A stretch of DNA of 64,000 nt. It comes from Candidatus Saccharimonadia bacterium. Its GTDB lineage: Bacteria > Patescibacteriota > Saccharimonadia > UBA4664. The notes beneath the pieces were generated by a model. The model was not told the DNA's origin and made no database searches. It was given only the letters and a program-made list of their open reading frames with translations. Position numbers and translations under genes: made by a program. Position 1 is the first letter of the stretch; each line of letters opens with the position of its first letter. Below, piece by piece: positions 1 through 64,000 of this stretch. The stretch lies in contig DATKIP010000093.1 in assembly GCA_035544015.1 (NCBI GenBank), forward strand, positions 1,156 to 65,155, in the 5' to 3' direction.

Positions 1-7
1 TAACGCT

Positions 8-472
8 ATGCAAATGCTCACCAACCAAAAACTCAGCAGTAAACTCGACGCCGACAACTGGCAAGAAATGTACCGCTTCATGCAAGATCCGCGGGTGGCC
101 ACCGCCGTCAAGGATTACCAAGGCGAAGATGCGCAAGGCAACAAGATAGAGGGCGTTGATGTACTCGAACGAGTCTACAAGGAGGGCAACAAGCAAAAAG
201 CCGCCACCAAGACCCGCATCCAGCTTGTCACCGATGCCGAAGTGAAAGACTACAATGCCAGATTCACCCCCTGGCCGCCCAAGCGCATCCACGACTGGGT
301 GAATGGCATCAGCGAAGATCAGGCCCGCACCTACAATGCCGCTCACCCCGGCGCCCACAAGCAGGCCGGCGATGACCCCCCATGGCAGCGCGGTCCAGGA
401 CCCCGCCGCCTCGATCGTTCCATCGACGAAATTCGCAAAATCCTGGAGACGGCCGGTCGCAAGGTGGCGTAA
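8..472 (+). CDS. hypothetical protein; may be the 3' part of a gene starting upstream of the window
   Basis: The ORF is open from the window edge in this frame, with GC3-rich codon usage. No recognisable domain. Confidence 0.35.
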   Translation: MQMLTNQKLSSKLDADNWQEMYRFMQDPRVATAVKDYQGEDAQGNKIEGVDVLERVYKEGNKQKAATKTRIQLVTDAEVKDYNARFTPWPPKRIHDWVNGISEDQARTYNAAHPGAHKQAGDDPPWQRGPGPRRLDRSIDEIRKILETAGRKVA

Positions 473-528
473 AATTGGCTACCGGCTGCCTAGTAAACCC
501 GTCCCATTTGTGCTACTGTAGTTGAGCT

Positions 529-897
529 ATGCTACGTAAATTCGCCTTGCGCGTGCTCGTAAACTTCCTGGGCCTATGGGCCGCCGCCGAACTCATGAGC
601 GGCAGCATCGACTACAACGACAAACTCCGCGTTCTCGTGGTAGCAGCGCTCATTTTCTCGATCGTCAACGCCGTTCTCCGGCCCTTGGTTGTCATTTTGT
701 CACTTCCCGCTATTGTGCTCACGCTCGGCCTCTTTACCCTGGTCGTCAATGCCTTCATGCTGTACCTCGTCACCAAGATTTATCCCGCCTTCCATCTGCG
801 GTCGTTCTGGACGGCGGTGGTCGCCACTGTTATTATCTGGATCGTGAACTATCTCTTAACCGAATTGCTGGAACCCAAGCATGCGCAACCTGTTTAA
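529..897 (+). CDS. DUF360 / phage-holin-4_2 family small membrane protein (YvlD-like), 4 TM
   Basis: 122 aa with four hydrophobic helices. The motif pattern GLWAAAEL...LRPLVVILSLPAIVLTLGLFTLVVNAFMLYL matches the YvlD/DUF360 family as I recall it. Confidence 0.55.
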   Translation: MLRKFALRVLVNFLGLWAAAELMSGSIDYNDKLRVLVVAALIFSIVNAVLRPLVVILSLPAIVLTLGLFTLVVNAFMLYLVTKIYPAFHLRSFWTAVVATVIIWIVNYLLTELLEPKHAQPV

Positions 898-1102
898 TGC
901 CATCACCATCATTTCCGCCATCTTCCTCACGCTGTTCATTCTCATTCAGTCCCGTGGCCAGAGCCTAGGGGCTACCTTTGGCGGTGACACCAATTTCTAT
1001 CGTTCCCGCCGGGGCGCCGAGGCGGTGGTCTTTAACGCCACCATCGTATTCGGCGTGGTATTTGTGCTGTCGGTGGTTCTGAGCATTCTCCTCAAAAAGT
1101 AA
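881..1102 (+). CDS. secG: preprotein translocase subunit SecG
   Basis: 73 aa with two TM helices. The LIQSRGQSLGATFGG...RRGAE pattern is typical of SecG (Q-x-x-KG...G-x-x-FGG). Its stop overlaps the next gene start (TAATG). Confidence 0.55.
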   Translation: MRNLFNAITIISAIFLTLFILIQSRGQSLGATFGGDTNFYRSRRGAEAVVFNATIVFGVVFVLSVVLSILLKK

Positions 1103-2865
1103 TGTTTAGTTATGTACGGTTCCGGTATCGGCGGGCCCTGCGCCGCTTGCGCCGAACAGTCCGCACCAGCCACAAACTGACCGCGGCCTACATCGAGCGC
1201 CACCTCTGGGGTAAATGGCATCAGCTGCGCGTAGTGCGCCGATTTTTGCTGCTGTGGTGGCTGGTGGCGGCCATCGGTCTGGTAGGTTTGCTCCAACAAT
1301 TGGGCGCCATCGCTCAGATCGCTCAGATCGCGGTGTCGCTACCAGGAGGAACCTACAGCGAAGCCGCCGTGGGCACGGTTCAGACCCTCAACCCCGTGTT
1401 GCCCGAATCCACTACCACCGGCGACATCAACCGCCTCATATTTAGCGGTCTCACGCGCTACAACTCCCGGCGGCAGCTCATTCCCGATCTCGCCACCGCC
1501 TGGGAGGTCTCCAGCGACGGCAAGAGCTACACCTTTCACCTCCGCCACGGTGTCAAATGGCACGACGGCGTGCCCTTCACCTCGGCTGACGTCGCCTTTA
1601 CGCTCGCAGCCATCCAAAATCCCGACTCGCGCTCGCCGCTGGCTTCATCGTGGGACGGCGTGAAGGTAGACGTCAAAGACGACTTTACCGTCACCTTTAC
1701 CCTTCCCCAAGCCCTAAATTCGTTTCTCGACTCCACCACCGTTGGTATTGTGCCTCGTCATTTGCTCGAGTCTGTAGAGCCCTCGCTGCTGCGCGAGGCC
1801 GCCTTCAACCAGAATCCTGTGGGCACCGGCCCCTTCAAAATCAAAACTTTTGCCCCCTCGGCCAAAATCATCGAGCTCGCCGCCAATCCCAAATATTACT
1901 TGGGAAAGCCCAAAATAGACGAATTCCAATTTAAACTATATGACACTCCCGCCAAAACGCTCCAGGCGTATGCCCAGCGCCAGGTGACCTCGCCGGGCCG
2001 GATTTACCCCGAGCTGGCCGCCGAGGCTGGCCGCCAAACTGGTCTATCCGAGTACAACCTGACGTTACCCGACGCCCAGACTCTCTTTTTTGCTACCGCC
2101 GACCCCATTTTGGGCGACAAAGATCTGCGGCAAATCCTTTCCCGCTCCATCGACCGCGAGCTTGTGCTCGATGCCGCTACCGGCGCCCAGGGCACCATCG
2201 TGACCCAGCCGCTGCTGCCCGGCCAGCTGGGCTACACCAACAAATACGCGCCGGCCACACTCAGCCCCGCCGCCGCCCGCCAAGCGCTCGATGCCGCCGG
2301 CTGGACCCAAACCGGCGGTTCGCGCGCGACTCGCCAAAAAACCGGCACCAAACTCAGCCTCAAACTCGTCACCCTTAGCGGCGGCGAGCTGGAGCAGGCC
2401 GCCCGCGAGATCAAACGGCAGTGGGCTGAGCTAGGCATTGAACTCCAGGTGGTGGCTGCCAGCCGCGAGCAGCTTCAGCAAACCTACATGCGCCCGCGCA
2501 ACTTCCAGCTGCTGCTCTACGGCATGAACCTCGGCTCCGACCCCGATGTCTACTCATTTTGGCACTCCAGTCAGGCCAAAGACCCCGGCATCAACCTCTC
2601 GGCCTACACCTCGGCCGACGCCGATCGCGCGCTCGAGGCCGGCCGCATCAAGAGCGACCCCCAAGTGCGCCAGGGCAAATACGATGCCTTCCTTAAGGCC
2701 TGGAATACCGACGTCCCCGCCGTCGTGCTCTACGAATCCGGCTACACCTATGCTACCAGCAATACGGTCGCTGGCCTCACCGCCCACCGACTCGTCGTCC
2801 CAGCCGACCGCTTTTACGGCGTCGAGCGTTGGACCGTCCGCCAACGCTTCACCCCGGCGCGCTAA
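1102..2865 (+). CDS. ABC transporter substrate-binding protein, family 5 (oligopeptide/dipeptide type), N-terminal membrane anchor
   Basis: 587 aa. It has an N-terminal TM and the SBP_bac_5 signature region ATAWEVSSDGKSYTFHLRHGVKWHDGVPFTSADVAFTL. Confidence 0.8.
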   Translation: MFSYVRFRYRRALRRLRRTVRTSHKLTAAYIERHLWGKWHQLRVVRRFLLLWWLVAAIGLVGLLQQLGAIAQIAQIAVSLPGGTYSEAAVGTVQTLNPVLPESTTTGDINRLIFSGLTRYNSRRQLIPDLATAWEVSSDGKSYTFHLRHGVKWHDGVPFTSADVAFTLAAIQNPDSRSPLASSWDGVKVDVKDDFTVTFTLPQALNSFLDSTTVGIVPRHLLESVEPSLLREAAFNQNPVGTGPFKIKTFAPSAKIIELAANPKYYLGKPKIDEFQFKLYDTPAKTLQAYAQRQVTSPGRIYPELAAEAGRQTGLSEYNLTLPDAQTLFFATADPILGDKDLRQILSRSIDRELVLDAATGAQGTIVTQPLLPGQLGYTNKYAPATLSPAAARQALDAAGWTQTGGSRATRQKTGTKLSLKLVTLSGGELEQAAREIKRQWAELGIELQVVAASREQLQQTYMRPRNFQLLLYGMNLGSDPDVYSFWHSSQAKDPGINLSAYTSADADRALEAGRIKSDPQVRQGKYDAFLKAWNTDVPAVVLYESGYTYATSNTVAGLTAHRLVVPADRFYGVERWTVRQRFTPAR

Positions 2866-2918
2866 CCCTTCCGCCCAGGGGCAAATTATGCTAATGTAGT
2901 CCAGTTACAAACCCACTC

Positions 2919-3004
2919 GCGCGAGTGGTGGAATGGTAGACACGCTAGATTCAGGTTCTAGTGCCGGCAACGGTGTGGAGGTTCGACTCCTCTCTCGCGC
3001 ACCA
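2919..3004 (+). tRNA. tRNA-Leu (anticodon CAG), class II with long variable arm, CCA encoded
   Basis: Acceptor GCGCGAG/CTCGCGC, anticodon stem CTAGA/TCTAG with loop TTCAGGT, T-loop TTCGACT. The 3' end was anchored using the ORF-track ATG at 2933, which lies inside the tRNA. Confidence 0.85.
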
Positions 3005-3033
3005 AGGTCTGATCCAATTTATTCCGTGAATAG

Positions 3034-3061
3034 AAAAGCCCCAGAAATTCTGGGGCTTTTC
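3034..3061. terminator. Rho-independent terminator hairpin, bidirectional, between tRNA-Leu and the convergent gene ending at 3092
   Basis: AAAAGCCCCAG-AAATT-CTGGGGCTTTT forms a perfect 11-bp stem flanked by A/T runs on both sides. Confidence 0.6.
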
Positions 3062-3091
3062 TATAACCCTGACGCCAGCGGCGCCCTTGCG

Positions 3092-3508
3092 CTAGCCGCA
3101 ATTACCCCATGGACTGGTGTAGCTTGTGCCACCATGGTAGCCAAAGAATCGCACGCATTTACCCTTGCCATACTGCTTAACTGGACCGGCATAGTATTTG
3201 TAGTCGCCGGTGTCATAGGCCCAGCTTGAACCACTCGTTTGCAACCCTGCCGTGGTACGGGTTGGGGTGCCGACTTGTGTCGTCTTAATAGTAACCACAC
3301 AATTATATGAGCCGTTGTAAAGTTGATAAACTACAGCGCCACTAAGTGCATGTGAACGTTGTACGGTGTAGCCAGAACCACAAACCCCTTGAGGCGTGTA
3401 GGGATTGGCCGCGGCTTGTGCCGGTCCCGCCAACAAGGCAGCGGGGAGAACAGACATGAGGGCGCTTATACCCAAAGTCCTTAGCTTGGTAAATGCGCGT
3501 ATCTTCAT
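3092..3508 (-). CDS. small secreted cysteine-containing protein (signal peptide), hypothetical
   Basis: 138 aa with N-terminal signal peptide ...LLAGPAQAAA and four Cys. A strong SD (AAGGAGG, 4 nt before the ATG) is seen on the reverse complement at about 3513-3530. Confidence 0.6.
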   Translation of the reverse strand: MKIRAFTKLRTLGISALMSVLPAALLAGPAQAAANPYTPQGVCGSGYTVQRSHALSGAVVYQLYNGSYNCVVTIKTTQVGTPTRTTAGLQTSGSSWAYDTGDYKYYAGPVKQYGKGKCVRFFGYHGGTSYTSPWGNCG

Positions 3509-3640
3509 GGATACCTCCTTTTTTATATTTGCAAAGAGTATGGCAAAACTTGCAGCAAATCATAGTGACTATCTCCAAAAATCTGGCACATCTCACCGAG
3601 GCTTGATGTTCGGGTGAGTCCATTCTGATACAATTTAATC

Positions 3641-4198
3641 ATGGCACGCATCCAAGACATGGTTTGGCAGTCGCTCGCCTGGCCCAGCACCGTGGTGCAC
3701 CGGCAGGTCGTCACCGCTCAGGCGATCGAGGAACACGGCATTGCCGCCGGCAAGACCGATCAGGGCGCCGTGTTCGCATACGAGTATAAATTGCTGCTCA
3801 CGCCCGCGTGGGAGATCAAGAGCGCCAATATCACGTCGCTTTTGGATGAACGAACCATAGCCCTGCATCACGACGCCGGCACCTGGCGTGACGCCGCGGG
3901 CAAAACGCTTCATGAATTCGACGGCATACCCTACATCGATCTCTCTTTTTCGCCCTTCACCAACACGCTGCCCATCAAGCGCGCCCCATTTGTGGACGAC
4001 GAAGAACTCACCATCGACACGCTCTACTTCGACGAAAACAGCTTCTCGCTCACAAAAGTGCAGCAGCGCTACCGCCGGCTCGGCCCCAAAAAATATCGCT
4101 ACCAAGACGTCGAAACGCCCGATTTCACCGCCAATATCGATGTAGACGACGACGGACTCGTCACCGATTACCAACACCTCTTCGCCCGAATGCGCTAA
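3641..4198 (+). CDS. hypothetical protein (possibly glycolipid-binding-like); likely leaderless
   Basis: 185 aa with good codon bias. TACAAT lies at about 3629-3634, 6 nt before the ATG, and there is no SD. Confidence 0.55.
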   Translation: MARIQDMVWQSLAWPSTVVHRQVVTAQAIEEHGIAAGKTDQGAVFAYEYKLLLTPAWEIKSANITSLLDERTIALHHDAGTWRDAAGKTLHEFDGIPYIDLSFSPFTNTLPIKRAPFVDDEELTIDTLYFDENSFSLTKVQQRYRRLGPKKYRYQDVETPDFTANIDVDDDGLVTDYQHLFARMR

Positions 4199-4246
4199 GC
4201 TTGTCCTCAGATGCTTTTGGTTCTATCGTAATAAGGTTTTATTGAA

Positions 4247-6022
4247 TTGAAAGGAGCCCTCGTGGCCACGTTCCTTGCCCGATGGCGTTCCGCCTTGCCG
4301 ACCCGTCGATTCCCGGCTGGCAAATTAGTCGCCTCCACCGCCATGCTGTCGCTCCTGCCCACGCTCGCCAGCTTCTTGGGCAACCGCTACCAAGTGTCGG
4401 TGCAAGACCTATTCCTGCCGGTAATCGTCGACCTCCTTACGGCTGCCCTGGTGGTGGCCGTATTTTACCGCTCGTGGCGCAAAGACGCGCTGGCCGCCGG
4501 TCTCGCGGCTGGGCTTTTGGTGCTAGTGCTGGTTTCAAATTACGACGGCCGCCTGAGCACGATCTCCCCGATCTTTGACGCCGTTTCACCGTTTGTGGGC
4601 GTCGGGTGGGTCTACAGCTTGGTGTTTATGGTGCTACTCGGTGCATTGGCAGCGGCGATCGGGCGTCTCGCGAGTCGCCTCGTGCGGCTGCGCGGTTGGT
4701 CTTCGCGCGAAATCGTTCGCGCCGCCACCATCGCGGTGAGCGTCACATTCGCCATCCAGGTCGCAACCGTCGTCCAGGAGTTCGCCGTTGAATGGCCACA
4801 ATTCTTCTACAAAGCCCCGGCCTTAACCACCACAGCAGCCGCCACCCCCGCCAGCCCCAAGCCCGATATTTACTACATTGTGCTCGATCGCTACGCCAGC
4901 CAAGACGTGCTAGCGAGCCAGTTTGGCTTCAACAACGACGAATTCATCCAATTTCTCAAAGACAACCACTACTACGTCAACCCGTCCGCTCACAACAATT
5001 ACCCGTACACCACCATGTCGATAGCCTCCACGATGAGCGCCGACTACAACACATCCATCGTGCAGCAATTCGAAAACTCCACGAAACAAACGGTCATTCC
5101 CTTCAATGAAACCATCCGCCAAGCCCCCGTGGCGCAGACCCTGCAAAAGCTGGGCTATAGCTACAATCTCGTCGGCAATTGGTACGAGACCTCAAATGAA
5201 TCCCCTGTCGCCGATCATACCTACCAGCAAACCGGCATTTTCACGCTACTCGGCCACACGTTTACTCTCGATAATTTCCCCAAGATCATCCTGAGCCAGA
5301 GCATCTTCAGCCGGTTTATTCAAGCTAGCCCCAGTATCGGGCAGTTTCAGGCCCTGCGTTACACCAATTTGGGCGATGTCGACATGGCGCACTACCAGCT
5401 CCAAACACTCAAGGATCTCGCGGCCGCACCTCCCGGCGGGCGCTTCATTTTTGCGCACATTTTGGTCCCCCACGACCCTTACAACTTTAATGCCGACGGC
5501 TCAATCTCCACCACTACCAACAGCGACAACATAGGCGCACCGGTGAAGCAGAAATATCTCGGCCAGGTGCAATACATTAATGGCCAAATGAAGACCATTT
5601 TGAGCAACATCCAATCCGCCAGCCGAGGTCAGGCCGTAGTCGTACTGCAATCGGATGAGGGGCCGTACCCCGCGCAGCTCAACGACGAAGATTTCGATGC
5701 CAACGATCTGGACGGACTCCTGCAGGCCGGCGACATGCGGCAGTGGTCCGACGCCAACCTGCAGATGAAGTTTGGAAATTTGGCCGCCTACCACATCCCG
5801 GCCGCCGATTGGACTCGCGACACCGACGCGGCCGACTCCGTAAACATCTTTCGGCTGATTCTCAATTCATATTTTGGCGCCGGCATGTCATATTTGCCCG
5901 ATTGCTATTACGCGTATCCCAATGGTCGGGACAAACCACTCAGCTTCACCAGCATCACCACCCGCTTGACCGGCGCGGCCGAGGATAGCCGCTGCGGCGC
6001 CAATGGCGGCCTGAAGCCTTAG
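4247..6022 (+). CDS. membrane-anchored sulfatase/alkaline-phosphatase-superfamily protein, LtaS/phosphoglycerol-transferase-like
   Basis: 591 aa with N-terminal multi-TM region. The C-terminal domain carries IYYIVLDRYASQ...HILVPHDPY motifs typical of LTA-synthase/sulfatase folds. TTG start at 4247; alternative GTG at 4262 preceded by AAGGAG (4251-4256). Confidence 0.65.
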   Translation: MKGALVATFLARWRSALPTRRFPAGKLVASTAMLSLLPTLASFLGNRYQVSVQDLFLPVIVDLLTAALVVAVFYRSWRKDALAAGLAAGLLVLVLVSNYDGRLSTISPIFDAVSPFVGVGWVYSLVFMVLLGALAAAIGRLASRLVRLRGWSSREIVRAATIAVSVTFAIQVATVVQEFAVEWPQFFYKAPALTTTAAATPASPKPDIYYIVLDRYASQDVLASQFGFNNDEFIQFLKDNHYYVNPSAHNNYPYTTMSIASTMSADYNTSIVQQFENSTKQTVIPFNETIRQAPVAQTLQKLGYSYNLVGNWYETSNESPVADHTYQQTGIFTLLGHTFTLDNFPKIILSQSIFSRFIQASPSIGQFQALRYTNLGDVDMAHYQLQTLKDLAAAPPGGRFIFAHILVPHDPYNFNADGSISTTTNSDNIGAPVKQKYLGQVQYINGQMKTILSNIQSASRGQAVVVLQSDEGPYPAQLNDEDFDANDLDGLLQAGDMRQWSDANLQMKFGNLAAYHIPAADWTRDTDAADSVNIFRLILNSYFGAGMSYLPDCYYAYPNGRDKPLSFTSITTRLTGAAEDSRCGANGGLKP

Positions 6023-6040
6023 CTGGTATCATTTTGGCTG

Positions 6041-6328
6041 ATGGTAAGTTTTTCCGGAGATGAACTCCTCACGCTAATCTTTCAGGTGGTGCTGGCCGCG
6101 TTATCGATCACACTAATGTACTTCGCGTTAAGGACGGGAAGATCCCTCGCTGTCTACAAGATCAACCTCGGTTTGTTGATAGTTGTCCTATTCGGTTTCG
6201 CAGTGCTCGCTCCCGATGATTTTAGTCTGAATGAATGGCCGGCGATACTCGCCTTTATGGCTGTAATTGTATCGCTGTTCGCCATCCTTGTAGGTAGGCG
6301 CCGCAAACGTGGAAGCCAACGGCCTTAA
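6041..6328 (+). CDS. small 3-TM membrane protein, paralog 1 of a 5-gene tandem family
   Basis: 95 aa. YFALRTGRSLAVYKINLGL is shared with paralog 5. Basic C-terminal tail RRKRGSQRP. Confidence 0.55.
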   Translation: MVSFSGDELLTLIFQVVLAALSITLMYFALRTGRSLAVYKINLGLLIVVLFGFAVLAPDDFSLNEWPAILAFMAVIVSLFAILVGRRRKRGSQRP

Positions 6329-6348
6329 ATGCTGAAGGATAATAAATA

Positions 6349-6645
6349 ATGTCCGACGGCTTCACATTACCGGTTGCGTTTGCGCTTATTGCGGGCGTAC
6401 TTGTACCGACGCTATCAATAATTCTCGTATTCGTTTCGATACTTTTCAAACGAGTATGGCCGTACGCAGTATGCCAAGGCGCACTAGTCGTTGCATTAAC
6501 ATACTTGGCCGTATATTGGATGCAAACGGATATTGATCCGTGGAATAAGTATTGGTCAAACGTCTTTGTTTTGGTTGGTTGGATTGCGGTGCTACTAGCA
6601 ACCGGCATATTTTTTGCCAGAAGGAATCGCCAAACTCGGCATTAG
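6349..6645 (+). CDS. small 3-TM membrane protein, paralog 2
   Basis: 98 aa with three hydrophobic helices and basic tail RRNRQTRH. AAGGAT lies upstream of the ATG. Confidence 0.5.
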   Translation: MSDGFTLPVAFALIAGVLVPTLSIILVFVSILFKRVWPYAVCQGALVVALTYLAVYWMQTDIDPWNKYWSNVFVLVGWIAVLLATGIFFARRNRQTRH

Positions 6646-6649
6646 CAGC

Positions 6650-6955
6650 ATGGGAGCAAACTTCACCAATCTCGAATCAGCCCTCTTGCTGGCTATGATT
6701 TCCCTGCCTGCACTATCGATGTTGCTAGTGATCGTCGCCCTATTCATCAAGAAGACGCTCTGGCCCTTCGCGGGCACTGCTGGCGTGGTTTTATTGGTGC
6801 TTGTATGCTTGGCTTCGCCATGGCAGCAGGATTTTTCAGTAAGTAGCCTCGCATGGCATCAATACTGGACCGCTTGGCCAGTGCAACTGGGCTGGGTGGC
6901 TATTGTGCTGTCGATAGCGATAATACTTCGGAGAAAGCCTCGAGCACAGAGATAG
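6650..6955 (+). CDS. small 3-TM membrane protein, paralog 3
   Basis: Internal ATG (MGANFTNLE...) of track ORF 6614..6955, chosen to remove overlap with paralog 2. Basic tail RRKPRAQR. Confidence 0.5.
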   Translation: MGANFTNLESALLLAMISLPALSMLLVIVALFIKKTLWPFAGTAGVVLLVLVCLASPWQQDFSVSSLAWHQYWTAWPVQLGWVAIVLSIAIILRRKPRAQR

Positions 6956-7237
6956 TTGAAACAGGATATGGATATCGGTACGTACACATTTATTATTTGG
7001 CTCTTGCTGCCTGGGTTGTCGATTCTCTCGATCTATTGCGCCACAATCAGCCAGGTTAAGCTCGTCCCTTACTTTGTCACGGTTGGGCTAACCCTCATTA
7101 CGCTTATAGGCTTGGGGATGCAGGATGGTTTCGGCCTAGACTATTGGCAGGCCGGGACAACGGTGCTTGGCTGGCTGTCGGTAGGAATTTCAAGTGTTAT
7201 GGTGCTCGCAAAGAAGTTCCGCGTGCCGCGAAAATGA
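6956..7237 (+). CDS. small 3-TM membrane protein, paralog 4
   Basis: 93 aa, TTG start (alternative ATG at 6968). Tail KKFRVPRK. Confidence 0.5.
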   Translation: MKQDMDIGTYTFIIWLLLPGLSILSIYCATISQVKLVPYFVTVGLTLITLIGLGMQDGFGLDYWQAGTTVLGWLSVGISSVMVLAKKFRVPRK

Positions 7238-7518
7238 CCCAGAATTTCACTGACCTCGATTGGCTGCTGTACTTTACCACATGGATCTTTTTGCCAGCAC
7301 TCTCCGCTGCGATGGTGTACTTCGCCTTAAAACCGGGAAAATCGCTTGGTGCTTACAAAATAAATCTCGGTCTCGTAGCGATCATATTGCTGGCGCTAAT
7401 ACCTGCGCTAGATTCAGCCATCGGCTACTGGAACGCGGGCTCGCCAAAACTTGCGCTGCTAGCCATCGGACTGTCTTTGGCTATATTGCTCATAAGAAAG
7501 TTCCGCACACGGCACTAA
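7234..7518 (+). CDS. small 3-TM membrane protein, paralog 5
   Basis: Internal ATG (MTQNFTDLDW...) overlapping the paralog 4 stop as ATGA. YFALKPGKSLGAYKINLGL is nearly identical to paralog 1. Tail RKFRTRH. Confidence 0.55.
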   Translation: MTQNFTDLDWLLYFTTWIFLPALSAAMVYFALKPGKSLGAYKINLGLVAIILLALIPALDSAIGYWNAGSPKLALLAIGLSLAILLIRKFRTRH

Positions 7519-7543
7519 TCGCATAGAATCGACCCAAACTGAA

Positions 7544-7584
7544 GCCGCGGAGGGTTAGATCGTCGGGGTCCAACCCTCCGCCGC
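7544..7584. terminator. stem-loop between convergent genes (possible bidirectional terminator)
   Basis: GCCGCGGAGGGTT-(15 nt loop)-AACCCTCCGCCGC, a roughly 13-bp stem with one mismatch. No T-run. Confidence 0.35.
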
Positions 7585-7615
7585 AGCCGCTAGTCAGCCT
7601 CGGCTGGCCTCGCCG

Positions 7616-8068
7616 TTACTCGGATGGCGGTTCCGCCGGGAAGCGTTTGATGTAGGTATACGCTCGCTCCCAGGGTAGGTATGGAAAATACTCCGGTGGT
7701 CGGTGGTTGTTCTTGAGGGCGTAGCTCGGCAGACCCTCCTCCACTACTATCCGCTCGTACTCCCAGCCAGGGTGTTTTTGCCGATACGCCGCACCGTATA
7801 CTTCGAGTAGTTCTTCCTCGCGGGTCCAGCCGTTGAAGTCAAACACCCACACCCCATTGCTGGCGTACATATGGTGACCTGGCTGCTCTCCCCTGGGCTT
7901 GATATGGATGAGCTTGTAGCCTTCCCCGGTATGCAGCTCCAAGAACATATGCGCCAGAATATGGCATGCCCCGGCCGCAAAGAAAGCCCTATCCTCCCGC
8001 TTCCAGGCCAAAAATGGGTCCCGGTACTCTTCGGGAGTACGCTCGTACACGATTCCGGGTTGGTACAC
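7616..8068 (-). CDS. hypothetical protein
   Basis: 150 aa with good coding bias, convergent with the small membrane-protein array. No domain recognised. Confidence 0.5.
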   Translation of the reverse strand: MYQPGIVYERTPEEYRDPFLAWKREDRAFFAAGACHILAHMFLELHTGEGYKLIHIKPRGEQPGHHMYASNGVWVFDFNGWTREEELLEVYGAAYRQKHPGWEYERIVVEEGLPSYALKNNHRPPEYFPYLPWERAYTYIKRFPAEPPSE

Positions 8069-8157
8069 GATGTTCCCTCCTTGGTTGGCTGTGAGTTCTC
8101 ACAAAATAATGTTAGCATAGTCTTGCCAAACATAAACCGAACATATATCATAGACCC

Positions 8158-8757
8158 ATGAAGCAATTCGGCCTCAATCTCGATGATATGATCCAGTTCT
8201 CTCAGCTCATGCTGCGGCTGCAGGCTGTCGTGCGGGCCATCCATGTGCCCGGCCGCGACATTAAGGAAAATGACGTCGAGCATAGCTATCATTTGGCGAT
8301 GATGGGCTGGTATCTCAATATCTCCGGCCGGCTTGGCTACAACACCGACAGCCTGGTGCGCTATGCGCTCATTCACGACCTGGCCGAAGCCTACGCCGGC
8401 GACGTCAGTGCCCTCGATGCCGCCGGACGCGTGGGCAAACGGGAGCGCGAAGCCGCCGCCCTCGAGCGGATCGACGCGGAATTTCCGCTCGCCGAAGAGA
8501 TTATTGCCGCCGTCCACCGCTACGAAACCCTGGCCGACGACGAGGCCAGGTTCATCTACGCCCTCGATAAGCTCATGCCCATGGTCATGGTGTATCTGGC
8601 CGACGGCCGTACCTGGCGCGAGGAACACCAGGGTTTCAGCGTGATGCACGAGTGCCAGGCACCCAAAATCGCCGTATCTGAGCCGGTCAGCCAGCTCTAT
8701 GAGCAGCTGCGCCTGATGCTCGTGCATCGCCCTCAGCTCTTCGGCGCGGCCGCTTAG
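8158..8757 (+). CDS. HD-domain phosphohydrolase, YfbR-like 5'-deoxynucleotidase family
   Basis: H...ENDVEHSYHLAMM...LIHDLAEAYAGD matches the HD_3 / YfbR motif arrangement. Confidence 0.65.
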   Translation: MKQFGLNLDDMIQFSQLMLRLQAVVRAIHVPGRDIKENDVEHSYHLAMMGWYLNISGRLGYNTDSLVRYALIHDLAEAYAGDVSALDAAGRVGKREREAAALERIDAEFPLAEEIIAAVHRYETLADDEARFIYALDKLMPMVMVYLADGRTWREEHQGFSVMHECQAPKIAVSEPVSQLYEQLRLMLVHRPQLFGAAA

Positions 8758-8803
8758 CCGTAAGCATTTTGTAATTTTGCGGCGGCCACCGTATCATAAG
8801 GAC

Positions 8804-10429
8804 ATGAAGCAGGCCTACCTCAAAGAACTCGCCAGCCGCCTCCTCGGCAGTGTCACCGATACCGCCGACGCCCTCGAGCATTTTTCCACCGACCAAAGCA
8901 TTTTTACGGCTACCCCCACAGCGGTCATTTATCCGCAAAACACCGCCGACGTGCGCAAAACCGTGCAATTTTCCGCCGAGCGCGCTGCCGCCGGCCGGCC
9001 CTTGCCGCTCGTGCCACGCGGCAAGGGCAGCGATCAGAGTGGGGGAGCAGTGGGGGAGGGCTTGCAGGTAGTGTTTCCCGCGCACCTGAACAAATTGCTG
9101 CGACTCGACCGCGACGCCGTTACCGTGCAGCCCGGCATTCTGTTTCAGACCATGCAGCAAACCCTCTACACCCACGGCCGGTTCGTGGCCCAGCAGCCGG
9201 CCGGCGCCGAATACTCCACGGTCGGCGGCCTTGTGGCCACCGGCTCGGCCGGGCAGTCCGCGGTCAAGTACGGCTCCCTGCGCGAGGCCGTGCGAGGCCT
9301 GAAGGTGGTGCTAGCCGACAGCTCGCTCATCGAGACCAGCCGCATCAGCGCCCGCGAGCTCAATCGTCGCAAGGGCTTCACCACCCTCGAAGGCGAAATC
9401 TACCGCCGTGTCGACAGCCTGCTGCTCGACGGCGCCGACCTCATCAAACGCCATCACCTCACCGGCGTGCCCAACACCGCCGGCTACGATCTCTGGTCGG
9501 TGCGCCGCCCCAATGGCTCGTTTGACCTCACGCCGCTGTTTATCGGCTCGCAGGGCACGCTCGGTATCATCACCGAAATCACGCTGGCCACGCTGCCCTA
9601 CGCTCCTCGCACCACGCTAGCCGTGGGCTTTTTCGCCACCGTGGCCGGCGCCGGCGAGGCCGTAGCCCGTCTGCGCAGCCTCGGCCCCTGCGCCATCGAG
9701 CTGGTCGACCGCCATGTGCTCGATTACTACCGCGAACTCCGCCCCGATGACCTCACTGGCCTCGTCCCCGACCCCACGCCGGCCATCACCCTGCTCGTCG
9801 AATTCGACAACCACTCGCAGCTGGCCCAAAAAATCCGTAGCACCCGCGCCGAGCGCATAATGCGCCGTCACGGTGCCACGGTGCGAATCTCGACCGACCC
9901 GGTCGAGCAAGTCGCGCTCTGGAAGATTCGCCGCAGCACCGTCGCCACCTGGCTGTCGCATGGTTCCAAGCACGCGCTGCCGTTTATCGAAGACGCCGCG
10001 GTGCCGGTGGAGAAGTTGCCCCAATTCATCGACAAAACCTACAAACTCCTGCGGCAGCACGACCTCGAGCCCGCGCTCTGGGGCCACGCCGGCAGCGGCA
10101 ACCTGCGCCTCCAGCCTCGTCTCGACCTCTCCAAGAAAAAAGACGTCGACAAACTCTTCACCCTCGCCCGCGAATACGCCGAACTCGTCATATCGCTCGG
10201 CGGCACGCCCTCGGCGTCCCATGGCGACAACCTGTTGCGCGCTACCTTCCTGCCCAAGCTCTATGGCGAAGAATTATACGAAATTTTGGCTTCAGTAAAG
10301 CATATATTCGACCCCCAAGATATCTTCAACCCAGCCCAGCTCACCGGCGCCACCGAAGACTACGCCCGCGCCCATCTGCGCACCCATTTCACCGCCAGTC
10401 AGCTGCACGATTACCACGTTTACACCTAG
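8804..10429 (+). CDS. FAD-binding oxidoreductase (FAD_binding_4 / GlcD-D-lactate dehydrogenase family)
   Basis: PCMH-type FAD-binding signature: PTAVIYPQNTADVRKTV...PLVPRGKGSDQSGGAVG. ATG at 8804 preceded by TAAGGAC; the track ORF begins at TTG 8777. Confidence 0.75.
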   Translation: MKQAYLKELASRLLGSVTDTADALEHFSTDQSIFTATPTAVIYPQNTADVRKTVQFSAERAAAGRPLPLVPRGKGSDQSGGAVGEGLQVVFPAHLNKLLRLDRDAVTVQPGILFQTMQQTLYTHGRFVAQQPAGAEYSTVGGLVATGSAGQSAVKYGSLREAVRGLKVVLADSSLIETSRISARELNRRKGFTTLEGEIYRRVDSLLLDGADLIKRHHLTGVPNTAGYDLWSVRRPNGSFDLTPLFIGSQGTLGIITEITLATLPYAPRTTLAVGFFATVAGAGEAVARLRSLGPCAIELVDRHVLDYYRELRPDDLTGLVPDPTPAITLLVEFDNHSQLAQKIRSTRAERIMRRHGATVRISTDPVEQVALWKIRRSTVATWLSHGSKHALPFIEDAAVPVEKLPQFIDKTYKLLRQHDLEPALWGHAGSGNLRLQPRLDLSKKKDVDKLFTLAREYAELVISLGGTPSASHGDNLLRATFLPKLYGEELYEILASVKHIFDPQDIFNPAQLTGATEDYARAHLRTHFTASQLHDYHVYT

Positions 10430-10457
10430 CTCGTATTAATCACAAGGAGACCCCGCC

Positions 10458-10802
10458 GTGCTCGTATCAAACTTACTCCGCCGTCACAAAACCCCCGCCC
10501 CCACCTTCGCCCCCGGTCTGTTTCTGGGCCTGCTCGTAGTCTTCACCCTGCTCGGCCAAAGCAAGCCGACCGTTGGCCTGGTAGGCATTGGCACCACGCT
10601 CATCGTCACGGGCACGCTCATCATCCTGAACCGCCAGCGCATCTGGGACGATTACCGCAAGGGCTATCGCAAAAGTAAAGGCCTCGCCGCCCTCTGGGCC
10701 AAACCCAACCCCGTGTATTACACCCTCAACGTGCTCTTTTTATGGCCGTTTATCGTCTTCTTGGGCATCGTTTGCCTGTGGGCCGCCTACATGCTAAGCT
10801 AA
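10458..10802 (+). CDS. small membrane protein, hypothetical
   Basis: 114 aa with three TM helices. GTG start preceded by AAGGAG (about 10444-10449). Confidence 0.5.
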   Translation: MLVSNLLRRHKTPAPTFAPGLFLGLLVVFTLLGQSKPTVGLVGIGTTLIVTGTLIILNRQRIWDDYRKGYRKSKGLAALWAKPNPVYYTLNVLFLWPFIVFLGIVCLWAAYMLS

Positions 10803-10822
10803 CGCAGTTACAACCCAGCTCT

Positions 10823-10906
10823 GCGCGAGTGGTGGAATGGTATACACACTAGTCTGAGGGACTAGCGCCGCAAGGCTTGGAGGTTCGACTCCTCTCTCGC
10901 GCACCA
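10823..10906 (+). tRNA. tRNA-Leu (anticodon GAG), class II
   Basis: Same acceptor (GCGCGAG/CTCGCGC) and D/T arms as the CAG isoacceptor. Anticodon stem CTAGT/ACTAG with loop CTGAGGG. Confidence 0.85.
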
Positions 10907-10983
10907 AGGTCTAATCCAATTTATTACAGATAGGAATGCTTCCGAATTTCGGGGTATTTTTATTTTTTGCCAAGTCCACTTAG

Positions 10984-12396
10984 CTACAGCTCGCTATTCG
11001 CGGGAGCTGTAGCTGCCTTATATTCACGGCGGCCGCCAGTAACTGCCACGATTACGCTAAACGTAGCCAGCGCTAGTACGAGCAAAAGCGCAAAACGATA
11101 CCGCCCCAGCCCAATGGCGGTGCTACTGGCAAACAAGGAAGCGACGACTGCCAGGATGATGCCGCTGCCAATCTGGAAAGCCGAGAGCACAATGCCCGAT
11201 GCTAAACCGTGCTCAGACTCACGCGTTTGGGCCAGCCCCTTGATGTTGATCGATGGAAAAGCCATCGCAAAACCTAATCCTATAAATAGCTGAAGGATAG
11301 CCACCAATACCAGGTTCGGAACAGAATCGAGCAGTATAAACCACGCAAAGCCAAGCGTTTGCAAGAGTAACCCGGCAATAATTAACGGTATCGTGCCAAT
11401 ACGGAAGCTAAGCTTGGCGAATTTGGTGGCGCTCAGTGCTACAATGCTGCCTCCAAACGCAAACGACAATGCCGACTGGAATGGCGACCAACCGAGTACG
11501 TTTTGCAAATATAGTACGGCCACAAATTGAAACGCCACGTAGTTGCCTTGCATCAGGAAGGCCAGCAGTGACGCGTAGCTCAGGCCTGGTCGCCGGAAGA
11601 TAGCTAGGGGTAGCAGCGGTGCAGCGGCACGCGTATGTTCGTGGTGCAAAAACAATCCGAGCAGCGCCAGTCCTGCGCCAAGCGGCCCAAGTGCGGCCAT
11701 CGAAATCCAGCCATAGCTGGCAGCCTGGGCAGCACCAAACACGATTAACAGCAGCGCAACCGTGCCCATAACCGAGCCCGGCAAGTCAAACCGCTTACTT
11801 TTTTGGCTTGGCTTGTCGCGCTCTAGAGCCAAGGCGCCAATAGCTACTACTACCAGGGCAATAGGTGCCGGCAAAAGCATTGTGTAACGCCAGCTGAGGT
11901 TGCCTACCAGCCCCCCAATAACCATGCCGAGCGCAAAGCCTGCCGCCCCGGTAGACGAAAATACACCCAAGGCATGGGTACGCTTAGCTGGCTCCTGATG
12001 CAGACCCAGTAGCAGCGACAGCGCCGCTGGGCCGGTAAAGCCGGCGCAGATGCCCTTGATAATGCGTGCCGCTATGAGCAGCCAAGGTTCGCTTGTCAGG
12101 CCGGCAACCAGGCTAGCCAAGGCAAACAACAACATGGAAAGCAAAAATACCCGCCGCCGTCCAAACAGATCCGCCACCCGGCCACCCAGAAGCAGGAATC
12201 CACCGTAGCCTAGGACGTAGCCAGATACAATCCATTGCAGGCTCTGAGCATCCATGCCCAAAGCGTGCTGAATTGCTGGTAGTACGACCGCAGTGCTTGA
12301 TATGTCCATGCCATCCAAAAACTGTGCAATACAAAGCAGCGCCAAAATGCCGCCGGTCGACAGTGCCAGCTGAGGCTTAGCCAGAACAGTACTCAT
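10984..12396 (-). CDS. MFS transporter, DHA2/EmrB-like drug:H+ antiporter (14 TM)
   Basis: The N-terminal region LDGMDISSTAVVLPAIQHALG...GRVADLFGRRRV shows typical MFS motifs. The second ATG at 12396 is preceded by GAGGGA; the first ATG is at 12411. Confidence 0.8.
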   Translation of the reverse strand: MSTVLAKPQLALSTGGILALLCIAQFLDGMDISSTAVVLPAIQHALGMDAQSLQWIVSGYVLGYGGFLLLGGRVADLFGRRRVFLLSMLLFALASLVAGLTSEPWLLIAARIIKGICAGFTGPAALSLLLGLHQEPAKRTHALGVFSSTGAAGFALGMVIGGLVGNLSWRYTMLLPAPIALVVVAIGALALERDKPSQKSKRFDLPGSVMGTVALLLIVFGAAQAASYGWISMAALGPLGAGLALLGLFLHHEHTRAAAPLLPLAIFRRPGLSYASLLAFLMQGNYVAFQFVAVLYLQNVLGWSPFQSALSFAFGGSIVALSATKFAKLSFRIGTIPLIIAGLLLQTLGFAWFILLDSVPNLVLVAILQLFIGLGFAMAFPSINIKGLAQTRESEHGLASGIVLSAFQIGSGIILAVVASLFASSTAIGLGRYRFALLLVLALATFSVIVAVTGGRREYKAATAPANSEL

Positions 12397-12507
12397 ACTT
12401 TTATCCCTCATTTACATTTTACCCACCTACATATACGCAAAAGCTCTCTTTATTGCAAGAACTGACTAGTTTGTTATATACTAACCAATTAGAGAGTCAT
12501 ATATTTA

Positions 12508-12870
12508 ATGAACAACCCTCAAAACTATAAGCCCGAGTACGCACTCGAATTAATCGGCGGCAAATGGAAGATGCCCATTTTATGGCGGCTCGACCGGCCC
12601 GAGCCCTGGCGCTACAGTGAGCTCAAGCGTGATCTGGGCAACGTTTCGCACAAAATGCTATCGCAGCAGCTCAAGGAACTAGAGCGCGACGGCTTTATCA
12701 CGCGCTACGCCTACCCTGTCGTGCCGCCCAGGGTCGAATATGCACTCACAGATAAAGGACGCTTGACCTTGCCTGCGCTCCAGGCGCTTTGTCAGCTCAA
12801 TGCAGCTTTGCAAGATAGAGAGTGTAACCCTATAGTCATCGCGCCTTCCGGTGAGGTTGTCCTCGGTTAA
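12508..12870 (+). CDS. HxlR-family transcriptional regulator (divergent from the MFS pump)
   Basis: The wHTH region CP/ELIGGKWKMPILWRL...YSELKRDLGNVSHKMLSQQLKELERDGFITR is diagnostic for HxlR. Confidence 0.8.
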   Translation: MNNPQNYKPEYALELIGGKWKMPILWRLDRPEPWRYSELKRDLGNVSHKMLSQQLKELERDGFITRYAYPVVPPRVEYALTDKGRLTLPALQALCQLNAALQDRECNPIVIAPSGEVVLG

Positions 12871-13020
12871 TGCAAGGCCTGTCGCACGTCTTCTCCGAAG
12901 GCTTGGAGAAGTTGGGTATCTGGCCGGATGGCGTTTGCTTCAATAGACATCAATCTTTCAAAAGTAAAGCCCAAATCCGTCATTTTACGGCAGAACAATG
13001 TCAAACTTGCCTCTATCGAG

Positions 13021-13048
13021 TTCCACCTAACGTCGCATTGGCGCACCA
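13021..13048. repeat. intergenic repeat family, copy 1 (TTCCACCTAACGTCGCATTGGCGCACCA)
   Basis: The same 27-30 nt also occurs at about 13691-13720 and 14467-14496, with a degenerate copy at about 50548-50570. It is followed by an ACAGATAGGAA module and a hairpin/T-run. Confidence 0.6.
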
Positions 13049-13145
13049 TTTTTGAATAACAGATAGGAAGGCTCTCAAGATGCGAGGCCTTTTTATTTTG
13101 AATCGCATTTCTAATCTGTTGCATTGGTTTGATATACTTTAAAAA

Positions 13146-13640
13146 ATGCAAAGAATACTCATTGTTGGCGTCAGCGGGACCGGCAAGACACGGCTGGCTC
13201 GGCGCATGTCTATCAAGCTGCACATCCGGGCAGTTTTACTCGACACGATATTTTGGAAAGAGAACTGGCAAGAAGAAGATCCAAAGGTTGTCGAGTCAAA
13301 AATCCGCCGCGTTATTCAAAAGGATACATGGATTATCGAAGGCTACATTGAGCCATTGGGTGCTGAGCGGGTTAAAAGAGCGGGCAAAGTAATTTACTTG
13401 GATTATCCAGGTTATATTGCATTTTGGGGAGGCCTGAGGCGTTGGCGTGAATTTCGGGGCAAGACGCGCCCTGAAATGCCTGCGGGAAATATTGAAGCGT
13501 TTGGCTGGAAGTTCCTTATGACGCTACTTAGGCGTGACGAGCGACCGGAAATAGAGGCAGCCGTACGAGGGCACGAAGACAAAGTTATCCGCCTAAAATC
13601 TTGGCGGGCAACAGAGGCCTATCTTAATCAGGTGGCTTGA
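13146..13640 (+). CDS. P-loop NTPase, AAA/adenylate-kinase-like (topology-modulation protein family)
   Basis: Walker A IVGVSGTGKTRLARR at the N-terminus, 164 aa. Confidence 0.65.
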   Translation: MQRILIVGVSGTGKTRLARRMSIKLHIRAVLLDTIFWKENWQEEDPKVVESKIRRVIQKDTWIIEGYIEPLGAERVKRAGKVIYLDYPGYIAFWGGLRRWREFRGKTRPEMPAGNIEAFGWKFLMTLLRRDERPEIEAAVRGHEDKVIRLKSWRATEAYLNQVA

Positions 13641-13690
13641 AGTCGAGATCCTTTAATTTTGATACAGCAACAAAATACTGGGCTCAATCT

Positions 13691-13740
13691 GGTTCCACCT
13701 AACGTCGCACTGGCGCACCATGGTCTGATCCAATTTATTC
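13691..13740. repeat. intergenic repeat copy 2 plus a 27-nt near-identical copy of the tRNA-Leu 3' end and flank (GCGCACCA-TGGTCTGATCCAATTTATT)
   Basis: GCGCACCAAGGTCTGATCCAATTTATT at 2997-3023 (tRNA-Leu-CAG 3' end plus flank) reappears here with one mismatch. A similar string follows tRNA-Leu-GAG at 10899-10925. Confidence 0.6.
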
Positions 13741-13820
13741 TTTTTGTAGTAATTCCATATCTGTTTTTTTTGGTAAAAGAACTCTTAGCTTCGCTTAGGT
13801 AGTTTGATAATACTCATCTT

Positions 13821-13878
13821 GGTACCGATGTAGCGAGAAATTGACATTCTCGTACCATTTTGATACCATTTTGGTACT
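13821..13878 (+). promoter_or_regulatory. putative promoter/operator of the toxin-antitoxin operon
   Basis: TTGACA (about 13841-13846), 17 nt spacer, TACCAT, then ATG 9 nt later. Overlapping tandem direct repeats TACCATTTTGATAC / TACCATTTTGGTAC and a third GGTACC upstream look like an antitoxin operator. Confidence 0.4.
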
Positions 13879-14157
13879 ATGACTACCAAGTTACAAATCC
13901 CGATCGATCAAGACGTTCGCGAAGGCTTTGAGCGCCGCGCACACAGCTTAGGCTTTGATTCTGCTCAAGCCTATCTCCGCGTGTGGATGAAGGCCGAAGC
14001 CGATGGGCGCAAGCTCGACTTTGATGGCAAAGCCGTGGTACTCAGTCCCGAAGCCAATGCCCGCTACGAGCAAATGATCGTTGATCTCGACGAAGAAAAA
14101 AAGTCAGGTAAGGCCAAGGAATTTACCTCTGTGGAAGACTTTATGAAAGACCTGTAG
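13879..14157 (+). CDS. putative antitoxin of a type II TA pair
   Basis: 92 aa acidic protein immediately upstream of a RelE-family toxin, with a 3-nt gap. Confidence 0.55.
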   Translation: MTTKLQIPIDQDVREGFERRAHSLGFDSAQAYLRVWMKAEADGRKLDFDGKAVVLSPEANARYEQMIVDLDEEKKSGKAKEFTSVEDFMKDL

Positions 14158-14160
14158 GGC

Positions 14161-14427
14161 GTGAAGCCTATACGCCGCCACCGTAAGTTTGAAAAGAACT
14201 TTCAAAGTCGCATTTCCCCGAATCCAAAGCTCAGAAAGCAATTCATAGCACGTTTAGAGTTATTCAAGGAGGGTGTTCGCGATTATCCCTTGGATGACCA
14301 TCCACTTGCCGGGACGATGAAAGGGTTGCGTGCGTTTTCAATTGGCGGCGATTTGCGGGTCGTGTATCGAGAGACCGAAGAGCATTATGAATTTCTCGAC
14401 GTCGGCTCGCATAATCAGGTATATTGA
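14161..14427 (+). CDS. type II toxin, RelE/YafQ (ParE/RelE superfamily) mRNA interferase
   Basis: 88 aa with the characteristic pattern DYPLDDHPLAG...GLRAFSIGGDLRVVYRE...F-DVGSHNQVY. Confidence 0.7.
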   Translation: MKPIRRHRKFEKNFQSRISPNPKLRKQFIARLELFKEGVRDYPLDDHPLAGTMKGLRAFSIGGDLRVVYRETEEHYEFLDVGSHNQVY

Positions 14428-14466
14428 GTAGCTTCTTGTAGGGCAGCAAAAATGCTGTCGTAAATG

Positions 14467-14496
14467 GTGTTCCACCTAACGTCGCATTGGTGCACC
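14467..14496. repeat. intergenic repeat copy 3 (GTGTTCCACCTAACGTCGCATTGGTGCACC)
   Basis: Followed by ATTATTACAGATAAGAAAG and a hairpin CGCCCCAGGAATGGGCGC plus T-run. A related module follows tRNA-Val. Confidence 0.55.
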
Positions 14497-14583
14497 GAGA
14501 GATTATTACAGATAAGAAAGCGCCCCAGGAATGGGCGCTTTTTTGTTTGATCTAAATTTCGCATCTGCTGCTATGATGAAAGC

Positions 14584-15114
14584 ATGACTGAAGATTTTAC
14601 AGACTTGCTAGCGGTTGGCGGTAAAGCAAACTCACTTGGCAAAGTGAACGAAGTTATAGCGCTTGTACTAAACGACCGAAACCGACTCGATGAATTGTAT
14701 AGTCGTCTATTCAATGAAGACGCATGGATACGCATGCGCGCTGCAGATGCGCTCGAAAAAATCTGCCGCCAGCACCCCGACTGGCTCCTGCCGTATATAG
14801 ACAAATTCGCCAGCGACCTAGCTACCAGTAGCCAACCGTCCATTCAATGGCATCTGGCGCAGATCTATCGTGCAGTTGACCTAACGACTGAGCAGAAACA
14901 CTTCGCCATAAACTGGCTTAAGCATTTACTTGCTACCAAAGATGTCGACTGGATCGTTGCAGCAAATGCCATGGATACATTGGCTCAATTTACCAAAGAC
15001 GGTTCTTGTTCCGTGGCCGATATCGTTCCATTGCTTAAGATTCAGCAAAACCATAAATCGAACGCGGTCATTAAGCGTGCCAACAAACTAATTACGGAGC
15101 TGCCAGCGAAATAG
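14584..15114 (+). CDS. hypothetical alpha-helical (HEAT-like / DNA-alkylation-repair-like) protein
   Basis: 176 aa, helical repeat character. Weak recollection of the AlkD-like family. Confidence 0.45.
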   Translation: MTEDFTDLLAVGGKANSLGKVNEVIALVLNDRNRLDELYSRLFNEDAWIRMRAADALEKICRQHPDWLLPYIDKFASDLATSSQPSIQWHLAQIYRAVDLTTEQKHFAINWLKHLLATKDVDWIVAANAMDTLAQFTKDGSCSVADIVPLLKIQQNHKSNAVIKRANKLITELPAK

Positions 15115-15120
15115 TTTGGG

Positions 15121-16191
15121 CTACCCGGCTAATAACGGGAGCTCGTTGCCCTTCTTGTCCACGATAATTTTATCAAAGCGCTCCTCTTTACCGTCCACGA
15201 TAACTACGCCGCCGGCGGCCGCATCGCGCTTGATTTGGATAACGCGGCCCAAACTATCCGGCGCCGGCTCCCGGTGATCTGCCAGAAACCGCTCCAGCAC
15301 CGGCAATCGGTGGGCCTTCTTCGCCTCTGCCGATGCCGCGTCTGCTTGGCTTAGAGCTCCCGGTTGGCCGCATTCGGCGTATCCACCCGTGAGCGAAGAT
15401 ACGCCCAAGACTACCTCAGCGGACGGGCTGGTGGTGTCCGCCCCGCAAAACATTATTGTCCCAAATTCAACACCAGCCCGGTTCACGAATACTTCGGCCA
15501 ACGGCGCCATGACCAAGGCCGGTTCGCCCTCTGCGTTCGTACCGGTATAGGTGACCTGCGTGTTTGGCAGAGCCCAGGCAAATTCGTCGCCGCCCTGGCG
15601 AAACCCCCCTCTGTCTGGCGGGATCAGCTGCTTGCGACCACGTCCGGCCGGCTCCCCAGTTGCTGGTGCGGCGCCAACTGGTTCGCAATGCTCGTTGCAC
15701 CATTTGGCTGCTCTCCTGAGCGAGTCGCCCGCCCGCTCCAGGAGGCTATCTCCGACGGTATGGCCCTCAATATTGTTCGGCAACGTCAGGTTGCCGAGAT
15801 CAAAGACACACACTGCCATCCCTGCACCTTCTGGGCTCTCGAACCGAGCTCTCGCCCCCGCAAAGGCATGCGGATTTCCCAGCCCGGTAAGCTTGTCTAC
15901 CTCGGCTTTTTTTCGCAGATCCTCAGAGTGCTGATCCGCGTCCCCAGTATCTTTCATGATGGCAGTGGTTAGTTGAGCGACGTAATCATTTAGATCTGCA
16001 ATCTCCACCTTTGCTGAGGCAAGCAATTCCTTAAGCTCATCGGCAGTGAGTTCTCGTTCAGGAGCCTTTAGCTCACCGTGTTCGGCGGCTGCGGGCGCGG
16101 GTAGATCAAGGCCAGTAGACCACCCCTCAGCTCCCCGGCTAGACGAAAATGATTCGTCCGGTGGCCGGGACAATGATTCAGATTCAATCAT
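15121..16191 (-). CDS. GGDEF-domain protein (putative diguanylate cyclase, with insertion)
   Basis: DKLTGLGNPHAF and QGGDEFA motifs. Weak SD (AAGG) before the ATG at 16191. Confidence 0.55.
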   Translation of the reverse strand: MIESESLSRPPDESFSSSRGAEGWSTGLDLPAPAAAEHGELKAPERELTADELKELLASAKVEIADLNDYVAQLTTAIMKDTGDADQHSEDLRKKAEVDKLTGLGNPHAFAGARARFESPEGAGMAVCVFDLGNLTLPNNIEGHTVGDSLLERAGDSLRRAAKWCNEHCEPVGAAPATGEPAGRGRKQLIPPDRGGFRQGGDEFAWALPNTQVTYTGTNAEGEPALVMAPLAEVFVNRAGVEFGTIMFCGADTTSPSAEVVLGVSSLTGGYAECGQPGALSQADAASAEAKKAHRLPVLERFLADHREPAPDSLGRVIQIKRDAAAGGVVIVDGKEERFDKIIVDKKGNELPLLAG

Positions 16192-16333
16192 AATAACCTT
16201 AAATACCGTAAAGCATCATAGCATTTTATATAGCTCGACTTTTGAGCATAGTGGCGCATTTTAGCTTGAGTTCGCCCTAATCTGGAACAAGGCAATTGAA
16301 CTACCGTAGCGAAAGCGCTATGGTGACATCACT

Positions 16334-16990
16334 ATGACTGCCTCCCTCACATCGGCACGCAGGCGCAGCAACGGCTTCACGCTGGTCGAACTCGTGATCG
16401 TGATTGCCATTTCCGGGAGCCTGTTGCTCATCGCCTTTCTCGGCCAGGGCCAGTTGCGCAACCAGGCGCGTTTCGATTCTAGTATCAATAAGGTGATGCA
16501 AGATATCGCCTACGCTCGCAATTTTTCCCTAGCCAACGTGAATGAGTACGGCCTCGGCAATAACCGCACGTCGCAGCTCGCCGGCGCCGTGCTCGAATTC
16601 GACAACAACCACCCCGACAACAAGCTCACCGAACTCGAACCCGTTTACGCCAACACTGATCCCGCTACGGGCGCTATCTCCCACTCCAATCTACCCGCCT
16701 CCGGCAGCTGCCCGGCCATGGCCGACAACGAATGTTTCGAAATCTTTTTCAACTCGCCCGACCCACTGCAGCTCACCACCGCCACCGCCGGCGAGATAGC
16801 CTTCCTCAATACCGACGCCGGCCTTACCGTGTGCAGCCACCTGGGCGGCGGCTTTATGACCATCGACACCATGTGCTCGTCGGCCAACCCGGCCTTTGGC
16901 CACCCCATCAATGTCGTGCTGCGCGGCCTCACCGGCCTCACCGCCACCATCCAGATCGACCCCAACACTGGCCTCGCCAAGCGGCTCTAA
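16334..16990 (+). CDS. type IV pilin / pseudopilin (prepilin N-terminal methylation motif)
   Basis: The N-terminus ...RRRSNG|FTLVELVIVIAISGSLLLIAF is the canonical class III signal (G-FTLVE). Confidence 0.75.
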   Translation: MTASLTSARRRSNGFTLVELVIVIAISGSLLLIAFLGQGQLRNQARFDSSINKVMQDIAYARNFSLANVNEYGLGNNRTSQLAGAVLEFDNNHPDNKLTELEPVYANTDPATGAISHSNLPASGSCPAMADNECFEIFFNSPDPLQLTTATAGEIAFLNTDAGLTVCSHLGGGFMTIDTMCSSANPAFGHPINVVLRGLTGLTATIQIDPNTGLAKRL

Positions 16991-17052
16991 GCGAGCGCCG
17001 GGCTCCGCGCGGCTTGCCGCCCGCCCCGCATTTGCGTATAATTTCGGGGCTT

Positions 17053-17129
17053 GGGCAATTAGCTCAGTTGGTTAGAGCACCTCGTTTACACCGAGGGGGT
17101 CAAAGGTTCGAGTCCTTTATTGCCCACCA
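17053..17129 (+). tRNA. tRNA-Val (anticodon TAC)
   Basis: GGGCAAT/ATTGCCC acceptor, anticodon stem CCTCG/CGAGG with loop TTTACAC, T-loop TTCGAGT, CCA encoded. Anchored via the track ORF ending at 17136. Confidence 0.85.
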
Positions 17130-17276
17130 GTCTTAATCTGCGCTCAAAAAGTGTTCCAGAAATGGGTGCTTTTTGTTTTATCCCAAATTTACGCCGGCAC
17201 AGCAAAAACGACTACTCGGAAGCAAGCCCTAACTTGTGGCTCCAGCCTACTGGATGGGGGTCCGATTCATAATACC

Positions 17277-17303
17277 TTGACAGTCATAGTAATGTGATAT
17301 ACA
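17277..17303 (+). promoter_or_regulatory. putative sigma70-like promoter for the leaderless padR transcript
   Basis: TTGACA, roughly 15-17 nt, TGtGATATAC (extended -10-like), ending about 8 nt before ATG 17312. Confidence 0.3.
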
Positions 17304-17311
17304 CTGCTCTC

Positions 17312-17641
17312 ATGACAGATAAAAAAATCTCATCAGATCTGCTCCGCGGACACACCGACACTATCATCCTCAAGCTGTTGATGGGTGGCGACAAATATGG
17401 CTACGAAATCACCAAACTCGTGCACGAATATTCAAATCAACTCTATGAGCTGAAAGAGGCTACCATGTATTCAAGCCTCAAGCGCCTCGAAAATGACGCC
17501 CACATCACCTCCTACTGGGGCGATGAGACGCAAGGCGGCCGGCGAAAATACTACCGCATCACCGGCAGCGGCCACGAGCTCTACCAAGCCAACCGGCGAA
17601 ACTGGGATTATGCCAAACAAATTCTTGATAAGTTATTGTAA
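17312..17641 (+). CDS. PadR-family transcriptional regulator
   Basis: DLLRGHTDTIILKLLMGGDKYGYEI...MYSSLKRLE...GGRRKYYRITGSG. The track ORF starts at GTG 17294; ATG 17312 fits leaderless architecture. Confidence 0.75.
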   Translation: MTDKKISSDLLRGHTDTIILKLLMGGDKYGYEITKLVHEYSNQLYELKEATMYSSLKRLENDAHITSYWGDETQGGRRKYYRITGSGHELYQANRRNWDYAKQILDKLL

Positions 17642-17650
17642 GAAGGAATC

Positions 17651-18439
17651 ATGATGAAAAAGAAACTACAAGAATTTTTAGACAAAGCCTTCGCACCGTA
17701 CGGTGAATTTCCGGCCCGAGCCGATGTGACGCACGAACTGCTCGCCAATCTCCAGGAGAAGTTTGATAACCTAAAAAGCCAAGGCAAGAGCGACGACGAA
17801 GCCTATCAGGCTACGGTTGACTCATTTGGCGATGTTGCCGAAATCATGGAGCATGTCCCGCACGACGAGGTAAAGCACCAGGCCGAGTCCAGCGTACATC
17901 GGGAATTCAAACACTCAGTATTGGTGCAGGCCGACCTCAGCAGCACCGAGTTGCCGGGAGCAGATTTTAGCGGCAGCGCCATCACAGAGGCCTCATTTGA
18001 TGGATCGAACCTGGCGGAAGCCAAGTTTAAAGGCACTGCCCTCAAAGGTGCATCCTTCGCCGGCGCCAACCTCACGCATGCCATGTTTAATGGCAGCGAT
18101 CTGCACAATGTGCGCTTTGACGGCGCCAACCTCGCGGGCACGCTACTCAAAGGCTCTGCCTTGCAGGGCGCGACCTTCGTAGGCGCCAATCTCACCAATA
18201 CCGATTTTACCCAGTCCGATGTCACCGGCGTCTCCTTCGATGGCCAGACCCTCGAAGGCGTGAGCTTCAATAGCGCCTCGCTCAAGAAAACCTCGTTCAA
18301 GAACGCCGTATTGCGCAATGTGTCATTCCATCACACGGCCGTGAAGCACGCCATTTTCGATGGAGCAACCATGGACAAAATTTCGTACGCTATCTTGAAA
18401 GGCGCCAAAGCCACATTAAATAACATCACGGTAATATAA
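17651..18439 (+). CDS. pentapeptide-repeat protein with N-terminal PadR-associated helical domain
   Basis: About 30 consecutive A(D/N)L/F-x-x pentapeptides (ADLSSTELPGADFSGSAITEASFDGSNLAEAKF...). Confidence 0.7.
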   Translation: MMKKKLQEFLDKAFAPYGEFPARADVTHELLANLQEKFDNLKSQGKSDDEAYQATVDSFGDVAEIMEHVPHDEVKHQAESSVHREFKHSVLVQADLSSTELPGADFSGSAITEASFDGSNLAEAKFKGTALKGASFAGANLTHAMFNGSDLHNVRFDGANLAGTLLKGSALQGATFVGANLTNTDFTQSDVTGVSFDGQTLEGVSFNSASLKKTSFKNAVLRNVSFHHTAVKHAIFDGATMDKISYAILKGAKATLNNITVI

Positions 18440-18447
18440 GGATAAGT

Positions 18448-19395
18448 ATGGAAAAACGCCCCACAGCCATAACAGTCAATAACCTGCAAAAATCATATAA
18501 AAAAGTCATCGTACTGAGCGACGTTTCGTTCGTCGTCGAAAAGGGAACCATCTTTGCCCTGCTTGGCTCGAACGGCGCCGGCAAAACCACCACCATCAAT
18601 ATTCTCACGACCCTGCTGAATGCCGACGGCGGTACCGCCACAGTCAGCGGCCTTGATGTAGCCACCCAAGCCGATGAAGTCCGCAATCACATCAGCCTCA
18701 CTGGGCAATTTGCGGCCGTCGACGAAGTGCTCACCGCCAGAGAAAATTTAGTTCTCATCGGTGAACTCCGCCATGTCGACGATCCGGCTCAAACCGCCGC
18801 AGATTTGCTGAAGCAATTTGACCTCGTCGACGCGGCCGATCGCCGCAGCGCCACCTTCTCGGGCGGCATGCGCCGGCGGCTCGACATCGCCATGAGCCTC
18901 ATCGGCGACCCGTCGGTCATCTTCCTAGACGAGCCCACCACCGGACTCGACCCCCAGAGCCGCAACATGATGTGGGAGACCATAAAAACCCTAGCCAAGG
19001 GAGGCACCACCGTGTTCCTGACGACCCAATACCTTGAGGAGGCCGACCAGCTGGCGGACAAAATCGCCATTTTGAGCCAAGGCAAAATTGTCGCCGAAGG
19101 CACAGCTCAGGAGCTGAAAAAACTCCTGCCGCACGGCCACATCGAGCTCAGGTTTTCGAACCAGAAGCAGCACGACGCCGCCGCCAAGCTACTTGAGAGC
19201 TACGACCCAGCGCGAAACGACGATGCCCGCTCGCTTACGATTGCCACCGATGGCAGTGTGGCGCAGATCGCCCACCTCTTCAACCAGATTCAGGCCGCGC
19301 ACATCGACGTTGCCGAATTTTCCCAAAAGCTACCCACGCTCGATGACGCCTTTTTGAAAATCATTAATGAAAACGAAAACGAGGAGAAGAACTAA
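18448..19395 (+). CDS. ABC transporter ATP-binding protein, DrrA-like (ABC-2 exporter)
   Basis: Walker A GSNGAGKTTT, signature FSGGMRRRL, Walker B IFLDEPTTGLD. Confidence 0.85.
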   Translation: MEKRPTAITVNNLQKSYKKVIVLSDVSFVVEKGTIFALLGSNGAGKTTTINILTTLLNADGGTATVSGLDVATQADEVRNHISLTGQFAAVDEVLTARENLVLIGELRHVDDPAQTAADLLKQFDLVDAADRRSATFSGGMRRRLDIAMSLIGDPSVIFLDEPTTGLDPQSRNMMWETIKTLAKGGTTVFLTTQYLEEADQLADKIAILSQGKIVAEGTAQELKKLLPHGHIELRFSNQKQHDAAAKLLESYDPARNDDARSLTIATDGSVAQIAHLFNQIQAAHIDVAEFSQKLPTLDDAFLKIINENENEEKN

Positions 19396-20150
19396 TGCAC
19401 GCCCTGCACGATACCCTGGTGATGGCTAAGCGCAGTCTGCGCCACACCATCCGCAGTCTTGATACCATCATCACTGTGGCCGCCACCCCGATCGTTTTGA
19501 TGCTGCTGTTTGTGTATGTGCTTGGCGGCTCGTTTGACACCGGTTCGGTTAAGTACATCAACTTTGTGACGCCAGGTATCATCATCCTGTGCGTCGTGAG
19601 TGGCATCGCCTATGCGGCGCTGCGGCTCAACAACGACATGACCAAAGGCATGATTAACCGCTTCCGGTGTATGCCGATCGCCCCGTCGTCCATCTTGGGC
19701 GGCCACGCCGTTTCATCTGTGCTGTCCAACCTCTTTTCGGTCGCGTTGGTGATGATTGTGGCGCTGCTCATTGGCTTCCGGTCCGGTGCCGGCCTCGCGC
19801 AGTGGCTGACATTTGGCGGCATCCTGCTACTCTTTACTGCCGCCACCACCTGGCTCGCGATTGTATTTGGCCTCCTTGCAAAAAGTGCTGAGGGCGCCGG
19901 AGCGTTTAGCTACATTCTGTTCACGATGATTTTCATCAGCTCGGCCTTCACCCCTACGGCCACCATGAACCCGGTAGTGCGCGCCTTTGCCGAGAACCAG
20001 CCCATGACACCCATCATCGAGACCATGCGCTCGCTCTTGGTGAATGGTACCGCCGGAAGCAGCGCCTGGATCGCCGTGGCGTGGTGCGCCGGCCTGCTGG
20101 TCGTTTCGTACTTCCTAGCGCTGCGCATCTACAAAACAAAGACCGTCTGA
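19395..20150 (+). CDS. ABC-2 type transporter permease, DrrB-like
   Basis: 251 aa with 6 TM. Start overlaps the ATPase stop (TAATG). Confidence 0.8.
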   Translation: MHALHDTLVMAKRSLRHTIRSLDTIITVAATPIVLMLLFVYVLGGSFDTGSVKYINFVTPGIIILCVVSGIAYAALRLNNDMTKGMINRFRCMPIAPSSILGGHAVSSVLSNLFSVALVMIVALLIGFRSGAGLAQWLTFGGILLLFTAATTWLAIVFGLLAKSAEGAGAFSYILFTMIFISSAFTPTATMNPVVRAFAENQPMTPIIETMRSLLVNGTAGSSAWIAVAWCAGLLVVSYFLALRIYKTKTV

Positions 20151-20267
20151 AAATTTTCACCGGGTTGACATCTCCAAACTCCTAATGGTAAAACCAAACT
20201 AGATAGTTGTGAGGTGGAGCCTAGTTTGAGTACTGCAGGTACCATGGTAGGTCTCAACGCTATCGAA

Positions 20268-20298
20268 CAAAAACGGGCCCAAAAAGGCCCGTTTTTTG
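20268..20298 (+). terminator. Rho-independent terminator after the ABC operon
   Basis: AAAACGGGCC-CAAAAA-GGCCCGTTTTTTG. Confidence 0.55.
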
Positions 20299-20355
20299 TA
20301 TCAAATTAGCGCTTCCCAGCGCCATCTCCAAGCCGCTTGTGCTAAACTTCATCCT

Positions 20356-22284
20356 ATGAGCACGCGTGTTAGCTGGGGGCATCTTGCTCCTGCTGGAAAG
20401 CCGCATCCCACCACCAAATGGAGCCTGCTCATGGTGCTGTTGGTGGTGGTTGTGCTTGGTGTACCCGCACGCGTGGCGGCGGCGCTACCCTCGGTGCAAA
20501 GCCCCACGGGCCCCCAGAGTGGGGGAGTGTTTATCGGCGCCTACACCTTTGGTACCTATATTTCGTGTTCCGGCGGCTTTAGTTTTTCCAGTTCCTACTC
20601 CAACTCACTCGACGGCACGCACAGCTTCGGCTTCTGGGGAGCGGCCGACGGCTCGCTGCTCGTGAGCATCGACGGCGGGGGACTGCAGCTCGTAACCTCG
20701 TGCGGCGATCCGCTCACGGGGCCCAACACCAATGTGGCCAACTACACCGTGAGCAAAAACACCGCCCCGCCACCCACCCCAACGCCGACCCCTACGCCCA
20801 CCCCGACCCCCGGCGCCACCCCCACGCCGACGCCGCCGGCCGGCGGCGGACCTGGCGGCGGCTCCAGCGCCGGGGGAGCGAGCAGCCCGGCCGCCACGCC
20901 CCACGGCGCCGGGGCTTCGGCTGCCGGTGCCGCGGCGTCGCCGGTAGCGGCCAGCGCGTCCGGAGCCGCCGCCTCGCCCGCCGCCGGCCCGGCCGCCGCA
21001 TCCGGCGCCAGCCCCGCCCCGAGGGCCGCCGGCCCGCCCGCCATCGTACCGGCGGCCCTGCGCGCCGGCATTCCGCAGCCCGATGCGCGTGTGCTGGCCT
21101 ATGCCAACCTGGGCTTCGGCGGGCTGTTGCTCCTGGGCCTTGGCGCGCTGTTGTTGCGCTCGCGGCGGGCCCGCGAGGCCGTCGAAGCCGTCTGGCGTCG
21201 CAGCGCGGTCCGGCTGGAGCCGTACGTCTTCCGGCTGCATCACCTCACCCGCGGACGGCTGCGAGCGGCCGCGCGCGACGAACCCAAGCCGCCGGGCTTG
21301 AGCGGCCATCATCACAGCGGCAAACTCATAGCCCATCACCACACCTCGTACCCGGCGCTGGCCTTTCTGTTGCTGGCGTGTGGCGTACTCACCGCTGCCG
21401 CCTCGGTGTCGACGCAAGCCGCCGATTCGCAGCTCTCGCTGACCGTGTTGGGCCCGCCGCCCTCCACGCCCGCCACCATCGACCAGCCCGTCGACGGCGA
21501 GCACGTCAGCATCAACACCCAAACCACGCGGGGGAGTTGCCCCGCCGGACTCCTGGTCGAAATCTACCGCAACACTACGTTTGCCGGTAGTACCTCGTGT
21601 GATACTGGCGGCCTCTACAATCTCGTCGTCACGCTCGTCCCCGGCGCCAACGACCTCGTGGCTCGCGATGTCGACGCGCTCAGCCAGTACGGCCCCGATT
21701 CCGCGCTCGTGACGGTCTACTACGACGCCCCCGCCCCCACGCCTAGTCCTACGCCCACGCCGACCCCTACGACCCCGGGCGCCGCTCCGGCGGGCTCCGA
21801 AACCCCCACCCCCAAGCCCACCGCCACCCCCAAGCCCGCCCCGGCGCCCTCTCCCGCGCCGCTGCTGCTCGAGAGCGATACACACTTCTTCCAGGCTGCC
21901 GGCCCCGAGGTGGCAATGAATTGGCAACTCAAGCTAAGCGGCGGGGTAGCGCCCTACCGCCTCACCTGGAGTTGGGGCGACGGCTCCCAAGAAACCACCA
22001 CAACCGCGGCCGCCGGCCTCGTTACGGGCACGCATCGATATGCGCAGGCCGGTACATACCACCCCACGGTACGCGTCGACGATGCCGCCGGCACCGAAGC
22101 CGTCATCACCATGCTGGCCCAGATCAACGGTACCGTTCCGTCCGGCATTCTCCGCCCATTTGAAGCCCCCGGCAACTTGGTGCTGGTGTGGCCCGGCCTG
22201 GCCGTCACGAGCATCCTCGTGATCAGTTTTTGGCTCGGCGAGCGACACCGGCTATCGGTCAGTCGTGCCTCTCTAGCGCCATAA
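20356..22284 (+). CDS. Pro/Thr/Ala/Gly-rich membrane-anchored surface protein with PKD domain
   Basis: N-terminal signal anchor, PTPTPTPTPTPTP linkers, and the PKD-like signature WSWGDGSQ...GTHRYAQAGTYHPTVRVDDAAG, with a C-terminal TM. The start is moved to ATG 20356 because 20296 sits inside the terminator. Confidence 0.55.
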   Translation: MSTRVSWGHLAPAGKPHPTTKWSLLMVLLVVVVLGVPARVAAALPSVQSPTGPQSGGVFIGAYTFGTYISCSGGFSFSSSYSNSLDGTHSFGFWGAADGSLLVSIDGGGLQLVTSCGDPLTGPNTNVANYTVSKNTAPPPTPTPTPTPTPTPGATPTPTPPAGGGPGGGSSAGGASSPAATPHGAGASAAGAAASPVAASASGAAASPAAGPAAASGASPAPRAAGPPAIVPAALRAGIPQPDARVLAYANLGFGGLLLLGLGALLLRSRRAREAVEAVWRRSAVRLEPYVFRLHHLTRGRLRAAARDEPKPPGLSGHHHSGKLIAHHHTSYPALAFLLLACGVLTAAASVSTQAADSQLSLTVLGPPPSTPATIDQPVDGEHVSINTQTTRGSCPAGLLVEIYRNTTFAGSTSCDTGGLYNLVVTLVPGANDLVARDVDALSQYGPDSALVTVYYDAPAPTPSPTPTPTPTTPGAAPAGSETPTPKPTATPKPAPAPSPAPLLLESDTHFFQAAGPEVAMNWQLKLSGGVAPYRLTWSWGDGSQETTTTAAAGLVTGTHRYAQAGTYHPTVRVDDAAGTEAVITMLAQINGTVPSGILRPFEAPGNLVLVWPGLAVTSILVISFWLGERHRLSVSRASLAP

Positions 22285-22341
22285 ATTTGACAAGCCCTCG
22301 CGTAATGGTTACGCTTAATCCAAAATAAAACCAAAACGACC

Positions 22342-23454
22342 GTGACAAAATCAAAACGCACCCGCCGCCATCATCAACGAGTTTTTCGCCGCCGCCTTCT
22401 CATCGTCGGTGCTTTTATCGTTGGGCTACTGTTGCTGCCTAATCTCGGGGCCCGCGCCGCCACCCTCACGAGTGCTTCGGTAGGTATCTCTGACCCCCGG
22501 CCCAGCGCCATCAGCGCTAGTTACACCTTTACGGCTTCGAGCGTCACCACCGGCGCGCCGGGCACCATTAAATGCATCAAAATGCTCTACTCCGACACCG
22601 CCGCCGGCAGCACCGTCCCTGCGGGCATGTCCACCAATGGCGGGGGCGTCACATTTGACACCGCCGGCTCCAATTACGTCCCCACCCCAGCGTCGTGGAC
22701 CCTAAACAAGCCCGCCAACGGCACCCTCACGCTCACCAACGCCACCGGTGAAACCCCCGCTTCGGCCGCTGCGCGTAAAATCATCATCAACGGCATCACC
22801 AACTCATCCGCCGCCGATACCAAATTCTGGCTCAAATTCAACACCTACAACAACACCGACTGCGCCTCAAGCCCCGTCGACAACACCACCGTTTTGTTCA
22901 TTCTCACCAACGCCTCCACCCTGTCGCTCACCGTTGACGACACGCTCAGCTTCACGGTCAACGCCGTCGGCGCCGCGGCGGCCTGCGACGGCGCCACTAC
23001 CACGGCGGCCTCCACCGCCACCACCATTCCCTTTGGCACCGTCACCGCCGCCAGCAACGGCGTGGTCTGCCAAGACCTCCAGGCTGCCACCAACGCCACC
23101 GGCGGCTACACCATTTACGCCCGCTATACCGCCCAGCCCACCAACTCGTTGGCCCAGACCATCGCCAGCCACACCGGCACCAACCCCGCCCCGACCGCCT
23201 TTAGCGCCGCCGGCACCGAGGCCTACGGCTACACCACGGGCGACGCCACGCTGGGCACCGGTACCGCCAATCGCTTCACGAGCCCCACCCAAGAATGGGC
23301 CGGCCTCACCACCACCAACGCCGAGCTCGCCTACGAGCCCGCCGGCGTCACCGCCAGCACCTACCGCATCGGCCACCAAGTCGGCGTCTCTAGCACCACC
23401 CGCCCCGGCACCTACACCACCACCGTCATCTACACCTGTACGCCGACGTATTAG
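22342..23454 (+). CDS. secreted WxL-like surface protein, paralog 1 of 3
   Basis: Signal peptide, Thr/Ala/Ser-rich. WTL motif (PASWTLNKP). C-terminal GTYTTTVIYTCTPTY resembles the WxL-domain terminal motif tYtGtLtWtL with W replaced by Y. Confidence 0.6.
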   Translation: MTKSKRTRRHHQRVFRRRLLIVGAFIVGLLLLPNLGARAATLTSASVGISDPRPSAISASYTFTASSVTTGAPGTIKCIKMLYSDTAAGSTVPAGMSTNGGGVTFDTAGSNYVPTPASWTLNKPANGTLTLTNATGETPASAAARKIIINGITNSSAADTKFWLKFNTYNNTDCASSPVDNTTVLFILTNASTLSLTVDDTLSFTVNAVGAAAACDGATTTAASTATTIPFGTVTAASNGVVCQDLQAATNATGGYTIYARYTAQPTNSLAQTIASHTGTNPAPTAFSAAGTEAYGYTTGDATLGTGTANRFTSPTQEWAGLTTTNAELAYEPAGVTASTYRIGHQVGVSSTTRPGTYTTTVIYTCTPTY

Positions 23455-23455
23455 C

Positions 23456-23968
23456 ATGGCGCTGACTCCCACGCCAAGAACCCCCAAGTTTGAACTAGAG
23501 AGCTACATAACAGATGATTCATCACAGTACATGGAAACCTACTGCGTTAAGCCTGAAAACCTTAACGAAACCGAACTCACTTGGTACTGCTTCTTAGGCG
23601 ACATCCGCCTCAAAGACAACTTAGTTGATCTCTCCACGCGCCGGGAAGGGCTGCCGCTCTTGAACTTTGCCTTAGCCATGACTGAAATTGCAGAAGACCT
23701 TCGAAGTCATGCCAAAGCTACATATAACTTTACCGAGAACGCTGAGGAGATTAATTTTAGTAAAAACGGAAGCATGATCCAGATAACAGCAACTTACACG
23801 CATGGAACGGTTGAAGTTCCTCACCCGGAGTTCAGCAAGGCAGCAGATAAGTGTCTCTTAGATACTTACTCAGGCCTGACCGCGCGGTACCCAGGCCTAA
23901 AAAAGAACAATTTACTATCGCATATGTACAACCTAAAGCGCCTGAGCATCGAAGAGGAGAATTCGTAA
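23456..23968 (+). CDS. hypothetical protein encoded by an AT-rich insert between WxL-like paralogs
   Basis: 170 aa from the ATG overlapping the paralog-1 stop. Its composition is markedly lower in GC than its neighbours. No domain recognised. Confidence 0.4.
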   Translation: MALTPTPRTPKFELESYITDDSSQYMETYCVKPENLNETELTWYCFLGDIRLKDNLVDLSTRREGLPLLNFALAMTEIAEDLRSHAKATYNFTENAEEINFSKNGSMIQITATYTHGTVEVPHPEFSKAADKCLLDTYSGLTARYPGLKKNNLLSHMYNLKRLSIEEENS

Positions 23969-24054
23969 GGCGAGAACGCTGGCAACCACTTTTCCCCTTG
24001 TACAAAGCATAACCACTATGAGACACTACCACCAACTCTGAAGGGAGTGTGTGA

Positions 24055-25191
24055 GTGAATCGTTTTCAACGAGCGGCTGCGGCGCTGGGTTTGCGCCTGC
24101 CGAAGCCGCCAAACCAGCCATTGCGCTATGTCGTAACTCTGGCCTTGTTGGCCTCGGTGCTCCAATCGGGCACCGCCATCGCGGCCGGCAGCCTCAGCAG
24201 CGCTTCGGTGGCGCTGAGCGACCCGCGGCCGAGCGCCACGAGCAGCTACACCTTCACCGGCTCATCGGTCGACGGCGCCACGGCCGTGAAATGCGTGAAG
24301 GCCGTGTGGGCCACGACCGCGGCAGGCGACACTGCGCCCACAGGCTTTAGCGGCACCGCCGGCACGGTCGCCGCCGCATCGTCCACGCTCATCAACTCGT
24401 CCGCCACCGGCTGGAGCCTGGCCCGCAGCGACGGCACCAGCTCCAGCGGCCAAAACAATGTCTTCCAATACACCAATGCCACCGGCGTCACGCCATCGAC
24501 CACTACCGGCGCCACCTTCGTGCTAGCCGGCCTCGTTAATAGCTCGCTTGGCGACACCACCTACTACCTCCAGCTGCGCACCTTTGCTAATGCCGACTGC
24601 GCTTCAAGCCCGATCGACAACGCCACCATCCCGTTCATCAACACCGCCGGCTCCACCGTGTCTCTATCAGTCGACCAATCGCTCACGTTCACCGTCGACG
24701 CCGTTACCGCCAGCACGTCGTGCGACGGCACCACCACCACGCAGGGCTCCACTGCCACCACCATTCCGTTCGGTACCATCACTTCCTCGAGCAACGGCGT
24801 GGTCTGCCAAGACCTCCAGGCCGCCACCAACGCCGCCGGTGGTTACACCATTTACGCCCGCTACACCGCCGCCCCCACCAACGCGCTCGCCCAAACCATC
24901 GCCGACCACGCCGCCACCAACGCCAGCCCCACCACCTTTAGCGTCCCCGGCACCGAGGCCTACGGCTACACCTCGAGCGACAGCAGCCTCGGCACCGGTA
25001 CCGCCGCCCGCTTCACCACTGGCGGCCAAAAGTGGGCGGCCATGACCACCACCAACGCCGAGCTCGCTTACGAGTCCGTCGGCGTCGCCACTACTACGTA
25101 TCATATCGGCCATCAGGTGGGTATCTCGGGCACCACCTTTCCGGGCACCTACACCACCACCATTATTTACACCTGCGTGCCGGTTTACTAG
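24055..25191 (+). CDS. secreted WxL-like surface protein, paralog 2
   Basis: GTG start after AAGGGAG. WSL motif. C-terminus TYTTTIIYTCVPVY. Confidence 0.6.
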   Translation: MNRFQRAAAALGLRLPKPPNQPLRYVVTLALLASVLQSGTAIAAGSLSSASVALSDPRPSATSSYTFTGSSVDGATAVKCVKAVWATTAAGDTAPTGFSGTAGTVAAASSTLINSSATGWSLARSDGTSSSGQNNVFQYTNATGVTPSTTTGATFVLAGLVNSSLGDTTYYLQLRTFANADCASSPIDNATIPFINTAGSTVSLSVDQSLTFTVDAVTASTSCDGTTTTQGSTATTIPFGTITSSSNGVVCQDLQAATNAAGGYTIYARYTAAPTNALAQTIADHAATNASPTTFSVPGTEAYGYTSSDSSLGTGTAARFTTGGQKWAAMTTTNAELAYESVGVATTTYHIGHQVGISGTTFPGTYTTTIIYTCVPVY

Positions 25192-25289
25192 CAGAATCGC
25201 TTGGCAAACATAAGAAGTTTGACACCCGTTGTGCAAACTGCTACGCTCGACATTAAGAACTCATTAAAAAGCTGTGGAGAAAAACAAGA

Positions 25290-26414
25290 GTGAAAAGCCG
25301 CATCATCCGAGCGGCGGCCGCGTTGGGAGTACGCGGACCGCGAAATATCAAAGCTAAGCTGTCAAAATTTGCAGCTGTCCTGATTGCCCTCATGGGGCTG
25401 AGCCTCAACGCTGGCGTCGCCAACGCCGCGACGCTGTCGAGCGCCAAAGTCGCCTTGAGCGATCCACGCCCCAGCACCACCGCGGTCAACTACACGTTTA
25501 CCGGTTCCACAGTCACCACCTCGCTCATTAAATGCATCAAGCTGGTATTTGCCACCACCGCGACCGGTTCCACTGTGCCTACCAACTTCGATTCCAGCGT
25601 TGGCGCCGTGGCTCTCAACAATGCCGGTACCAACTACGTACCAACTCCAGCTTCGTGGAGCTTGAGCAAAGTCACCAATGGTACGCTCCTGCTCACCAAC
25701 GCCACCGGTGAAACCCCCGCCTCGGCCAGCGCTCGCACCATTTCGTACGACGGCATCACCAACTCGTCCGTCGCCGACACCGCCTACTATCTGCGGGTGA
25801 GCACCTTCAACAACATCGACTGCGCCACCAGCCCGGTGGATAACGGCTCAGTTCAGTTCATCAACACCAACGGTTCCACGCTCTCGCTCACCGTCGACAA
25901 CACCCTGAGCTTCACCGTCAACGCCGTAGCCGGCAGCCAGGGCTGCGACGGCACCACTACGACGCAGGCCTCCACCGCCACCACCATTCCCTTCGGCACC
26001 ATCACCTCCGGCGCCAACGGCATCGTCTGCCAAGACCTCACCGCCGCCACCAACGCCACCAATGGGTATACCATTTACGGCCGCTACACCGCCAAGCCCA
26101 CTAATGCCCTGAGCCAGACCATCGCCGACTTCACCGGCTCCAACACCACCCCGACCACCTTTAGCGCCGCCGGCACCGAGGCCTACGGCTACACCACCAA
26201 CGACTCCACGCTGGGCACCGGCTCGGCCAACCGCTTCACCAACGGCGGCCAAAAGTGGGCCGCCATGACAAGCACCAACGCTGAGCTCGCCTACGAAGCC
26301 GCCGGCATCACGAGCACCACCTACCGCATCGGGCACCAGGCGGGCGTGAGTCTCACGACCTTCCCAGGAACCTACACCACCACCGTCATCTACACTTGCA
26401 CTCCGATCTATTAG
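25290..26414 (+). CDS. secreted WxL-like surface protein, paralog 3
   Basis: WSL motif. C-terminus TYTTTVIYTCTPIY. Long blocks identical to paralogs 1 and 2 (for example SSNGVVCQDLQAATNA, AGTEAYGYT). Confidence 0.6.
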   Translation: MKSRIIRAAAALGVRGPRNIKAKLSKFAAVLIALMGLSLNAGVANAATLSSAKVALSDPRPSTTAVNYTFTGSTVTTSLIKCIKLVFATTATGSTVPTNFDSSVGAVALNNAGTNYVPTPASWSLSKVTNGTLLLTNATGETPASASARTISYDGITNSSVADTAYYLRVSTFNNIDCATSPVDNGSVQFINTNGSTLSLTVDNTLSFTVNAVAGSQGCDGTTTTQASTATTIPFGTITSGANGIVCQDLTAATNATNGYTIYGRYTAKPTNALSQTIADFTGSNTTPTTFSAAGTEAYGYTTNDSTLGTGSANRFTNGGQKWAAMTSTNAELAYEAAGITSTTYRIGHQAGVSLTTFPGTYTTTVIYTCTPIY

Positions 26415-26432
26415 ATCGTAAGCTAAGGCTCT

Positions 26433-27389
26433 ATGAAGGCTGTTTCCTTACTCCGCCGAACCCTCCTTACTCTCACCGCCGGCGCCGCAGGAGCAGCCTT
26501 CGCCGTGTCGGCACCGGCCCATGCCGCCACGTCGCAGAGCTACCAAATCTCACCGCCCACTGCCAATTACACCGGCAACAAGGGCGGCATCCAGAGCGGC
26601 ACCATCAAAGTCACCAACCTCACCGGCGCGCCGCTCTCGGTGCGCACTGGCAAAGAAAATTTTGTCGCTAAAGGCGAAGAGGGCGAGATCGAACTCGTTG
26701 ACGCCGCCGACCCGCTCTACTCGCTAGCGCCGTGGTTTTCGCTCAACGCCGCGCAGCTCGATATCCCCGCGCTGGGCACCAAAGAGCTCCATTACACTAT
26801 CGCCATCCCCACCGATGCCGAGCCGGGTGGCCGCTACGGCTCTATCGTGTTTAGCACCATTCCGCCCAAGCTCGCCAGCGGCGAATCCGGCGCCGCGGTG
26901 CAGCAGACGATCGCCGGCATCGTGTTTATGCGCATCGACGGCCAGGCCAACGAACAGCTCGAGGTAGCCTCATTTGGCGCCGAAAAGAGCTTTTACGACT
27001 ACGGGCCGGTCAAATTCCTCACTCGCATAAAAAATACCGGTACGGTTCATGAAAAAGCCACTGGCACCATCACCATCAAAAATATGCTTGGATTCAAAGT
27101 CGCCACCATTCCCCTCGACGAACACTTTGTGATCCCGGGTGCCATCCGCCGGCTGCACAATGACTGGCCTACCGGAGGTCAACACCCATTCCTGTTTGGC
27201 CGCTATACCGCCACGCTCGACGCCAAATACGGCAACGGCCAGACGCTTACCGCCTCCGCCAGCTTCACGGTGGTTCCATGGAAGCTTGTCGCTCTCATCG
27301 TGGTCGGATTGCTCGCAGTCATCGTGATCTTCTGGCGCGGCCGCCCGCGCTTCGCCCGCGCCTTCCGTATCCTAGCCGGCCGCGAATAG
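26433..27389 (+). CDS. DUF916-like cell-surface protein (signal peptide, C-terminal TM anchor with basic tail), predicted partner of WxL-like proteins
   Basis: 318 aa. Motifs SYQISPPTANYTG and GGRYGSIVFSTIPP are shared with the genes at 33257 and 51784. C-terminus WKLVALIVVGLLAVIVIFWRGRPR. TAAGG SD. Confidence 0.55.
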   Translation: MKAVSLLRRTLLTLTAGAAGAAFAVSAPAHAATSQSYQISPPTANYTGNKGGIQSGTIKVTNLTGAPLSVRTGKENFVAKGEEGEIELVDAADPLYSLAPWFSLNAAQLDIPALGTKELHYTIAIPTDAEPGGRYGSIVFSTIPPKLASGESGAAVQQTIAGIVFMRIDGQANEQLEVASFGAEKSFYDYGPVKFLTRIKNTGTVHEKATGTITIKNMLGFKVATIPLDEHFVIPGAIRRLHNDWPTGGQHPFLFGRYTATLDAKYGNGQTLTASASFTVVPWKLVALIVVGLLAVIVIFWRGRPRFARAFRILAGRE

Positions 27390-27431
27390 CACCGCCCTTG
27401 GCGCTTATATACTTAACGCACCAAGGGCGAT

Positions 27432-27935
27432 GTGATGGCGCGAGTTAAAAAGTTATTTTTACGCTATAGACGTATAATTGAGCATATGAAATCGCTTTAT
27501 AGGCTCTATAGGCTGACCCGCTATATTGATAATGAATCCCATCGCATAGATAAAAAATTCCCAGATGAGCTGAGGAATAACAACATACGGCGACGACCTA
27601 AAAAGAATGACATACTCAAGGGGTACAGCAGGAAGCATAAGCGCCTATCCTATGAAAAAATCGCTGATTTATTTGAGCAAGCCGAGAACGAGGGTTATAT
27701 CGAAGTCAATTCTTATGATTTAGTGAGGGTGGGTATCCCGCGAGGCACGGACTTTTTAGACTTTTTTATCATACCGTGGGGCTTGCTGAATCCTATGTTA
27801 GATAAATATGGCAAATTGGCATCTCTAATCATAGGCTTAGTAGGTGGGGTCGTAGTCACTATCGCTACCACTTTAGCTATTTGGACAGCGAAGTCATTAT
27901 TGAGTCTAGTTCAATATCTAATTAGACATCTCTAG
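27432..27935 (+). CDS. hypothetical protein, basic N-terminal region and C-terminal TM (AT-rich island)
   Basis: 167 aa in a low-GC region. Confidence 0.4.
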   Translation: MMARVKKLFLRYRRIIEHMKSLYRLYRLTRYIDNESHRIDKKFPDELRNNNIRRRPKKNDILKGYSRKHKRLSYEKIADLFEQAENEGYIEVNSYDLVRVGIPRGTDFLDFFIIPWGLLNPMLDKYGKLASLIIGLVGGVVVTIATTLAIWTAKSLLSLVQYLIRHL

Positions 27936-28008
27936 CTTAGAGCTCGTGTACTACTTTTTTTTCGGCTTCCGCTCCGGCTCCGTCTTTACGATCTTCTCCA
28001 TTGCCTTA

Positions 28009-28236
28009 TCAAATGACATCGGCAGGCTGAACGGCTGCTGGCGAGTCTGCTTCTCGGGCTGGGGCTTCGGCTGTTTCTCTGGCTTCATGATGTTTATTAT
28101 ACCTCGTTGTGTTTCTGATCGATTCTCGTTCCCGTCTTCTCTTGCGACTATGTTCACGCTCTACCACCACGAAAACTATAGGCAAGATGATGGGAAGTAG
28201 GATGATACCCAGAATGAGCTTTAATGCAGCTTTCAT
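28009..28236 (-). CDS. small membrane protein (AT-rich island)
   Basis: The start was chosen at the ATG preceded by AAGGAAG (reverse complement of about 28240-28247). A TM helix ALKLILGIILLPIILPIVFVVV. An overlapping alternative-frame ORF makes this uncertain. Confidence 0.35.
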   Translation of the reverse strand: MKAALKLILGIILLPIILPIVFVVVEREHSRKRRRERESIRNTTRYNKHHEARETAEAPAREADSPAAVQPADVI

Positions 28237-28687
28237 AACTTCCTTTGTGGTCCCCAAATAAAAAGGCGGCCACCACTTAGTGCAAGTGTTGAGCCGCACA
28301 ACGAGTTTTTGCGCCCGCCATCGGTGATGACCGCCTTAGTTAGCGCAAAAACCCACAAGACTTGTGGGAAAACTTGTTATACGGCTCAACGAAGTAATTA
28401 TGGCTGGTTATTGAGGCTCAGTAAAGCCCCAGAGAATAAATACCGAGTTCTGGACAACCCGCTCAAGCTCTGATATGCCTGTAGGTAAGGTTCGCTCCGA
28501 GATCACAATTGCGGCAACCGAATGTTAGTAGCTCGGGAGACCATGTCTCCACGACAGCATTTTGTTGCTACATATTTCCGGTGCGTTCCTACCACTTAAA
28601 CGGAGGAACCAGAAATGGGAATACTCGATTGGCCGCCTAGACGGCCCGAGCTTCCCCCGATAAAGACAACCTAGTCGGGGTATAGTA

Positions 28688-28713
28688 AAGGCCCCGTAAG
28701 GGGCCTTTACTTA
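28688..28713 (+). terminator. perfect 11-bp hairpin GTAAAGGCCCC-GTAA-GGGGCCTTTAC inside a roughly 580-nt non-coding stretch
   Basis: Read directly from the sequence; followed by TTACAAATTAATTG. Confidence 0.35.
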
Positions 28714-28818
28714 CAAATTAATTGCCGTATTGAGTACGGAAATTAATTGTACGCTACCGAGATCACGCCCTTATCATAGCGGGTTGTTTTGAGGTGCGCA
28801 AGAACCGTTATTTTGCGA

Positions 28819-29193
28819 TTAGCTCCTTCGCGGTGGTTGCGGAACTGCAAGAGGCTCACTAGCTTCAATGCGTGCAGCCTCCACCGCTTCTCTCCCAGCT
28901 TTCTCACTGCGTATCTTCTCCCTAGCAGCTTCTTCTTTGCGCACTTTCAGCTCAATGGTGTCACCAGCAGACGCGTAGTAGAGTATGGCCAAAAATCCAA
29001 AAATGAATCCCGACAATATACCTCCAGCAGTACTACGACCTCGCTGACCCGCCATGACACCACAAATGATGGCGAAGAATACACCTATGATAATAAGAAT
29101 ACCGAGCAGTCCAGCCAGGGCTGTTCCGGCGGCTGCACCGACTTCTGTGGCTGCTTGTGCAGTTGCTGGATCGAGAGTTGGGGTTGGGGTCAT
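28819..29193 (-). CDS. small membrane protein, hypothetical
   Basis: 124 aa. SD AAGGAG 6 nt before the ATG on the reverse strand. TM region GLLGILIIIGVFFAIICGV. Confidence 0.5.
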   Translation of the reverse strand: MTPTPTLDPATAQAATEVGAAAGTALAGLLGILIIIGVFFAIICGVMAGQRGRSTAGGILSGFIFGFLAILYYASAGDTIELKVRKEEAAREKIRSEKAGREAVEAARIEASEPLAVPQPPRRS

Positions 29194-29405
29194 GGGGATC
29201 TCCTTTAGATCGGAAACCGCCTCAATAAAATAAAGAGGCGACTGCTAGTTAGTAGAGGTGTTGACGCTCCACAACGGATTTGGACCCGCTTTCGCTAACA
29301 GCCGCCTGTATGAGTCCAAAAAATGCCACGGTGTGGCTAATTCCGATGTAGAGCGTCAACAAGGTAATCATACCTGATATAATAACTGCCTAAAAGGGAC
29401 CAGAT

Positions 29406-30347
29406 ATGCCTGACAATGAAGAGTTGCCTTTGCCCAGTGAGGGCGAAAGCAAAATCGACCTTTTCAAAGGCAAAGAAATCCGTAAAGTTTTACATGAAGG
29501 CGAGTGGTGGTTCGTTGTCGTAGATGTTATTGCTAGTCTCACTGGATCGATTGATCCAACTGGTTATGTAAAGGACATGCGGCGTCGAGATAAGGGTCTA
29601 GCAGAAGGGTGGGGGCAAATTGCCACCCCCCTTCGCATTGAAACCTCTAAAGGGCCACAAAACATCAATTGTGCCAATATTGAGGGGCTTTTCCGTATAA
29701 TGCAGTCCGTGCCCTCTCCAAAGGCAGAGCCATTCAAAAAATGGCTGGCAAAGTCTGCATTTGAACGGTTACAGGAAATCGACAATCCCGAGCTGGCAGT
29801 CCAACGTGCCATTGCTCTTTATCGGGCAAAGGGTTATCCCGATGGGTGGATCGATACTAGAATTAAAAATAAGGTCAGTCGAGAAATCCTGACTAAAGAA
29901 TGGTTTGAGCGCGGCGTACAGGATATGGATTACGCAATCTTAACAGATGCAATTTCCATTGAGACTTTCGGATTGAGCACGGCCAAGCACAAAGAGCTCA
30001 AAGGACTAAAAAGCCAGAGTCTCCGCGATAATATGACGCCAATTGAGCTAACCCTTACTACATTGGGTGAGCAATCCGCCACCGAGATAACCCGTGCTAA
30101 TAATGCTCAGGGGAAATGGCAAAATCTTACGGCGGCAAAAGCTGGTGGTAAAATTGCTGGAAACGCAAGAATGCAACTTGAGGAAGCAACAGGGCAAACG
30201 GTTGTATCTGATCAAAGCTATCTTACTGAACGTCAAAGACAAAATAATGCCCAAATTGAGGCTACAATTAATGATACTCTTAGCCGGATATTACGCCTTC
30301 CGGGGACTGACCCGCTTGAAGCAGGCGAGATTGGTACAGTCAGCTAG
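29406..30347 (+). CDS. Bro-N domain protein / DNA-damage-inducible protein D (DinD)-like
   Basis: The N-terminal region LFKGKEIRKVLHEGEWWFVVVDV resembles the Bro-N fold. Its stop overlaps the IS transposase stop, so it is probably 3'-truncated by the IS. Confidence 0.6.
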   Translation: MPDNEELPLPSEGESKIDLFKGKEIRKVLHEGEWWFVVVDVIASLTGSIDPTGYVKDMRRRDKGLAEGWGQIATPLRIETSKGPQNINCANIEGLFRIMQSVPSPKAEPFKKWLAKSAFERLQEIDNPELAVQRAIALYRAKGYPDGWIDTRIKNKVSREILTKEWFERGVQDMDYAILTDAISIETFGLSTAKHKELKGLKSQSLRDNMTPIELTLTTLGEQSATEITRANNAQGKWQNLTAAKAGGKIAGNARMQLEEATGQTVVSDQSYLTERQRQNNAQIEATINDTLSRILRLPGTDPLEAGEIGTVS

Positions 30348-31237
30348 CCAATAAGTCCCTTATACGTCAGCCGTTTCCCGCTCGCATATCCGAACCAGTT
30401 CTCGAATCGCTCACCATCCTTCATCTCGCGGGTATTGTACCGATAACCAAACTCCCCCGCGTACTTCGCCATATGCTTCCGGCTTACTCCAATATAGATG
30501 GCGTCGATACCAGACTTAAGATGGCTCCAGTACCCCTCAATTGTGTTCGTGTGCACCGTTCCGACCACGTATTCTTTGGTGTGATTTACCGAGTAATGCG
30601 GATAGCCCATAGCAGTGAGAGCGTGATACGCCTTGAGCTGGTCAGTCATAACCGTAGCCCTTGGGTCAATGTCTTTGATGATGTGAGGCAGAAGATAGGG
30701 AGCTGACCCCTTGGTCACAATATGAGTCTTGATGTGGCCTTTGCGCTCCACAAGTCCCATCACGGGTGTCTTGTTCGTAGACTTGTTACTGGCGTTCATG
30801 CCAACGCCCTTTTGATGGCCGCCAATATAGGTTTCATCTACTTCTACAATTCCATTTAGAAGTCTGTCACTTCCATCTAAAACCGCATGGCGGATACGCT
30901 GGAGCAGGAACCAGGCACTTTTCTGGGTAATGCCAAGATGTTTGCTCATCTGGATAGAGCTAACGCCTTTCTTGTGGGATGTAAGCAAATATATAGCCAA
31001 GAACCACTTCTGGAGGGGAAGACGAGACTCTTCAAAGATTGTGCCAATACGAGCCGAGAATTGTTTCATACAAGCCGTGCATTTGAATATCCGGCGAGAC
31101 TTGAGGGTGTAAACATCTAAGCAGCCGCAGTGGGGGCAAATAGGCTCACCATGCCAACGAGATTCAGCTAGATAGGCGTGGCAGGCATCTTCGTTGGGGA
31201 AGCGGTTGTAAAAGGCGATGAGATTGAGGGTTTCCAT
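30344..31237 (-). CDS. IS1595-family transposase (ISXO2-like, N-terminal zinc ribbon plus DDE)
   Basis: 297 aa. CPHCGC...CTAC zinc ribbon and the DDE region (...IVEVDETYIGG..., ...VMTDQLKAY..., ...NTIEGYWSHLK) are typical of IS1595. Confidence 0.85.
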   Translation of the reverse strand: METLNLIAFYNRFPNEDACHAYLAESRWHGEPICPHCGCLDVYTLKSRRIFKCTACMKQFSARIGTIFEESRLPLQKWFLAIYLLTSHKKGVSSIQMSKHLGITQKSAWFLLQRIRHAVLDGSDRLLNGIVEVDETYIGGHQKGVGMNASNKSTNKTPVMGLVERKGHIKTHIVTKGSAPYLLPHIIKDIDPRATVMTDQLKAYHALTAMGYPHYSVNHTKEYVVGTVHTNTIEGYWSHLKSGIDAIYIGVSRKHMAKYAGEFGYRYNTREMKDGERFENWFGYASGKRLTYKGLIG

Positions 31238-31285
31238 ACATCAAGCTTAGTGCAGGACATTGGTTGCGTCAAGTATATAAGCGCC
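30348..31285. mobile_element. IS1595-family insertion sequence (boundaries approximate)
   Basis: Imperfect terminal inverted repeats: CTTATACGTCAGCC near 30359 against GGTTGCGTCAAGTATATAAG near 31262. The element would be about 0.94 kb. Confidence 0.45.
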
Positions 31286-31361
31286 CCGCCCTTGCATGTT
31301 CGCAAAATGTTCGGTATATTGGCATCGCCAGCCAGTATATAGTAGACATCAAGGAGCGCCG

Positions 31362-31844
31362 ATGGCCACCACAGAATTTACCCTCGAAGATATTAGGCAA
31401 GTTGTCCGCGAGGAGTCCGACGCCTCGTTCGACCGCAAATTTGGCCCAGCGTTTGATGAAGCCTTTACGCGTTCCTTCGGGCCGGCGTTTGACGCGGCTT
31501 TCGCGCGGTCCTTCCAGCCAGCTTTTGACACGGCTTTTAGTGCGGCCTTCAAGCCCGCGTTTGATGCGGCTTTTGAACCGGCATTCAATGCGGCCTTCAA
31601 GCCGGCCTTCGACGGAGCCTTCGATCAGGCTTTTGAGCCGGCATTTATGGGAGTCTTCGAGCCCTTCGCCAATGCCATCAAAGAAGATTTCAATCGTATC
31701 GACGAGCGCTTCGATCATCTCGAAACCAAAGTCGAGTCCATCGCCCGCGACGTTGACGAGCTCAAGGCCGACATGAAGAGTATTAAGCGTATTGTCGGGC
31801 AACATTCCAAGGAAATTGTCGAGCTGCGCGCCCGCCTCGCGTAG
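31362..31844 (+). CDS. repeat-containing coiled-coil protein (nine tandem PAFD-x-AF heptads plus C-terminal coiled coil)
   Basis: FGPAFDEAFTRSFGPAFDAAFARSFQPAFDTAFSAAFKPAFDAAFEPAFNAAFKPAFDGAFDQAFEPAF... AAGGAG 5 nt before the ATG. Confidence 0.6.
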   Translation: MATTEFTLEDIRQVVREESDASFDRKFGPAFDEAFTRSFGPAFDAAFARSFQPAFDTAFSAAFKPAFDAAFEPAFNAAFKPAFDGAFDQAFEPAFMGVFEPFANAIKEDFNRIDERFDHLETKVESIARDVDELKADMKSIKRIVGQHSKEIVELRARLA

Positions 31845-31864
31845 TCCCCCGAGCCGCCGCCTGG

Positions 31865-31870
31865 TATAAT
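31865..31870 (+). promoter_or_regulatory. extended -10 (TGgTATAAT) for a leaderless transcript
   Basis: TGGTATAAT at about 31862-31870. The ATG at 31878 lies 7 nt after the hexamer. Confidence 0.4.
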
Positions 31871-31877
31871 TTTGCTA

Positions 31878-33260
31878 ATGCTAAAGCCTAAACGACACCT
31901 TGGCTCGATTGCAGCGGCCGCCCTGCTGCTGGCTCCCGCCGTCGCCATGCAACTCCTGCCGGCCGCCGCCTCGGCCGACCTGTTACAAAGCACGCACTTT
32001 CGGCTCGATCCGAATGTGGCCGACACCTTCGGCGGCGCCACCGGCTCGGCCTCATACCAGCTCACCGATGCCGGCGGTGAGGGAGCAGTGGGCTCGGGCG
32101 CTAGCCAGAGCTACAAACTCACCCAGGGTTATGTCAGCCAGCTGGCGCACTCGCTTTCGCTCTCGGTGCTGCCCGGCTCCACCTATGCCTACTGGCCGCT
32201 CGACACCGGCACCGGCACCGTCGCCTACGACGTCGGCACCACTGCCGACGACGGCACCCTCGTAGCCGCGCCGAGCTGGACGACCGGCATCGTGGGCCAA
32301 GGCGTCACGCTCAATGGCTCCAGTCAATATGTTTCTACCGCCACCTCGGTCGCCAATCCTACGACCTTCACGCTCGAAGTGTGGTTCAAATCCACGAGCT
32401 CCAACGGCGGCGAGCTCATGGGCCTGGGCAGCGCCCAAACCGGCTCCAGCGCCACCGTAGACCGCGTGCTGTACCTCGATAATGCTGGCCACATCGTGTT
32501 TGGCACCAAGCCGAGTGCCTTCAAAACCGTCGCCACCGCCTCTACCTACACCGACGGCTCGTGGCACCACGTGGCTGCCACGCTCGGCGCCACCGGGTTG
32601 CTGCTCTACGTGGATGGCCTGCGCCAGGGCACCGACGCCAGCACCACCACGGTGGCCAACTTCAGTGGCTACTGGCGCCTCGGCTTCGATAGCCTCGCCG
32701 GCTGGCCCTCGGCGCCCACGAGCAATTTCCTGGCCGGCACCATCGATGAAGCCCGCGTCTACACCCGCGCCCTGAGCGACGCCGAGATCAAAAACGACTA
32801 CACTGCCGGCGCCAACGCCCTCAAAGGCGCCTTCACGCTGCCCAACATCACCCCTGGCCAGTCCCAAACCTACTCAGCCGACGCGGTAGTGCGCACCGAC
32901 GCCGCCGGCTACGACCTTTACATGCAGGCGCTCACCCCACTCACCCACACCGACACCGTCACTACTATCCCCAATGTCTCCGGCACCATTGCCTCACCGG
33001 CCGCCTGGACCGAAGGCACCACGAAGGGCATTGGCTTCACGCTCACCGCCGGCACCTCCCTGGAAGGCAAATGGGGGACCAGTCCGGGTTACGCCTATGC
33101 CGGCCTGCCCAGCACCGCCACCGTTTACCACTCGCGCACCGGCCTCACCGCCGGTGTCCCCGAGCTCACCACTATCCAATACCGCGCCGACACCACCAGC
33201 AGCCAAAAGCAGGGCACCTACTCGGCTACCATTGTTTACACGGCGACCGTTCGGCCATGA
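31878..33260 (+). CDS. secreted LamG (concanavalin-A-like lectin) domain protein with WxL-like C-terminus
   Basis: Signal peptide. LamG-like core (...FTLEVWFKSTSSNGGELMGLG...GSWHHVAATLGATGLLLYVDG...ARVYTRALSDAEI). C-terminal tail QGTYSATIVYTATVRP. The track ORF starts at TTG 31872. Confidence 0.6.
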   Translation: MLKPKRHLGSIAAAALLLAPAVAMQLLPAAASADLLQSTHFRLDPNVADTFGGATGSASYQLTDAGGEGAVGSGASQSYKLTQGYVSQLAHSLSLSVLPGSTYAYWPLDTGTGTVAYDVGTTADDGTLVAAPSWTTGIVGQGVTLNGSSQYVSTATSVANPTTFTLEVWFKSTSSNGGELMGLGSAQTGSSATVDRVLYLDNAGHIVFGTKPSAFKTVATASTYTDGSWHHVAATLGATGLLLYVDGLRQGTDASTTTVANFSGYWRLGFDSLAGWPSAPTSNFLAGTIDEARVYTRALSDAEIKNDYTAGANALKGAFTLPNITPGQSQTYSADAVVRTDAAGYDLYMQALTPLTHTDTVTTIPNVSGTIASPAAWTEGTTKGIGFTLTAGTSLEGKWGTSPGYAYAGLPSTATVYHSRTGLTAGVPELTTIQYRADTTSSQKQGTYSATIVYTATVRP

Positions 33261-34141
33261 ATGCCCCATTGCGCCTGCTGCTGGTCAGCCTCACCCTGGC
33301 GACCGTAGGGCTCGCAATGCCCGCGCCGGCCCGCGCTGACGCCCCCGGTTTGCAAGCCAGCCCGCTCGAGTACATCGACACGCTCACCCCGGGCCATATC
33401 AAAAACGGTTACGTTGACGTTTCCAACCCCGGCGACGGATCCCTCGCCATCCGCACGAGCGTGCGCGGTTTTCGCCAAACCGGCACCGACGGCCGCCTCG
33501 AATTTTTCGACGACCCGGAGCTCATCGGCGGCATCAGCCTCGGCCTGAGCAGCTTTGAGCTAGGGCCCCGAGAAGCCGTGCGTGTGGTGTTTCACGTCGA
33601 CCCGTCCAAGCTCCCTGCCGGCGGTGTGTATGCCGCCCTCTTTTTCCAAACCGTCCCTCCGTCGCAATCTCCCAATAGCTCGTACGTAGCCGAAAGCGCC
33701 CGCATCGGCACCTTGCTCGAGCTCGTAAACGGCCCGGCCACGCCGCATCACGGCGCTGTCGCCAAACTCGATCTGCCGTTCCTGCAGCTCGGCCGCGGCC
33801 TCACCGGCACACTGCAGTATCAAAACACCGATCGTACGGCCCACCCCGTCGGCTACCGTCCGGCTCTCACGCTGAGCGTGCTGCCGTGGGCGGCTCACCC
33901 CAAGCTCGCCACCGGTCTCGTCCTGCCCAGCGCCACCCGTGAGTTCGCCATCGAGCGGCCAGGCTCATTTTTTGGCCTGTTACCCGTCACCATTACCGAC
34001 ACCGACACGCATCAAACCACCACGCGCTGGGTATTGGTGTGCACCGCGTGGTGCCAGTGGCTATTGCTGGTAATTGCCACCGCCCTCACGCTCGGAGTAG
34101 CGCGCAAAATCGGGCCCAGCCGGAGATCTACGTTAAAGTGA
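33257..34141 (+). CDS. DUF916-like cell-surface protein, second copy
   Basis: ATGA overlap with the upstream gene. Signal peptide. AGGVYAALFFQTVPP motif. C-terminal TM plus ARKIGPSRR tail. Confidence 0.55.
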   Translation: MNAPLRLLLVSLTLATVGLAMPAPARADAPGLQASPLEYIDTLTPGHIKNGYVDVSNPGDGSLAIRTSVRGFRQTGTDGRLEFFDDPELIGGISLGLSSFELGPREAVRVVFHVDPSKLPAGGVYAALFFQTVPPSQSPNSSYVAESARIGTLLELVNGPATPHHGAVAKLDLPFLQLGRGLTGTLQYQNTDRTAHPVGYRPALTLSVLPWAAHPKLATGLVLPSATREFAIERPGSFFGLLPVTITDTDTHQTTTRWVLVCTAWCQWLLLVIATALTLGVARKIGPSRRSTLK

Positions 34142-34416
34142 TCACAGCCGACCTCATCGTGATTCCGCCGCTGGCCTTGGTGGTGTGGGTGGCGTATGGT
34201 AGCCAAAAGCACATCCTGCGCCCCAGAGACAAACGTCTCGCCATCACCTGTGTCATGGTAGCGCTCGGCGTATGGTGGCTGACTGGCCTCGGTCACCTAG
34301 ATTGTGGGCGCACGTGCTCACCATCAGTCACAGGCGACGATCGGCTCTCGCTCGTCGTCAATCTCCTGATCTGCTTGCTGCCAATCGCCCTCTCCTATGC
34401 CCGTAAGCGCACATAA
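34138..34416 (+). CDS. small 3-TM membrane protein with basic tail (resembles the 6041-7518 family)
   Basis: GTGA overlap with the upstream gene; 92 aa; tail SYARKRT. Confidence 0.4.
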   Translation: MITADLIVIPPLALVVWVAYGSQKHILRPRDKRLAITCVMVALGVWWLTGLGHLDCGRTCSPSVTGDDRLSLVVNLLICLLPIALSYARKRT

Positions 34417-34499
34417 CCAACACCAGCATTGACTGTACGGTTTTTGTTCCATATATTCAATGGCATGCCCGCGATAAACTAGCAGTAACGGAGAGTCCC

Positions 34500-34916
34500 A
34501 TGCCAGAGTACGCCACCATCCAAGACGTTCGCACGATCATTGCCGAGGCCCTCGTGCCGGTAACGGAGCGCCTCAATAAAATAGACGGCCGGATCGATGA
34601 CGCGGACGGTCGGTTCGACAAAATAGATAACCGGTTCGACAAAATGGAGCTACGCCAAGACCGTATGCAAGTTAGCATTGACGATATCCAAAACAATTAC
34701 CGCGCCATACTAGTCCAAAACGAGGAGACCAACACAAAGCTCGATGCGATCCTCGAGTACGTTGCCGATGTCCCCGACCAAAACGCACGCATCGGCCGCC
34801 TCGAAGAAAACGCCGAACACGAAAAACTCAAGTCTGAGCTGGATCGCTCCCACATCGACGCCCTGCGCAGTGACATCGAGGCGCACCGGCGTCGCCCTCA
34901 CCCCACCAATTCATAA
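34500..34916 (+). CDS. coiled-coil protein with RFDK(I/M) repeats, related in architecture to 31362..31844
   Basis: Shared N-terminal pattern T(L/I)(E/Q)D(I/V)R and C-terminal heptad-like repeats DGRIDDADGRFDKIDNRFDKMELRQDRM. GGAGAG SD. Confidence 0.5.
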   Translation: MPEYATIQDVRTIIAEALVPVTERLNKIDGRIDDADGRFDKIDNRFDKMELRQDRMQVSIDDIQNNYRAILVQNEETNTKLDAILEYVADVPDQNARIGRLEENAEHEKLKSELDRSHIDALRSDIEAHRRRPHPTNS

Positions 34917-34990
34917 AAGGCTTACCGCAAGCCACAGTCTTGCCCAAACCATAAGCACGATGTTAAAATGCTTATGTAACAAAGGTTGTG

Positions 34991-37900
34991 ATGGAGTTAC
35001 GCCGCCGGCTTCGCATAGGGAGAATCATTCTCCTGAGCACAGCGGCTCAGCTCGTAGCGACTATTTTTGGCGTCTCCGCAATTTTGGCGCCCATGCCGGT
35101 ACAATCCGCCCAAACCGTTCCCTACATGGTGAACTTCCAGGGCCGCCTCACCGACAATTCCGGCAACATCTTGAGCGACGGCCTATACAACGTCAAATTT
35201 CGCCTCTGGACCCTGGCTTCGGGCGGTACCAACGCCTGGGAAGCCGACCGAGTGCGCGGCGCCTCCGACCACCGCATCCAGATCACAAATGGCCTCTTCA
35301 ACATCCAATTTGGCGACACTACGCTCGGCGATCCCGCGCTTGGCCCCACGCTGTTTAGCAGCGGCACCTACCCCCTGTATCTGGAGGTTGAGCTACCCAC
35401 TCCCGCCACCGCCACCTGCTCCACCAACGGCTGTGCGAGCTTCACCGAAGGCGCCATGACCCCGCGCCAGCCGCTCGCCTCCACGCCCTACGCCTTCAGC
35501 GCCGACACCCTCGACGGCCTCGATTCGGCCGCTTTTGGCCAGCTCTCGGCCAGTAACACCTTCACCAGCGCCAATATTTTTAGCCCCAGCTCCGGTGTCG
35601 CCATCACGATCAAACCCGCCGCCGCCACTCACTCGCTCGACGTCAAAGACTCAAGCAATGTAATCCAAGCCTACTTCGATGCCAGTGGTATTCTCAATGT
35701 TGGGCAAACCATTCAGGCCACCACCTCTACCGTCGATCTGGGGACGAGCGGCTCCACCTTCCGTACCGGGTACTTTGGCACGAGCGTCCAAACCCCCACG
35801 CTCAACGCCGCTACTTCCGGCGCCACCATCACCACCAACGCTGGCACCTTGCAGCGCACCTCCTCCGGCGGCCTCACTATCGATCTCAAAGACGCCGGCG
35901 CCACCACACTCACCGTCACCAACTCGGGCGGGGGAGTGGCAGGCATCAGTGCCACCGGCGGCCTCACCATCGGCACCGGCAGGGTCATCACTGTGGGCGC
36001 CACCGCCGGCACCGGCGTTACCTGCAGCTCTGGCCAAATCCTCGACGCCATCACCGTCGCCGGCGGTGTCGTCACTGGCGGCAGCTGCATCGCGGCCGGC
36101 GGCGGCGACAAATTCCTCGCCGCCTGGACCTCACAGCAGGCTACCACCGCCACCAACACCCAGACCACGGTGCAGTTCACCGGCGCCGCCAACTCCGCAC
36201 CGAGCTTCAATAATGGCACGCACGTGCTCACCCTGCCCTCGAATGCCTCCCGGCTACTCATAGAATCCAAGGCCGGCGGCGGTGGTGGTGGCTCAGTGGG
36301 CACCACGAGCGCCGTGAAGGCGGCCGGTGGTGGCGGCGAAGGCGGCTTGTCGCAGCTATTCGTCGGCGGCAGCCTGGCTGCCAACTATTATTTCAAAGTT
36401 GGCGGCGGCGGCGCGGGCGGCGCCTCAGGCGGCACCAACACCGGCACCACCGGGAGCTCCAGCTGCCTCGGCACCAACTCCGGCGACGCCTGCACCACGC
36501 CGGCGGTCAACGCGGTCGGCGGCACCGGCGGCACTGGGGTCACCACCGCCGTGCCCGCCACCGGCGGCGCGGGCGGAGCGGCCGGCTCGGGCGCCGGCGA
36601 CGTGAAGCTCTCCGGCGCGCCCGGCTGCACCAGCACCGCCACCGCCACCACGGCCATCGTCAGCGGCTGCGGTGGCGGCCAAGGCGGCGGCGCCAGCCAG
36701 GCCGGAGCCGCCGCTGCCGCAAACGGCATCGCCGGCACCTCGGGCGGCGGCGGGAGCGGCGGCATCCAGGGCACCGCCGCGGTCACCTCGCGCGCCGGCG
36801 GCAACGGCGGCGACGGCTACGTGAAGATCTCCGTCTACGTCACGGTCGCCGGCACCGGCAACCCCGCCACGCTCCAGTCCGCCTACGACAACGCCACCAA
36901 CCCCGAAATCACCCTCTCTGGCAACGGCCTCACCGTTCGCGACTCGTCCGGGGGGCTGGGCAGCAACCTGTTTGAGGTCCAGGACAACGCTGGCGCCACC
37001 ACCTATCTTGGCGTCACCACCTCCGGCATCACCACCAGCGGCACCGTCACCGCCAGCACTACCGGCACCATCAACGGCCTGTCCGTGAGCGCCGGCGCGC
37101 TTAGCGGCATCACCGGCTACACCCAAGCCTCGGGCACGTTTAGCCAAACCTACGCCACCGCCACCGCCGGCACCTCCGGCCAAGTTCTTGGCTTCTCCAA
37201 CACCAATGCCGGCGCGGGCGTCACCGTCCAGGGCACCAAAATCACCCCCAGCAACGCCACCCCCGGGTCCGGCACCAACACCCTCAACGTCCTCGACTTC
37301 GCCGCCGGCAACTCGCTTGGTGCCGGCGCGCTCACCAACGGCATCAACTTCGAATCCGCCACCGGCTACACCGCGTTCATCAACACCCCCACCTACAAGC
37401 TCGAATCCGACGGCGACCAAACCGCCGCCTTCACCGCCCTCGACGGCACCTCCACCGCCAACGGCGCCGGCACCAACGCCACCACCCTCATCCTCACTTC
37501 GGCCGCCAACTTCGACATCGGCAATTACGTGCAGGTCAACTCGGCCAACTGCGGCGGCACCGGCGTCAACCCGTGCTATGCCAAAATCACGGCCAAAGCC
37601 ACCAACACGCTCACCATCACCCCCGCGCTCACCTGGGCCAACGCCGCCGTCGTGAATGAATACCACCTGCCCGAAATCGGCGGCACCGACACCGCCCAAA
37701 CCCTCGCAGGCCGCTACGGCCGCGGCTACTTCATCGCCGGTGTCGCTACCGGCAACGGCACCACCTATTACAATGAGGACTCCATCGACTCCAGCCTCAC
37801 CTCGTTCAACCTGCTCACCTCGAACGTCACCACGCTCAATATCGGCACCGCCGCCACTACACTTGCCATTGGCTCGGCCAGCACCAGCGTCAGCGTTCCC

Positions 37901-39934
37901 GGTACGTTCACGGTTGCCGGCCAGTCCATCGTCAACGGTTCCGGCCAAATCAACGGAGCCCAAATCCAATCCGGCACCATCGCCAACGCCGCGCTCGCAA
38001 GCCCCAGCCTCACCGTCGCCGCCGGCACCGGGCTGAGCGGCGGCGGCAGCGTGGCGCTCGGTGCCGGCACTAGCCTCGCGGTGGTGTACGGCAGCTCGAG
38101 TACCTCGGCCGTCCGCGGCGACACCGCGCTCACGTGCCCGAGCGGCTCGGGCAACCTCTCGGGCGGCGGCACCGCCATTACGCTCGGTACCGGCGGCACG
38201 TGCGGCGCCATTACCATCTCAAATGCCCCCACCTTCACCACCAGCGTCACGAGCCCCACTATCAACGCTACCTCCGGTTTCCAGGCCAACGGCACCCCCG
38301 CGGTCGGCAGCACCTGCGGCGCCGGCGCGGCGATCACCGGCGCCACCTTCACCACCGGCATCCTCACGTCGGCCGGCACCTGCACCACCTTCCAGACCGC
38401 CGGCAGCTACCTCGTGCAAGCCCCGGCCTCTTCGGCCGCCAATACCGTCACCGCGCCCACCGGCGTGGTGGGCCTGAGCGTCAAAGGCACCACTGGCACC
38501 GCTGCGCACCTCCTAGATGTCTACAACTCGGCGGTCAGCCCCACCGTTCAATCGTTCTTCGATCTAAACGGCGCATTCAACACCGCCCAGGCCATCGTTG
38601 CCCCCACCAGCACCAACTCCATCAACGGCCTTGTCATCAACGCCGGTGCGCTCACCAGCGTCGGCAACATTACCGGCGCCGGCGCCGTCACGCTCCAGTC
38701 GGCTGCCGCCACAGCGCTCACCATCGATTCCGGCACCACCGGCGCCATCAACATCGGCACCGGCACCACGTCGGCCAAAACCATCACCATCGGCCCTAGC
38801 GCCACTAACACCAACGCCACCACCTACAACCTCGGCGTCAATACCGCCGGCACCCAAGACATCAACATCGGTTCCGCCGGCTCCGGTGACGCCGCCGCCG
38901 GCACTACCGTGAGCATCCAGGCCGGCACCACTGCCGGCACCGCGCTTATGCTCGGCACCAACGGCGCCGGCGGCATCACCATCGATTCCGGCACCACCGG
39001 CGCCATCAACATCGGCACCGGCGCCAATGCCAAAACACTCACGCTCGGCAACACCACCACCACGGCCGTCACCAACATCCTCGGCGGCGCCACCGGCGCT
39101 ATCAACATTGGTACCGTGGGCAGCGCGGCCACCGCCTCGGCGGTCCACGTCGCCGACACCAGCGGCAATGCCGTCCAAGGCGTCACCATCGGCTCCATCG
39201 GCAGCACCAGCAGCGCCACCACGCTCCAGGCCGGCGGCACGCTCACGCTCAAGGGCGCCAGCTCCTCCGCCACCGCCGTCCAGATCCAAACCGCCGCCGG
39301 CACCAACCTGCTCGTCTTCGACACCAGCGCCAGCCGCCTCACCGTCGGCGTGGTCGACGGTACCGGCACCTTGCTCGTCTTCGACTCCAAAAACACCACC
39401 GGCGACCCCACCGGCGTGGGCGGCGGCGAATACTACAACTCCAACAACAACAAATTCCGCTGTTTCCAAAACAGTGTTTGGCAAGATTGCATCTCCCACA
39501 CCGTCCTGCGGCTCGCCGCCGACGTCATCAACAACAACGCCACCGCCAACACCATGGCCGACGTCACCGGCCTCACGTGGAGCGTCACCTCCGGCACCCT
39601 CTACACCTTCAGCTGCACCATCTCGTACACCGCCGCTGCCACCACCACCGGGTCGAGGTGGTCCATCAACGGCCCGGCCACCCCAACCGCGCTGTTTTAC
39701 AAATCCCAATACTCACTCACTACAACCACCTACACCACCAACGACCCCGTAAACGCCTACGACAGCCCGGCCGCCTCCAGCGCCTCCTCGGCCGCCATCA
39801 CGGGCAACAACATCGCTACGGTCAGCGGGTTCATCCGCCCGTCCGCCAACGGCACCGTAGCACTGCGATTTGCCTCCGAGGTGTCGAGCTCGGCCATTAC
39901 CGCCAAAGCCGGCAGTACCTGCGAATACTGGTAG
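34991..39934 (+). CDS. giant Gly/Thr/Ala/Ser-rich secreted protein (1648 aa) with beta-helix-like internal repeats
   Basis: N-terminal signal-like segment. Repeated modules of roughly 80 aa (ITIDSGTTGAINIGTG occurs 3 times). C-terminal roughly 170-aa Cys-containing domain ending STCEYW. Confidence 0.65.
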   Translation: MELRRRLRIGRIILLSTAAQLVATIFGVSAILAPMPVQSAQTVPYMVNFQGRLTDNSGNILSDGLYNVKFRLWTLASGGTNAWEADRVRGASDHRIQITNGLFNIQFGDTTLGDPALGPTLFSSGTYPLYLEVELPTPATATCSTNGCASFTEGAMTPRQPLASTPYAFSADTLDGLDSAAFGQLSASNTFTSANIFSPSSGVAITIKPAAATHSLDVKDSSNVIQAYFDASGILNVGQTIQATTSTVDLGTSGSTFRTGYFGTSVQTPTLNAATSGATITTNAGTLQRTSSGGLTIDLKDAGATTLTVTNSGGGVAGISATGGLTIGTGRVITVGATAGTGVTCSSGQILDAITVAGGVVTGGSCIAAGGGDKFLAAWTSQQATTATNTQTTVQFTGAANSAPSFNNGTHVLTLPSNASRLLIESKAGGGGGGSVGTTSAVKAAGGGGEGGLSQLFVGGSLAANYYFKVGGGGAGGASGGTNTGTTGSSSCLGTNSGDACTTPAVNAVGGTGGTGVTTAVPATGGAGGAAGSGAGDVKLSGAPGCTSTATATTAIVSGCGGGQGGGASQAGAAAAANGIAGTSGGGGSGGIQGTAAVTSRAGGNGGDGYVKISVYVTVAGTGNPATLQSAYDNATNPEITLSGNGLTVRDSSGGLGSNLFEVQDNAGATTYLGVTTSGITTSGTVTASTTGTINGLSVSAGALSGITGYTQASGTFSQTYATATAGTSGQVLGFSNTNAGAGVTVQGTKITPSNATPGSGTNTLNVLDFAAGNSLGAGALTNGINFESATGYTAFINTPTYKLESDGDQTAAFTALDGTSTANGAGTNATTLILTSAANFDIGNYVQVNSANCGGTGVNPCYAKITAKATNTLTITPALTWANAAVVNEYHLPEIGGTDTAQTLAGRYGRGYFIAGVATGNGTTYYNEDSIDSSLTSFNLLTSNVTTLNIGTAATTLAIGSASTSVSVPGTFTVAGQSIVNGSGQINGAQIQSGTIANAALASPSLTVAAGTGLSGGGSVALGAGTSLAVVYGSSSTSAVRGDTALTCPSGSGNLSGGGTAITLGTGGTCGAITISNAPTFTTSVTSPTINATSGFQANGTPAVGSTCGAGAAITGATFTTGILTSAGTCTTFQTAGSYLVQAPASSAANTVTAPTGVVGLSVKGTTGTAAHLLDVYNSAVSPTVQSFFDLNGAFNTAQAIVAPTSTNSINGLVINAGALTSVGNITGAGAVTLQSAAATALTIDSGTTGAINIGTGTTSAKTITIGPSATNTNATTYNLGVNTAGTQDINIGSAGSGDAAAGTTVSIQAGTTAGTALMLGTNGAGGITIDSGTTGAINIGTGANAKTLTLGNTTTTAVTNILGGATGAINIGTVGSAATASAVHVADTSGNAVQGVTIGSIGSTSSATTLQAGGTLTLKGASSSATAVQIQTAAGTNLLVFDTSASRLTVGVVDGTGTLLVFDSKNTTGDPTGVGGGEYYNSNNNKFRCFQNSVWQDCISHTVLRLAADVINNNATANTMADVTGLTWSVTSGTLYTFSCTISYTAAATTTGSRWSINGPATPTALFYKSQYSLTTTTYTTNDPVNAYDSPAASSASSAAITGNNIATVSGFIRPSANGTVALRFASEVSSSAITAKAGSTCEYW

Positions 39935-39944
39935 GCCAGGCTCC

Positions 39945-40898
39945 TTAGCGCGCAGTCGATACCGAGCTATAGCTCGTTACCCAGTCGTAAATCTGCTTCG
40001 AGGTGTCGGCCATTTTTTGGCTTACCATTGCGTCATCGCCTTGCATCATCACGCACAGCAAATACGGCCGCTTCGGCACATAAAAAATACCACAATCACT
40101 ATGCACATTGGCCGGGTTAAATACCCCAATCTTGTGGGCTACCGTCACGTCCTTGGGGGTATATTTCGTGATCCGGCCAGTGAACGCAGTTTTTGACATC
40201 AGCGCCAAAATCGCCTGCGAACTATCGGGTTTGAGGTAGCACGACAAATACAAGCACTTCAGGATCGAAGAATACCCCCGCGAGCTAATCACCGCGTCGC
40301 CGGTCTTCGTGGTGTCGTGGTCGATGTCGAGCGCCGGGAGCGATTGCTCGTTGGCCGCCAGCATGCCCCGCGTCAGGCGGTTAATCAGCCGCGCGGCCGT
40401 ATTGTCGGATTGCGTGAGGGCCAAGTTGGCCGCCTCTTGCAGCGTCAGCGAGCCGCCCGCACCCTTTTTGTACAAATCGCCAAACGAGGCATCAAGGTCA
40501 TCGGCGGTTAGCTGCGCCGTGTCGCCCAGATGAATCCGGCCCAGCTCGACCGCGTGATACAGATCCATCACGAGCGGCAGCTTCACGAGCGACGCCGCGA
40601 TCAGCTCGCTTTCACCATTAATACGGATCGTCGTGCCCGTCGGCAAGTACTCAAAATAAAAACTAAACGGCTCCGTCTCGGTCCCAAATCGCTCGCGCAG
40701 CGCCGCCCGCAGCGAGGTGAAATTGATGATGGTGTCGTTGGGATTATCGGCAAACACCCGCCGCGCGAGCAGAGGATGCTGCGCCGATTCGCTCACCGTC
40801 TGAGCATTGTTCACCCCCACCATCGCCGCCCAGGCATACCCCAGGCCCAATATCGACAGCCCCACAACCCCCAGTAGCACATAACGTCGGTATTTCAT
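39945..40898 (-). CDS. serine hydrolase, class-A beta-lactamase / PBP-like
   Basis: Signal peptide. SxxK (ASLVK), SDN (TQSDNTAA) and K-x-G (AHKIG) motifs in the canonical order. The track ORF start is TTG 40931. Confidence 0.6.
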   Translation of the reverse strand: MKYRRYVLLGVVGLSILGLGYAWAAMVGVNNAQTVSESAQHPLLARRVFADNPNDTIINFTSLRAALRERFGTETEPFSFYFEYLPTGTTIRINGESELIAASLVKLPLVMDLYHAVELGRIHLGDTAQLTADDLDASFGDLYKKGAGGSLTLQEAANLALTQSDNTAARLINRLTRGMLAANEQSLPALDIDHDTTKTGDAVISSRGYSSILKCLYLSCYLKPDSSQAILALMSKTAFTGRITKYTPKDVTVAHKIGVFNPANVHSDCGIFYVPKRPYLLCVMMQGDDAMVSQKMADTSKQIYDWVTSYSSVSTAR

Positions 40899-41017
40899 GT
40901 CATCCCATGATAGCCCATTCGAGAGCCTCAATCCAGATGGTAGCCTTGAAAAACCCCGCCCTCTCGTGTATTATTTGCCAGTACCTTTTCCGATCAAGCA
41001 TAATGAAACTCGGTCGT

Positions 41018-41093
41018 GGCGAGATAGCTCAGTTGGTAGAGCAGTGGCCTGAAGAGCCTCGTGTCCTCGGTTCGAGTCCGAGTCTCGCCACCA
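41018..41093 (+). tRNA. tRNA-Phe (anticodon GAA)
   Basis: Anticodon loop CTGAAGA. The anticodon stem GTGGC/GCCTC has one U-U mismatch. T-loop TTCGAGT, CCA encoded. Confidence 0.8.
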
Positions 41094-41100
41094 TATATAT

Positions 41101-41176
41101 GCGGGTGTAGCTCAGTTGATAGAGCGCCTCCTTGCCAAGGAGGAGGTCCAGGGTTTGAGTCCCTGTACCCGCACCA
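41101..41176 (+). tRNA. tRNA-Gly (anticodon GCC)
   Basis: Anticodon stem CCTCC/GGAGG with loop TTGCCAA, T-loop TTTGAGT. Lies 7 nt after tRNA-Phe. Confidence 0.85.
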
Positions 41177-41178
41177 AA

Positions 41179-41214
41179 AGAAACACACCTTCCGCCGAAG
41201 GTGTGTTTCTTTGT
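41179..41214 (+). terminator. Rho-independent terminator of the tRNA-Phe/Gly operon
   Basis: AGAAACACACCTTC-CGCC-GAAGGTGTGTTTCT followed by TTGTG. Confidence 0.6.
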
Positions 41215-41291
41215 GTATCACCCTATGGGGATGAACTTTCTTCTCGCAGTGAGGCACGTTCTCGCGGCTTCATTCTGCTACTATAAAACGC

Positions 41292-41948
41292 ATGACCCAA
41301 GCAGAAATCATCCTCAAAACCCAAGCCTTTTTGAAAGACAAATTTAGCACCGAAAGTTCCGGCCATGATTACTGGCACATGTACCGTACTTGGAAGGTTG
41401 CCAAGCACATTGCCGCGAGTGAGCCGGATGCGGACATGGTTACTGTTGAGCTGGCTGCCCTCCTGCACGATATTGCCGACTGGAAATTCCATGATGGTGA
41501 CGAAGAAGCTGGCCCGCGAGCAGCGCGGAAGTGGCTCGAGAGCTTGGAGGTGAGCAATGATATCATCGAGCACGTTCAAGACATTATCCGCAATGTATCG
41601 TTTAAAGGCGCAAATGTTGAGACGAAGCTTAATACAATTGAAGGCAAAATTGTCCATGATGCCGACAAGCTTGATGCCATTGGCGCAATCGGCATCGGCC
41701 GGACGTTTGCGTATGGCGGTGCGAAAGGTCGACCCATGCATGATCCAAACCAAGCTGCGGAACAACATAACACGTTCGAGGCTTACAAAAACAGCAATAG
41801 TCCAACCATTAATCATTTTTACGAAAAGCTCCTCCTCCTGAAAGATCGCATGTTTACCAAAACCGGCAAAGAACTGGCCAGGCACCGTCATGAAGTTATG
41901 GAGCAATTCTTGAAGGAGTTTCTCGAAGAATGGGAAGGCAAGGGCTGA
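41292..41948 (+). CDS. HD-domain metal-dependent phosphohydrolase
   Basis: HDYWH...LLHDIADWKF...HDADKLDAIGA motifs. Confidence 0.7.
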   Translation: MTQAEIILKTQAFLKDKFSTESSGHDYWHMYRTWKVAKHIAASEPDADMVTVELAALLHDIADWKFHDGDEEAGPRAARKWLESLEVSNDIIEHVQDIIRNVSFKGANVETKLNTIEGKIVHDADKLDAIGAIGIGRTFAYGGAKGRPMHDPNQAAEQHNTFEAYKNSNSPTINHFYEKLLLLKDRMFTKTGKELARHRHEVMEQFLKEFLEEWEGKG

Positions 41949-42015
41949 ACTCTGGTCCATTGGGCTCTATTATCCAATTTTGCTATGATGAAATGCAGCA
42001 ATAGGAGGGTGGGCC

Positions 42016-42618
42016 ATGAGAAAATTAATTGTCCAAGAATTTATCACCTTAGATGGCATCATGCAGGCACCGGGCGGACCCGACGAAGACACAGCCAGCG
42101 GTTTCAAATACGGCGGCTGGACCGCACCGTATTTTCGCGAAGCCGACGATGCGGCCGGCGAGTTCATGGCGGAATGGATGCGGTCGACCGATATTCTGCT
42201 GGGCCGAAAGACGTATGATATCTTTGCTGCCTACTGGCCCAAACACGCCGATATGTGGCCCGGAATCAATGACGTTACGAAATACGTTATGAGCACTACT
42301 AAGACCAAGTCAGACTGGCAAAACACCGTGTTTCTGAAGAGCGTCGATGATCTCAAGCAGTTGAAGACTGGCGAAGGCTCTGATATCAAAGTCCACGGGA
42401 GCGGCAACCTGGCCCAGACGCTATTCAAGCATGATTTGGTCGATGAGCTGCATCTCATAACATACCCGATCACGCTCGGTACGGGCAAGCACTTGTTTGA
42501 TAAGGGCGCGATTGCCGCGGCCTTCACGCTGATGGACAGCCACGTGGCACCCAACGGCGTAATTTTCGCGAGCTACAGGCGCGCGGGTGAAGTTAAGACA
42601 GGTATTGTCGGAGCTTGA
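42016..42618 (+). CDS. dihydrofolate reductase family protein (RibD C-terminal domain)
   Basis: KLIVQEFITLDGIMQAPGGPDED...VHGSGNLAQTL...LHLITYPITLGTGKHLF. Confidence 0.75.
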   Translation: MRKLIVQEFITLDGIMQAPGGPDEDTASGFKYGGWTAPYFREADDAAGEFMAEWMRSTDILLGRKTYDIFAAYWPKHADMWPGINDVTKYVMSTTKTKSDWQNTVFLKSVDDLKQLKTGEGSDIKVHGSGNLAQTLFKHDLVDELHLITYPITLGTGKHLFDKGAIAAAFTLMDSHVAPNGVIFASYRRAGEVKTGIVGA

Positions 42619-42686
42619 GGGGGACTATAAATCGTATATGAGTATATAAAGCCAAAGTCCCAAGGCGGACCCATAGACCGAATATT

Positions 42687-42824
42687 ATGGCAAAATTAAT
42701 ATACCTGATGACGACGTCGCTAGACGGCTATGCCGATAAAAATGGCAATTTTGATTGGGCGATGCCCAGTGAAGAAGTCCGCGCTTTCGTAAATGAGATT
42801 GTCCGGCTACAAAAGGTCTGGTGA
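42687..42824 (+). pseudogene. 45-codon remnant of a second RibD_C/DHFR-family gene
   Basis: MAKLIYLMTTSLDGYADKNGNFDWAMPSEEV... parallels the N-terminus of the 42016 gene and then stops. Coordinates approximate. Confidence 0.35.
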
Positions 42825-42912
42825 CATAAAAACCGGTTCATTTGTCTAAGACGCGAGTCTAAAGTTTGTAGTGTGATGGTCTACGATCAACAACCCTGTT
42901 AAAATAGGGTTT

Positions 42913-45030
42913 ATGAAGAACGCATCCATGCGTACGCTCCGCATCATTTTTGCCCTCGGTCTGCTGACCGTACTGGCCCTGCCCAACGGCAGGACCTCTA
43001 TATTCGCGGCTCACGAAAGCGTGGCAGAACACGATGACGACGGTGCTGAACATGCCGCAAATGACCTCGCAAGCACGCCAATCAGCGAGATTGAGCTCAG
43101 AACCGCGCAAAACAAGGGGCAAGTTATACGCGAGACGGGGGTTGAGCCAGGTGCGGCTAGGTCCACAAAGGTGGGCGCCAGCGAGCCTACCTTTTCCGCC
43201 GCGGCTGTGAGCGCAGATCCCGGGCAATCCGGGCAATGGAGTTCGGTGTTTGGAACGGAAGTTATGCCGGTGTTTGAGGCAGTATTACCCAACGGCAAGG
43301 TCTTGATGTGGGACTCAGTCGGCGACAACGCCGCCGAGACGTATCCGGATCAGAGTTTTACGCGGGCGATGGTCTGGGACCCAACCAACAACTCGTTTAG
43401 GCGCGTGGATCTTCAAGGCTACAATATTTTCTGCGCCGGTTTCGCCCATCTCCCGAACGGCAATGTGCTCGTCGCCGGTGGCAACGCCAATCAGGCCCTA
43501 GCCGGCATCGTGCAAACCCACATCTTCGATTGGCAAACCGAGACCTGGACTCGTGGTGCCGACATGGCAAGCGGACGCTGGTATCCGTCGGTGGCGACAA
43601 TGGCCAACGGCGAACACGTGATTGTCGGTGGTGGACCAGCAATCGCCGAGGTTTACCAAACGAACGGAGCGATACGGGCCCTCACAGGCTTTACCAATGC
43701 GACCTACGGCGGCCGCGCCTATCCGTTTATGATGTCCCGGCCAGACACCCAGCTCGGTCTCTTTGGGCCCTACGACGCCATCTATACCCTCATTACTTCC
43801 GGAAACGGAGCCATCACGGGCACGGGCGCCCGCGACGGCAAGTTTCGCGACTACGGAAGTTTCGCGACCTACGACATCGGCAAATCACTCGTAGTAGGCG
43901 GCGGCAAGCTGACGGAGGGCGGGGTCGCGAATGTCCCCACAAAGACCGCCGTTGTCGTAAACAGCAATGCCGGACTTGTGCCGACCACTACCGCTACCGG
44001 TTCTATGTCGACCGGACGACGGCAGTTCAACGCCACCGTGCTCGCCGACGGTTCGGTATTGGCGACTGGCGGCCTCACCAGTGGCGCGCCTAATGTTGAC
44101 TTGAATCACGCCATCACATCGGCCGAACGCTGGGACCCCGCGACGGGTGCTTGGAAAGTGCTCGCTAGCGCCAGTCGCATTCGGCAATACCACTCGACCG
44201 CGGCTCTGCTGCCCGACGGCCGAGTCATGACGGGCGGGGGAGGTATCTGCGGCCCGTGTATGGACGTCGGCTATCTCGAAAAGAACATTGAATACTTCAC
44301 GCCGCCGTATCTGTACAAGAAAGACGGAAGCGGCCAACTCGCACCACGACCGGTGATCCAGACGGCACCAACAGCTATCGGCGTTAACACCAACTTCTCC
44401 GTCTCATTCAGCGGGGCTACAAGCATCCAGAAGGTTGGACTCATCGGGCTAAGTGACGTCACTCACGACGTAAATCAAGGACAGCGGTATGTGCCACTGA
44501 GGTTCCAGGTCTCGGGCACAACCTTAACCGTCACCGGTCCACCAAACAGTGGAGTAGCCCCTCCGGGGTATTACCTGCTCTTTATCACCGATTCTGCCGG
44601 CGTTCCATCAGTTGCGAAGATCCTCCAAGTTGCTGGGGGACCAACGCCATTGATGAGTCCCGTGAAGAACACCGGGGCCGGACGCTGTGTCGACATCCCC
44701 GCTTCGGCTCTTGCGATCCGCACCTACACTCAGACATACGCCTGCAACAACACGAAAGCGCAAGCACTGACCCGGCTGCCGAATGACAACACGCTGCGCG
44801 TACTTGGCAACTGCATCGACATTCCGGGGTCCAACTTTGTTTCCGGTCAGAAGATTTGGACATACACCTGCAACGGCACCAGCGCGCAAGCCTGGCAATT
44901 CGGCGCCGACGGCACGATACGGCCTATCGCAAAAACTACGCTGTGCCTTGCCACCGCCTCGACCGCCAATAATGCCGCCATATCGGTCGCCACGTGTAAC
45001 GGCAGCACCCTCCAGAAGTGGACCTGGTAG
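42913..45030 (+). CDS. secreted galactose-oxidase/glyoxal-oxidase-like protein (kelch beta-propeller plus DUF1929) with C-terminal ricin-B lectin domain
   Basis: Signal peptide. YHSTAALLPDGRVMTGGGG and GYYLLFITDSAGVPS regions typical of galactose oxidase. The C-terminal beta-trefoil carries QxW motifs (AQAWQF, LQKWTW). Confidence 0.75.
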   Translation: MKNASMRTLRIIFALGLLTVLALPNGRTSIFAAHESVAEHDDDGAEHAANDLASTPISEIELRTAQNKGQVIRETGVEPGAARSTKVGASEPTFSAAAVSADPGQSGQWSSVFGTEVMPVFEAVLPNGKVLMWDSVGDNAAETYPDQSFTRAMVWDPTNNSFRRVDLQGYNIFCAGFAHLPNGNVLVAGGNANQALAGIVQTHIFDWQTETWTRGADMASGRWYPSVATMANGEHVIVGGGPAIAEVYQTNGAIRALTGFTNATYGGRAYPFMMSRPDTQLGLFGPYDAIYTLITSGNGAITGTGARDGKFRDYGSFATYDIGKSLVVGGGKLTEGGVANVPTKTAVVVNSNAGLVPTTTATGSMSTGRRQFNATVLADGSVLATGGLTSGAPNVDLNHAITSAERWDPATGAWKVLASASRIRQYHSTAALLPDGRVMTGGGGICGPCMDVGYLEKNIEYFTPPYLYKKDGSGQLAPRPVIQTAPTAIGVNTNFSVSFSGATSIQKVGLIGLSDVTHDVNQGQRYVPLRFQVSGTTLTVTGPPNSGVAPPGYYLLFITDSAGVPSVAKILQVAGGPTPLMSPVKNTGAGRCVDIPASALAIRTYTQTYACNNTKAQALTRLPNDNTLRVLGNCIDIPGSNFVSGQKIWTYTCNGTSAQAWQFGADGTIRPIAKTTLCLATASTANNAAISVATCNGSTLQKWTW

Positions 45031-45040
45031 GCTCGTCTCG

Positions 45041-45724
45041 CTATTGAGTTTTGGTGAGGTACTCGTGCAGAGCCTTGCCCACACTCAATGCTGAAGCGGG
45101 ATTTTGGCCGGTTATCAGGTTTTTGTCGACCTCAATATTTTCTTGCCATAGCGGGTGCTTGGTGTATTTGGCTCCGCGTGCCACGAGCGCGCTTTCTAGC
45201 AAAAATGGCATTACCTTATCGAGATTGATGGCGCGCTCTTCGTCGTCGCTGAAGGCCGCCAGGTTTTTGTCTTTCACCAAAAAGCTGCCGTCACTCAACT
45301 TTACATTAACCAGTCCGGCGGGCCCGTGACAAACAGCCGCCACCCCTTTGCCGTCCTCAAACATTTTTGACGTTATGTGCTGGAGCGCGAGATTATCCGC
45401 AAAGTCCCACATCGTGCCATGACCGCCCACGTAGTAAATCGCCGCGTAGGTGTCCGGGTCAATATCCGCTGGCCGCAAGGTGTCAGCCAGCTTGCTCTGC
45501 AATTCGTCGTCTTCCATGAGTTGTTTTTGGAGCGGATCAGCCTCATCGTACCCATCGGCTCGAACAGCCCCACCGAGCGGGCTCACAAAATCAATTGCAT
45601 ACCCGTTGCCTCTCAAAAAAGCGTAGGGCTCGCCCATTTCGCTAAAGTGAAAGCCAGTTTTGCGGCCTGTCGAACCAAGCTCGGTGTGGCTCGTAACGAC
45701 AAAGAGTAGTTTTTTCATGATCAT
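45041..45724 (-). CDS. DJ-1/PfpI (class I glutamine amidotransferase-like, Hsp31-type) protein
   Basis: AAVCHGPAGL nucleophile-elbow motif; 227 aa. Confidence 0.75.
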   Translation of the reverse strand: MIMKKLLFVVTSHTELGSTGRKTGFHFSEMGEPYAFLRGNGYAIDFVSPLGGAVRADGYDEADPLQKQLMEDDELQSKLADTLRPADIDPDTYAAIYYVGGHGTMWDFADNLALQHITSKMFEDGKGVAAVCHGPAGLVNVKLSDGSFLVKDKNLAAFSDDEERAINLDKVMPFLLESALVARGAKYTKHPLWQENIEVDKNLITGQNPASALSVGKALHEYLTKTQ

Positions 45725-45809
45725 CCCGCTTTCATTTACTGCTCAAAATAATATATCATTGCGAGTATACAAATAATAAGTACACACTTTTATGTGGTAT
45801 AGTACCCAT

Positions 45810-46184
45810 ATGGATACCATCAAAAAAGATCACCTCCAACAGTGCCCCATAGAAGCAGTCATGAGCGTTTTGGGGGGCAAATGGAAAGTGGTCGTTATCG
45901 ATCAGCTTCTGAGCAATAGCGTAATGAGATTTAGCGAACTTCGGCGAGCAATGCCGGGCGTGACCCAGAAGATGCTTACTCAGCAGTTGCGGGAGCTCGA
46001 ACAATCTGGAATTGTTGAGCGCAAAATATACCCGGTAGTTCCGCCAAAAGTAGAGTATCGTCTGACCACAAAAGGCAAAACCCTAGAGGATTTGTTGGTA
46101 TTAATGAAGCAGTGGGGGGTGGATTTTATCAATTCTGATCGGGCAGTAGAACCTCTGGCGATGATACAATCAAAAAATGCCTGA
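45810..46184 (+). CDS. HxlR-family transcriptional regulator (second copy)
   Basis: CPIEAVMSVLGGKWKVVVIDQL...FSELRRAMPGVTQKMLTQQLRELE. TGGTATAGT lies 7 nt upstream of ATG 45810 (leaderless). The track ORF starts at 45792. Confidence 0.75.
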   Translation: MDTIKKDHLQQCPIEAVMSVLGGKWKVVVIDQLLSNSVMRFSELRRAMPGVTQKMLTQQLRELEQSGIVERKIYPVVPPKVEYRLTTKGKTLEDLLVLMKQWGVDFINSDRAVEPLAMIQSKNA

Positions 46185-47019
46185 TACCCCCTCCAGAGTT
46201 AATGCATTCACGGCCAACGGCCGCAATGGCAATCCGGCCGGGGTAGTGTTGGGCGCTGATGCGCTCGATGAGCGGCAAATGCTAGCGGTAGCTTCCGGGC
46301 TGGGACTGTCCGAAACGGCGTTTGTCAGCCAGAGCGATCGCGCCACCCGTAAGGTTCGATTTTTTACACCCACCACTGAGGTCGACCTTTGCGGCCACGC
46401 GACGATAGCCACGTGGTCTCTGCTTCACAAACTAGGTGAACTCTCGGTGGGCACATACACGCAAGAAACCAAGGCCGGCTTGCTGAAAGTGGAGATTCAA
46501 AATGAGGGGCTGGTCTTCATGGAGCAAACGAGGGCCGCATTTTTCGACAAAGTCGAACCCCCCGAGGTTGCGGGCATGCTGGGGATAAAAGCCAGCGATT
46601 TCCACGCGTCGCTCCATCCCCAAATCGTTTCCACTGGCATCAGAGATTTGCTGGTACCGCTGATCGACAAATCGGTTCTGGCGCGGCTCCGTCCCAACCT
46701 TGACGCCATCGCTGATTTTAGTCGGCGGCATGACATTAGCGGCTTTCATGTATTCGCGCTTTTGGAAAACGAGCAATCCTTAGCCAGCGCCCGCAACTTC
46801 GCTCCCGCCGACGGCATTCCCGAAGAGTGCGCCACCGGTACATCCAACGGAGCGTTGCTTTGCTATCTGAAGAACGAGCGTACATTGCCCCAGCGGGAAA
46901 TATACCGCGTCGAACAAGGCGAGGCGATGGGCCGCCTATCCTACATTTACGGTACATTCAAAGACGAGATCGTCTGGATCGGCGGGCAGGCGGAAATCAT
47001 AGATCGGCCGGGCCTATGA
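46177..47019 (+). CDS. PhzF-family isomerase (phenazine biosynthesis-like)
   Basis: NPAGVVL...SETAFV...DLCGHATIA pattern of the PhzF/DAP-epimerase fold. Confidence 0.75.
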   Translation: MPDTPSRVNAFTANGRNGNPAGVVLGADALDERQMLAVASGLGLSETAFVSQSDRATRKVRFFTPTTEVDLCGHATIATWSLLHKLGELSVGTYTQETKAGLLKVEIQNEGLVFMEQTRAAFFDKVEPPEVAGMLGIKASDFHASLHPQIVSTGIRDLLVPLIDKSVLARLRPNLDAIADFSRRHDISGFHVFALLENEQSLASARNFAPADGIPEECATGTSNGALLCYLKNERTLPQREIYRVEQGEAMGRLSYIYGTFKDEIVWIGGQAEIIDRPGL

Positions 47020-47645
47020 CAAATTCGCCCTTAGCCCTGCAGCTCGTCGGCCCCACCGATCCACTGCTCAACCAAGTCGCCCAAAAAGTTACCCGCGATG
47101 AGATTAATGCTGATGGTATCCAGGCCGTCATTGCTGGAATGCTGAAATTGTCCGCCGGCAAAGGACACACCAAAGCAGACTCTCGCCAAATGGTGGGACT
47201 TGCCGCCGTACAGGTAGGCGTGGATAAGCGAATCATCTCAATTGATCTGGCGGCGGATGGTTCGAACAAGCAGCAGGACCTTTTGATAGTCATCAACCCT
47301 ACCATTGCCATCCGTTCTGCGGCCACGATGCCGGGCCGTGAAGGCTGTTGGTCGTGCGGCGATATTTGCGGGAACGTAGAGCGTGCGAAGGAGGTTACAC
47401 TTGAGGGCTTAGATCGGCACGGGAAACCTCTCAGGCTTCACCTTGTCGATTTCGCCGCTCGGATCGCCCAGCACGAGACCGACCATCTTGACGGTATTCG
47501 CTTCCCGGATCGCATCCCCAAGGACCATCCAGAGCGTCTTCACCTCGTCCGTCCAGCTGAATTTGAAGCATACCGACAGAACTGGCAAAATTGGCCCGTT
47601 GTATGTCCGCGCGAGACATGGGAGTCGATGAAAGCTGGAATGTAG
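47016..47645 (+). CDS. def: peptide deformylase
   Basis: The three PDF motifs GLAAVQVG, EGCWSC and HETDHLDG. ATGA overlap with the phzF-like stop. Confidence 0.8.
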   Translation: MTNSPLALQLVGPTDPLLNQVAQKVTRDEINADGIQAVIAGMLKLSAGKGHTKADSRQMVGLAAVQVGVDKRIISIDLAADGSNKQQDLLIVINPTIAIRSAATMPGREGCWSCGDICGNVERAKEVTLEGLDRHGKPLRLHLVDFAARIAQHETDHLDGIRFPDRIPKDHPERLHLVRPAEFEAYRQNWQNWPVVCPRETWESMKAGM

Positions 47646-47692
47646 CCAATATCAGTTGCTTCTCAGCTTGAGACAATTAGTATAGTAAGCAC

Positions 47693-48190
47693 ATGAACAC
47701 AACTACTACCCCCGAAGCCCCTACCAAATCCGCTGACCGGCCCGCTCTGCCGCCGCACCAGCCGCATAGCGAACAATTCTACACCGAACTCATCCGCATC
47801 ATCGCCGGGCTGTTCGTGGGGCTCATTGCGCTTATGACCTTCTTGCTCACCGTTGGTTTTCAGCACCCGCACAGCGGGTTTTCGTGGGCGCTCTACGCGT
47901 CGATCATCACGCTGGCGCTCAATCTCGTGGCGTACGTGGCCGGACATTACTTCCGGACCCAATGCGGCTTGCAGCGCCGGGCCTTTGACGCCGCCGCCGA
48001 TGAGGGCCAAGATCTGGCCGCTCGCAAGCGCACCTGGGAACAGGCTCGCAAGCGCCTCAAGGTCGTGCGCGCCCTGCAGCAAGTGCTGTTCATTGCTGCA
48101 GTCGTCGCCATGACCTGCCTGGCGCTCGCCACGGCCAACTTCTTCTTTACCATCGCGCCGCCCGCACCTTCGGCTGCGCCCGTCCAGTAG
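47693..48190 (+). CDS. hypothetical membrane protein
   Basis: 165 aa with 3-4 TM. Confidence 0.5.
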   Translation: MNTTTTPEAPTKSADRPALPPHQPHSEQFYTELIRIIAGLFVGLIALMTFLLTVGFQHPHSGFSWALYASIITLALNLVAYVAGHYFRTQCGLQRRAFDAAADEGQDLAARKRTWEQARKRLKVVRALQQVLFIAAVVAMTCLALATANFFFTIAPPAPSAAPVQ

Positions 48191-48259
48191 CGCTTTGCAG
48201 CCCCGCGCGCTTTAGCTTTGCGCCGCCACCGAGTATAATCAAGCGGTTACCACGATTGC

Positions 48260-48333
48260 GGCACCTTGGCGGAGTGGTTACGCAGCGGTCTGCAAAACCG
48301 CGTACACCGGTTCAATTCCGGTAGGTGCCTCCA
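48260..48333 (+). tRNA. tRNA-Cys (anticodon GCA)
   Basis: GGCACCT/AGGTGCC acceptor, anticodon stem GCGGT/ACCGC with loop CTGCAAA. TATAAT at about 48234-48239 upstream. Confidence 0.85.
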
Positions 48334-48451
48334 GGTATTATAGTTCGACATTCCGCGACAATTATTGTAGAGTAGTGAGCGCGCCCAATCTGGGCCGTGT
48401 TCCATCATGGCCTGCCGCCAGCACCACCGAGCCCCGAGGGAGGGGACGAGA

Positions 48452-49174
48452 ATGTCGGTCTTGATCAAGCTCGATGCCCCACCCACCGTGCCGCGCGATC
48501 TCCTGGCGCACCTCGCCGGACGGCTCCTCCATAAGCTGGTCGAAGGTCTCGATCATAGCCCCCTCGGGCCCTCAGAGTCGCCGGTACGGCAGCTGCCGTA
48601 CCGAAAGCTCCTGCAAGCCATCGGCTTCGAGCTCGGACGCCAGCGCTTCAACGCCGACCGTCGCAACCCGGACCGCCCCTATCTTCGCTACCTAGATTAT
48701 GTCAAGGAGCCTTCGGAGCTAAGCTCGGCCGAATTCGGCCACGAGGTAATCGAGGCGCTTAGGATAGCAGGGGAGCAAAAGCTCACCCTCTCGACGAGCG
48801 GCGCGATCCGGGTGCGGGAGACGGAGATCATCGATGACCGCTGGTTCCGCGACCACCCCAAGCTCGTGCGATTTGCCGACCGCGCCATCACCCTCTCGGT
48901 CACGAACAATTTTCTCCCGGAACCGCTCTTGCGGTTCATCGAGAACAGCCGGGCGAGGGTGATTGTCACCGATATACCGTCGCTAGGGCTGCGGGGAGCG
49001 GGCTTCTGGCTCAGCCCCAACGCTAAACCGTCAACCGAGTTCCTTGACCCGCCGTTCGGTTACGTACGCGTCAGCCTCGCCGACCGTGAGGTTGACGATG
49101 TGGTCGACGTCATCATAGAGCAGCTGGAAAACTGGCCCTGGTTCCAGCGGCAACTTGCTCTAGCCCAATTCTGA
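48452..49174 (+). CDS. hypothetical protein
   Basis: ATG at 48452 preceded by GGGAGGGG. 240 aa. No domain recognised. Confidence 0.5.
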   Translation: MSVLIKLDAPPTVPRDLLAHLAGRLLHKLVEGLDHSPLGPSESPVRQLPYRKLLQAIGFELGRQRFNADRRNPDRPYLRYLDYVKEPSELSSAEFGHEVIEALRIAGEQKLTLSTSGAIRVRETEIIDDRWFRDHPKLVRFADRAITLSVTNNFLPEPLLRFIENSRARVIVTDIPSLGLRGAGFWLSPNAKPSTEFLDPPFGYVRVSLADREVDDVVDVIIEQLENWPWFQRQLALAQF

Positions 49175-49278
49175 CACCCTCAATCTAGGGCCACCCGGCC
49201 CGCAGAGCTAGGCTCGTACCGCGCTCTGCGGGCCTTCTCTGTGTCAATTTCAACTGCTATCATTACTCCAGTCACCCT

Positions 49279-49362
49279 GGGCGGGTGGTGGAATGGTATA
49301 CACGGAGGACTTAAAATTCTCTGCCGCAAGGATTGTGGGTTCGACTCCCACCCCGCCTACCA
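49279..49362 (+). tRNA. tRNA-Leu (anticodon TAA), class II
   Basis: GGGCGGG/CCCGCCT acceptor (G-U at pair 1), anticodon stem GAGGA/TTCTC with loop CTTAAAA, long variable arm, T-loop TTCGACT. Confidence 0.8.
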
Positions 49363-49366
49363 GTAA

Positions 49367-49921
49367 TTATCGCTCGATTGATCGTAAAAACGCCGTAAAC
49401 TCCGAACTGGCCATCAGCTGGTCGTACTGATCCCTGGCCCAATACGAGTAATCCGCGCCGGCCACCGCGGCGCCATACTCATCCCACCGCAGCCAGGCAT
49501 AATCTCCGACCTCTTCCGGATTCGGAGCTGGCTGCCCGTCCGTACGCGCCACAAACACTGGGCAAATCTCGTTTTCAATAATCCCGTTAAACGGAGGAGT
49601 CATGTAGCGATAATCCGGCAGCATCACGCGGATATCACTCACTGCCAGCCCCAGCTCGTACTCCGCTCGCCGCCGGATCGCGTCCTCGAAGCCTTCGCCC
49701 GGCGCCGGGTGGCCGCACACACTGTTGGTCCACACGCCGGGCCACACCTTTTTGCTCGCCGCGCGCTGTGTCACCAAAAATCGCCCGGTCTCGTCAAACA
49801 CGTAGCACGAAAACGCCCGGTGCAGCGGCGTGTGCGCGTGGTGCGAAGCCAGCTTGGGGGCCGTGCCGATCTCCCGGCCGCGCTCGTCTACGAGGACAAT
49901 CATTTCCATGTTGGTCATCAT
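49367..49921 (-). CDS. idi: isopentenyl-diphosphate delta-isomerase, type 1
   Basis: [40 protein letters not shown] is near-identical to the E. coli Idi core (LHLAFSSWLFN...[21 protein letters not shown]). The track ORF extends to GTG 49969 through a repeat element; ATG 49921 or 49909 is more likely. Confidence 0.85.
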   Translation of the reverse strand: [184 protein letters not shown]

Positions 49922-49930
49922 AGCAGACGC

Positions 49931-50033
49931 CAAAAACCAAACGACCCGCGTTTCGCTCATGCAAAACACGGGTAGATAATGCGCCTAGAGCGCGTGGGGG
50001 CGGCCGAATCAGTGCTTCGAGCTCGCCCCCGGT
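49931..50033 (-). repeat. roughly 100-nt structured repeat, copy 1 (two hairpins plus T-run on the minus strand; terminator-like)
   Basis: About 90% identical to 51164-51264. The minus strand reads GGGGGCG...CGCCCCC hairpin, then ACCCGTGTTT-TGCATGAGCG-AAACGCGGGT hairpin, then TTTGGTTTTTG. Confidence 0.55.
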
Positions 50034-50048
50034 GGAGGGATTATTGGG

Positions 50049-50474
50049 TTACGCCGACGCGACGACGGACAGCCGCGGCTCGTGGGCGAGAAACTCGCGC
50101 AGTTGCCGCTCGATCTGCTCGCTGATCGAGTGCTTGGCGCACGTCACCACGACCTGGTCCGTCTCCGAGACGTATCGCACCCAGACCAGTTCCGCCACCT
50201 CTCCCTCCAGACAGAGGGCCAGATCCGGCAGGGTGAGCAGGTTGAAGTGAACGCGGGAGGGCAGCATCTGCAAGCGGACACCCCCACGGTCGGGAGTCAC
50301 AATCGGCATGAAGCCGATCTCGGCCACCACATGCAGGTACAGCTCTCGACCGTACCCGAATTCCCGTTGCCGCCTCACGCGCTCCAGCTGGCGATGCCGG
50401 TACCGCCAGCTGCCGATTTCGTAACAACCAGCGAGCACGAGTAACACGAGTAAAGCGATGACCCAGTGTGGCAT
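50049..50474 (-). CDS. membrane protein, paralog A of a duplicated module
   Basis: ATG at 50474 preceded by GGAGG with a 5-nt spacer. N-terminal TM. A homologous block (...LPSRVHFNLLTLPDLALCLEGEVAELVWVRYVSETDQVVVTC) matches paralog B. Confidence 0.55.
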   Translation of the reverse strand: MPHWVIALLVLLVLAGCYEIGSWRYRHRQLERVRRQREFGYGRELYLHVVAEIGFMPIVTPDRGGVRLQMLPSRVHFNLLTLPDLALCLEGEVAELVWVRYVSETDQVVVTCAKHSISEQIERQLREFLAHEPRLSVVASA

Positions 50475-50698
50475 GACGACCTCCGCGTCTCGAGCCGACA
50501 GAACATGAACAAGGTACACTATAACATAGATATAATATATTTCAAGTCTTCCCACCTAGCGTCGCCTACCCACAACTATCCAAAAATAAGGCGGTTTTGA
50601 GCCGTATTATTTGTTACGAGTGATCGTCCACTTTCGAGCGCGTCAATGAGAAGATACCCCAGCACTGTCATTCGACCGTAGTTCAGAGAGGACAATGC

Positions 50699-51094
50699 AT
50701 GAGACGCACTCTAGCTCGGCTAGGAGTGATGCTGGCCCTGGTTCTGCTCGCGGCGGGATGCGGCGCCCCAGCGCCCGACACCGCCTCCGTGCGAAACGAC
50801 CAGCAAGGCGCCCTGATCAACCTGGCTTTGGCCGCCGGCTATAAAATCGCAGGCATACCGTCGTATGAAGTAATGCGGTGGACGACGTATGTCTGGATAC
50901 CCGACTGCAAAGCGAAAATCACGATCGACGGCAACACCGCACCGGCAGCGGAGAATCCAACGTCGTTTACGGTGAACAGCATTGGTGGAGTTCCGCTCAT
51001 CGTGAGCAATCCCGGAACCGACACCACCAACCTATCGGCCGCCGCTCTCAAGTCCATCGACGGGATGCGCCAGAGGCTCGGATGCACCCGGTAA
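50699..51094 (+). CDS. lipoprotein (lipobox LAAGC)
   Basis: 131 aa with signal peptide MRRTLARLGVMLALVLLAAGCG. Confidence 0.55.
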   Translation: MRRTLARLGVMLALVLLAAGCGAPAPDTASVRNDQQGALINLALAAGYKIAGIPSYEVMRWTTYVWIPDCKAKITIDGNTAPAAENPTSFTVNSIGGVPLIVSNPGTDTTNLSAAALKSIDGMRQRLGCTR

Positions 51095-51163
51095 GACAGT
51101 GACAGTGAACCCCGCGGCGCCGGTGCGGGCCGCGGGGTTCACATCCCAGTGGCAATTATTGCT

Positions 51164-51264
51164 CAAAAACCAAAACACCCGCGTTTCGCTCATGCAAAAC
51201 ACGGGTATACTACGCTCAGAGCGCATGGGGGCGGCCGAATCAGTTCTTCGAGCTCGCCCCCGGT
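51164..51264 (-). repeat. roughly 100-nt structured repeat, copy 2
   Basis: See copy 1. Lies immediately 3' of paralog B. Confidence 0.55.
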
Positions 51265-51285
51265 AGGAATTGAATGCAGCTCGGC

Positions 51286-51720
51286 CTAGCCCAGCTGCAC
51301 CTCGTACCGAGCCTCTTCCCCCACGTTCGCTGTCAGGAAGTTCGCAACGTCGTTGCAGAGGGTCGGCGTGAAGCACGTTACGATCACCAACCCGACCCTC
51401 CGAACATACTGCACCCGCACCGCTTCGCTGTCTGTGCCCTCCAGGCGGAAGGTGAATGGCGGAAGGAAGCGCAGCTGCGCGGTGCGGGAGCTGTCCACGA
51501 GCTCGAGTCGCCGGCCCGGGCCGGACGCCGACTCGGCGCTGCTGAACTGAGCCCCGAGCACGAACAGAATCTCGGTATACAGCTGCAAGTCGGCGGCTTC
51601 CTCGAGCCGGTCCTGGCCGAACCTTCGCAGTGCGACGCAGCGGATGCGAGTCCAGATCAGCAGGGCTGCGACTGCCACGCCGCAGGCTATCAACCAAGCG
51701 TAGCCGGGGAGAGCAAACAT
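51286..51720 (-). CDS. membrane protein, paralog B
   Basis: ATG at 51720 preceded by GGAGG with a 5-nt spacer, the same arrangement as paralog A. Confidence 0.55.
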   Translation of the reverse strand: MFALPGYAWLIACGVAVAALLIWTRIRCVALRRFGQDRLEEAADLQLYTEILFVLGAQFSSAESASGPGRRLELVDSSRTAQLRFLPPFTFRLEGTDSEAVRVQYVRRVGLVIVTCFTPTLCNDVANFLTANVGEEARYEVQLG

Positions 51721-51783
51721 TTTGACCTCCAGAGGAGAGAGTACGGACGAGACCAAACTATTATAGCATTAAAACTAAAAAAT

Positions 51784-52677
51784 TCAAGACCGCAAACGCC
51801 GCGCTCGCCGCACCAGCGCCCACAGCCCCACCCCCAGCAACAACAACACCGTGCCGCCCACAATCACAAACGTCACCCGCGGCATGAGCAGCATCCACCG
51901 CGACACCTCCTCGGTGCGGCCGAGATATTTCACCGTCGCCGTCACCTTATACAGACCAATCGGCGCCGGTGCCGGCAGCGCCAGGTCAAAGCGCCGCGTC
52001 GTGCCGGGCAGCACCTCGCCTTTGAGTGGCACCGCCTTGCCCGCATCAGCGCCAAACGGGCCCGTCAGCCGCGCGGTGCCCTCGGCCAAAAAGTGCAGGT
52101 TGCCGTCGTTGTGCAGCCGCAGCGCGCCCCGCACCGGCCCCACCGATTGCAGCCGCGCCACCTCCAGGGGCATCACGCTCCCGTCTTGGCGCACTTCGCC
52201 CCGCACGTTCACATAAAACAGCGTGCCGATGCGCTCAATCCGTGACACAAACGCCCCGCCGCTGCCCGCCGGCGGAATCGTCTCCACAAACACCGCCGCA
52301 TAATGCCCGCCGATCGCCGCCGTCCGCGGTACGTTCACCGTGTAATCGAAGGTTTGCTCCACCCGCGCCTTCACCGTGAAGCTCCCGGCGGGCAGACTAA
52401 ACCACGACACTGGTGACACATCCGCCGCCTTGCCGCTGCTGTCAAAATTCCCCACGTAGGTCTCACCGGTCACGCGATAATCCGTGGCGTACACGCGGTA
52501 ATTCACATCCGTCGCGCCATCGTTGATCACGGTAATGTGCCCGCGGTACGTGCCACCCGGATCCAGCGCCACCTCCTGGCTCGTCGGCGACACCCCGATG
52601 CCCTGCACCGCACCCCAAGCCCCGGCCGGCCACCCCGCAACCAAAAACAGCCCTAACGCTAGCCCAAATCGCCGCAC
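51784..52677 (-). CDS. DUF916-like cell-surface protein, third copy
   Basis: GTG 52677 gives signal peptide (M)RRFGLALGLFLVAGWPAGAWG, 5 nt after the upstream stop. GGHYAAVFVETIPP motif. C-terminal TM plus RRARRLRS. The track start is TTG 52728. Confidence 0.55.
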   Translation of the reverse strand: MRRFGLALGLFLVAGWPAGAWGAVQGIGVSPTSQEVALDPGGTYRGHITVINDGATDVNYRVYATDYRVTGETYVGNFDSSGKAADVSPVSWFSLPAGSFTVKARVEQTFDYTVNVPRTAAIGGHYAAVFVETIPPAGSGGAFVSRIERIGTLFYVNVRGEVRQDGSVMPLEVARLQSVGPVRGALRLHNDGNLHFLAEGTARLTGPFGADAGKAVPLKGEVLPGTTRRFDLALPAPAPIGLYKVTATVKYLGRTEEVSRWMLLMPRVTFVIVGGTVLLLLGVGLWALVRRARRLRS

Positions 52678-52681
52678 AAGC

Positions 52682-53296
52682 TTAATTCGTCGTAATAGTA
52701 TACGTAACGGTGGTAGAATACGTCCCAATCGGCTGACTGCTGCTTACCCGCGCACTATACCACACGGTCGACGACGCCGAGCCCGTGCTCGCGGTGGTCT
52801 TGATCGTAAACGGCGACGCATTGGTGGGGATCCCCGCGTAGGTCAGCGAGCTCGGCGCCGCACTCGAAATCGTAGTGGTCGGCCCGGCGCCAAATCCGCC
52901 CAAGCTGTCGATGCGCCAGCCCCAATGGTTGTTGGTGAGCGTGGCCGGCGACCCTGGTGTGCCCGCGCCGGTCGCAATCGTATTGGCGCCGCTCACCATG
53001 TCGGTCACGCTGGCGCTCGTCTCTTTGAGCGTCACCGTAAACCCAGCCGTATCATTGGTGTCGGCGGTCACCGTGTCGCTCGCCGCCGACTGCTTGCCGG
53101 TCGAATCCGGCGTGATCGCTCCCAGCGTCACCGTCGGCCCCGAAGAATACGAAATAATCACCGGATTCACGGTGAGGTTGAGCGTGGTATCGGTGGTTTG
53201 CGTGTCGGCACTCACCGCAAACGGCAGCGTCACCGCCGCCAAATTTATTCCCAGAATTCCGAGCGCTAGAGTTTTGTTTCGGCTAAGCTTAAGCAT
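52682..53296 (-). CDS. secreted WxL-like surface protein (short form)
   Basis: Signal peptide. NNHWGWRIDSLGG and C-terminal IGTYSTTVTYTITTN match the two-motif WxL architecture. Confidence 0.6.
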   Translation of the reverse strand: MLKLSRNKTLALGILGINLAAVTLPFAVSADTQTTDTTLNLTVNPVIISYSSGPTVTLGAITPDSTGKQSAASDTVTADTNDTAGFTVTLKETSASVTDMVSGANTIATGAGTPGSPATLTNNHWGWRIDSLGGFGAGPTTTISSAAPSSLTYAGIPTNASPFTIKTTASTGSASSTVWYSARVSSSQPIGTYSTTVTYTITTN

Positions 53297-53409
53297 TACC
53301 CCAACAATAGGGCAAATCCTTTACCAAAGTCAAATAAAGCCCCCATATCGCCCCTCCGCAAAGCGCACAACATTTGCTATACTATAGTCAACAAACCAAA
53401 GGGTACCGC

Positions 53410-53967
53410 ATGAACACAACGATCATTATATTAATTGTAGCCGCAGTGTTGGCTGGGGCACTCATTGCGGTCTACAACGGGCTCATCCGCTCGCGCGTCC
53501 GCGTCGACGAGGCCTGGAGCGACATCACCGTCCAGCTCAAGCGCCGCTACGACCTCATTCCCAACCTCGTTAACACCGTCAAGGGCTACGCCGAGCACGA
53601 GTCCAAAGTGTTCACGCAGGTCACCGAGGCTCGCACCCAGGCCATGAACGCCACCGGCCTCACCCAAAAAGCCGAAGCCGAAAACATGCTCGAAGGCGCC
53701 CTCAAGAGTCTGTTTGCCGTCTCTGAAGCCTACCCCGACCTCAAGGCCAACCAGGGCTTTCAGCAGCTCCAAGGCGAACTCGTAGACACTGAGGACAAAA
53801 TCCAGGCTTCGCGCCGCTTCTACAACGGCTCAGTGCGCGATTACAACATCAAATTGCAAGTCTTTCCCACCAGTCTGCTCGCCGGCATGCTCGGGTTTAC
53901 TCACCGCGACTTCTTTGAGGTCGAGAACCAGGCCGAAGTCGAGAAGGCCGTCGAAGTTAAATTCTAA
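53410..53967 (+). CDS. lemA: LemA family protein
   Basis: N-terminal TM then LIRSRVRVDEAWSDITVQLKRRYDLIPNLV...FYNGSVRDYN. ATG 53410 preceded by AAAGGG. Confidence 0.8.
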   Translation: MNTTIIILIVAAVLAGALIAVYNGLIRSRVRVDEAWSDITVQLKRRYDLIPNLVNTVKGYAEHESKVFTQVTEARTQAMNATGLTQKAEAENMLEGALKSLFAVSEAYPDLKANQGFQQLQGELVDTEDKIQASRRFYNGSVRDYNIKLQVFPTSLLAGMLGFTHRDFFEVENQAEVEKAVEVKF

Positions 53968-53979
53968 TCAGAGGACTAC

Positions 53980-54549
53980 ATGAAGCTGTCAGAATACCGA
54001 AATAGTAGCAGCTGGCAGAAAGCCATCGATCTGGGACCCAAACTAATGGCTTTGGCAGAGGAGCTGCCCGCCAGCGAAGAAACAGGCCTGAGCCTCCAGC
54101 TGCGCCAGCTCATGGTGGAGCTACCCGCCACCATCGCCGCCGATCTGGTGCAGGAGCACAGCGACGAGCGGCTCATGCCCGCGCTCAAGTTGCTCGCCAC
54201 CCTCGAGCTCATCGATCGCGTATACCCCGCGCTCGATACCGCCGGCGTGCGCAGCGAGGCCGATGCGCTGGCCGAGGGCCTCGTGTCGGGCGAGCCGGCG
54301 GCCCGCGACGCCGAGCCGCCCCAGCCGGCGCCGGCGCCCGAACGGGAGCTCGAGCCCGCCGCCACTCCGGTGCTGGCCTCAGAAGTCGGCGCCGGCTCCG
54401 AGGTGAGCGTGAGCCCCGACGGCACCGTGGGCGATCAGCCGGCCGAGCCCGCCGCCGCCAGCGCCCCGGCTCCCACCATCGTCCCCGTCACCACCGCGTC
54501 CGAGCCATCGCCACAGGAGTCCAATGTACACTCAGATAGCCAGCAATAA
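53980..54549 (+). CDS. four-helix-bundle protein (23S-rRNA-IVS-protein-like) with acidic low-complexity tail
   Basis: N-terminal pattern SEYRNSSSWQKAIDL...ELPASEETGLSLQLRQ...ELPATIAADL resembles TIGR02436. GAGGA SD. Confidence 0.45.
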   Translation: MKLSEYRNSSSWQKAIDLGPKLMALAEELPASEETGLSLQLRQLMVELPATIAADLVQEHSDERLMPALKLLATLELIDRVYPALDTAGVRSEADALAEGLVSGEPAARDAEPPQPAPAPERELEPAATPVLASEVGAGSEVSVSPDGTVGDQPAEPAAASAPAPTIVPVTTASEPSPQESNVHSDSQQ

Positions 54550-55411
54550 ACGCCGCAGCCTGCTGCTCATCCTCGGCTTCATCGTCTTCGTCGGCGGGCT
54601 CGATTGGCTGTTTTCGCGCCTGCTGCACCAGCCGGCCGCCTTCATCCCCATCCTGATCGTGGCCGTCATCTACGCCGGCGTTTCATACTTCTTCTCGGCT
54701 CAGATCGCGCTCTCGATGAGCGGCGCCCGCGAGGTCCAGAAAAAAGACGCCCCCCAGCTGTACCGATTGGTCGAAAACCTCACCATCGCCGCCGGCCTGC
54801 CCACGCCCAAGGTCTACATTATTGAAGACGCCTCGCCCAATGCCTTTGCCACCGGCCGCGATCCGCAACACGCCGTGGTCGCCGTCACCACCGGCATCCT
54901 CGAGCGCCTCGAAAAAACCGAGCTCGAAGGCGTGCTCGCCCACGAGCTCAGCCATGTTGGCAACTACGACATCCGCTTCATGGCGTTGGTGACCGCCCTC
55001 GTGGCGGTAGTGTCGGTGATTTCCGACCTCCTGCTGCGGCTGTCGTTTTGGGGCGGCGGAGACGACGATGAAGGCGGCGGCAACAACAACGGCCTGCTCA
55101 TCATCCTCAGCATCGTCGGCGCCATTCTCGCGCCGCTGGTAGCCGCCGTCATTCAGTTTGCCGTCTCCCGCCAGCGCGAATACCTGGCCGACTCGTCCGG
55201 CGCGCTGCTCACGCGCTACCCCGAAGGCCTCGCGCGGGCTCTCGAAAAAATTTCTGCCGACCCCCAACCCATGCAGCATGCCAATTCTGCCACCGCTCCG
55301 CTCTACATCTCCAATCCCCTCAAGGGCCGCAGTCTCGCCGGCCTCTTCGACACCCATCCGCCCATCGCCGACCGTATCAAACGCTTGCGAGAAATGGAGA
55401 CCAAACAATGA
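54524..55411 (+). CDS. htpX: zinc metalloprotease HtpX
   Basis: HELSHV zinc motif; TM topology and 295-aa length typical of HtpX. Confidence 0.85.
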   Translation: MYTQIASNKRRSLLLILGFIVFVGGLDWLFSRLLHQPAAFIPILIVAVIYAGVSYFFSAQIALSMSGAREVQKKDAPQLYRLVENLTIAAGLPTPKVYIIEDASPNAFATGRDPQHAVVAVTTGILERLEKTELEGVLAHELSHVGNYDIRFMALVTALVAVVSVISDLLLRLSFWGGGDDDEGGGNNNGLLIILSIVGAILAPLVAAVIQFAVSRQREYLADSSGALLTRYPEGLARALEKISADPQPMQHANSATAPLYISNPLKGRSLAGLFDTHPPIADRIKRLREMETKQ

Positions 55412-56199
55412 CAACCCGCCGCGCCGCCCGCTCAAAGCCCGCTAAGTCCACCGGCGCCTGGAAGCTGTGGGTCGCCGCGGTGGCCGACATGCGCACCCAA
55501 TGGAAACGCTACCTCGCTATTCTTGCCGTCGTCACCGTCCCCCTCAATCTGTTCAACTTATTTCCTGGCCTCGCCACCGACAGCACCTTCAATCTCGCTA
55601 CCCAAATCGCCGCCGTCATCATGAACGTAGCGCTCATCTGGGCTATCGTCGAGTTTGAACGCACTGGCGTCACACCTGGCATCGGCGCCGCATACTACGA
55701 CGGTTCGGTCGCCATCGTACGCTTTCTCATGAGTGCACTGTTGCTCGTGCTTATGCTCGTGCCCGCCGCCTTTGCGGCCACGCTCTACATCATCGGCTTC
55801 CTGGCGGTCAGCGACGCCGGCACCATTGCCGAACAGCTCATCCTCGCCTCCATTTGCCTGCTCATCGCCGCGGTCAGTGGCTGGTGGATGGTGCGTTTCG
55901 GCTTGGCGCCCACCATCGCCGTGGCCGAAGGCGCCCGGCCGCTCGCCGCACTGCGCCGCTCGCGCCGACTCACCCTCGGCCGGTTTTGGCGCGTGTTCAG
56001 CCGCTATGCCGCCCTGGTATTCTTCATTGCCGTCACGGCTGTACCCATCGCGCTCGTCACCGCGGGGCTGTCGTATCTGAAGCTCGGCCCCATTCCTACC
56101 ATTTTCTTCGGGCTCGCCACCACCTTTACGGCCTTACCACTATTGAATCTCTATCTCCTCAAGCTCTACCGCAGCCTCGAATCCACCATTAAGGCATAA
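55408..56199 (+). CDS. polytopic membrane protein, hypothetical
   Basis: ATGA overlap with htpX; 6-7 TM. Confidence 0.5.
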   Translation: MTTRRAARSKPAKSTGAWKLWVAAVADMRTQWKRYLAILAVVTVPLNLFNLFPGLATDSTFNLATQIAAVIMNVALIWAIVEFERTGVTPGIGAAYYDGSVAIVRFLMSALLLVLMLVPAAFAATLYIIGFLAVSDAGTIAEQLILASICLLIAAVSGWWMVRFGLAPTIAVAEGARPLAALRRSRRLTLGRFWRVFSRYAALVFFIAVTAVPIALVTAGLSYLKLGPIPTIFFGLATTFTALPLLNLYLLKLYRSLESTIKA

Positions 56200-56224
56200 A
56201 AACACCGGACTGCGCCACGCAGGG

Positions 56225-56230
56225 TATAAT
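56225..56230 (+). promoter_or_regulatory. -10 element (GGGTATAAT) for leaderless ligA
   Basis: TATAAT ends 6 nt before ATG 56237. Confidence 0.4.
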
Positions 56231-56236
56231 CATCAC

Positions 56237-58261
56237 ATGACCCACCAGCAAGCCCACGACCGCCTGGCCAAACTCCGCGATCAGATCAATGACTACCGCT
56301 ACCACTATCACGTGCTCAATGAGAGCATCATGAGTGAAGCCGCGGCCGACTCGCTCAAACACGAATTATCCCAACTCGAAGCCAAATTCCCCGACCTCAT
56401 CACCCCCGACAGCCCCACCCAGCGCGTGGCCGGCAAGCCCTCGGACCGCTTCGCCAAAGTCCGCCACTCGGTCCCCATGATCAGCCTCAATGATGTTTTC
56501 AGCCGCGACGAGGTCGAAGCCTGGGCCGATCGCATCAACAAGCTCACCCCCGGCGCCACTACCGAGCTCTTCGCCGACACCAAAATGGATGGGTTCGCCT
56601 GCGCGCTGGTGTACCAAGACGGTGCACTCACCCAAGCCGTTACCCGCGGCGACGGGCAAGTGGGGGAGGACGTCACCATGAACGTCCGCACGATCGAGTC
56701 CGTGCCGCTGCGCCTGCGCGCGTCCAAGGATCACGCCGCATTCCTGCGCGGCCGCACCGAAATCCGCGGCGAGATCGTCATGCTCAAAAAAGACTTCGAG
56801 GCCCTAAACATTGCCAACACCGAAGCCGGCCGCCCGCTGTTTGCCAACCCCCGCAACACCGCCGCCGGCACCATCCGCCAGCTCGATCCGGCGCTGGTGG
56901 CCGCGCGTCCGCTCACGTTCTTCGCTTACGACCTCCTGCGCGACGATCCCGCCGAGGTGCCCACCTACGCCTTCGCCTATGACACCATCCGGGCGCTCGG
57001 CATCAGCACGGGCCGCCACGCCACCACCTTCACCACCCTCGACGGCCTCATGCAGTTCATCGATCACTGGTCCGAGGCCCGTGCCCAGCTGCCCTTTGGC
57101 ACCGACGGCATCGTGGTGAAGGTCAACGACCGCGCCGTCTACCGTGCTCTCGGCGTGGTTGGCAAGGCCCCGCGTGCCGCCGTGGCCTACAAGTACCCGG
57201 CCGAGGAAGCCACCACCGTGATCAAAGATATCGTGCTCTCGATCGGCCGCACCGGCGCCGCCACCCCCATCGCCACTTTCGACCCCGTGGTGGTTGCCGG
57301 CACCACCGTGACTCACGCCAGCCTCCACAACGCCGACGAAATCGCCCGCCTCGATGTGCGGGTAGGGGACACCGTCATCATCTACAAAGCCGGCGATATT
57401 ATCCCCAAAGTACTCCAATCGCTCCCCAAGCTCCGCCCGAAATCAGCCAAACCCTTCGACATGGAGGCCGAGCTCGCCCGCCAGTATCCCGAGCTCGAGT
57501 TTGTGCGCCCCGAAGGCGAAGTGGTCTACCGCCTCGCCAATGCCTCCGGCCCGCTCCTGCTCAAAAAAGCCGTCGAGCATTATGCCAGCAAGGGCGCCCT
57601 CGACATCGACACCCTCGGTGAAAAAAACGTCATCACACTCGTCGACGCCGGCCTCGTCCAAGACCCCGCCGACATCTACGCCGTCACCAAAGACCAGCTC
57701 CTAGAGCTTGATCGTTTTGCCGACATCTCGGCCACCAAGCTCACCGACGCGATCGGGCGCGCCAAAACCCCCGAGCTCCCGCGCTTCATCTACGCCCTCG
57801 GCATCCGCCACGTCGGCCAGCAAACCGCCGTCGACCTCGCCGAGCACTTCGGCACCCTCGAAGCCCTGCAAAACGCCACCCTCGAAGACCTCGACGCCAT
57901 CGACGGCATCGGCCATGTCGTCGCCGAGAGCGTGCTAGCCTACTTCGCCGACGACGACAACGCCGCCCTCCTCCGCAAATTCCATTCCCTCGGCGTCAAT
58001 CCCCAGACCTACCACAAAACCACCGGCCCCCTCACCGGCGTCAATTTCGTCATCACCGGCACCCTCGGCATGGGCTCCCGCGAAGAAGTCGCCGCCAAGC
58101 TCGTCGCCCTCGGCGCCAAAGAACAAAACTCCGTGAGCAAAGACACCACCTACCTCATCGTCGGCGAAAATCCAGGGGCTTCGAAGCTCGCAAAGGCGAA
58201 GAAGCTGGGGACGAAAACGTTGGATGAGTCGCAATTGCTTTCGATGTTGAAGGCAGATTAA
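56237..58261 (+). CDS. ligA: NAD-dependent DNA ligase LigA
   Basis: Adenylation motif TKMDGFA, OB/Zn/HhH/BRCT order, 674 aa. Confidence 0.9.
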   Translation: MTHQQAHDRLAKLRDQINDYRYHYHVLNESIMSEAAADSLKHELSQLEAKFPDLITPDSPTQRVAGKPSDRFAKVRHSVPMISLNDVFSRDEVEAWADRINKLTPGATTELFADTKMDGFACALVYQDGALTQAVTRGDGQVGEDVTMNVRTIESVPLRLRASKDHAAFLRGRTEIRGEIVMLKKDFEALNIANTEAGRPLFANPRNTAAGTIRQLDPALVAARPLTFFAYDLLRDDPAEVPTYAFAYDTIRALGISTGRHATTFTTLDGLMQFIDHWSEARAQLPFGTDGIVVKVNDRAVYRALGVVGKAPRAAVAYKYPAEEATTVIKDIVLSIGRTGAATPIATFDPVVVAGTTVTHASLHNADEIARLDVRVGDTVIIYKAGDIIPKVLQSLPKLRPKSAKPFDMEAELARQYPELEFVRPEGEVVYRLANASGPLLLKKAVEHYASKGALDIDTLGEKNVITLVDAGLVQDPADIYAVTKDQLLELDRFADISATKLTDAIGRAKTPELPRFIYALGIRHVGQQTAVDLAEHFGTLEALQNATLEDLDAIDGIGHVVAESVLAYFADDDNAALLRKFHSLGVNPQTYHKTTGPLTGVNFVITGTLGMGSREEVAAKLVALGAKEQNSVSKDTTYLIVGENPGASKLAKAKKLGTKTLDESQLLSMLKAD

Positions 58262-58839
58262 TTAGCCTTTTTTGGTGCGTATTTATCGGTCAATATCTTC
58301 TTCGTGGTCTCACTAATATCTGAGGGTAGTCCGACGCGCATGAACAGTCGTGCAAAATTTTGCGCTAGATATTCCCTATAAGGAGAGATCAACTGGAGCT
58401 TTTCAGGATATTTACGGCAAAAGTTATCCAAATAACCAACCCTTACCGCGTAAATTCGACTTAAATCAACCACTAACGGCTCAGATGGATAGGCAGAAAT
58501 TTCGGTAGAAGCCAATACCGAGAACCGAGGGTATTTCCCATTCAGCAGATCAGAAAGCTTATTGCGATTTTTAAACTCTGTTTTTCCTTTAATAAAAATT
58601 GCTAATTCATAAACCGGACATAGTTGTACATAATCAACCTTGATCCTACCGGGCTGCAGATCACATGATTGTGTCATGAGTACGACATCCTTCTCGACCA
58701 CGTCCACATCAACGGTGGTATTACTAGCGTCGAGCGACACCTCTTCATCGAGAAGTTCAAGTATCGGGAGCTGGCGAAAAATATCCCCTTGTGATAGGGG
58801 TTCTGTCGTTGAAGCTAGTTGGTACCATTCTGACGCCAC
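58258..58839 (-). CDS. hypothetical protein (AT-rich islet)
   Basis: 193 aa. Low GC relative to its flanks. Confidence 0.45.
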   Translation of the reverse strand: MASEWYQLASTTEPLSQGDIFRQLPILELLDEEVSLDASNTTVDVDVVEKDVVLMTQSCDLQPGRIKVDYVQLCPVYELAIFIKGKTEFKNRNKLSDLLNGKYPRFSVLASTEISAYPSEPLVVDLSRIYAVRVGYLDNFCRKYPEKLQLISPYREYLAQNFARLFMRVGLPSDISETTKKILTDKYAPKKAN

Positions 58840-58844
58840 GAAAT

Positions 58845-59162
58845 TTAGCCCAGCTCATTTTCATCAGAATGGTTAATGCGCGAAGGGCTGTCCTTGCGCC
58901 AGTGCTTAATATTCGCGATAAATTTTTTGCGCCGATTCGAATACCCCAAGGCTAGAGGGGCGGTGAGGATAAAACTCGAAGCTCCTCCGGTTAGCATTGA
59001 TGTCGCACTAAGGACATTCTGCGAAACCGAAGAAGTGGTCTGAAAACTAGGAGAAATTGAGAATGCCGGCAGCCCAACCAAGAGAACGGCGGAGGCAACG
59101 ACGGGTGCGCGCGGATATCTGAAGAACAAAAATGAACTGGCTGTTGTAGGTATCGCTTTCAT
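58845..59162 (-). CDS. small membrane protein (AT-rich islet)
   Basis: 105 aa with 2 TM. Confidence 0.4.
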   Translation of the reverse strand: MKAIPTTASSFLFFRYPRAPVVASAVLLVGLPAFSISPSFQTTSSVSQNVLSATSMLTGGASSFILTAPLALGYSNRRKKFIANIKHWRKDSPSRINHSDENELG

Positions 59163-59686
59163 TTTGCGATCTCCCCCGGAGGCGGCGACACTGCAAATAC
59201 TTTTGTACCAATAAGTGAGTCATTTATGGTAAAGTTTGCTCTATAATCACCGTAAACTGAAAATGTCAACGCCTGGACCGCGATAGCCCCCCCAATTTTT
59301 TGGCTCACGGCATCATGGGGGAGTTTTAGCGCATTAATTTGCAAATTTGTATCGAGGGGCTTACCATCCGGAGCAAGTATTTTAAGCTCAAGCTGAATGG
59401 GCAATTCGTTCTCGGAATCGTTGGTGAGGGATACGCTAAACGCAAAATACATTGCAGGTGCCGCTACGGGGAGGGTGTCTGCAAAGATGCGATCATACAG
59501 ATTAATGAGGCTCGCCTTGCCCTGTTCTCCGACAATTACGTTCTCGCACAAAAGCAAATATTCAGTAGTGTGTTTCATAGTACAAGTAATTATACACGCG
59601 CTAATTGTAAAGAGATATTGATGTTGCCTATAAATAAGCCGGGCAGGTGCGAACAAGTCCTCTGCACGTTTCTCGCAGATAGGCAC
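59159..59686 (-). CDS. hypothetical protein (AT-rich islet)
   Basis: 175 aa; may start at the internal M (MKHTTEY...). Confidence 0.4.
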   Translation of the reverse strand: MPICEKRAEDLFAPARLIYRQHQYLFTISACIITCTMKHTTEYLLLCENVIVGEQGKASLINLYDRIFADTLPVAAPAMYFAFSVSLTNDSENELPIQLELKILAPDGKPLDTNLQINALKLPHDAVSQKIGGAIAVQALTFSVYGDYRANFTINDSLIGTKVFAVSPPPGEIAK

Positions 59687-59693
59687 ATCTTAA

Positions 59694-60098
59694 CTACTCG
59701 CAGGCCACGCCATCGCCGTCACGATCCAGCCCATATTTGTCGTACCCAATCACCGTCACCGGGCCGGCCACATAAGCTGGACCATTGCCGGAACCACCCG
59801 CACAATCAACATCGCTGGCTATGGGGACGCATCCCGAATAATTGGGGTCGCAGTTCGCAGCCGCGGCCGAAGTCGGCGCCGGTGCGGGGGTCGCAACGGG
59901 TGTCGCTGCCGGAGTGGCCGTTGGAGTAAGTGTCGGCGCCGGCGTAGCAGGAGCCGCCGTGGCCGCTGGCAATACCGTAGCCGCCAACGCCGCCGGTGTA
60001 GCCTCGGGCGCCGCCGGTTGCGGATTTGAAGCGGCAATTACCGCCGTAACACCAATAAGGCTTCCCAGACCAATGAGAAGCTTGCGTCGGATAGACAT
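59694..60098 (-). CDS. secreted Ala/Pro/Thr-rich protein with C-terminal Excalibur calcium-binding domain
   Basis: Signal peptide and the DRDGDGVACE (DxDxDGxxCE) Excalibur signature. Confidence 0.6.
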   Translation of the reverse strand: MSIRRKLLIGLGSLIGVTAVIAASNPQPAAPEATPAALAATVLPAATAAPATPAPTLTPTATPAATPVATPAPAPTSAAAANCDPNYSGCVPIASDVDCAGGSGNGPAYVAGPVTVIGYDKYGLDRDGDGVACE

Positions 60099-60215
60099 TT
60101 ACAAAACCCCAATTTTATTGAATTATTATACGCCTAAAGCGTAGGCATAGCGAATCTGGGCTTTAGGTGGGGATCGCCAGCAGACATTACGCCCAGCCCC
60201 TGCTAAAATACATCA

Positions 60216-61184
60216 ATGACCAATCACATCATCGAGGTTCGCGGCCTCCAAAAATCATACGGCAAGAACCACGTCCTGCGCGGGATAGACTTTACCATGG
60301 AGCGCGGCACCATGCTGGCGCTACTAGGTCCAAACGGCGCCGGCAAGACCACCACGGTGCGCATCCTGAGCACGCTGCTGCCGTTTGATGGCGGCACCAT
60401 CACGGTCGACGGGCACGATCTAGGGCGCGACCCCGAGGCCATTCGCCGCATCATTGGCCTCACCGGTCAGTCGGCAGCGGTCGACGAGCTGCTCACCGGC
60501 CGCGAAAACCTAGTAATGATGGGCCGCCTCTACCGCCTCACCACTGGCAGCGCCAAACTGCGCGCCCGCGAACTGCTCGAACAGTTCGATCTTGGCGAGT
60601 CTGCCGACCGCGTCGTCTCCACCTACTCCGGCGGCATGCGCCGGCGGCTTGACCTGGCCGTGAGCCTCATTGCCACGCCGCCGGTCATCTTCCTCGACGA
60701 GCCCACCACCGGCCTCGACCCCCGCTCGCGCATCGCGATGTGGGATATCATCAAGCGCCTGATGGAGCAGGGGATTAGCATTTTGCTCACCACCCAATAT
60801 CTGGAAGAAGCCGACCAGCTGGCCGACCGCATCATCGTTATTGACGACGGCCGAGTTATCGCCGAGGGCACGGCCGCGGAGCTCAAGAGCCAAGTGGGGC
60901 GCGACCGGCTTGAGCTCACATTTGCCGATGAAGCCACCACCAAGCAGGCGCTGAAGCTGCTCGGTAGCGCCTCGGCCGTCAAGCAAACCGACGACACCAC
61001 CCTCAGTATGGAGATAGGCGACGTCACCACCGACGTCAACCACACCCTCACCACGCTCGCCGGCGCCGGTATCAAAGTCTCGGAACTGGCAGTTCACAAG
61101 CCCACCCTCGACGACGTTTTCCTGAGTCTCACCGGCAAGGCCAAGGTCACCGAAACCGAAAAGAAACCAGAGAAGGTCAAATAA
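60216..61184 (+). CDS. ABC transporter ATP-binding protein, DrrA-like (second pair)
   Basis: GPNGAGKTTT, YSGGMRRRL, IFLDEPTTGLD. Confidence 0.85.
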   Translation: MTNHIIEVRGLQKSYGKNHVLRGIDFTMERGTMLALLGPNGAGKTTTVRILSTLLPFDGGTITVDGHDLGRDPEAIRRIIGLTGQSAAVDELLTGRENLVMMGRLYRLTTGSAKLRARELLEQFDLGESADRVVSTYSGGMRRRLDLAVSLIATPPVIFLDEPTTGLDPRSRIAMWDIIKRLMEQGISILLTTQYLEEADQLADRIIVIDDGRVIAEGTAAELKSQVGRDRLELTFADEATTKQALKLLGSASAVKQTDDTTLSMEIGDVTTDVNHTLTTLAGAGIKVSELAVHKPTLDDVFLSLTGKAKVTETEKKPEKVK

Positions 61185-61999
61185 TGGCTACAACCACCAA
61201 ACTCGAATTCAACCGCAGCCCGCGCTGGGTCCTGGGCATTACCGACTCACTCATAATGATCGAGCGCTCCAGCCGCCACATCTTACGCAACCGCGACCAA
61301 CTCCTGGGTACGTTCTTCCAGCCCATCATGTTCCTGGTGCTGTTCGCCTCGGTCTTTGGCGGCGCTATCGAAAAAGCCCTGCCGCACGGCGTAAATTATC
61401 TTAGTTTCCTGCTGCCCGGCATCATCGTACAAACGCTGGCCTTCGGCTCCAGTACTACGGCCATCGCCATTTGCAATGACCTGGCCAAGGGTATTGTCGA
61501 CCGCTTCCGCTCGCTCCCCATGAACAATCTTGCCGTGCTCACCGGGCATGTTGTTTCCGACCTCTTCCGCAACGGCATATCCACCGTCGTGATGATCCTG
61601 GCCGGCCTCGTGATGGGCTTCCGTTCCAGCGCCGGCTTCACCGATTGGCTGCTCCTGGCCGGCCTGCTCATGCTGTTCACCCTGGCATTTTCCTGGCTAT
61701 CGGCCATCATGGGACTCTTTGCCAAGAGCGTCGAGGGCGTGCAATGGCTGTCGTTCCTGATCGTCTTCCCCTTCACGTTCGCCAGCACCGCCTTCGTGCC
61801 GGCCGAGGGCATGAACAAATATCTCAAGGTCTTCGCCGAAAACCAGCCCATCACGCACATCGTAGAAGCAGTGCGGGCACTCATGCTGGGCCGCCCCATT
61901 GGCGATCACGGCTGGCTGGCCGCCGTCTGGTGTGTCGCCATCCTCGCCGTATGCTTGCCGCTATCTTCCTGGCTCTTCCGCCGCCGGACCGCGCAGTAA
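61184..61999 (+). CDS. ABC-2 type permease, DrrB-like (second pair)
   Basis: 271 aa, 6 TM; TAATG overlap. Confidence 0.8.
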   Translation: MATTTKLEFNRSPRWVLGITDSLIMIERSSRHILRNRDQLLGTFFQPIMFLVLFASVFGGAIEKALPHGVNYLSFLLPGIIVQTLAFGSSTTAIAICNDLAKGIVDRFRSLPMNNLAVLTGHVVSDLFRNGISTVVMILAGLVMGFRSSAGFTDWLLLAGLLMLFTLAFSWLSAIMGLFAKSVEGVQWLSFLIVFPFTFASTAFVPAEGMNKYLKVFAENQPITHIVEAVRALMLGRPIGDHGWLAAVWCVAILAVCLPLSSWLFRRRTAQ

Positions 62000-62002
62000 C
62001 CC

Positions 62003-63514
62003 CTAGCGCGCCGTCCCCACCTCATTAATCTGCGCCTGCGTCAGGGGTACCCAGGGCGAACTGTCGGCATTGGACGAAGCCGCCGCCGGACTCGCGCCCG
62101 TATTCCACCATTTGGCCTGGTAGGGCACGCCGCTAAAGAGCACGCGATCGCCGGTATTGTAGGGGGTAGTGCCCGCCCAATCCGGGTACGTCCCGGCTGG
62201 CAGCGTGAGCTGCGGTACCGGCTTTTCGCCCGGCAGCACCGGGCCCACGAGCTCCCAGGGTGTCTGCCAAGCCTGAAGTACCGGGTTGTCGGGCAGGTCA
62301 CCCTGCGTCCACCACTTAGCCGAATACACGTTGTGATGCCACACCACTTTCGTACCCTGCAGATACGCGCCGGCGGTCGACCAAATCTGATAAGGGCTCG
62401 TAGCCGGATCATCCGGCTTCTGAGCCGCTGCGGTGGCGTCCGGCGAGGTCACCACGCCGGCGTTTTGCGACAAACTGCCGTTGAATCCGGTGCTCAGCGA
62501 GGCGGCGTAGTCGCCCTTGCCTTGCTTCACGCCACTGCACGAGTCCGACACGACCTTCACATCCACATAATTGCCGCTGCATTCCAGGTCGCGATTGGCC
62601 GACCACATCGACATGCGGCCCAGTTTGTGCGATGAAGCGAAGGCGTTCAACCCCTTGGCGTCCTCGGGCGTCAGCACTTCCTCGGCCTCGTCGTTTTGGC
62701 CAATCATCGGCGTAGCGCCAATCTTCGACCACAGCGTCGCGCTGCTGAGCTGAATGCCGGCCCGCTGGTACAAAACGCCGAGCTGGCGCTGCACGCCGGT
62801 GAGGGCCTTTTCGGAGGCCGTCTGCATCGACTGGCCTTTCTCGAGACTCTGGCCATAATCCATCGTCATCACATTCACACCGGCCAGATCAACGCCTTTG
62901 GCGAGCAGCTGCGCCACCGCATTGGTGCCGTCTTCGCTCAGGCCCTGCGGCGTGGCCGGCAGCGTCACCCACACGGCCAAGGGCTTGCCGGCCGCGCGCC
63001 GCTCCGCCTGCAGTTTGGCGATCGCCGTGGCGCGGCGAGCACCGGCTTCAGCATCGGTAAGTCCCGATTGCTCAAGGTCCAGATCAATCGTACTAATGTC
63101 GTATTGGTTAATAACCGACGCGTAGGCCGCCTTCAGTTTGGTGGGATCAGTACAGCTCACGGCTAGTTCACTATTTTTCAGGCCGCCAAACGACACCGCC
63201 ACATCCCCGTCTTGCTGACGCAAGCGCTCGATACGCCGGTCGAGATCAAGCGAAGCGTTGGCCTGCGCCATCGTGTAGGCTCCACCCCACGACGGCGTGC
63301 AATCCGCCTGAGGCAGCGCTACCACAAACGACAGCACCGCCTCGCGGTTCGCGGTCGCACCCAGTTGCTCAAACGCAAATCGCGGCGACGCCGTGACGTC
63401 CACATAAGCCGCAAACCACGGCTTATGAACCGCCGCCGACCGCTCGGCGAGCCAGCGCTGGCCCGCGTAGGCACTGCCCACCACGACCCCCGCCACAATC
63501 AATAGACCCAGCAT
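62003..63514 (-). CDS. GH18-like glycoside hydrolase (chitinase-like) with two C-terminal CBM5/12 modules
   Basis: SFGG and the DxDxE block (STIDLDLEQSG). Two AxWWTxG motifs (AKWWTQGDLP, AKWWNTGASP). Start chosen at ATG 63514 (signal anchor MLGLLIVAG...) to avoid a 76-nt overlap with the upstream gene. The track start is 63613. Confidence 0.65.
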   Translation of the reverse strand: MLGLLIVAGVVVGSAYAGQRWLAERSAAVHKPWFAAYVDVTASPRFAFEQLGATANREAVLSFVVALPQADCTPSWGGAYTMAQANASLDLDRRIERLRQQDGDVAVSFGGLKNSELAVSCTDPTKLKAAYASVINQYDISTIDLDLEQSGLTDAEAGARRATAIAKLQAERRAAGKPLAVWVTLPATPQGLSEDGTNAVAQLLAKGVDLAGVNVMTMDYGQSLEKGQSMQTASEKALTGVQRQLGVLYQRAGIQLSSATLWSKIGATPMIGQNDEAEEVLTPEDAKGLNAFASSHKLGRMSMWSANRDLECSGNYVDVKVVSDSCSGVKQGKGDYAASLSTGFNGSLSQNAGVVTSPDATAAAQKPDDPATSPYQIWSTAGAYLQGTKVVWHHNVYSAKWWTQGDLPDNPVLQAWQTPWELVGPVLPGEKPVPQLTLPAGTYPDWAGTTPYNTGDRVLFSGVPYQAKWWNTGASPAAASSNADSSPWVPLTQAQINEVGTAR

Positions 63515-63537
63515 GACGCGCCACGGAGATAATCGCC

Positions 63538-64000
63538 TCACGACACCACCTCGCTCTGCTCGGTCAACGGCACCGTGCCCCGGGCGTCGCCATGGTACAG
63601 CACGGCTCGCCAATCCAGCCCCGCCTGGCCTTTGCCCGCGCCGGCGGCCGACTTCGGCTTCACCTCCACGTACATCCAGTCGGTCAGGCCGCGCCAGGTG
63701 TCGGCCAAAATGCTGAAAACACCGATGTAAGCCATGATCGCCCAGCCCGCCACTACCGCGTTAAAGCCCGCAAACGCCGCATTGCCCCAGTTGTGCGGTA
63801 CCACGTCGCGCCACAGCGTAAACACCGAGAAGCCCACAATCAGCAACGGCACGATCACATACAGCATTGGCGAAACCGTGCGGTTCTTCACCTTCGGCGT
63901 GCGCGCAAACGGAATCTTTTTGCCCGAGAGCGCCTGCTGAAGTGACTTCAGCACCCCGGCTAGGTTCACCGGCAGTAAGATCAAGTTGAAGCCGTAGATG
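63538..64000 (-). CDS. C-terminal part of a membrane glycosyltransferase (GT2 synthase-like), 5' end outside the window
   Basis: TM-rich C-terminus, ORF open to the window edge. Family assignment is weak. Confidence 0.4.
   Translation of the reverse strand, partial: IYGFNLILLPVNLAGVLKSLQQALSGKKIPFARTPKVKNRTVSPMLYVIVPLLIVGFSVFTLWRDVVPHNWGNAAFAGFNAVVAGWAIMAYIGVFSILADTWRGLTDWMYVEVKPKSAAGAGKGQAGLDWRAVLYHGDARGTVPLTEQSEVVS

Follow-up and report, generated by a model that had tools for sequence, protein, structure and literature searches.

A LamG-bearing putative PamT-family subunit and its membrane-anchored chaperone, a candidate tip-adhesin pair of a Pam pilus in Candidatus Saccharimonadia

Two adjacent genes, B and C, rather probably encode the tip adhesin of a Pam pilus and the chaperone dedicated to it. 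They belong to four open reading frames on one strand (A to D; Table 1) that form the far end of the Pam pilus locus of an ultra-small Saccharibacteria bacterium, Candidatus Saccharimonadia; the window, by which we mean the whole stretch of DNA analysed, is 64,000 nt long. Pam is a donor-strand-exchange pilus of CPR bacteria. It was described in 2026 in Ca. Mycosynbacter amalyticus and comprises PamA, PamB, PamE, PamT, PamR and the chaperones PamC and PamD, which carry a TM helix at the C-terminus (Troman et al., bioRxiv 10.64898/2026.03.03.709456). In that organism, paralogous subunits polymerise, as seen by cryo-EM, and PamT, which is without a linker strand, is placed at the filament tip (10.64898/2026.03.03.709456).

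Table 1. Positions in the window of the pam locus genes, their domains and neighbouring elements
Feature	Position	Strand	Description
Proximal part of the same pam locus	20296-27389	+	PamR-like protein, three pilins and chaperone 1; gene order as upstream of B in related loci
PamR-like terminator/anchor	20296-22284	+	NF058578 PamR, E=1.7e-59
Pilin 1	22342-23454	+	Major pilin, ~375 aa
Pilin 2	24055-25191	+	Major pilin, ~375 aa
Pilin 3	25290-26414	+	Major pilin, ~375 aa
Chaperone 1	26433-27389	+	Motif GGRYGSIVFSTIPP
Target duplication	27392-27399, 31286-31293		CCGCCCTT, direct, 8 bp
IS1595-family transposon with passenger genes	27400-31285		3.9 kb; terminal inverted repeats, target duplication, transposase Pfam/NCBIfam matches
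Transposase	30344-31237	-	
A	31362-31844	+	160 aa; cytoplasmic-looking, without signal peptide; AAGGAG 6 nt upstream of ATG
Extended -10-like box	31863-31871	+	TGGTATAAT; ends 6 nt before B ATG; consensus match
B	31878-33260	+	Predicted PamT-family (tip) pilus subunit with inserted LamG, 460 aa; start ATG 31878, or TTG 31872
B, conserved N-segment	31977-32150	+	aa 34-91
B, LamG	32178-32822	+	aa ~101-315, ~215 aa
B, predicted C-terminal pilin domain, Pam type	32823-33257	+	aa 316-460; C-terminus ...GTYSATIVYTATVRP
C	33257-34141	+	Membrane-anchored PapD-fold / WxLIP-superfamily chaperone, 294 aa; ATG 33257 within ccATGAat
C, motif	33620-33661	+	GGVYAALFFQTVPP, last strand of domain 1
C, TM helix	34049-34111	+	aa 265-285, followed by a basic tail
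D	34138-34416	+	92-aa ORF; GTG inside aaGTGAtc, 4-nt overlap with the C stop
Fibre-like protein	34988-39934	+	Giant, secreted, 1648 aa
Chaperone 3	51784-52728	-	314 aa, third pair; motif GGHYAAVFVETIPP
Small pilin	52682-53296	-	204 aa, C-terminal domain only, third pair

The locus was recognised with the NCBIfam models for Pam (NF058578-NF058581). Its PamR-like protein scores 201 bits against NF058578 over positions 29-291 of 297, which is below the equivalog cut-off of 300 and marks it as a divergent homologue; the window proteins as a whole are divergent from Pam, since all score well below the curated NCBIfam cut-offs. With the Pam system they share the Saccharimonadia group and a giant 'tail-fibre-like' protein as a conserved neighbour. 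A PamR homologue is present, as are PapD-fold chaperones whose TM helix is C-terminal and two-domain pilins with a putative Pam C-terminal domain, and the PamT model matches the N-segment and C-terminal domain in some B orthologues. More than 60 related Saccharimonadia loci carry, in contiguous order, genes for a PamR-like protein, pilins, chaperone 1, B, C and the giant fibre protein; the order from pilins to fibre is found in loci L001, L006-L009, L072 and L073 and across 62 species loci. B orthologues were found in 62 GTDB species, in loci that are almost all from Saccharibacteria/Saccharimonadia, in keeping with the confinement of Pam to CPR bacteria, chiefly Saccharimonadia. The fibre gene lies downstream of C in 47 of the 62 loci, and the first 300 residues of its product are 58-74% identical in L001, L002 and L006-L009; the homologue in L067 matches NF053851 Bdello_MAT_N (E=1.4e-5). 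In L006, an orthologue of the third pair sits between C and the fibre gene. The window B has a 100% identical counterpart in a Ca. Saccharimonadia MAG; public records annotate B only as 'LamG domain-containing protein'.

The sequence-only reading had described A to D as a second surface module. As a separate, repeated module they do not stand, as B and C directly follow the pilins and chaperone 1 within one locus in at least nine gene-called related contigs and in most of the 62 GTDB species loci; its broader proposal that B and C are part of a dedicated multi-component surface system is supported. B and C are one end of a single pam locus that is now split, the gap between chaperone 1 and B in the window being due to gene A and an IS1595-family transposon. 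The transposon is bounded by 21-nt terminal inverted repeats (95% complementary), carries a 166-aa ORF and a Bro-N protein as cargo, and has a GC content of 0.40-0.49, against 0.61-0.69 in the flanks.

Neither A nor D could be retained as a module member. Homologues of A occur in two of the 62 loci (L012, with 49% identity and directly upstream of B, and L023) and are absent from L001, L006-L009, L072 and L073; A, lying at the chaperone-1/B junction, counts as accessory and not as a conserved part of the system. Its product had been called a coiled-coil protein, which applies to the last ~55 residues only, residues ~25-100 consisting of PAFD-type tandem repeats with 24/36-nt periods; DUF7310/XhlA matches are weak. 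D shows three hydrophobic stretches, read by eye, and a weak DUF2568 match below the cut-off. It retrieved only itself among 5.8 billion clusters and had no tblastn match in any related locus. This orphan may be a small membrane protein specific to the lineage, or else the ORF is spurious.

B begins with a signal peptide (aa 1-33; cleavage at ASA/DL as judged by eye), followed by the conserved N-segment, a strand SLSLSV (aa 93-99), the LamG domain and the C-terminal domain. The LamG assignment proposed from the sequence is confirmed: residues 146-305 match Pfam Laminin_G_3 (PF13385; E=1.7e-24, 87.1 bits against a cut-off of 27.6), and a Foldseek search with the AF2 model, in which LamG dominates the output, retrieves lectin-like jelly-rolls such as TeNT/BoNT Hc, PTX3 and AbnA domain 4. 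The model has an overall pLDDT of 82.7, exceeding 90 in LamG (residues ~100-300) and the C-terminal domain and falling below 50 at residues 31-84. LamG is the least conserved part of B, at 56% identity versus 66-70% for the N-segment and C-terminal domain. Conservation peaks in the N-segment (69.6% identity, nine invariant columns in 58), which contains two S-x-S-Y-K-L-T-like repeats and is predicted to be disordered (pLDDT 35-42). Some orthologues lack LamG altogether (~235 aa) and others carry a second inserted domain; one LamG-less orthologue (L067:8974-9687, 237 aa) precedes an orthologue of C, with which it overlaps by 4 nt as in the window. LamG has been inserted into an older PamT-type protein of ~235 aa; the insertion site follows SLSLSV and precedes the pilin domain. 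Judged from these comparisons, the divergence of LamG, its absence from some orthologues and the extra inserted domain represent a seemingly adhesin-like evolution of B.

The tail of B had been described as WxL-like, a label that we replace: it is, by homology, most likely a PamT-type pilin domain such as ends the subunits of the CPR Pam pilus, which makes B a predicted PamT-family pilus subunit. The motif G-x-Y-(S/T)-x-T-(V/I)-x-Y-T, reported as common to five proteins, is indeed found in the three pilins, B and the small pilin. No W-x-L motif occurs in residues 316-460 of B; Pfam WxL (PF13731) matches neither B nor the pilins or the small pilin at E<=1, nor any of 41 small relatives at E<=10, and profiles of the C-terminal domains found no PDB chains, those of 9i25 included. 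Nine of the 41 small relatives weakly matched SCPU, the archaic chaperone-usher pilin family. NF058579 PamT, in turn, is matched by 11 of 50 B orthologues (best E=1.5e-6), and the LamG-less orthologue in L067 reaches E=2.5e-10 with 40 bits against a curated cut-off of 240; the window's own B matches neither NF058579 nor NF058581. NF058581 Pam_pilin_C matches pilins 1 and 2 (E~3e-5) and the small pilin (E=3.2e-6), in all cases below its cut-off of 55, and does not match pilin 3. Aligned with hhalign, the C-terminal domain of B and the window pilins are collinear up to the C-terminus (E=2.2e-4, probability 45%), and eight positions are invariant across three classes of this domain in a joint alignment (A4).

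C is a PapD-fold chaperone, probably dedicated to B. It comprises a signal peptide (aa 1-27), two beta-sandwich domains (aa 33-133 and 149-263; AF2 pLDDT 94.3) and the TM helix, as in the Pam chaperones, which are PapD/FimC-like with a signal peptide and a C-terminal TM helix. BLASTP relates C to both other proteins with the GGxY motif, namely chaperone 1 (E=2e-9) and chaperone 3 (E=9e-16). The motif is present in all three, as the sequence-only reading had stated, while its pattern was written slightly too strictly, since chaperone 3 has V in place of F. The name DUF916-like is justified at the level of the superfamily but not by a direct Pfam match of the window proteins: C, chaperone 1 and chaperone 3 do not match PF06030 or PF11797 at E<=1, and none of the 53 members of the C-orthologue alignment does so. 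A diverse profile of the chaperone family (A5), however, aligns with both domains of Enterococcus faecium EfmWxLIP1 (PDB 9i25_C; E=1.4e-7, positions 44-257 to 27-249), and PF06030 is matched by 21 of 45 family members (best E=8.7e-10), one of them above the gathering score. This relative, P0318 (34.5 bits against 27.3), matches the C-family profile at E=1.1e-34 and chaperone 3 of the window at E=1e-25 with 29% identity. Sequence profiles found no classical chaperone-usher chaperones at E<=10, with which C shares only the fold. The Pam preprint does not link PamC and PamD to WxLIP/DUF916.

B and C are translationally coupled, as had been proposed. The start codon of C overlaps the TGA stop of B by 4 nt, and 56 of 60 related loci keep this overlap, even at identities as low as ~30%; the ATGA (B/C) and GTGA (C/D) overlaps are both real in the window sequence. 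Directly upstream of B lies an extended -10-like box, and TATAAT-N7-ATG at the B start recurs in L001, L006, L007, L008 and L009. Overall, a TATAAT box directly upstream of the B start is present in 31 of 57 loci, against a background of 1.55% per start-like triplet. A -10-like box so near the start points to an internal promoter and to a transcript with little or no leader, and B-C probably has its own promoter directly at the B start codon. The pair differs from the described Pam system in this apparent promoter, in the translationally coupled chaperone that B has of its own, and in the ~215-aa LamG lectin inserted into the PamT scaffold; the Pam preprint makes no mention of LamG, a lectin or an adhesin.

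FimH and PapG have an analogous tip-adhesin architecture. As in the pairs FimH-FimC, PapG-PapD, CfaE-CfaA and CsuE-CsuC, a lectin would be joined to an incomplete pilin domain, and the chaperone gene adjoins the subunit gene. B differs in that its lectin is a LamG jelly-roll placed after an N-terminal segment, not an N-terminal domain of the FimH type, and the bacterium has no outer membrane. We reject a classical chaperone-usher pilus: no usher gene was found (no Pfam/NCBIfam match to the usher family among the proteins scanned in 20-41 kb and the 51.8-53.3 kb pair), C is membrane-anchored and not periplasmic, and no chaperone of that class matched in sequence at E<=10. Another tip subunit with a laminin-G domain is TafC of the haloarchaeal Tat-fimbriae (PMC11821415), which assemble by strand donation (PMC12337348). 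TafC and B have in common LamG fused to a pilin-like domain, a strand-donation filament, which for B is a proposed one, and an organism without an outer membrane; TafC differs in being archaeal, in Tat export and in its reversed order, with the pilin-like domain first and LamG last. Its model NF052521 is matched over the LamG part by 32 of 50 B orthologues (best E=3.8e-15), and the window B scores 18 bits against a cut-off of 410, aligning only residues 216-310 to profile positions 271-362. The likeness is limited to LamG, without a full-length match, and membership of B in the TafC family is therefore rejected.

For the favoured tip-adhesin reading, we propose the following sequence of events. 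B and C, whose synthesis would be coupled by the conserved 4-nt overlap, would be exported by Sec, as their N-terminal signal sequences suggest. By position-analogy with the PapD G1 strand and the WxLIP-WxL complex, C would then complement the incomplete C-terminal pilin domain of B with a strand, the likely donor being the last strand of its domain 1 with the conserved GGxYAAxFFxTxPP motif. Following the PamT model of the preprint, the filament would begin with B. Chaperone 1 would bring the first major pilin, whose linker strand would displace C from the groove of B; the LamG lectin would be left at the distal tip, where it may bind a host-cell surface glycan, and the PamR-like protein would serve as terminator and anchor of the fibre.

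The same pair could instead form a static surface lectin of two components, on the lines proposed for the Firmicute WxL clusters, in which C is an end-state membrane anchor that holds B non-covalently by strand insertion and B is never polymerised. The homology of the C family to WxLIP, evident from the 9i25_C and PF06030 matches, the lack of a sequence match to classical chaperone-usher chaperones at E<=10 and the apparent promoter of B-C all point in this direction, as do the architecture of C, identical to that of WxLIP (signal peptide, two Ig-like domains and TM helix; PMC10599100), the stable complex of WxLIP with a long WxL protein in the PDB, and the grammar of WxL clusters, which mirrors both the small pilin/chaperone 3 and the B/C pairs. 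We nevertheless regard this arrangement as rather unlikely: B-C lies within a locus of which paralogous subunits polymerise in M. amalyticus (cryo-EM, preprint), LamG-less orthologues of B match the model of PamT, a protein assigned to the filament tip in the preprint, and a membrane-held adhesin would have little reach past the wall or S-layer. B might also be an internal or adaptor subunit whose residues 34-99 donate one or more strands to the 204-aa pilin, to another B or to the fibre protein, with LamG decorating the shaft or linking the fibre to the pilus; if aa 34-91 were a donor strand, B could sit elsewhere than at the very end. The N-segment combines the highest conservation with a low pLDDT, as is usual for strands that become ordered only on complex formation, and it contains the beta-strand-like repeats SASYQLTD and SQSYKLTQGYV together with the pilin-linker-like SLSLSV; moreover, the fibre gene is a frequent downstream neighbour of C, and TafC is predicted to donate an N-terminal strand (PMC11821415). 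However, PamT is described in the preprint as having no linker strand, and MAFFT places the N-segment ambiguously relative to the pilin linkers, so that we consider an adaptor role improbable.

Least probable, and very unlikely given the conservation data, is that B is a free secreted LamG-type glycan-binding or -degrading protein unrelated to pili, its position next to C being incidental. Laminin_G_3 is common in secreted glycoside hydrolases and toxins, and the public annotation of B names nothing beyond LamG. Yet the overlap with C persists down to ~30% identity, B keeps its place within pam loci, LamG is less well conserved than the N-segment and the pilin-type C-terminal domain, LamG-less orthologues exist, and no catalytic domain was detected in B.

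The chaperones connect the Pam pilus to the WxL clusters of Firmicutes, which encode small WxL, large WxL and WxLIP proteins, the last consisting of DUF916 (PF06030), DUF3324 (PF11797) and a TM helix (PMC10599100). Insertion of a strand from the WxLIP partner into the WxL subunit has been predicted or solved (PMC10599100; PDB 9i1y, 9i25), and the WxL proteins have been characterised as surface proteins bound to peptidoglycan and not as filaments (PMC10599100). Both systems have a small subunit of the C-terminal domain only, a large subunit with N-terminal binding domains ahead of such a domain, and a membrane-anchored Ig-Ig-TM partner; they differ in that the tail of B is without W-x-L motifs or a Pfam WxL match and C remains below PF06030. 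Homology of the chaperone halves is supported by profile comparison, and the subunit halves are candidate homologues. We tentatively suggest, as a possibility short of an even chance, that the Pam pilus and Firmicute WxL/WxLIP descend, as separate branches, from one ancient monoderm system built on an incomplete beta-sandwich subunit and a PapD-fold chaperone that is anchored in the membrane and complements it, a connection made neither in the Pam preprint nor in the literature searched. If true, B would be the CPR counterpart of the large WxL proteins and the 204-aa pilin that of the small ones, and there would be two possibilities: polymerisation of WxL proteins in the manner of Pam pilins, or presentation of the LamG-PamT subunit on its chaperone.

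The gene pair B-C, the middle two of four consecutive ORFs (A to D), belongs to a divergent member of the known Pam system, the donor-strand-exchange pilus of CPR bacteria. The sequence-only reading had described the four ORFs accurately, including the ATGA and GTGA overlaps, the LamG domain of B and a tail common to several proteins of the window, as borne out by the window sequence, Pfam, a motif scan and BLASTP. Residues 146-305 of B match Laminin_G_3 (Pfam, E=1.7e-24), and the motif scan recovered its tail in three upstream proteins of ~375 aa and, as a variant, in a 204-aa protein encoded far downstream. C is homologous to chaperones 1 and 3 (BLASTP, E=2e-9 and 9e-16), and all three are ~300-aa proteins that carry a GGxY(G/A)(S/A)... 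motif and end in a hydrophobic helix. The occurrence of this motif in three proteins was thus confirmed, but the pattern originally written for it has one small error, in that it asks for F where the third copy has V.

Features of the pam locus, its insertions and its neighbours in the window
Feature	Position	Strand	Length and remarks
PamR homologue	20296-22284		
First pilin	22342-23454		~375 aa
ORF between first and second pilin genes	23456-23968		170 aa
Second pilin	24055-25191		~375 aa
Third pilin	25290-26414		~375 aa
Chaperone 1	26433-27389		~300 aa
Target duplication, left	27392-27399		CCGCCCTT
IS1595-family transposon	27400-31285		3,886 bp; passengers: 166-aa ORF, small ORFs, Bro-N protein
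Passenger ORF	27435-27935		166 aa
Bro-N protein	29406-30347		
IS1595 transposase	30344-31237	-	
Target duplication, right	31286-31293		CCGCCCTT
A	31362-31844	+	160 aa; AAGGAG ribosome-binding site
TATAAT-like box of B	31863-31877		TGGTATAAT-N6-ATG
B	31878-33260	+	460 aa; ATG start; Laminin_G_3; C-terminal end GTYSATIVYTATVRP
Residues 34-91 of B	31977-32150	+	
C	33257-34141	+	294 aa; ATG within ATGA, overlapping stop of B
D	34138-34416	+	92 aa; GTG within GTGA, overlapping stop of C
Second coiled-coil ORF	34500-34916		
Giant protein	34988-39934		1648 aa
Beta-lactamase family protein	39945-40931	-	
Chaperone 3	51784-52728	-	~300 aa
Small pilin	52682-53296	-	204 aa

The Pam models in NCBIfam come from a 2026 preprint in which filaments of the saccharibacterium Ca. 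Mycosynbacter amalyticus were solved by cryo-EM (10.64898/2026.03.03.709456). There, PamA, PamB and PamE are two-domain pilins joined by donor-strand exchange, PamT is a predicted, single-domain tip pilin, PamR is an RbmA-like terminator, and PamC and PamD are FimC/PapD-like chaperones, each with a C-terminal transmembrane helix (10.64898/2026.03.03.709456). Scanning the window with NCBIfam, we found a PamR homologue (NF058578, E=1.7e-59) and weak but consistent matches to CPR_Pam_pilin_C (NF058581) in the first and second ~375-aa pilins and in the 204-aa small pilin; the third pilin gave no match to this model. In protein searches, B is 100% identical to a protein from a Ca. Saccharimonadia MAG, and its orthologues, 46-78% identical, occur in at least 120 clusters among the matches listed. 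Contigs with B orthologues share a fixed gene order, namely a PamR-like gene, two to three pilins, chaperone 1, B, C and a giant protein (compared in related loci L001, L006, L007, L008, L009, L072 and L073), with 14-34 nt between chaperone 1 and B where nothing is inserted. The pair of small pilin and chaperone 3 is located 18 kb away in the window, and between C and the giant gene in L006. Given this synteny and the transposon boundaries at the chaperone-1/B junction, we rejected an independent duplicated module; what had been read as a second module with a repeated gene order is, for B and C, part of one pam locus.

B has the architecture of a PamT-type scaffold with an inserted lectin domain. 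A scan of GTDB species genomes recovered its relatives in 62 species, nearly all Saccharibacteria. In four of these (L065, L067, L068 and L069), a LamG-less version of ~235 aa joins the N-terminal segment of B directly to its C-terminal pilin domain (CTD), and the L067 protein matches the 241-position PamT model (E=2.5e-10), as do 11 of 50 LamG-bearing orthologues. In the alignment, LamG is inserted after the strand SLSLSV (aa 93-99) and ahead of FTLPNITPG (aa ~318). Three further orthologues of 655-667 aa (L062, L063 and L066) combine LamG with a second inserted domain of ~230 aa in a loop of the CTD, after ...TDAPGY.L...NHD..., so that insertion hot spots in this scaffold number two or more. 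The CTD of B is collinear with the C-terminal ends of the pilins in the window (hhalign, E=2.2e-4) and similar to the small pilin (BLASTP, E=0.013; tblastn, E=2e-4), with eight positions invariant over the three CTD classes in the alignment. Within the B family, mean identity is 70% in the N-segment, 66% in the CTD and 56% in LamG, which is the pattern expected of a conserved assembly scaffold carrying a diversifying binding domain.

In the AF2 model of B, LamG and CTD have pLDDT above 90, and residues 31-84 are disordered though highly conserved. The most conserved segment of the protein, the glycine-rich residues 34-91, has nine invariant columns and two S-x-S-Y-(K/Q)-L-T repeats and is modelled as disordered (pLDDT 35-42); this segment may be a strand, perhaps between subunits, that becomes ordered only on complex formation. 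A Foldseek search of the PDB with the full model, dominated by LamG, returned LamG/jelly-roll matches only. The best NCBIfam match to the LamG domain is the laminin-G domain of haloarchaeal TafC, a lectin-plus-pilin-domain tip subunit analogous to B.

The tail of B had been called WxL-like, a label that found no backing in sequence. Its CTD has no W-x-L motif, the Pfam WxL family matched neither B nor the pilins nor 41 diverse small relatives, and profiles of the CTD, the pilins and the small pilins retrieved nothing meaningful among PDB sequences, the chains of the E. faecium WxLIP structure 9i25 included; PamA/B are either not in that set or too divergent. Weak matches to SCPU (PF05229), the archaic Csu-type chaperone-usher pilins, were obtained for 9 of the 41 CTD-only small pilins (best E=0.0026), taken from related loci (alignment A6). 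The tail is thus not demonstrably a WxL domain at the sequence level.

The 'DUF916-like' label of C, in contrast to that of the tail, is supported through transitive homology. Scanned directly against Pfam and NCBIfam, B, C, D and the paralogues gave no match to WxL, DUF916 or PapD, no Pfam family matched C and its close orthologues directly, and a profile built from C orthologues only (A1) retrieved spurious TM-helix matches in the PDB. The link is visible only with a more diverse chaperone alignment, comprising C, chaperones 1 and 3 and remote members from a library-wide search, in which the C-family profile finds 5,960 clusters at E<=1e-3. Against the PDB sequence set, this alignment retrieved EfmWxLIP1 with both domains covered (E=1.4e-7), and no chaperone-usher chaperones even at E<=10. 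PF06030 (WxLIP_PGBD, formerly DUF916) is matched by 21 of its 45 members; one of them, P0318, exceeds the gathering score of that family (34.5 vs 27.3 bits) and is similar to the C-family profile (E=1.1e-34) and to chaperone 3 (E=1e-25).

The AF2 model of C (pLDDT 94.3) comprises two beta-sandwich domains, followed by a helix (residues 265-285) and a basic tail. Its best Foldseek matches are FimC, CsuC, CfaA, Caf1M and PapD (E of about 2e-9 and weaker), and the E. faecium WxLIP structures 9i25_C and 9i1y are also matched (E about 1e-8). Pairwise structural comparison scored C at 13.1 with CfaA, 12.9 with SafB, 12.7 with EfmWxLIP1, 12.4 with FimC and 12.0 with PapD. In the model, the final strand of domain 1 (E122-133) is formed by the conserved GGxYAAxFFxTxPP motif, which by its position would correspond to the G1 donor strand of PapD. 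Beyond the TM helix, several C orthologues (total lengths 544 aa in L001/L021, 465 aa in L012, 539 aa in L016 and 412 aa in L007) continue into long, unrelated cytoplasmic stretches, one with a PF08327 domain and one with a low-complexity tail, which may point to coupling of the chaperone with cytoplasmic functions in particular lineages.

The proposed translational coupling of B and C is supported by the conservation of the overlap: 56 of 60 loci, some with only about 30% identity, have the start codon of C in frame at B-stop minus 3. In addition, a TGnTATAAT-like box is found 5-9 nt upstream of the B start codon in 31 of 57 loci (background 1.55% per start-like triplet), including the window, with counterparts in L001 and L006-L069. 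The box points to a conserved promoter inside the locus, which would give a leaderless or near-leaderless B-C transcript; such a promoter would also explain why the chaperone-1/B junction accepts insertions, namely the 3,886-bp transposon and gene A in the window and a peptidase gene in L073. A terminator/promoter scan of 27.3-35.1 kb showed no enrichment over shuffles and missed the box, because no -35 box accompanies this -10 box. The transposon is bounded by terminal inverted repeats of 21 nt and by a perfect target duplication of 8 bp, and its GC content is 0.40-0.49, vs 0.61-0.69 in the pam genes.

A, D and the second coiled-coil ORF were rejected as system components because they are not conserved. 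Of the proposed parts of the module, A has homologues in only 2 of the 62 species loci, and D is an orphan, with no relative among 5.8 billion clusters nor in any related locus examined. A and the second coiled-coil ORF flank B-C-D, have no signal peptide and share a F(N/D)(R/K)ID-x-RFD-x-E coiled-coil-like segment (BLASTP, E=3e-4); both match XhlA/DUF7310 weakly, and neither is kept in related pam loci. A contains PAFD-type tandem repeats with periods of 24/36 nt. The ORF between the first and second pilin genes (GC 0.47, no signal peptide) is perhaps a further small insertion; among the related loci examined, none has a homologue of it.

Downstream, the giant protein is secreted, rich in Gly/Thr/Ala and without a Pfam match; in related loci its N-terminal 300 aa are kept at 58-74%, with the gene placed directly downstream of C. 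The homologue in L067 gives a weak match to NF053851, the N-terminal domain of Bdellovibrio mosaic adhesive trimer fibres (E=1.4e-5), and the giant protein is probably the 'tail fibre-like' neighbour of the Pam preprint. It is directly followed by a class-A beta-lactamase family gene (PF13354, E=6e-36), with a similarly placed homologue in L003.

FimH and PapG are tip subunits that combine a lectin with a pilin domain. We consider it fairly likely that B is, likewise, the lectin-bearing tip subunit of the Pam pilus, with C as its dedicated membrane-anchored chaperone. C would then complete the CTD of B with the predicted strand GGVYAALFFQTV, and at the tip the linker of a major pilin, the third one (…TLSLTVDNTLSFTVNAV…) would fill the groove of B. 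Since C is a WxLIP homologue, a static complex in the style of WxL proteins, in which C would hold B permanently on the cell surface, is a serious alternative, and one we judge rather unlikely. It is more doubtful still that the conserved N-segment of B is itself a donor strand and that B serves as an adaptor, which might connect to the giant fibre protein always found after C.

The preprint and the searched literature contain neither a LamG-inserted PamT family with a coupled chaperone, nor modular insertion sites in the PamT scaffold, nor a sequence link between Pam chaperones and Firmicute WxLIP/DUF916 proteins. Literature searches combining LamG, laminin G or concanavalin with Saccharibacteria returned nothing relevant, and a Southlakia Tn-seq paper does not mention such a locus under the terms searched. 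How Pam filaments recognize host cells was a question left by the 2026 preprint. The B family, a widespread subunit (62 GTDB species) with a variable lectin on a predicted tip scaffold and a coupled chaperone, gives a specific candidate, open to testing, for the way in which Saccharibacteria recognize their hosts. Moreover, sequence similarity ties Pam chaperones to DUF916/WxLIP proteins, which occur in enterococci, lactobacilli and Listeria. Should the subunits be linked as well, ideas on how WxL surface proteins work would have to be revised, and chaperone-assisted strand complementation would be an old trait of bacteria without an outer membrane.

Follow-up and report, generated by a model that had tools for sequence, protein, structure and literature searches.

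The window, a stretch of 64,000 nucleotides from a Candidatus Saccharimonadia bacterium, carries on its plus strand an uninterrupted open reading frame that runs from 34988 (GTG) or 34991 (ATG) to 39934 and specifies a protein of 1647 amino acids counted from the ATG. A preliminary description of the region had given 1648 residues; the reading frame is real, and the extra residue comes from counting the GTG codon or the stop. The protein is 100% identical to 'hypothetical protein' VMT30_06550 of a Candidatus Saccharimonadia MAG at NCBI. The GenBank call for the gene is 1613 aa long and begins at Met35, so that the signal-peptide region is lost from it. More than 100 homologues, on contigs of Patescibacterial size, bear the frame out, and the overlapping antisense ORFs, already regarded as artefacts, thus need no separate explanation. 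No paralogue of the fibre is encoded anywhere else in the window. The gene and the parts of its product are arranged as follows.

34940..34969, plus strand: promoter-like site (consensus match only), TTGCCC, an 18-nt spacer and a TG-extended TAAAAT (-10)
34981..34985, plus strand: ribosome-binding-like motif AAAGG, read from the sequence, 5 nt ahead of the ATG
34991..39934, plus strand: complete coding sequence, 1647 aa plus stop, whose mature product is the fibre protein
34991..35113, plus strand: Sec-type signal peptide, residues 1-41, from sequence, a model helix at residues 2-31 and conservation in homologues
35114..35515, plus strand: conserved N-terminal beta-rich domain (N-domain), residues 42-175 (~134 aa), NFQGRL...LYLEVELP...C143-C148...MTPRQ
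35516..36106, plus strand: shaft segment 1, residues 176-372, G/T/A/S-rich, with Cys345/Cys366 (low-confidence model)
36107..36850, plus strand: internal TNF-like plus glycine-rich (polyglycine-type) module, residues ~373-620, 26% Gly, ending GGNGGDGYVKISVY
36851..38677, plus strand: middle shaft, residues 621-1229, three Cys pairs, no recognisable domain
38678..39370, plus strand: distal shaft, residues 1230-1460, no Cys, 0.9% aromatic residues, ~10-residue periodicity
39371..39496, plus strand: neck, residues 1461-1502 (42 aa), ...GDPTGVGGGEYYNSNNNKFRCFQNSVWQDC, modelled as beta-hairpins with a Cys1491-Cys1500 clasp
39497..39931, plus strand: tip, residues 1503-1647 (145 aa), TNF/C1q-like jelly roll with Cys1542/Cys1644, ending ...AKAGSTCEYW

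Glycine, threonine, alanine and serine make up 56.1% of the fibre protein (T 16.5, G 15.5, A 14.0, S 10.1), and its 18 cysteines form nine pairs that are closely spaced except for 1542/1644. The signal-like segment noticed earlier at the N-terminus has the make-up of a signal peptide, with a basic region (MELRRRLRIGR), a 23-residue hydrophobic stretch and then VQSA followed by Q, between which cleavage would take place. Homologues keep this signal peptide, many of them with an AxA site. The N-domain that follows is common to about 95 of the 103 homologues and is conserved amongst them, whilst the rest of the chain is variable. No homologue of the N-domain was found in the PDB. It is presumed to be the cell-proximal base of the fibre. 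No C-terminal sorting motif is present, the chain ending in ...STCEYW.

The shaft is less uniform in its distribution. Its first segment is found in 17-42 homologues and gives nothing above noise in Pfam, segments of the middle shaft are patchily common to other family members, and the distal shaft is common to 17-39 homologues per 50-residue bin. The long repeat region was said to include three near-identical ITIDSGTTGAINIGTG blocks; two exact 15-aa TIDSGTTGAINIGTG blocks do occur, in the distal shaft at residues 1244 and 1330 (38718-38768 and 38976-39026 in the DNA, 51 nt, 98% identical), but the third copy is partial (GATGAINIGT, 71% at the DNA level). A repeat check of the gene found no long tandem array, and the risk of mis-assembly is therefore small; with no large repeat array to suggest it, an assembly artefact was rejected. 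The proposal of beta-helix-like repeats found no confirmation in the models. The shaft was modelled at low confidence, with pLDDT below 50 across much of residues 165-370 and 520-700 in models that covered the chain up to residue 700 and again from the neck on, and the GGxxxG-rich part at ~373-620 is glycine-rich and TNF-like, a different fold.

This internal module is homologous to modules of phage tail fibres, with a profile match to gp33 at E 6.4e-4. It also gives a weak match to PF21722 (Gly_rich_2) near the gathering threshold (24.3 bits), which emerges only from a scan of the isolated piece and is absent from the whole-protein scan because composition bias hides it. Apart from this, pieces of the protein scanned separately returned no family. 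The whole protein has no match amongst PDB sequences, scans of it against Pfam, NCBIfam and PHROGs returned no family at E<=1, and membership of a known S-layer or adhesin family (SLH, autotransporter, LPXTG, RTX and the like) was rejected on these grounds.

The C-terminal end was earlier taken for one Cys-containing domain of roughly 170 residues. It does contain cysteines; it consists, however, of two units, the 42-aa neck, with model strands at its positions 20-23, 28-33 and 36-41, and the 145-aa tip. Of the homologue alignments extending as far as the C-terminal end, most break off at residues 1497-1508, just past the second Cys of the neck, and 42 of 54 long relatives have the neck motif as against none of 60 relatives from viral contigs. 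Homologues keep the N-domain and the neck, and amongst the 103 N-domain homologues there are 21 different clusters of C-terminal tip. The neck, with its ...W-x-D-C motif, is thus, from these alignments, the apparent junction where tips are exchanged. One tip cluster of 10 members carries Peptidase_S74 (PF13884, E 6.8e-14). An intramolecular-chaperone domain, for which a search had been suggested, is therefore found in other members of the N-domain family but not in this protein, which is of the non-S74 kind. The family is a mosaic, in which a common scaffold is combined with alternative tips, some with Peptidase_S74 and others without.

The model of the tip is confident and all-beta, a compact two-sheet jelly roll as in the TNF/C1q structural superfamily. 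Structurally it comes closest to TNF-like lectins (the best match being the lectin 9ib6), BclA, the tips of phage tail fibres and the tips, likewise TNF-like, of the MAT (mosaic adhesive trimer) fibres of Bdellovibrio; C1q is also amongst its neighbours. Foldseek hits were to tail fibres of phages and to phage proteins with collagen repeats. The tip has no Pfam or PHROG annotation. About 2,800 protein clusters contain this type of tip, most of them proteins of ~280 aa from viral contigs. The contigs that bear it are binned to more than 12 phyla, with MAGs throughout. Collagen G-X-Y repeats are fused to the tip in 13 of the 145 top representatives. Conserved polar loops of the tip include DVTNNN, TTGSRW, YDxPAAS and RFASE. 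Mean identity is 57% in the tip versus 20% in the fused N-terminal parts. Such strong conservation is unlike that of the usual host-specific receptor-binding tip, and fits an invariant ligand or a role in folding and trimerisation at least as well. The tip is probably a lectin-like binder using sites between subunits.

All viral relatives of the tip come from uncultured viruses, and when 50,697 deposited phage genomes were searched by tblastn with the tip, N-domain and glycine-rich piece, no match resulted. Around the ~280-aa viral proteins, PHROG and Pfam scans found almost no neighbour matches, and neighbours are not conserved between loci. Hints of a function for these proteins are few. At one such locus (L004) a GP4-type fibre-tail adaptor (Gp77) lies two genes downstream of the viral tip protein. 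At three others (L001-L003) a Gp80/phrog_240 'head protein' is directly upstream, with baseplate-type genes several kb off.

On the chromosome the fibre gene is flanked, as first described, by a coiled-coil protein (34500-34916, with a weak XhlA match) and a beta-lactamase-like serine hydrolase (39945-40931, minus strand, Beta-lactamase2, E 6e-36). Both are missing from the syntenic locus L085 of another 1.1-Mb genome, and are thus not conserved partners of the fibre gene. The gene order that recurs there comprises three 370-aa paralogues, a 318-aa gene, LamG_3, a membrane protein and the fibre. The genes clustered with the fibre are conserved and specify secreted and membrane proteins that are uncharacterised.

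In its architecture the protein most resembles the MATs of Bdellovibrio bacteriovorus, of which Bd2439, Bd2734 and Bd3182 are examples (Caulton et al. 2024, PMC10769870). MATs begin with a signal peptide, behind which comes a beta-rich, conserved N-domain of ~130 aa without a PDB homologue; the family includes S74-terminated and non-S74 members, and has TNF-like tips that bind sugars (PMC10769870). The present protein shares the signal peptide (1-41) and conserved beta-rich N-domain (42-175), the long fibre, the swapping of tips on a common scaffold and the division into S74 and non-S74 forms. The owner in each case is a bacterium living on other bacteria, which for this MAG is assumed from cultivated relatives. 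The likeness is one of architecture, this fibre being known from sequence and monomer models. That neither N-domain has a PDB homologue is compatible with kinship of the two; PDB entries for MATs cover C-terminal fragments, and the family profile returned no MAT N-domain. A number of differences can also be drawn. MATs belong to a diderm predator, whereas the present fibre is from the Patescibacteria, another phylum with another envelope; it has in addition the internal TNF-like/glycine-rich module and the Cys-clasped neck junction; and the family of its tip, which it has in common with viral contigs, is a separate one of very large size and very high conservation.

The internal module has its own parallels. 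Phage fibres whose distal module is TNF-like and glycine-rich include Pam3 gp24 (7ypx), the 'tail wing brush' gp33 of mycobacteriophage Bxb1 (9d93) and gp38 of Salmonella phage S16, and in cyanophage Pam3, whose fibre is a trimer, the glycine-rich module recognises the host receptor (PMC9608196). In these phages the module is terminal, whereas here it is internal to a chain of 1647 aa which has a signal peptide and is encoded by a chromosomal gene outside a virion gene module. Near the fibre gene, no gene for a chaperone like gp25 of Pam3 could be recognised. A relation to the glycine-rich domain of the ALK/LTK receptors (7lrz, 7lir), previously noted for phage fibres, exists at the level of fold only, those being cytokine-binding ectodomains of eukaryotic receptors. 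The tip in turn resembles a series of TNF/C1q-like trimeric tips, namely Photorhabdus TNF-like lectin P (9ib6), the C-terminal domain of Chlamydia Pgp3 (4jdn), BclA/F-BclA, the heads of C1q and cerebellin and the fibre tips of cyanophages A4 and A-1(L). Its sequence identity to these is, however, 6-14%, and it forms a family of its own.

Together this evidence makes it likely, on balance, that the protein is an exported cell-surface fibre adhesin built to the phage-tail-fibre/MAT plan, most likely serving attachment to other bacteria. The earlier reading as a fibrous adhesin or tail-fibre-like protein is strengthened by the TNF/C1q-like C-terminus, the phage-like glycine-rich module and the interchangeable tips. 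The conserved signal peptide and the nine Cys pairs are consistent with export. The TNF-like fold (in a monomer prediction), the collagen fusions of the same tip and the trimeric structural homologues are consistent with a trimer, and the mosaic fibre is probably trimeric. The Sec signal peptide would carry the chain across the membrane, after which the conserved N-domain would stay by the cell and hold the fibre on an envelope component. Three chains would make the long G/T/A/S-rich shaft, with local disulfides acting as staples. Two modules of a binding type would be borne on this shaft: the internal TNF-like/glycine-rich module, of a kind that phages use for receptor recognition, and the distal jelly-roll tip, attached via the short Cys-clasped neck. 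The neck would be the common recombination joint of the family, which would explain why related genomes share base and neck and differ in their tips. For a presumed epibiont fastened to the surface of other bacteria, the role would be one of host recognition.

A different division of labour is conceivable, in which the tip serves chiefly to nucleate folding and trimerisation, as an assembly cap like that of C1q/BclA or the fibritin foldon, and any binding takes place via the glycine-rich module or the shaft. The C-terminal domains of C1q and BclA classically nucleate the collagen triple helix; both proteins are amongst the structural neighbours of the tip, which itself occurs C-terminal to collagen repeats and is far better conserved than its fusion partners. 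However, 21 tips behind one neck are a variety that is hard to square with folding nucleation alone, the structure matches a lectin best and MATs bind sugars through their TNF-like tips, whilst the commonest viral form of the tip, at ~280 aa, has no long fibre to nucleate. We consider this reading rather unlikely, although nucleation of folding and binding are not mutually exclusive roles of the tip.

Less probable still is a non-adhesive component of the envelope, an S-layer-like or spacer fibre that would form a protective coat round the cell. A very large, exported, G/T/A/S-rich protein encoded in a conserved cluster of secreted and membrane proteins would suit such a function, but it has neither an S-layer or SLH-type domain nor a family match in Pfam, NCBIfam or PHROGs, and a conserved base with variable tips and two modules of the phage-receptor-binding type points to recognition rather than a lattice. 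That the gene encodes a virion or tailocin tail fibre within a prophage remnant is highly improbable, even though its two fibre modules are common to phage fibre proteins and a Bro-N gene, a transposase (IS1595) and the weak XhlA-like ORF lie within 6 kb. Virion fibres are normally without a Sec signal peptide, and the fibre protein has one. Capsid, portal, terminase, sheath and baseplate families are absent from the neighbours tested, the gene order recurs at L085 without the Bro-N, IS1595 and XhlA genes, and a search of 2.9 M viral contigs gave no N-domain.

If the protein is indeed a cell-surface adhesin, it bears on how epibionts recognise their hosts. How epibiotic Saccharibacteria find and bind their hosts is described as largely unknown (PMC12206443), and genetics in cultivated Saccharibacteria, which are open to natural transformation, has shown that epibiotic cells require several adhesins (PMC10633639). 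The fibre offers a concrete and widespread candidate for host gripping by ultra-small Patescibacteria, belonging to a family in which the base is conserved, the joint for swapping is defined and the tips can be listed. It brings to light a very large family of TNF-like domains that lacks annotation and is strangely well conserved, and extends the idea of phage-fibre-like adhesins on bacterial cells from Bdellovibrio to an unrelated phylum. Since tips could be expressed alone and screened on cells or glycan arrays, host-range prediction for uncultured lineages becomes testable. More tentatively, and as a possibility only, the tip may be a 'grip' cassette traded horizontally between phages and Patescibacterial epibionts and directed at an invariant ligand of the bacterial surface, probably a glycan, with the neck as the one socket into which at least 21 tips would all fit. 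Were this true, the extreme conservation of the tip across so many phyla would mark a widely available and undescribed receptor, and the host range of epibionts would be set and re-set through phage-style swapping of tips.

The fibre gene is an unbroken ORF on the plus strand, running from 34988 (GTG) or 34991 (ATG) to 39934. Counted from the ATG, its product has 1647 aa, of which Gly, Thr, Ala and Ser make up 56.1%; the 18 cysteines are arranged in nine pairs, with a spacing of 5-22 residues in eight. The protein shows 100% identity to 'hypothetical protein VMT30_06550' (P0001) of a Candidatus Saccharimonadia MAG, for which GenBank sets the start at Met35 (1613 aa), leaving out the signal peptide, though homologues keep one. 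The upstream ATG at 34991 is preceded by promoter-like and RBS-like motifs and is to be preferred as the start. The preliminary description had reported three near-identical blocks in the protein; two are exact over 15 aa, whilst the third copy is partial. At the DNA level, the sole long near-identical repeat in the gene is a 51-nt pair (38718-38768 and 38976-39026, 98% identity) with a third copy at 71% identity, and no large tandem array was found there. An assembly error is therefore unlikely. The coiled-coil and beta-lactamase-like flanking genes lie where they had been placed, and the fibre ORF is a real gene. The features around it are as follows.

22342-23454, 24055-25191 and 25290-26414, plus strand: three paralogous secreted proteins of about 370 aa, ending ...GTYTTTVIYTCTPxY
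26433-27389, plus strand: 318-aa protein
Within the insertion ~27400-31850: weak NYN-like ORF
29406-30347, within the insertion: Bro-N protein
30344-31237, minus strand, within the insertion: IS1595 transposase
31296-31844, within the insertion: coiled-coil protein with FDxAF repeats
31872-33260, plus strand: LamG_3 protein, with a C-terminal motif similar to that of the ~370-aa paralogues
~33257-34141, plus strand: protein with a C-terminal membrane helix
34500-34916: coiled-coil ORF that matches XhlA weakly, directly before the fibre gene and absent from the L085 genome
34940-34969: promoter-like site upstream of the fibre ATG
Upstream of the ATG at 34991: AAAGG motif
39945-40931, minus strand: Beta-lactamase2 gene

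The order of the three paralogues, the 318-aa gene, the LamG_3 gene, the membrane protein and the fibre is repeated in a 1.1-Mb genome (locus L085, encoding the fibre homologue P0004), with 50-65% identity across the upstream cluster, and is broken in the window by the insertion at about 27.4-31.9 kb. Apart from LamG_3, no Pfam family was found in this cluster, whose proteins may be partners of the fibre, for instance an anchor or a second appendage. The presence of tRNAs, ABC transporter genes and an NAD-dependent DNA ligase-like ORF indicates that the window is chromosomal. A prophage tail fibre was also considered; none of the neighbours tested matched a phage structural family, which counts against it.

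Further upstream, a 662-aa Pro/Ala/Thr-rich ORF (20296-22284, plus strand) lies in a stretch of 67% GC. Its product, with a PKD domain (E 2.4e-7) and several hydrophobic segments, may likewise belong to the envelope. An ORF in an alternative frame (22748-23968) has the look of a Pro-rich artefact. Between adjacent 2-kb bins, GC ranges from 48% to 69%. Since the high-GC bins fall on genes for G/A/T/P-rich secreted proteins (20-26 kb and 32-40 kb), amino-acid composition accounts for these swings better than a foreign origin would.

The whole fibre protein had no match in Pfam, NCBIfam, PHROGs or PDB sequences. A search of 5.8 billion proteins returned 103 relatives, mostly of 900-2,600 aa, those with names being Saccharibacteria or Patescibacteria. 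When their alignments are mapped onto the query, residues 1-200 are common to 74-95 relatives, the middle to about 10, residues 1400-1500 to 35-39 and the last 100 residues to 2. Thus the family combines a conserved N-terminal part with a variable remainder. When residues 1-700 are modelled with AlphaFold2 from a 33-sequence alignment, a helix at 2-31 corresponds to the signal peptide and is followed by a beta-rich domain from 42 to about 165 (pLDDT 65-86), the N-domain, whose motifs NFQGRL, LYLEVELP, C143/C148 and MTPRQ are almost invariant. Beyond about 165 lies a shaft of low confidence, with confidence returning at about 373-520 and 610-620.

The family-alignment profile matches gp33, the mycobacteriophage Bxb1 'tail wing brush' (9d93), among PDB sequences (E 6.4e-4, profile positions 409-603), the match closing with a GGxGYVxI strand common to both. 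Scanned alone, the Gly-rich piece spans the entire Pfam Gly_rich_2 profile, scoring 21.0 bits against a threshold of 24.3. These matches are evidence that the internal region is probably a phage-type glycine-rich module. In cyanophage Pam3, a TNF-like and glycine-rich unit is carried on a trimeric fibre and has been assigned receptor recognition (PMC9608196); there the unit is terminal, whereas in the Saccharimonadia fibre it is internal to the chain.

The neck, the first 42 residues of the C-terminal piece (...GDPTGVGGGEYYNSNNNKFRCFQNSVWQDC), consists of beta-hairpins with a clasp of Cys1491 and Cys1500, and is followed by the tip (residues 1503-1647), a TNF/C1q-like jelly-roll domain. The last 180 residues of the 103 relatives fall into 21 unrelated clusters, and 31 of the 45 alignment segments that pass residue 1440 stop at 1497-1508, directly past the second neck cysteine. 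Beyond it the relatives carry differing tips of roughly 90-450 aa, including a Peptidase_S74 domain in one cluster of ten (E 6.8e-14), and only P0048 has the same tip as the fibre protein; the neck motif is kept in representative tips of other clusters. The alignments thereby mark the neck as the junction at which tips are swapped. In the giant relatives P0225, P0232, P0237, P0246 and P0249 (2,377-3,899 aa), the neck and the first 90-100 or so tip residues are matched 7-9 times per chain, so that the neck, or the neck with a partial tip unit, can recur inside a fibre.

Foldseek comparison of the C-terminal piece with predicted viral structures gave 160 matches at E<=1e-3, including proteins annotated as tail fibre (Streptomyces phage Lannister), collagen triple-helix repeat and lambda Stf repeat. 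Tip relatives number 2,152 by targeted search, and 2,828 at E<=1e-3 (248 at E<=1e-30) by exhaustive HMMER search of 1.84 billion cluster representatives; the tip type is a huge and mostly viral family. In its long members (600-3,900 aa) the match covers neck and tip at the extreme C-terminus; they sit on contigs of 0.7-1.2 Mb, one of them named Patescibacteria; the NFQGRL N-domain is present in 27 of 57. In species-representative genomes, full-length neck and tip matches come mostly from Saccharibacteria, Saccharimonadales, Andersenbacteria and the 'Patescibacteria group', with weaker ones (34-44% identity) on MAG contigs of Sphingobacterium and Rhizobium. In short members (~280 aa) the match is confined to the tip; these lie on viral contigs, 160 of them confirmed in IMG/VR, some near genes for Baseplate_J, sheath-initiator, Gly_rich_2 and GP4-type fibre-adaptor (Gp77) proteins. 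N-termini with an SHxxxHxD-type motif, which we take to resemble those of tail fibres, occur in 6 of 60 viral tip proteins. Fusion of the tip to collagen G-X-Y repeats, seen in 13 of 145 representatives, lends indirect support to trimerisation of the tip.

The ~280-aa proteins (for example L001:10001-10858 and L004:10001-10849) are encoded by the one gene that otherwise unrelated viral contigs (L001-L084, GC 45-62%) have in common, and no conserved neighbours were found between these loci. They lack annotation in Pfam or PHROGs and have no relative among 50,697 deposited phage genomes. Contigs of the tip family have been binned to more than 12 phyla, archaea included, all of them MAGs.

Among 28 short cluster representatives, mean identity is 20% in the N-terminal halves and 57% in the tips, the opposite of the usual pattern in phage receptor-binding proteins. 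This reversal points to a ligand that does not vary or to a structural role for the tip, and it leaves standing a less probable alternative in which the tip would be mainly an 'assembly cap', acting as a folding or trimerisation nucleus.

The closest described system is the mosaic adhesive trimer (MAT) fibres of Bdellovibrio bacteriovorus, in which a signal peptide precedes a conserved beta-rich N-domain of about 130 aa without a PDB homologue; these proteins form trimeric fibres of S74 and non-S74 subfamilies, and their tips are swappable, some being sugar-binding TNF-like domains (PMC10769870). All testable architectural features of MATs are present in the Saccharimonadia fibre, which differs from the MATs in belonging to another phylum, in its internal glycine-rich module, in its Cys-clasped neck junction and in a tip drawn from a very large, conserved and mostly viral family. 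By analogy, it may be described as working like a MAT fibre, albeit not as a proven member. Epibiotic growth of cultivated Saccharibacteria needs adhesins, although the present fibre family was not described in that work. The initial reading of a fibrous adhesin or tail-fibre-like protein is supported, and the best explanation, which we hold with moderate confidence, is that the fibre protein serves a Patescibacterium as a mosaic surface adhesin resembling phage fibres.

Follow-up and report, generated by a model that had tools for sequence, protein, structure and literature searches.

A structured 3'-terminal element with terminator anatomy, nearly identical behind two divergent paralogs of a Saccharimonadia bacterium

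To our knowledge, almost nothing is known of the RNA biology of bacteria of the candidate phyla radiation (CPR). Intrinsic transcription terminators close a transcription unit at its 3' end and consist of a G+C-rich stem-loop with a U-rich tract immediately behind it, both on the transcribed strand; those of old paralogs ordinarily drift in sequence. Hairpins followed by a terminator are also the typical architecture of bacterial sRNAs. In E. coli, PMC8144298 describes near-identical sRNAs (rrA, rrB, and rrF) at the dual-terminator ends of the rrnA, rrnB, and rrnD operons. Here, we describe a locus of an uncultured soil Saccharimonadia bacterium (CPR) in which an element of about 100 nt with terminator anatomy stands in two nearly identical copies behind two paralogous genes whose coding DNA has diverged to saturation. 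Coordinates refer to the window, i.e. the whole 64,000-nucleotide stretch that was analysed, and H1, H2, and H3 denote the hairpins of the element in the order of transcription. The features of the locus are:

51760..51787, minus strand: promoter-like site of paralog 2 (TTGAAT, 16 nt, TG-extended TATAAT; 10/12 matches)
51286..51730, minus strand: paralog 2, with Shine-Dalgarno (SD) sequence GGAGG at 51726-51730, ATG at 51720, stop at 51286, 144 aa
51164..51264, minus strand: element copy 2, 101 nt, with H1 at 51227-51261, H2 at 51211-51225, H3 at 51175-51208, and U-tract at 51164-51176
51105..51142, plus strand: perfect 14-bp inverted repeat GTGAACCCCGCGGC / GCCGCGGGGTTCAC, directly past the stop of the lipoprotein gene and lacking a T-run
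50699..51094, plus strand: probable lipoprotein gene (MRRTLARLGVMLALVLLAAGC...), an ORFan convergent with paralog 2
50518..50545, minus strand: promoter-like site of paralog 1 (TTGAAA, 16 nt, TG-extended TATAGT; 10/12 matches)
50049..50484, minus strand: paralog 1, with SD GGAGG at 50480-50484, ATG at 50474, stop at 50049, 141 aa
49931..50033, minus strand: element copy 1, 103 nt, with H1 at 49996-50030, H2 at 49981-49993, H3 at 49944-49973, and U-tract at 49931-49943
49917..49925, minus strand: putative extended -10 promoter of idi (TGcTATGAT), assigned from motif architecture
49367..49909, minus strand: idi, encoding a type 1 isopentenyl-diphosphate isomerase (NUDIX), 180 aa, ATG at 49909

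The two minus-strand open reading frames (50049-50474, 141 aa; 51286-51720, 144 aa) are, as originally predicted, true paralogs, and distant ones. In a pairwise comparison their proteins share 28% identity over 110 aa (E 1e-8), and their coding DNA is 44% identical overall and 42% identical at third codon positions, which is to say saturated. The identical geometry of their ribosome-binding sites was likewise confirmed, with GGAGG, 5 nt, and ATG in both (GGAGGTCGTCATG and GGAGGTCAAAATG), an arrangement that occurs only 4 times in the window. Each gene has a promoter-like site of its own in addition to this strong SD, and the two sites are the best matches in 20 kb. Both products, taken to be membrane proteins, begin with a hydrophobic helix, followed in paralog 1 by an Arg-rich stretch, and the AlphaFold model of paralog 1 (pLDDT 72), which consists of a long N-terminal helix and a small alpha/beta domain, had zero fold matches in the PDB. 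A word-indexed search of 5.8 billion proteins and an HMMER profile search of 1.84 billion representatives returned only self-hits for the paralogs, and searches of Pfam, PADLOC, and PHROGs gave zero matches for the paralogs, the lipoprotein, and two upstream ORFans. A foreign origin of the paralogs was rejected on their native-like GC3, that of paralog 2 (0.82) resembling core genes. The gene between them on the plus strand (50699-51094) had been called a lipoprotein gene, and its translation carries the signal peptide and lipobox (LLAAGC) that this assignment calls for; the JGI annotation gives it 121 aa from a start at 50729. Where the convergent genes meet, the 14-bp inverted repeat past its stop codon lies back to back with copy 2 of the element.

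The element itself is doubled, in agreement with the original prediction. Its copies (49931-50033 and 51164-51264) align over 103 nt at 90.3% identity and differ by a single 2-nt indel as well (blastn E 9e-33), and core blocks of 35 nt and 30 nt each occur exactly twice in the window compared with an expectation of 0.00. Both copies begin 18 or 24 nt past the paralog stop codons, and in direct orientation they bracket a unit of 1233 nt. The similarity between them ends precisely where the structure does; upstream of H1 it fades within about 10 nt, and the flanks are unalignable at the DNA level. No promoter belonging to the element was detected upstream of H1, where similarity is gone within 10 nt. 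A small ORF inside the element was discarded, since the 2-nt indel breaks any frame and the similarity is at the nucleotide level, and so was 3'UTR anti-SD pairing, since the potential pairing sequence CCUCC lies upstream of H1 in copy 1 only. The 8 substitutions and one indel that distinguish the copies break no base pair (P = 0.008 under random placement) and leave the stems of H1 and H3 free of changes (P = 0.003), values to be read with the structure predicted from the same two copies, which, having no orthologues, offer no compensatory covariation. H1 and H3 thus show 0 changes in 52 stem nucleotides, and their loops differ at 1 of 11 positions. In the H2 stem or beside it lie three changes, each of which preserves or lengthens the pairing: a G-C pair becomes G-U, a U-G pair becomes U-A, and one U-A pair is new. 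H2 and the linker are the least conserved part of the element and also the most single-stranded.

Folding of the minus strand recovered the two main hairpins that had been claimed, whereas the second of these spans 13 bp in copy 1 and 15 bp in copy 2 rather than 10 bp, and an additional hairpin (H2, 5-6 bp) lies between them. H1 comprises 13 bp with two bulges, the bulged bases lying on one arm (-22.3 kcal/mol), and has no U-tract. H3 comprises 13 or 15 bp, including 7 G-C pairs, and a 4-nt loop (-20.6 kcal/mol), and a U-rich tail (CGUUUGGUUUUUG or GUUUUGGUUUUUG) follows it directly. The folding energy is -54.8 kcal/mol (z -4.4) in one copy and -57.2 kcal/mol (z -6.0) in the other. The plus strand cannot form the G-U pairs and for that reason folds less well (z about -3.4). 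H1 and H3 form independently of each other, with pair probabilities of about 1; no antiterminator pairing competed with either in pair-probability folding of the element, and when the 3' arm of H3 was blocked or untranscribed, its 5' arm was essentially free and H1 was unchanged. H3 and its T-run scored as terminator-like in both copies, and the structure described at the outset as terminator-like is in fact the strongest site of this kind in the whole 64 kb. Perfect stems of at least 12 bp followed by a T-run occur in the 64 kb only in the two element copies and at one site after tRNA-Val. Other terminator-like sites are not clearly enriched over shuffled sequences (22 vs 19.5 in 20 kb), and those with stems of at least 8 bp number about a dozen in the window vs 7.5 in shuffles. 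On the transcribed strand, then, each copy presents a G+C-rich stem-loop and a U-rich tract, and it does so at the 3' end of a gene with its own promoter-like site. From this sequence evidence, the element is most likely the 3' untranslated region (3'UTR) and strong transcription terminator of both paralogs.

Copy 1 lies immediately ahead of idi, whose first 20 codons had been thought to derive from the repeat. This proved to be an artefact of ORF calling: the reading frame that opens inside the repeat, at GTG 49969, is the mechanically longest ORF only, and the homologues and both database annotations place the start downstream. The N-termini of idi homologues fall at MEMIVL or no more than a few residues away from it; NCBI calls a protein of 180 aa (100% identical) from ATG 49909, and JGI one of 184 aa from ATG 49921, the candidate start codons lying 10-22 nt beyond the end of copy 1. 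The motif TGcTATGAT is situated 6 nt past the U-tract and 7 nt ahead of ATG 49909, and the same extended -10 architecture recurs in the window ahead of about ten further starts of long ORFs, JGI having annotated at least 4 of these. The putative promoter would thus be idi's own and of the leaderless type, and a leaderless mRNA is predicted.

The best explanation, and a probable one, is that the paralogs share a 3'UTR and terminator module that is kept alike by gene conversion and/or selection and that insulates neighbouring genes. Each cassette would consist, in order, of a sigma-70-like extended -10 promoter, a 5'UTR of about 40 nt, the GGAGG SD, the ORF of 141 or 144 aa, and the element. Transcription of a paralog would pass through H1 and H2 and halt at H3 and UUUGGUUUUUG by Rho-independent termination, leaving an mRNA whose 3' end, enclosed in stable hairpins, is probably protected from 3' exonucleases; a role of H1 in this stabilisation is our guess. 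The terminator of copy 1 would shield the idi promoter, 6 nt downstream, from upstream transcription, and that of copy 2 would keep antisense transcription out of the lipoprotein gene, which is convergent with paralog 2. Concerted evolution would best account for the 90% identity: the copies, separated by 1.2 kb, would undergo short-tract gene conversion, with purifying selection on the hairpins filtering the differences that are left over. Conservation of the primary sequence appears to exceed what a terminator needs, and selection for termination alone would be insufficient as its cause. Similarity borders that coincide with the structural ends are no less expected of a functional or mobile module than of a conversion tract. 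If the shared-module reading holds, the anatomy of these genes is ordinary and the chief use of the result lies in annotation: the idi start is set at ATG 49909, two monocistronic ORFan cassettes are defined, and strong canonical terminators emerge as the exception, and leaderless promoters as common, in this Saccharimonadia genome.

Since primary sequence is conserved beyond structure while adjacent synonymous sites are saturated, the element might instead act as a sequence-specific functional RNA, as sibling sRNAs derived from the 3'UTRs or as a platform for an RNA-binding protein that co-regulates the paralogs, the terminator hairpin being only its 3' end. Bulged bases are a common feature in protein recognition, and two of them lie on one arm of H1. 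The hairpins-then-terminator layout is also sRNA-like, and the sRNAs of the E. coli rrn operons (PMC8144298) supply a precedent. We nonetheless regard this reading, which takes in the riboregulator of the original prediction, as rather unlikely: upstream of H1 there is no conserved promoter or processing signal, and the expected seed region (H2 and the linker) is the least conserved part. Rfam returned only tRNAs and noise; neither strand of the element gave a match, whether across the whole window at the gathering threshold or in 49800-51400 at E up to 10, and Rfam contributed neither a family nor a cis-regulatory match. A covariance model of the element (R1), run over the 64-kb window with filters off and over a further 8 kb with default filters, recovered only the two known copies (137.8 bits for copy 1, 133.7 bits for copy 2). 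It recovered nothing in 13 loci from relatives, syntenic loci included, so that conservation of the element in these relatives was not borne out. Public contig collections, from which the source sample is evidently absent, were scanned by exact words. An H3 20-mer matched one genome contig, a Clostridia MAG, with flanks that could not be aligned with the element, and two viral contigs with equally unalignable flanks; an H3 21-mer matched one metagenome contig, inside a coding region with unrelated flanks; and an H1 22-mer had zero matches in metagenome and viral contigs. With no homologue in the other genomes searched, there is no family to which such an RNA would belong, and genes and element alike appear to be orphans. 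The more specific version, in which the tail is a lineage-specific sRNA pair or a protein-binding riboregulator, belonging to an as yet undescribed family and acting in a sequence-specific manner, is a little more doubtful still. Sharp similarity borders with unalignable flanks, and a 1233-nt unit bracketed by two direct copies, could also be the marks of an autonomous DNA repeat, either a dispersed or mobile terminator repeat or a Campbell-type insertion site at which a 1.23-kb segment (the lipoprotein gene, paralog 1, and one element) entered beside paralog 2. Genes for tRNA-Leu and tRNA-Cys lie less than 2 kb from the locus, and the locus sits in a variable region: relatives whose LemA is 84-91% identical have neither paralog, nor the lipoprotein gene, nor idi beside the conserved cluster. 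A repeat of this kind is nevertheless improbable, as the 64 kb and a further 8 kb contain just two copies, integron attC core sites are absent, integrase, transposase, and phage genes were not found nearby, and paralog GC3 is native-like. The ends of the element (ACCGGGGGCG... and ...GGTTTTTG) are not inverted copies of one another, and the absence of terminal inverted repeats and of a target-site duplication also speaks against a MITE. Element k-mers are not over-represented, with 10- to 12-mers occurring 0-3 times outside the two copies, which likewise eliminates a terminator of the DNA uptake sequence type, and the same relative position behind homologous genes argues for co-inheritance of element and gene.

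The original prediction had offered two further readings. That the repeat is the functionless, passive scar of an old segmental duplication agrees with the direct orientation of the paralogs and their common layout of promoter, SD, ORF, and tail, and the duplication part stands inasmuch as the genes are paralogous. Passivity does not, because the coding DNA, at 44% identity, is saturated, and the element has kept 90%: neutral non-coding DNA would be expected to drift no less than third codon positions have (42% identity), and the substitutions avoid base pairs (P about 0.008). We consider a passive scar very improbable. Least credible of all is an attenuator or riboswitch-like leader controlling idi, to which the short distance of 10-22 nt from the end of copy 1 to the candidate idi starts lends some support. 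This reading is unsupported because there is no mutually exclusive antiterminator fold, the 5' arm of H3 being free until the 3' arm is made; because no gene on the same strand comes after copy 2, its downstream neighbour being the lipoprotein gene, which is convergent and presents its 3' end; and because idi has its own extended -10 promoter-like site past the U-tract, as do many genes in the window. Rfam, moreover, gave no cis-regulatory match.

Among known systems, integron attC sites and other cassette-associated repeats, such as the VCRs of Vibrio, are similar in that a conserved imperfect palindrome of about 100 nt stands behind each of several small ORFs, which are co-oriented and have no known function. 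The element differs in carrying neither RYYYAAC nor GTTRRRY core sites at its ends, on either strand of either copy, a lack that excludes an attC site, and in forming three separate hairpins instead of one long bulged hairpin; the ORFs have their own promoters, are mutually homologous, and enclose an opposite-strand gene, and no IntI or recombinase domain was found in the neighbouring ORFs. REP/BIME, Correia, ERIC, and RUP/BOX repeats are also structured, extragenic, about 100 nt long, and able to terminate or stabilise transcripts, whereas the present element occurs only twice in about 72 kb, each time behind a member of one homologous gene pair, and has no terminal inverted repeats. The paralogs resemble phage morons as compact units with a strong promoter, SD, and terminator of their own, and differ from them in their native-like codon composition and in the absence of a prophage context or PHROGs match. 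With the rrn-end sRNAs (PMC8144298) and 3'UTR-derived sRNAs in general, the element shares the form of a short, structured, hairpin-bounded 3'-end RNA that is near-identical between paralogous units; it differs in that H1 has no U-tract and so is not a first terminator, and in that it occurs in one lineage only and is known here from its DNA sequence. Intrinsic terminators with an upstream stem-loop in the 3'UTR show the same stem of 13-15 bp with 7 G-C pairs, 4-nt loop, and U-rich tail, the same position just past a stop codon and operation on one strand only, and the same extra stable hairpin upstream. They differ in that canonical examples are otherwise scarce in the window, and in that the whole 100-nt tail is here 90% identical between genes with saturated coding DNA. 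The only unusual point of the locus is how much better conserved the tail is than the paralogs it follows. The importance of the tail would rise only with a stable RNA or a binding partner; as it stands, a 90% identical non-coding tail beside saturated coding DNA provides a small, clean case for concerted evolution or for a sequence-specific 3'UTR function in CPR bacteria.

This window comes from the MAG of an uncultured Candidatus Saccharimonadia bacterium in soil; it is found in JGI 3300031184 (a 152-kb contig), NCBI and ENA contigs of 418-525 kb, and Logan run SRR8863102. In it the element, a structured direct repeat of about 100 nt, follows two small minus-strand genes (paralogs 1 and 2) and is arranged with its neighbors as follows.

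Features of the duplicated locus
51787-51760, minus strand: promoter-like site of paralog 2 (TTGAAT, 16 nt, TG-TATAAT)
51720-51286, minus strand: paralog 2 ORF, 144 aa (GGAGG, 5 nt, ATG)
51264-51164, minus strand: element copy 2, beginning about 21 nt past the paralog 2 stop codon
51105-51142: perfect 14-bp G+C-rich inverted repeat, 10-nt loop, directly past the lipoprotein gene stop
50699-51094, plus strand: lipoprotein gene, convergent, its 3' end facing copy 2
50545-50518, minus strand: promoter-like site of paralog 1 (TTGAAA, 16 nt, TG-TATAGT)
50474-50049, minus strand: paralog 1 ORF, 141 aa (GGAGG, 5 nt, ATG)
50033-49931, minus strand: element copy 1, beginning about 15 nt past the paralog 1 stop codon
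49367-49909, minus strand: idi, encoding a type 1 isopentenyl-diphosphate isomerase (NUDIX), next after copy 1

The inverted repeat stands back to back with copy 2 and has no T-run on either strand.

The repeat is real and statistically solid: its copies share 90.3% identity across 103 nt, interrupted by a single 2-nt indel, and its core blocks occur twice each in the window against 0.00 expected, confirming the duplication described in the original prediction. Logan SRR8863102 unitigs break within it, as a true repeat predicts. A covariance model of the element, run on the window and on 8 kb beyond it, recovered these two copies and no others, and scanning genome, metagenome, and viral collections for exact words of the element yielded nothing beyond chance matches, whose flanks are unrelated.

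As minus-strand RNA, the element folds into three hairpins, listed 5' to 3'.

Hairpins of the element
H1: GGGGGCG-A-GC-U-CGAA / UUCG-GC-CGCCCCC, 13 bp with two bulges, -22.3 kcal/mol
H2: 5-6 bp
H3: ACCCGUGUUUUGC-AUGA-GCGAAACGCGGGU, 13 bp in copy 1 and 15 bp in copy 2, -20.6 kcal/mol, then (C)GUUUGGUUUUUG

The predicted GGGGGCG/CGCCCCC hairpin thus stands, in a fold of three hairpins rather than two and with an H3 longer than the 10 bp proposed. The minus-strand folds have z-scores of -4.4 and -6.0, versus about -3.4 for the plus strand, where two G-U pairs of H3 become A-C mismatches. H3 and its tail satisfy the definition of an intrinsic terminator, bearing out the terminator-like structure first suspected. 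Perfect stems of at least 12 bp with a T-run occur in the 64 kb only at the two copies and at one strong terminator past tRNA-Val (17145-17175, 12 bp plus T-run). Terminator-like sites in general show no clear excess over shuffled sequence, either in the 20 kb from 44001 to 64000 (22 vs 19.5) or, with stems of at least 8 bp, in the whole window (about a dozen vs 7.5). We favor, with moderate confidence, the view that two orphan paralog cassettes, each comprising promoter-like site, GGAGG, ORF, and element, share this element as their 3'UTR and intrinsic terminator.

Independently assembled Logan contigs end exactly within the 30-nt H3 block identical in both copies, and short-read assemblies of the locus are fragmented by the repeat. 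Other identities were discarded: an integron attC site (core sites and integrase absent, three hairpins), a MITE (no terminal inverted repeats or target-site duplication), an uptake-signal terminator (k-mers not in excess), a small ORF (any frame broken by the indel), and foreign origin (native-like composition). A search for an independent promoter before H1 found none.

The suggestion of a transcription attenuator did not hold up. H1 and H3 pair with probabilities of about 1; folding revealed no antiterminator encoded in the element, and with the H3 3' arm blocked or untranscribed, the 5' arm stays unpaired and H1 keeps its fold. No gene follows copy 2 on its own strand, and the originally proposed Rfam search, with E values up to 10 allowed, gave no match for the element. 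Nor is the idi start derived from the repeat, as had been claimed: GTG 49969, inside the element, merely opens the mechanical longest ORF, while NCBI annotates 180 aa from ATG 49909 and homologues begin at MEMIVL or a few residues before. Immediately past the copy 1 U-tract lies TGcTATGAT, 7 nt before ATG 49909. An extended -10 box (TGnTAnnnT) 5-8 nt before the ATG, with no Shine-Dalgarno, recurs where some ten other long ORFs of the window start (3641, 13146, 14584, 31878, 41292, 42913, 45810, 46177, 60216), at least four of them JGI-annotated gene starts (41292, 42913, 46177, 60216). Taken together, these observations make a leaderless idi with a putative promoter of its own the most likely reading, and the copy 1 terminator would insulate that promoter; the pattern also points to leaderless mRNAs as a common class in this genome.

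The proteins of paralogs 1 and 2 share 28% identity (pairwise E 1e-8), and each has a hydrophobic helix at its N-terminus with basic residues behind it; judged by sequence, they are real paralogs, as predicted, though very distant ones. Their GC3 of 0.81-0.82 is on a par with that of core genes such as the ligase and the M48 peptidase, so they look like long-resident coding genes. Both are orphans: a profile of the pair matched only itself among 5.8 billion proteins and upon exhaustive scoring of 1.84 billion representatives, Pfam, PADLOC, and PHROGs gave no match, and an AlphaFold model (pLDDT 72) matched no PDB fold. Their promoter-like sites are the top two sigma-70 matches in 20 kb. The shared GGAGG, 5 nt, ATG geometry, correctly noted at both, is found at just four places in the window; both cassettes therefore have unusually strong, complete expression signals. 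Among 36 JGI-called genes inspected, only these two carry the full GGAGG.

At 13 loci from relatives (LemA 84-91% identical), the LemA, M48 peptidase, and ligase block is kept, and two surface-protein genes beside paralog 2 persist in several (proteins 62-81% identical). Both paralogs, the lipoprotein gene, idi, and the element are absent from all 13, placing the module in a variable, lineage-specific stretch. The element's presence in relatives had been offered as a check; its absence there says nothing on function, since the paralog genes are missing too. The closest homologues of idi are just 69-72% identical, one labelled Verrucomicrobiae; given this distance and its absence from the relatives' LemA-linked loci, idi may have been horizontally acquired.

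The window holds further repeats. A 28-31-nt motif, GTTCCACCTAACGTCGCA(T/C)TGG(C/T)GCACC, has three intergenic copies (13020-13049, 13690-13721, 14469-14496), one running into a 31-nt stretch 93% identical to the tRNA-Leu(CAG) 3' end and downstream flank. This 31-nt pair (2994-3024 vs 13710-13740) resembles att-like tRNA-end duplications and brackets about 10.7 kb, within which no integrase was found. Two tRNA-Leu genes (2888-3060 vs 10791-10960) are 79% identical over 174 nt, with similarity reaching into the flanks. Three stretches 76-79% identical in DNA (22492-23454, 24593-25193, 25461-26414) apparently represent paralogous genes of one tandem family. A direct repeat of 120 nt, 80% identical (38718-38837 vs 38976-39086), in a 1648-aa ORF (34988-39934) probably encodes a repeat internal to a giant surface protein, and a 68% identical 580-nt pair (18544-19118 vs 60306-60886) has its second member within an ABC-transporter ATPase gene.

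The single anomaly here is how well the element is conserved. Codon-by-codon alignment of the paralogs gives 44% DNA identity overall and 42% at third positions; at GC3 0.8 this amounts to saturation, and blastn between the modules found no similarity outside the element. A neutral scar of segmental duplication, the other reading first offered, would by now be unrecognisable. The 8 substitutions and the indel lie in loops or linkers or keep pairing in H2 (G-C to G-U, U-G to U-A, a new U-A); randomly placed changes broke no pair in just 0.8% of trials and avoided the H1 and H3 stems in just 0.3%. Under structural selection alone, compensatory changes should have been permitted, but H1 and H3 do not differ between copies at any of their 52 stem nucleotides. 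The most economical account combines purifying selection on the hairpins with gene conversion, which would have recently homogenised copies lying 1.2 kb apart. A sequence-specific RNA role, as an sRNA or protein-binding site, would account for the same facts; we consider it unlikely, and grant it a small share on account of the unexplained excess of sequence conservation. Such a role would have a precedent in the near-identical sRNAs reported at the dual-terminator ends of E. coli rrn operons (PMC8144298).
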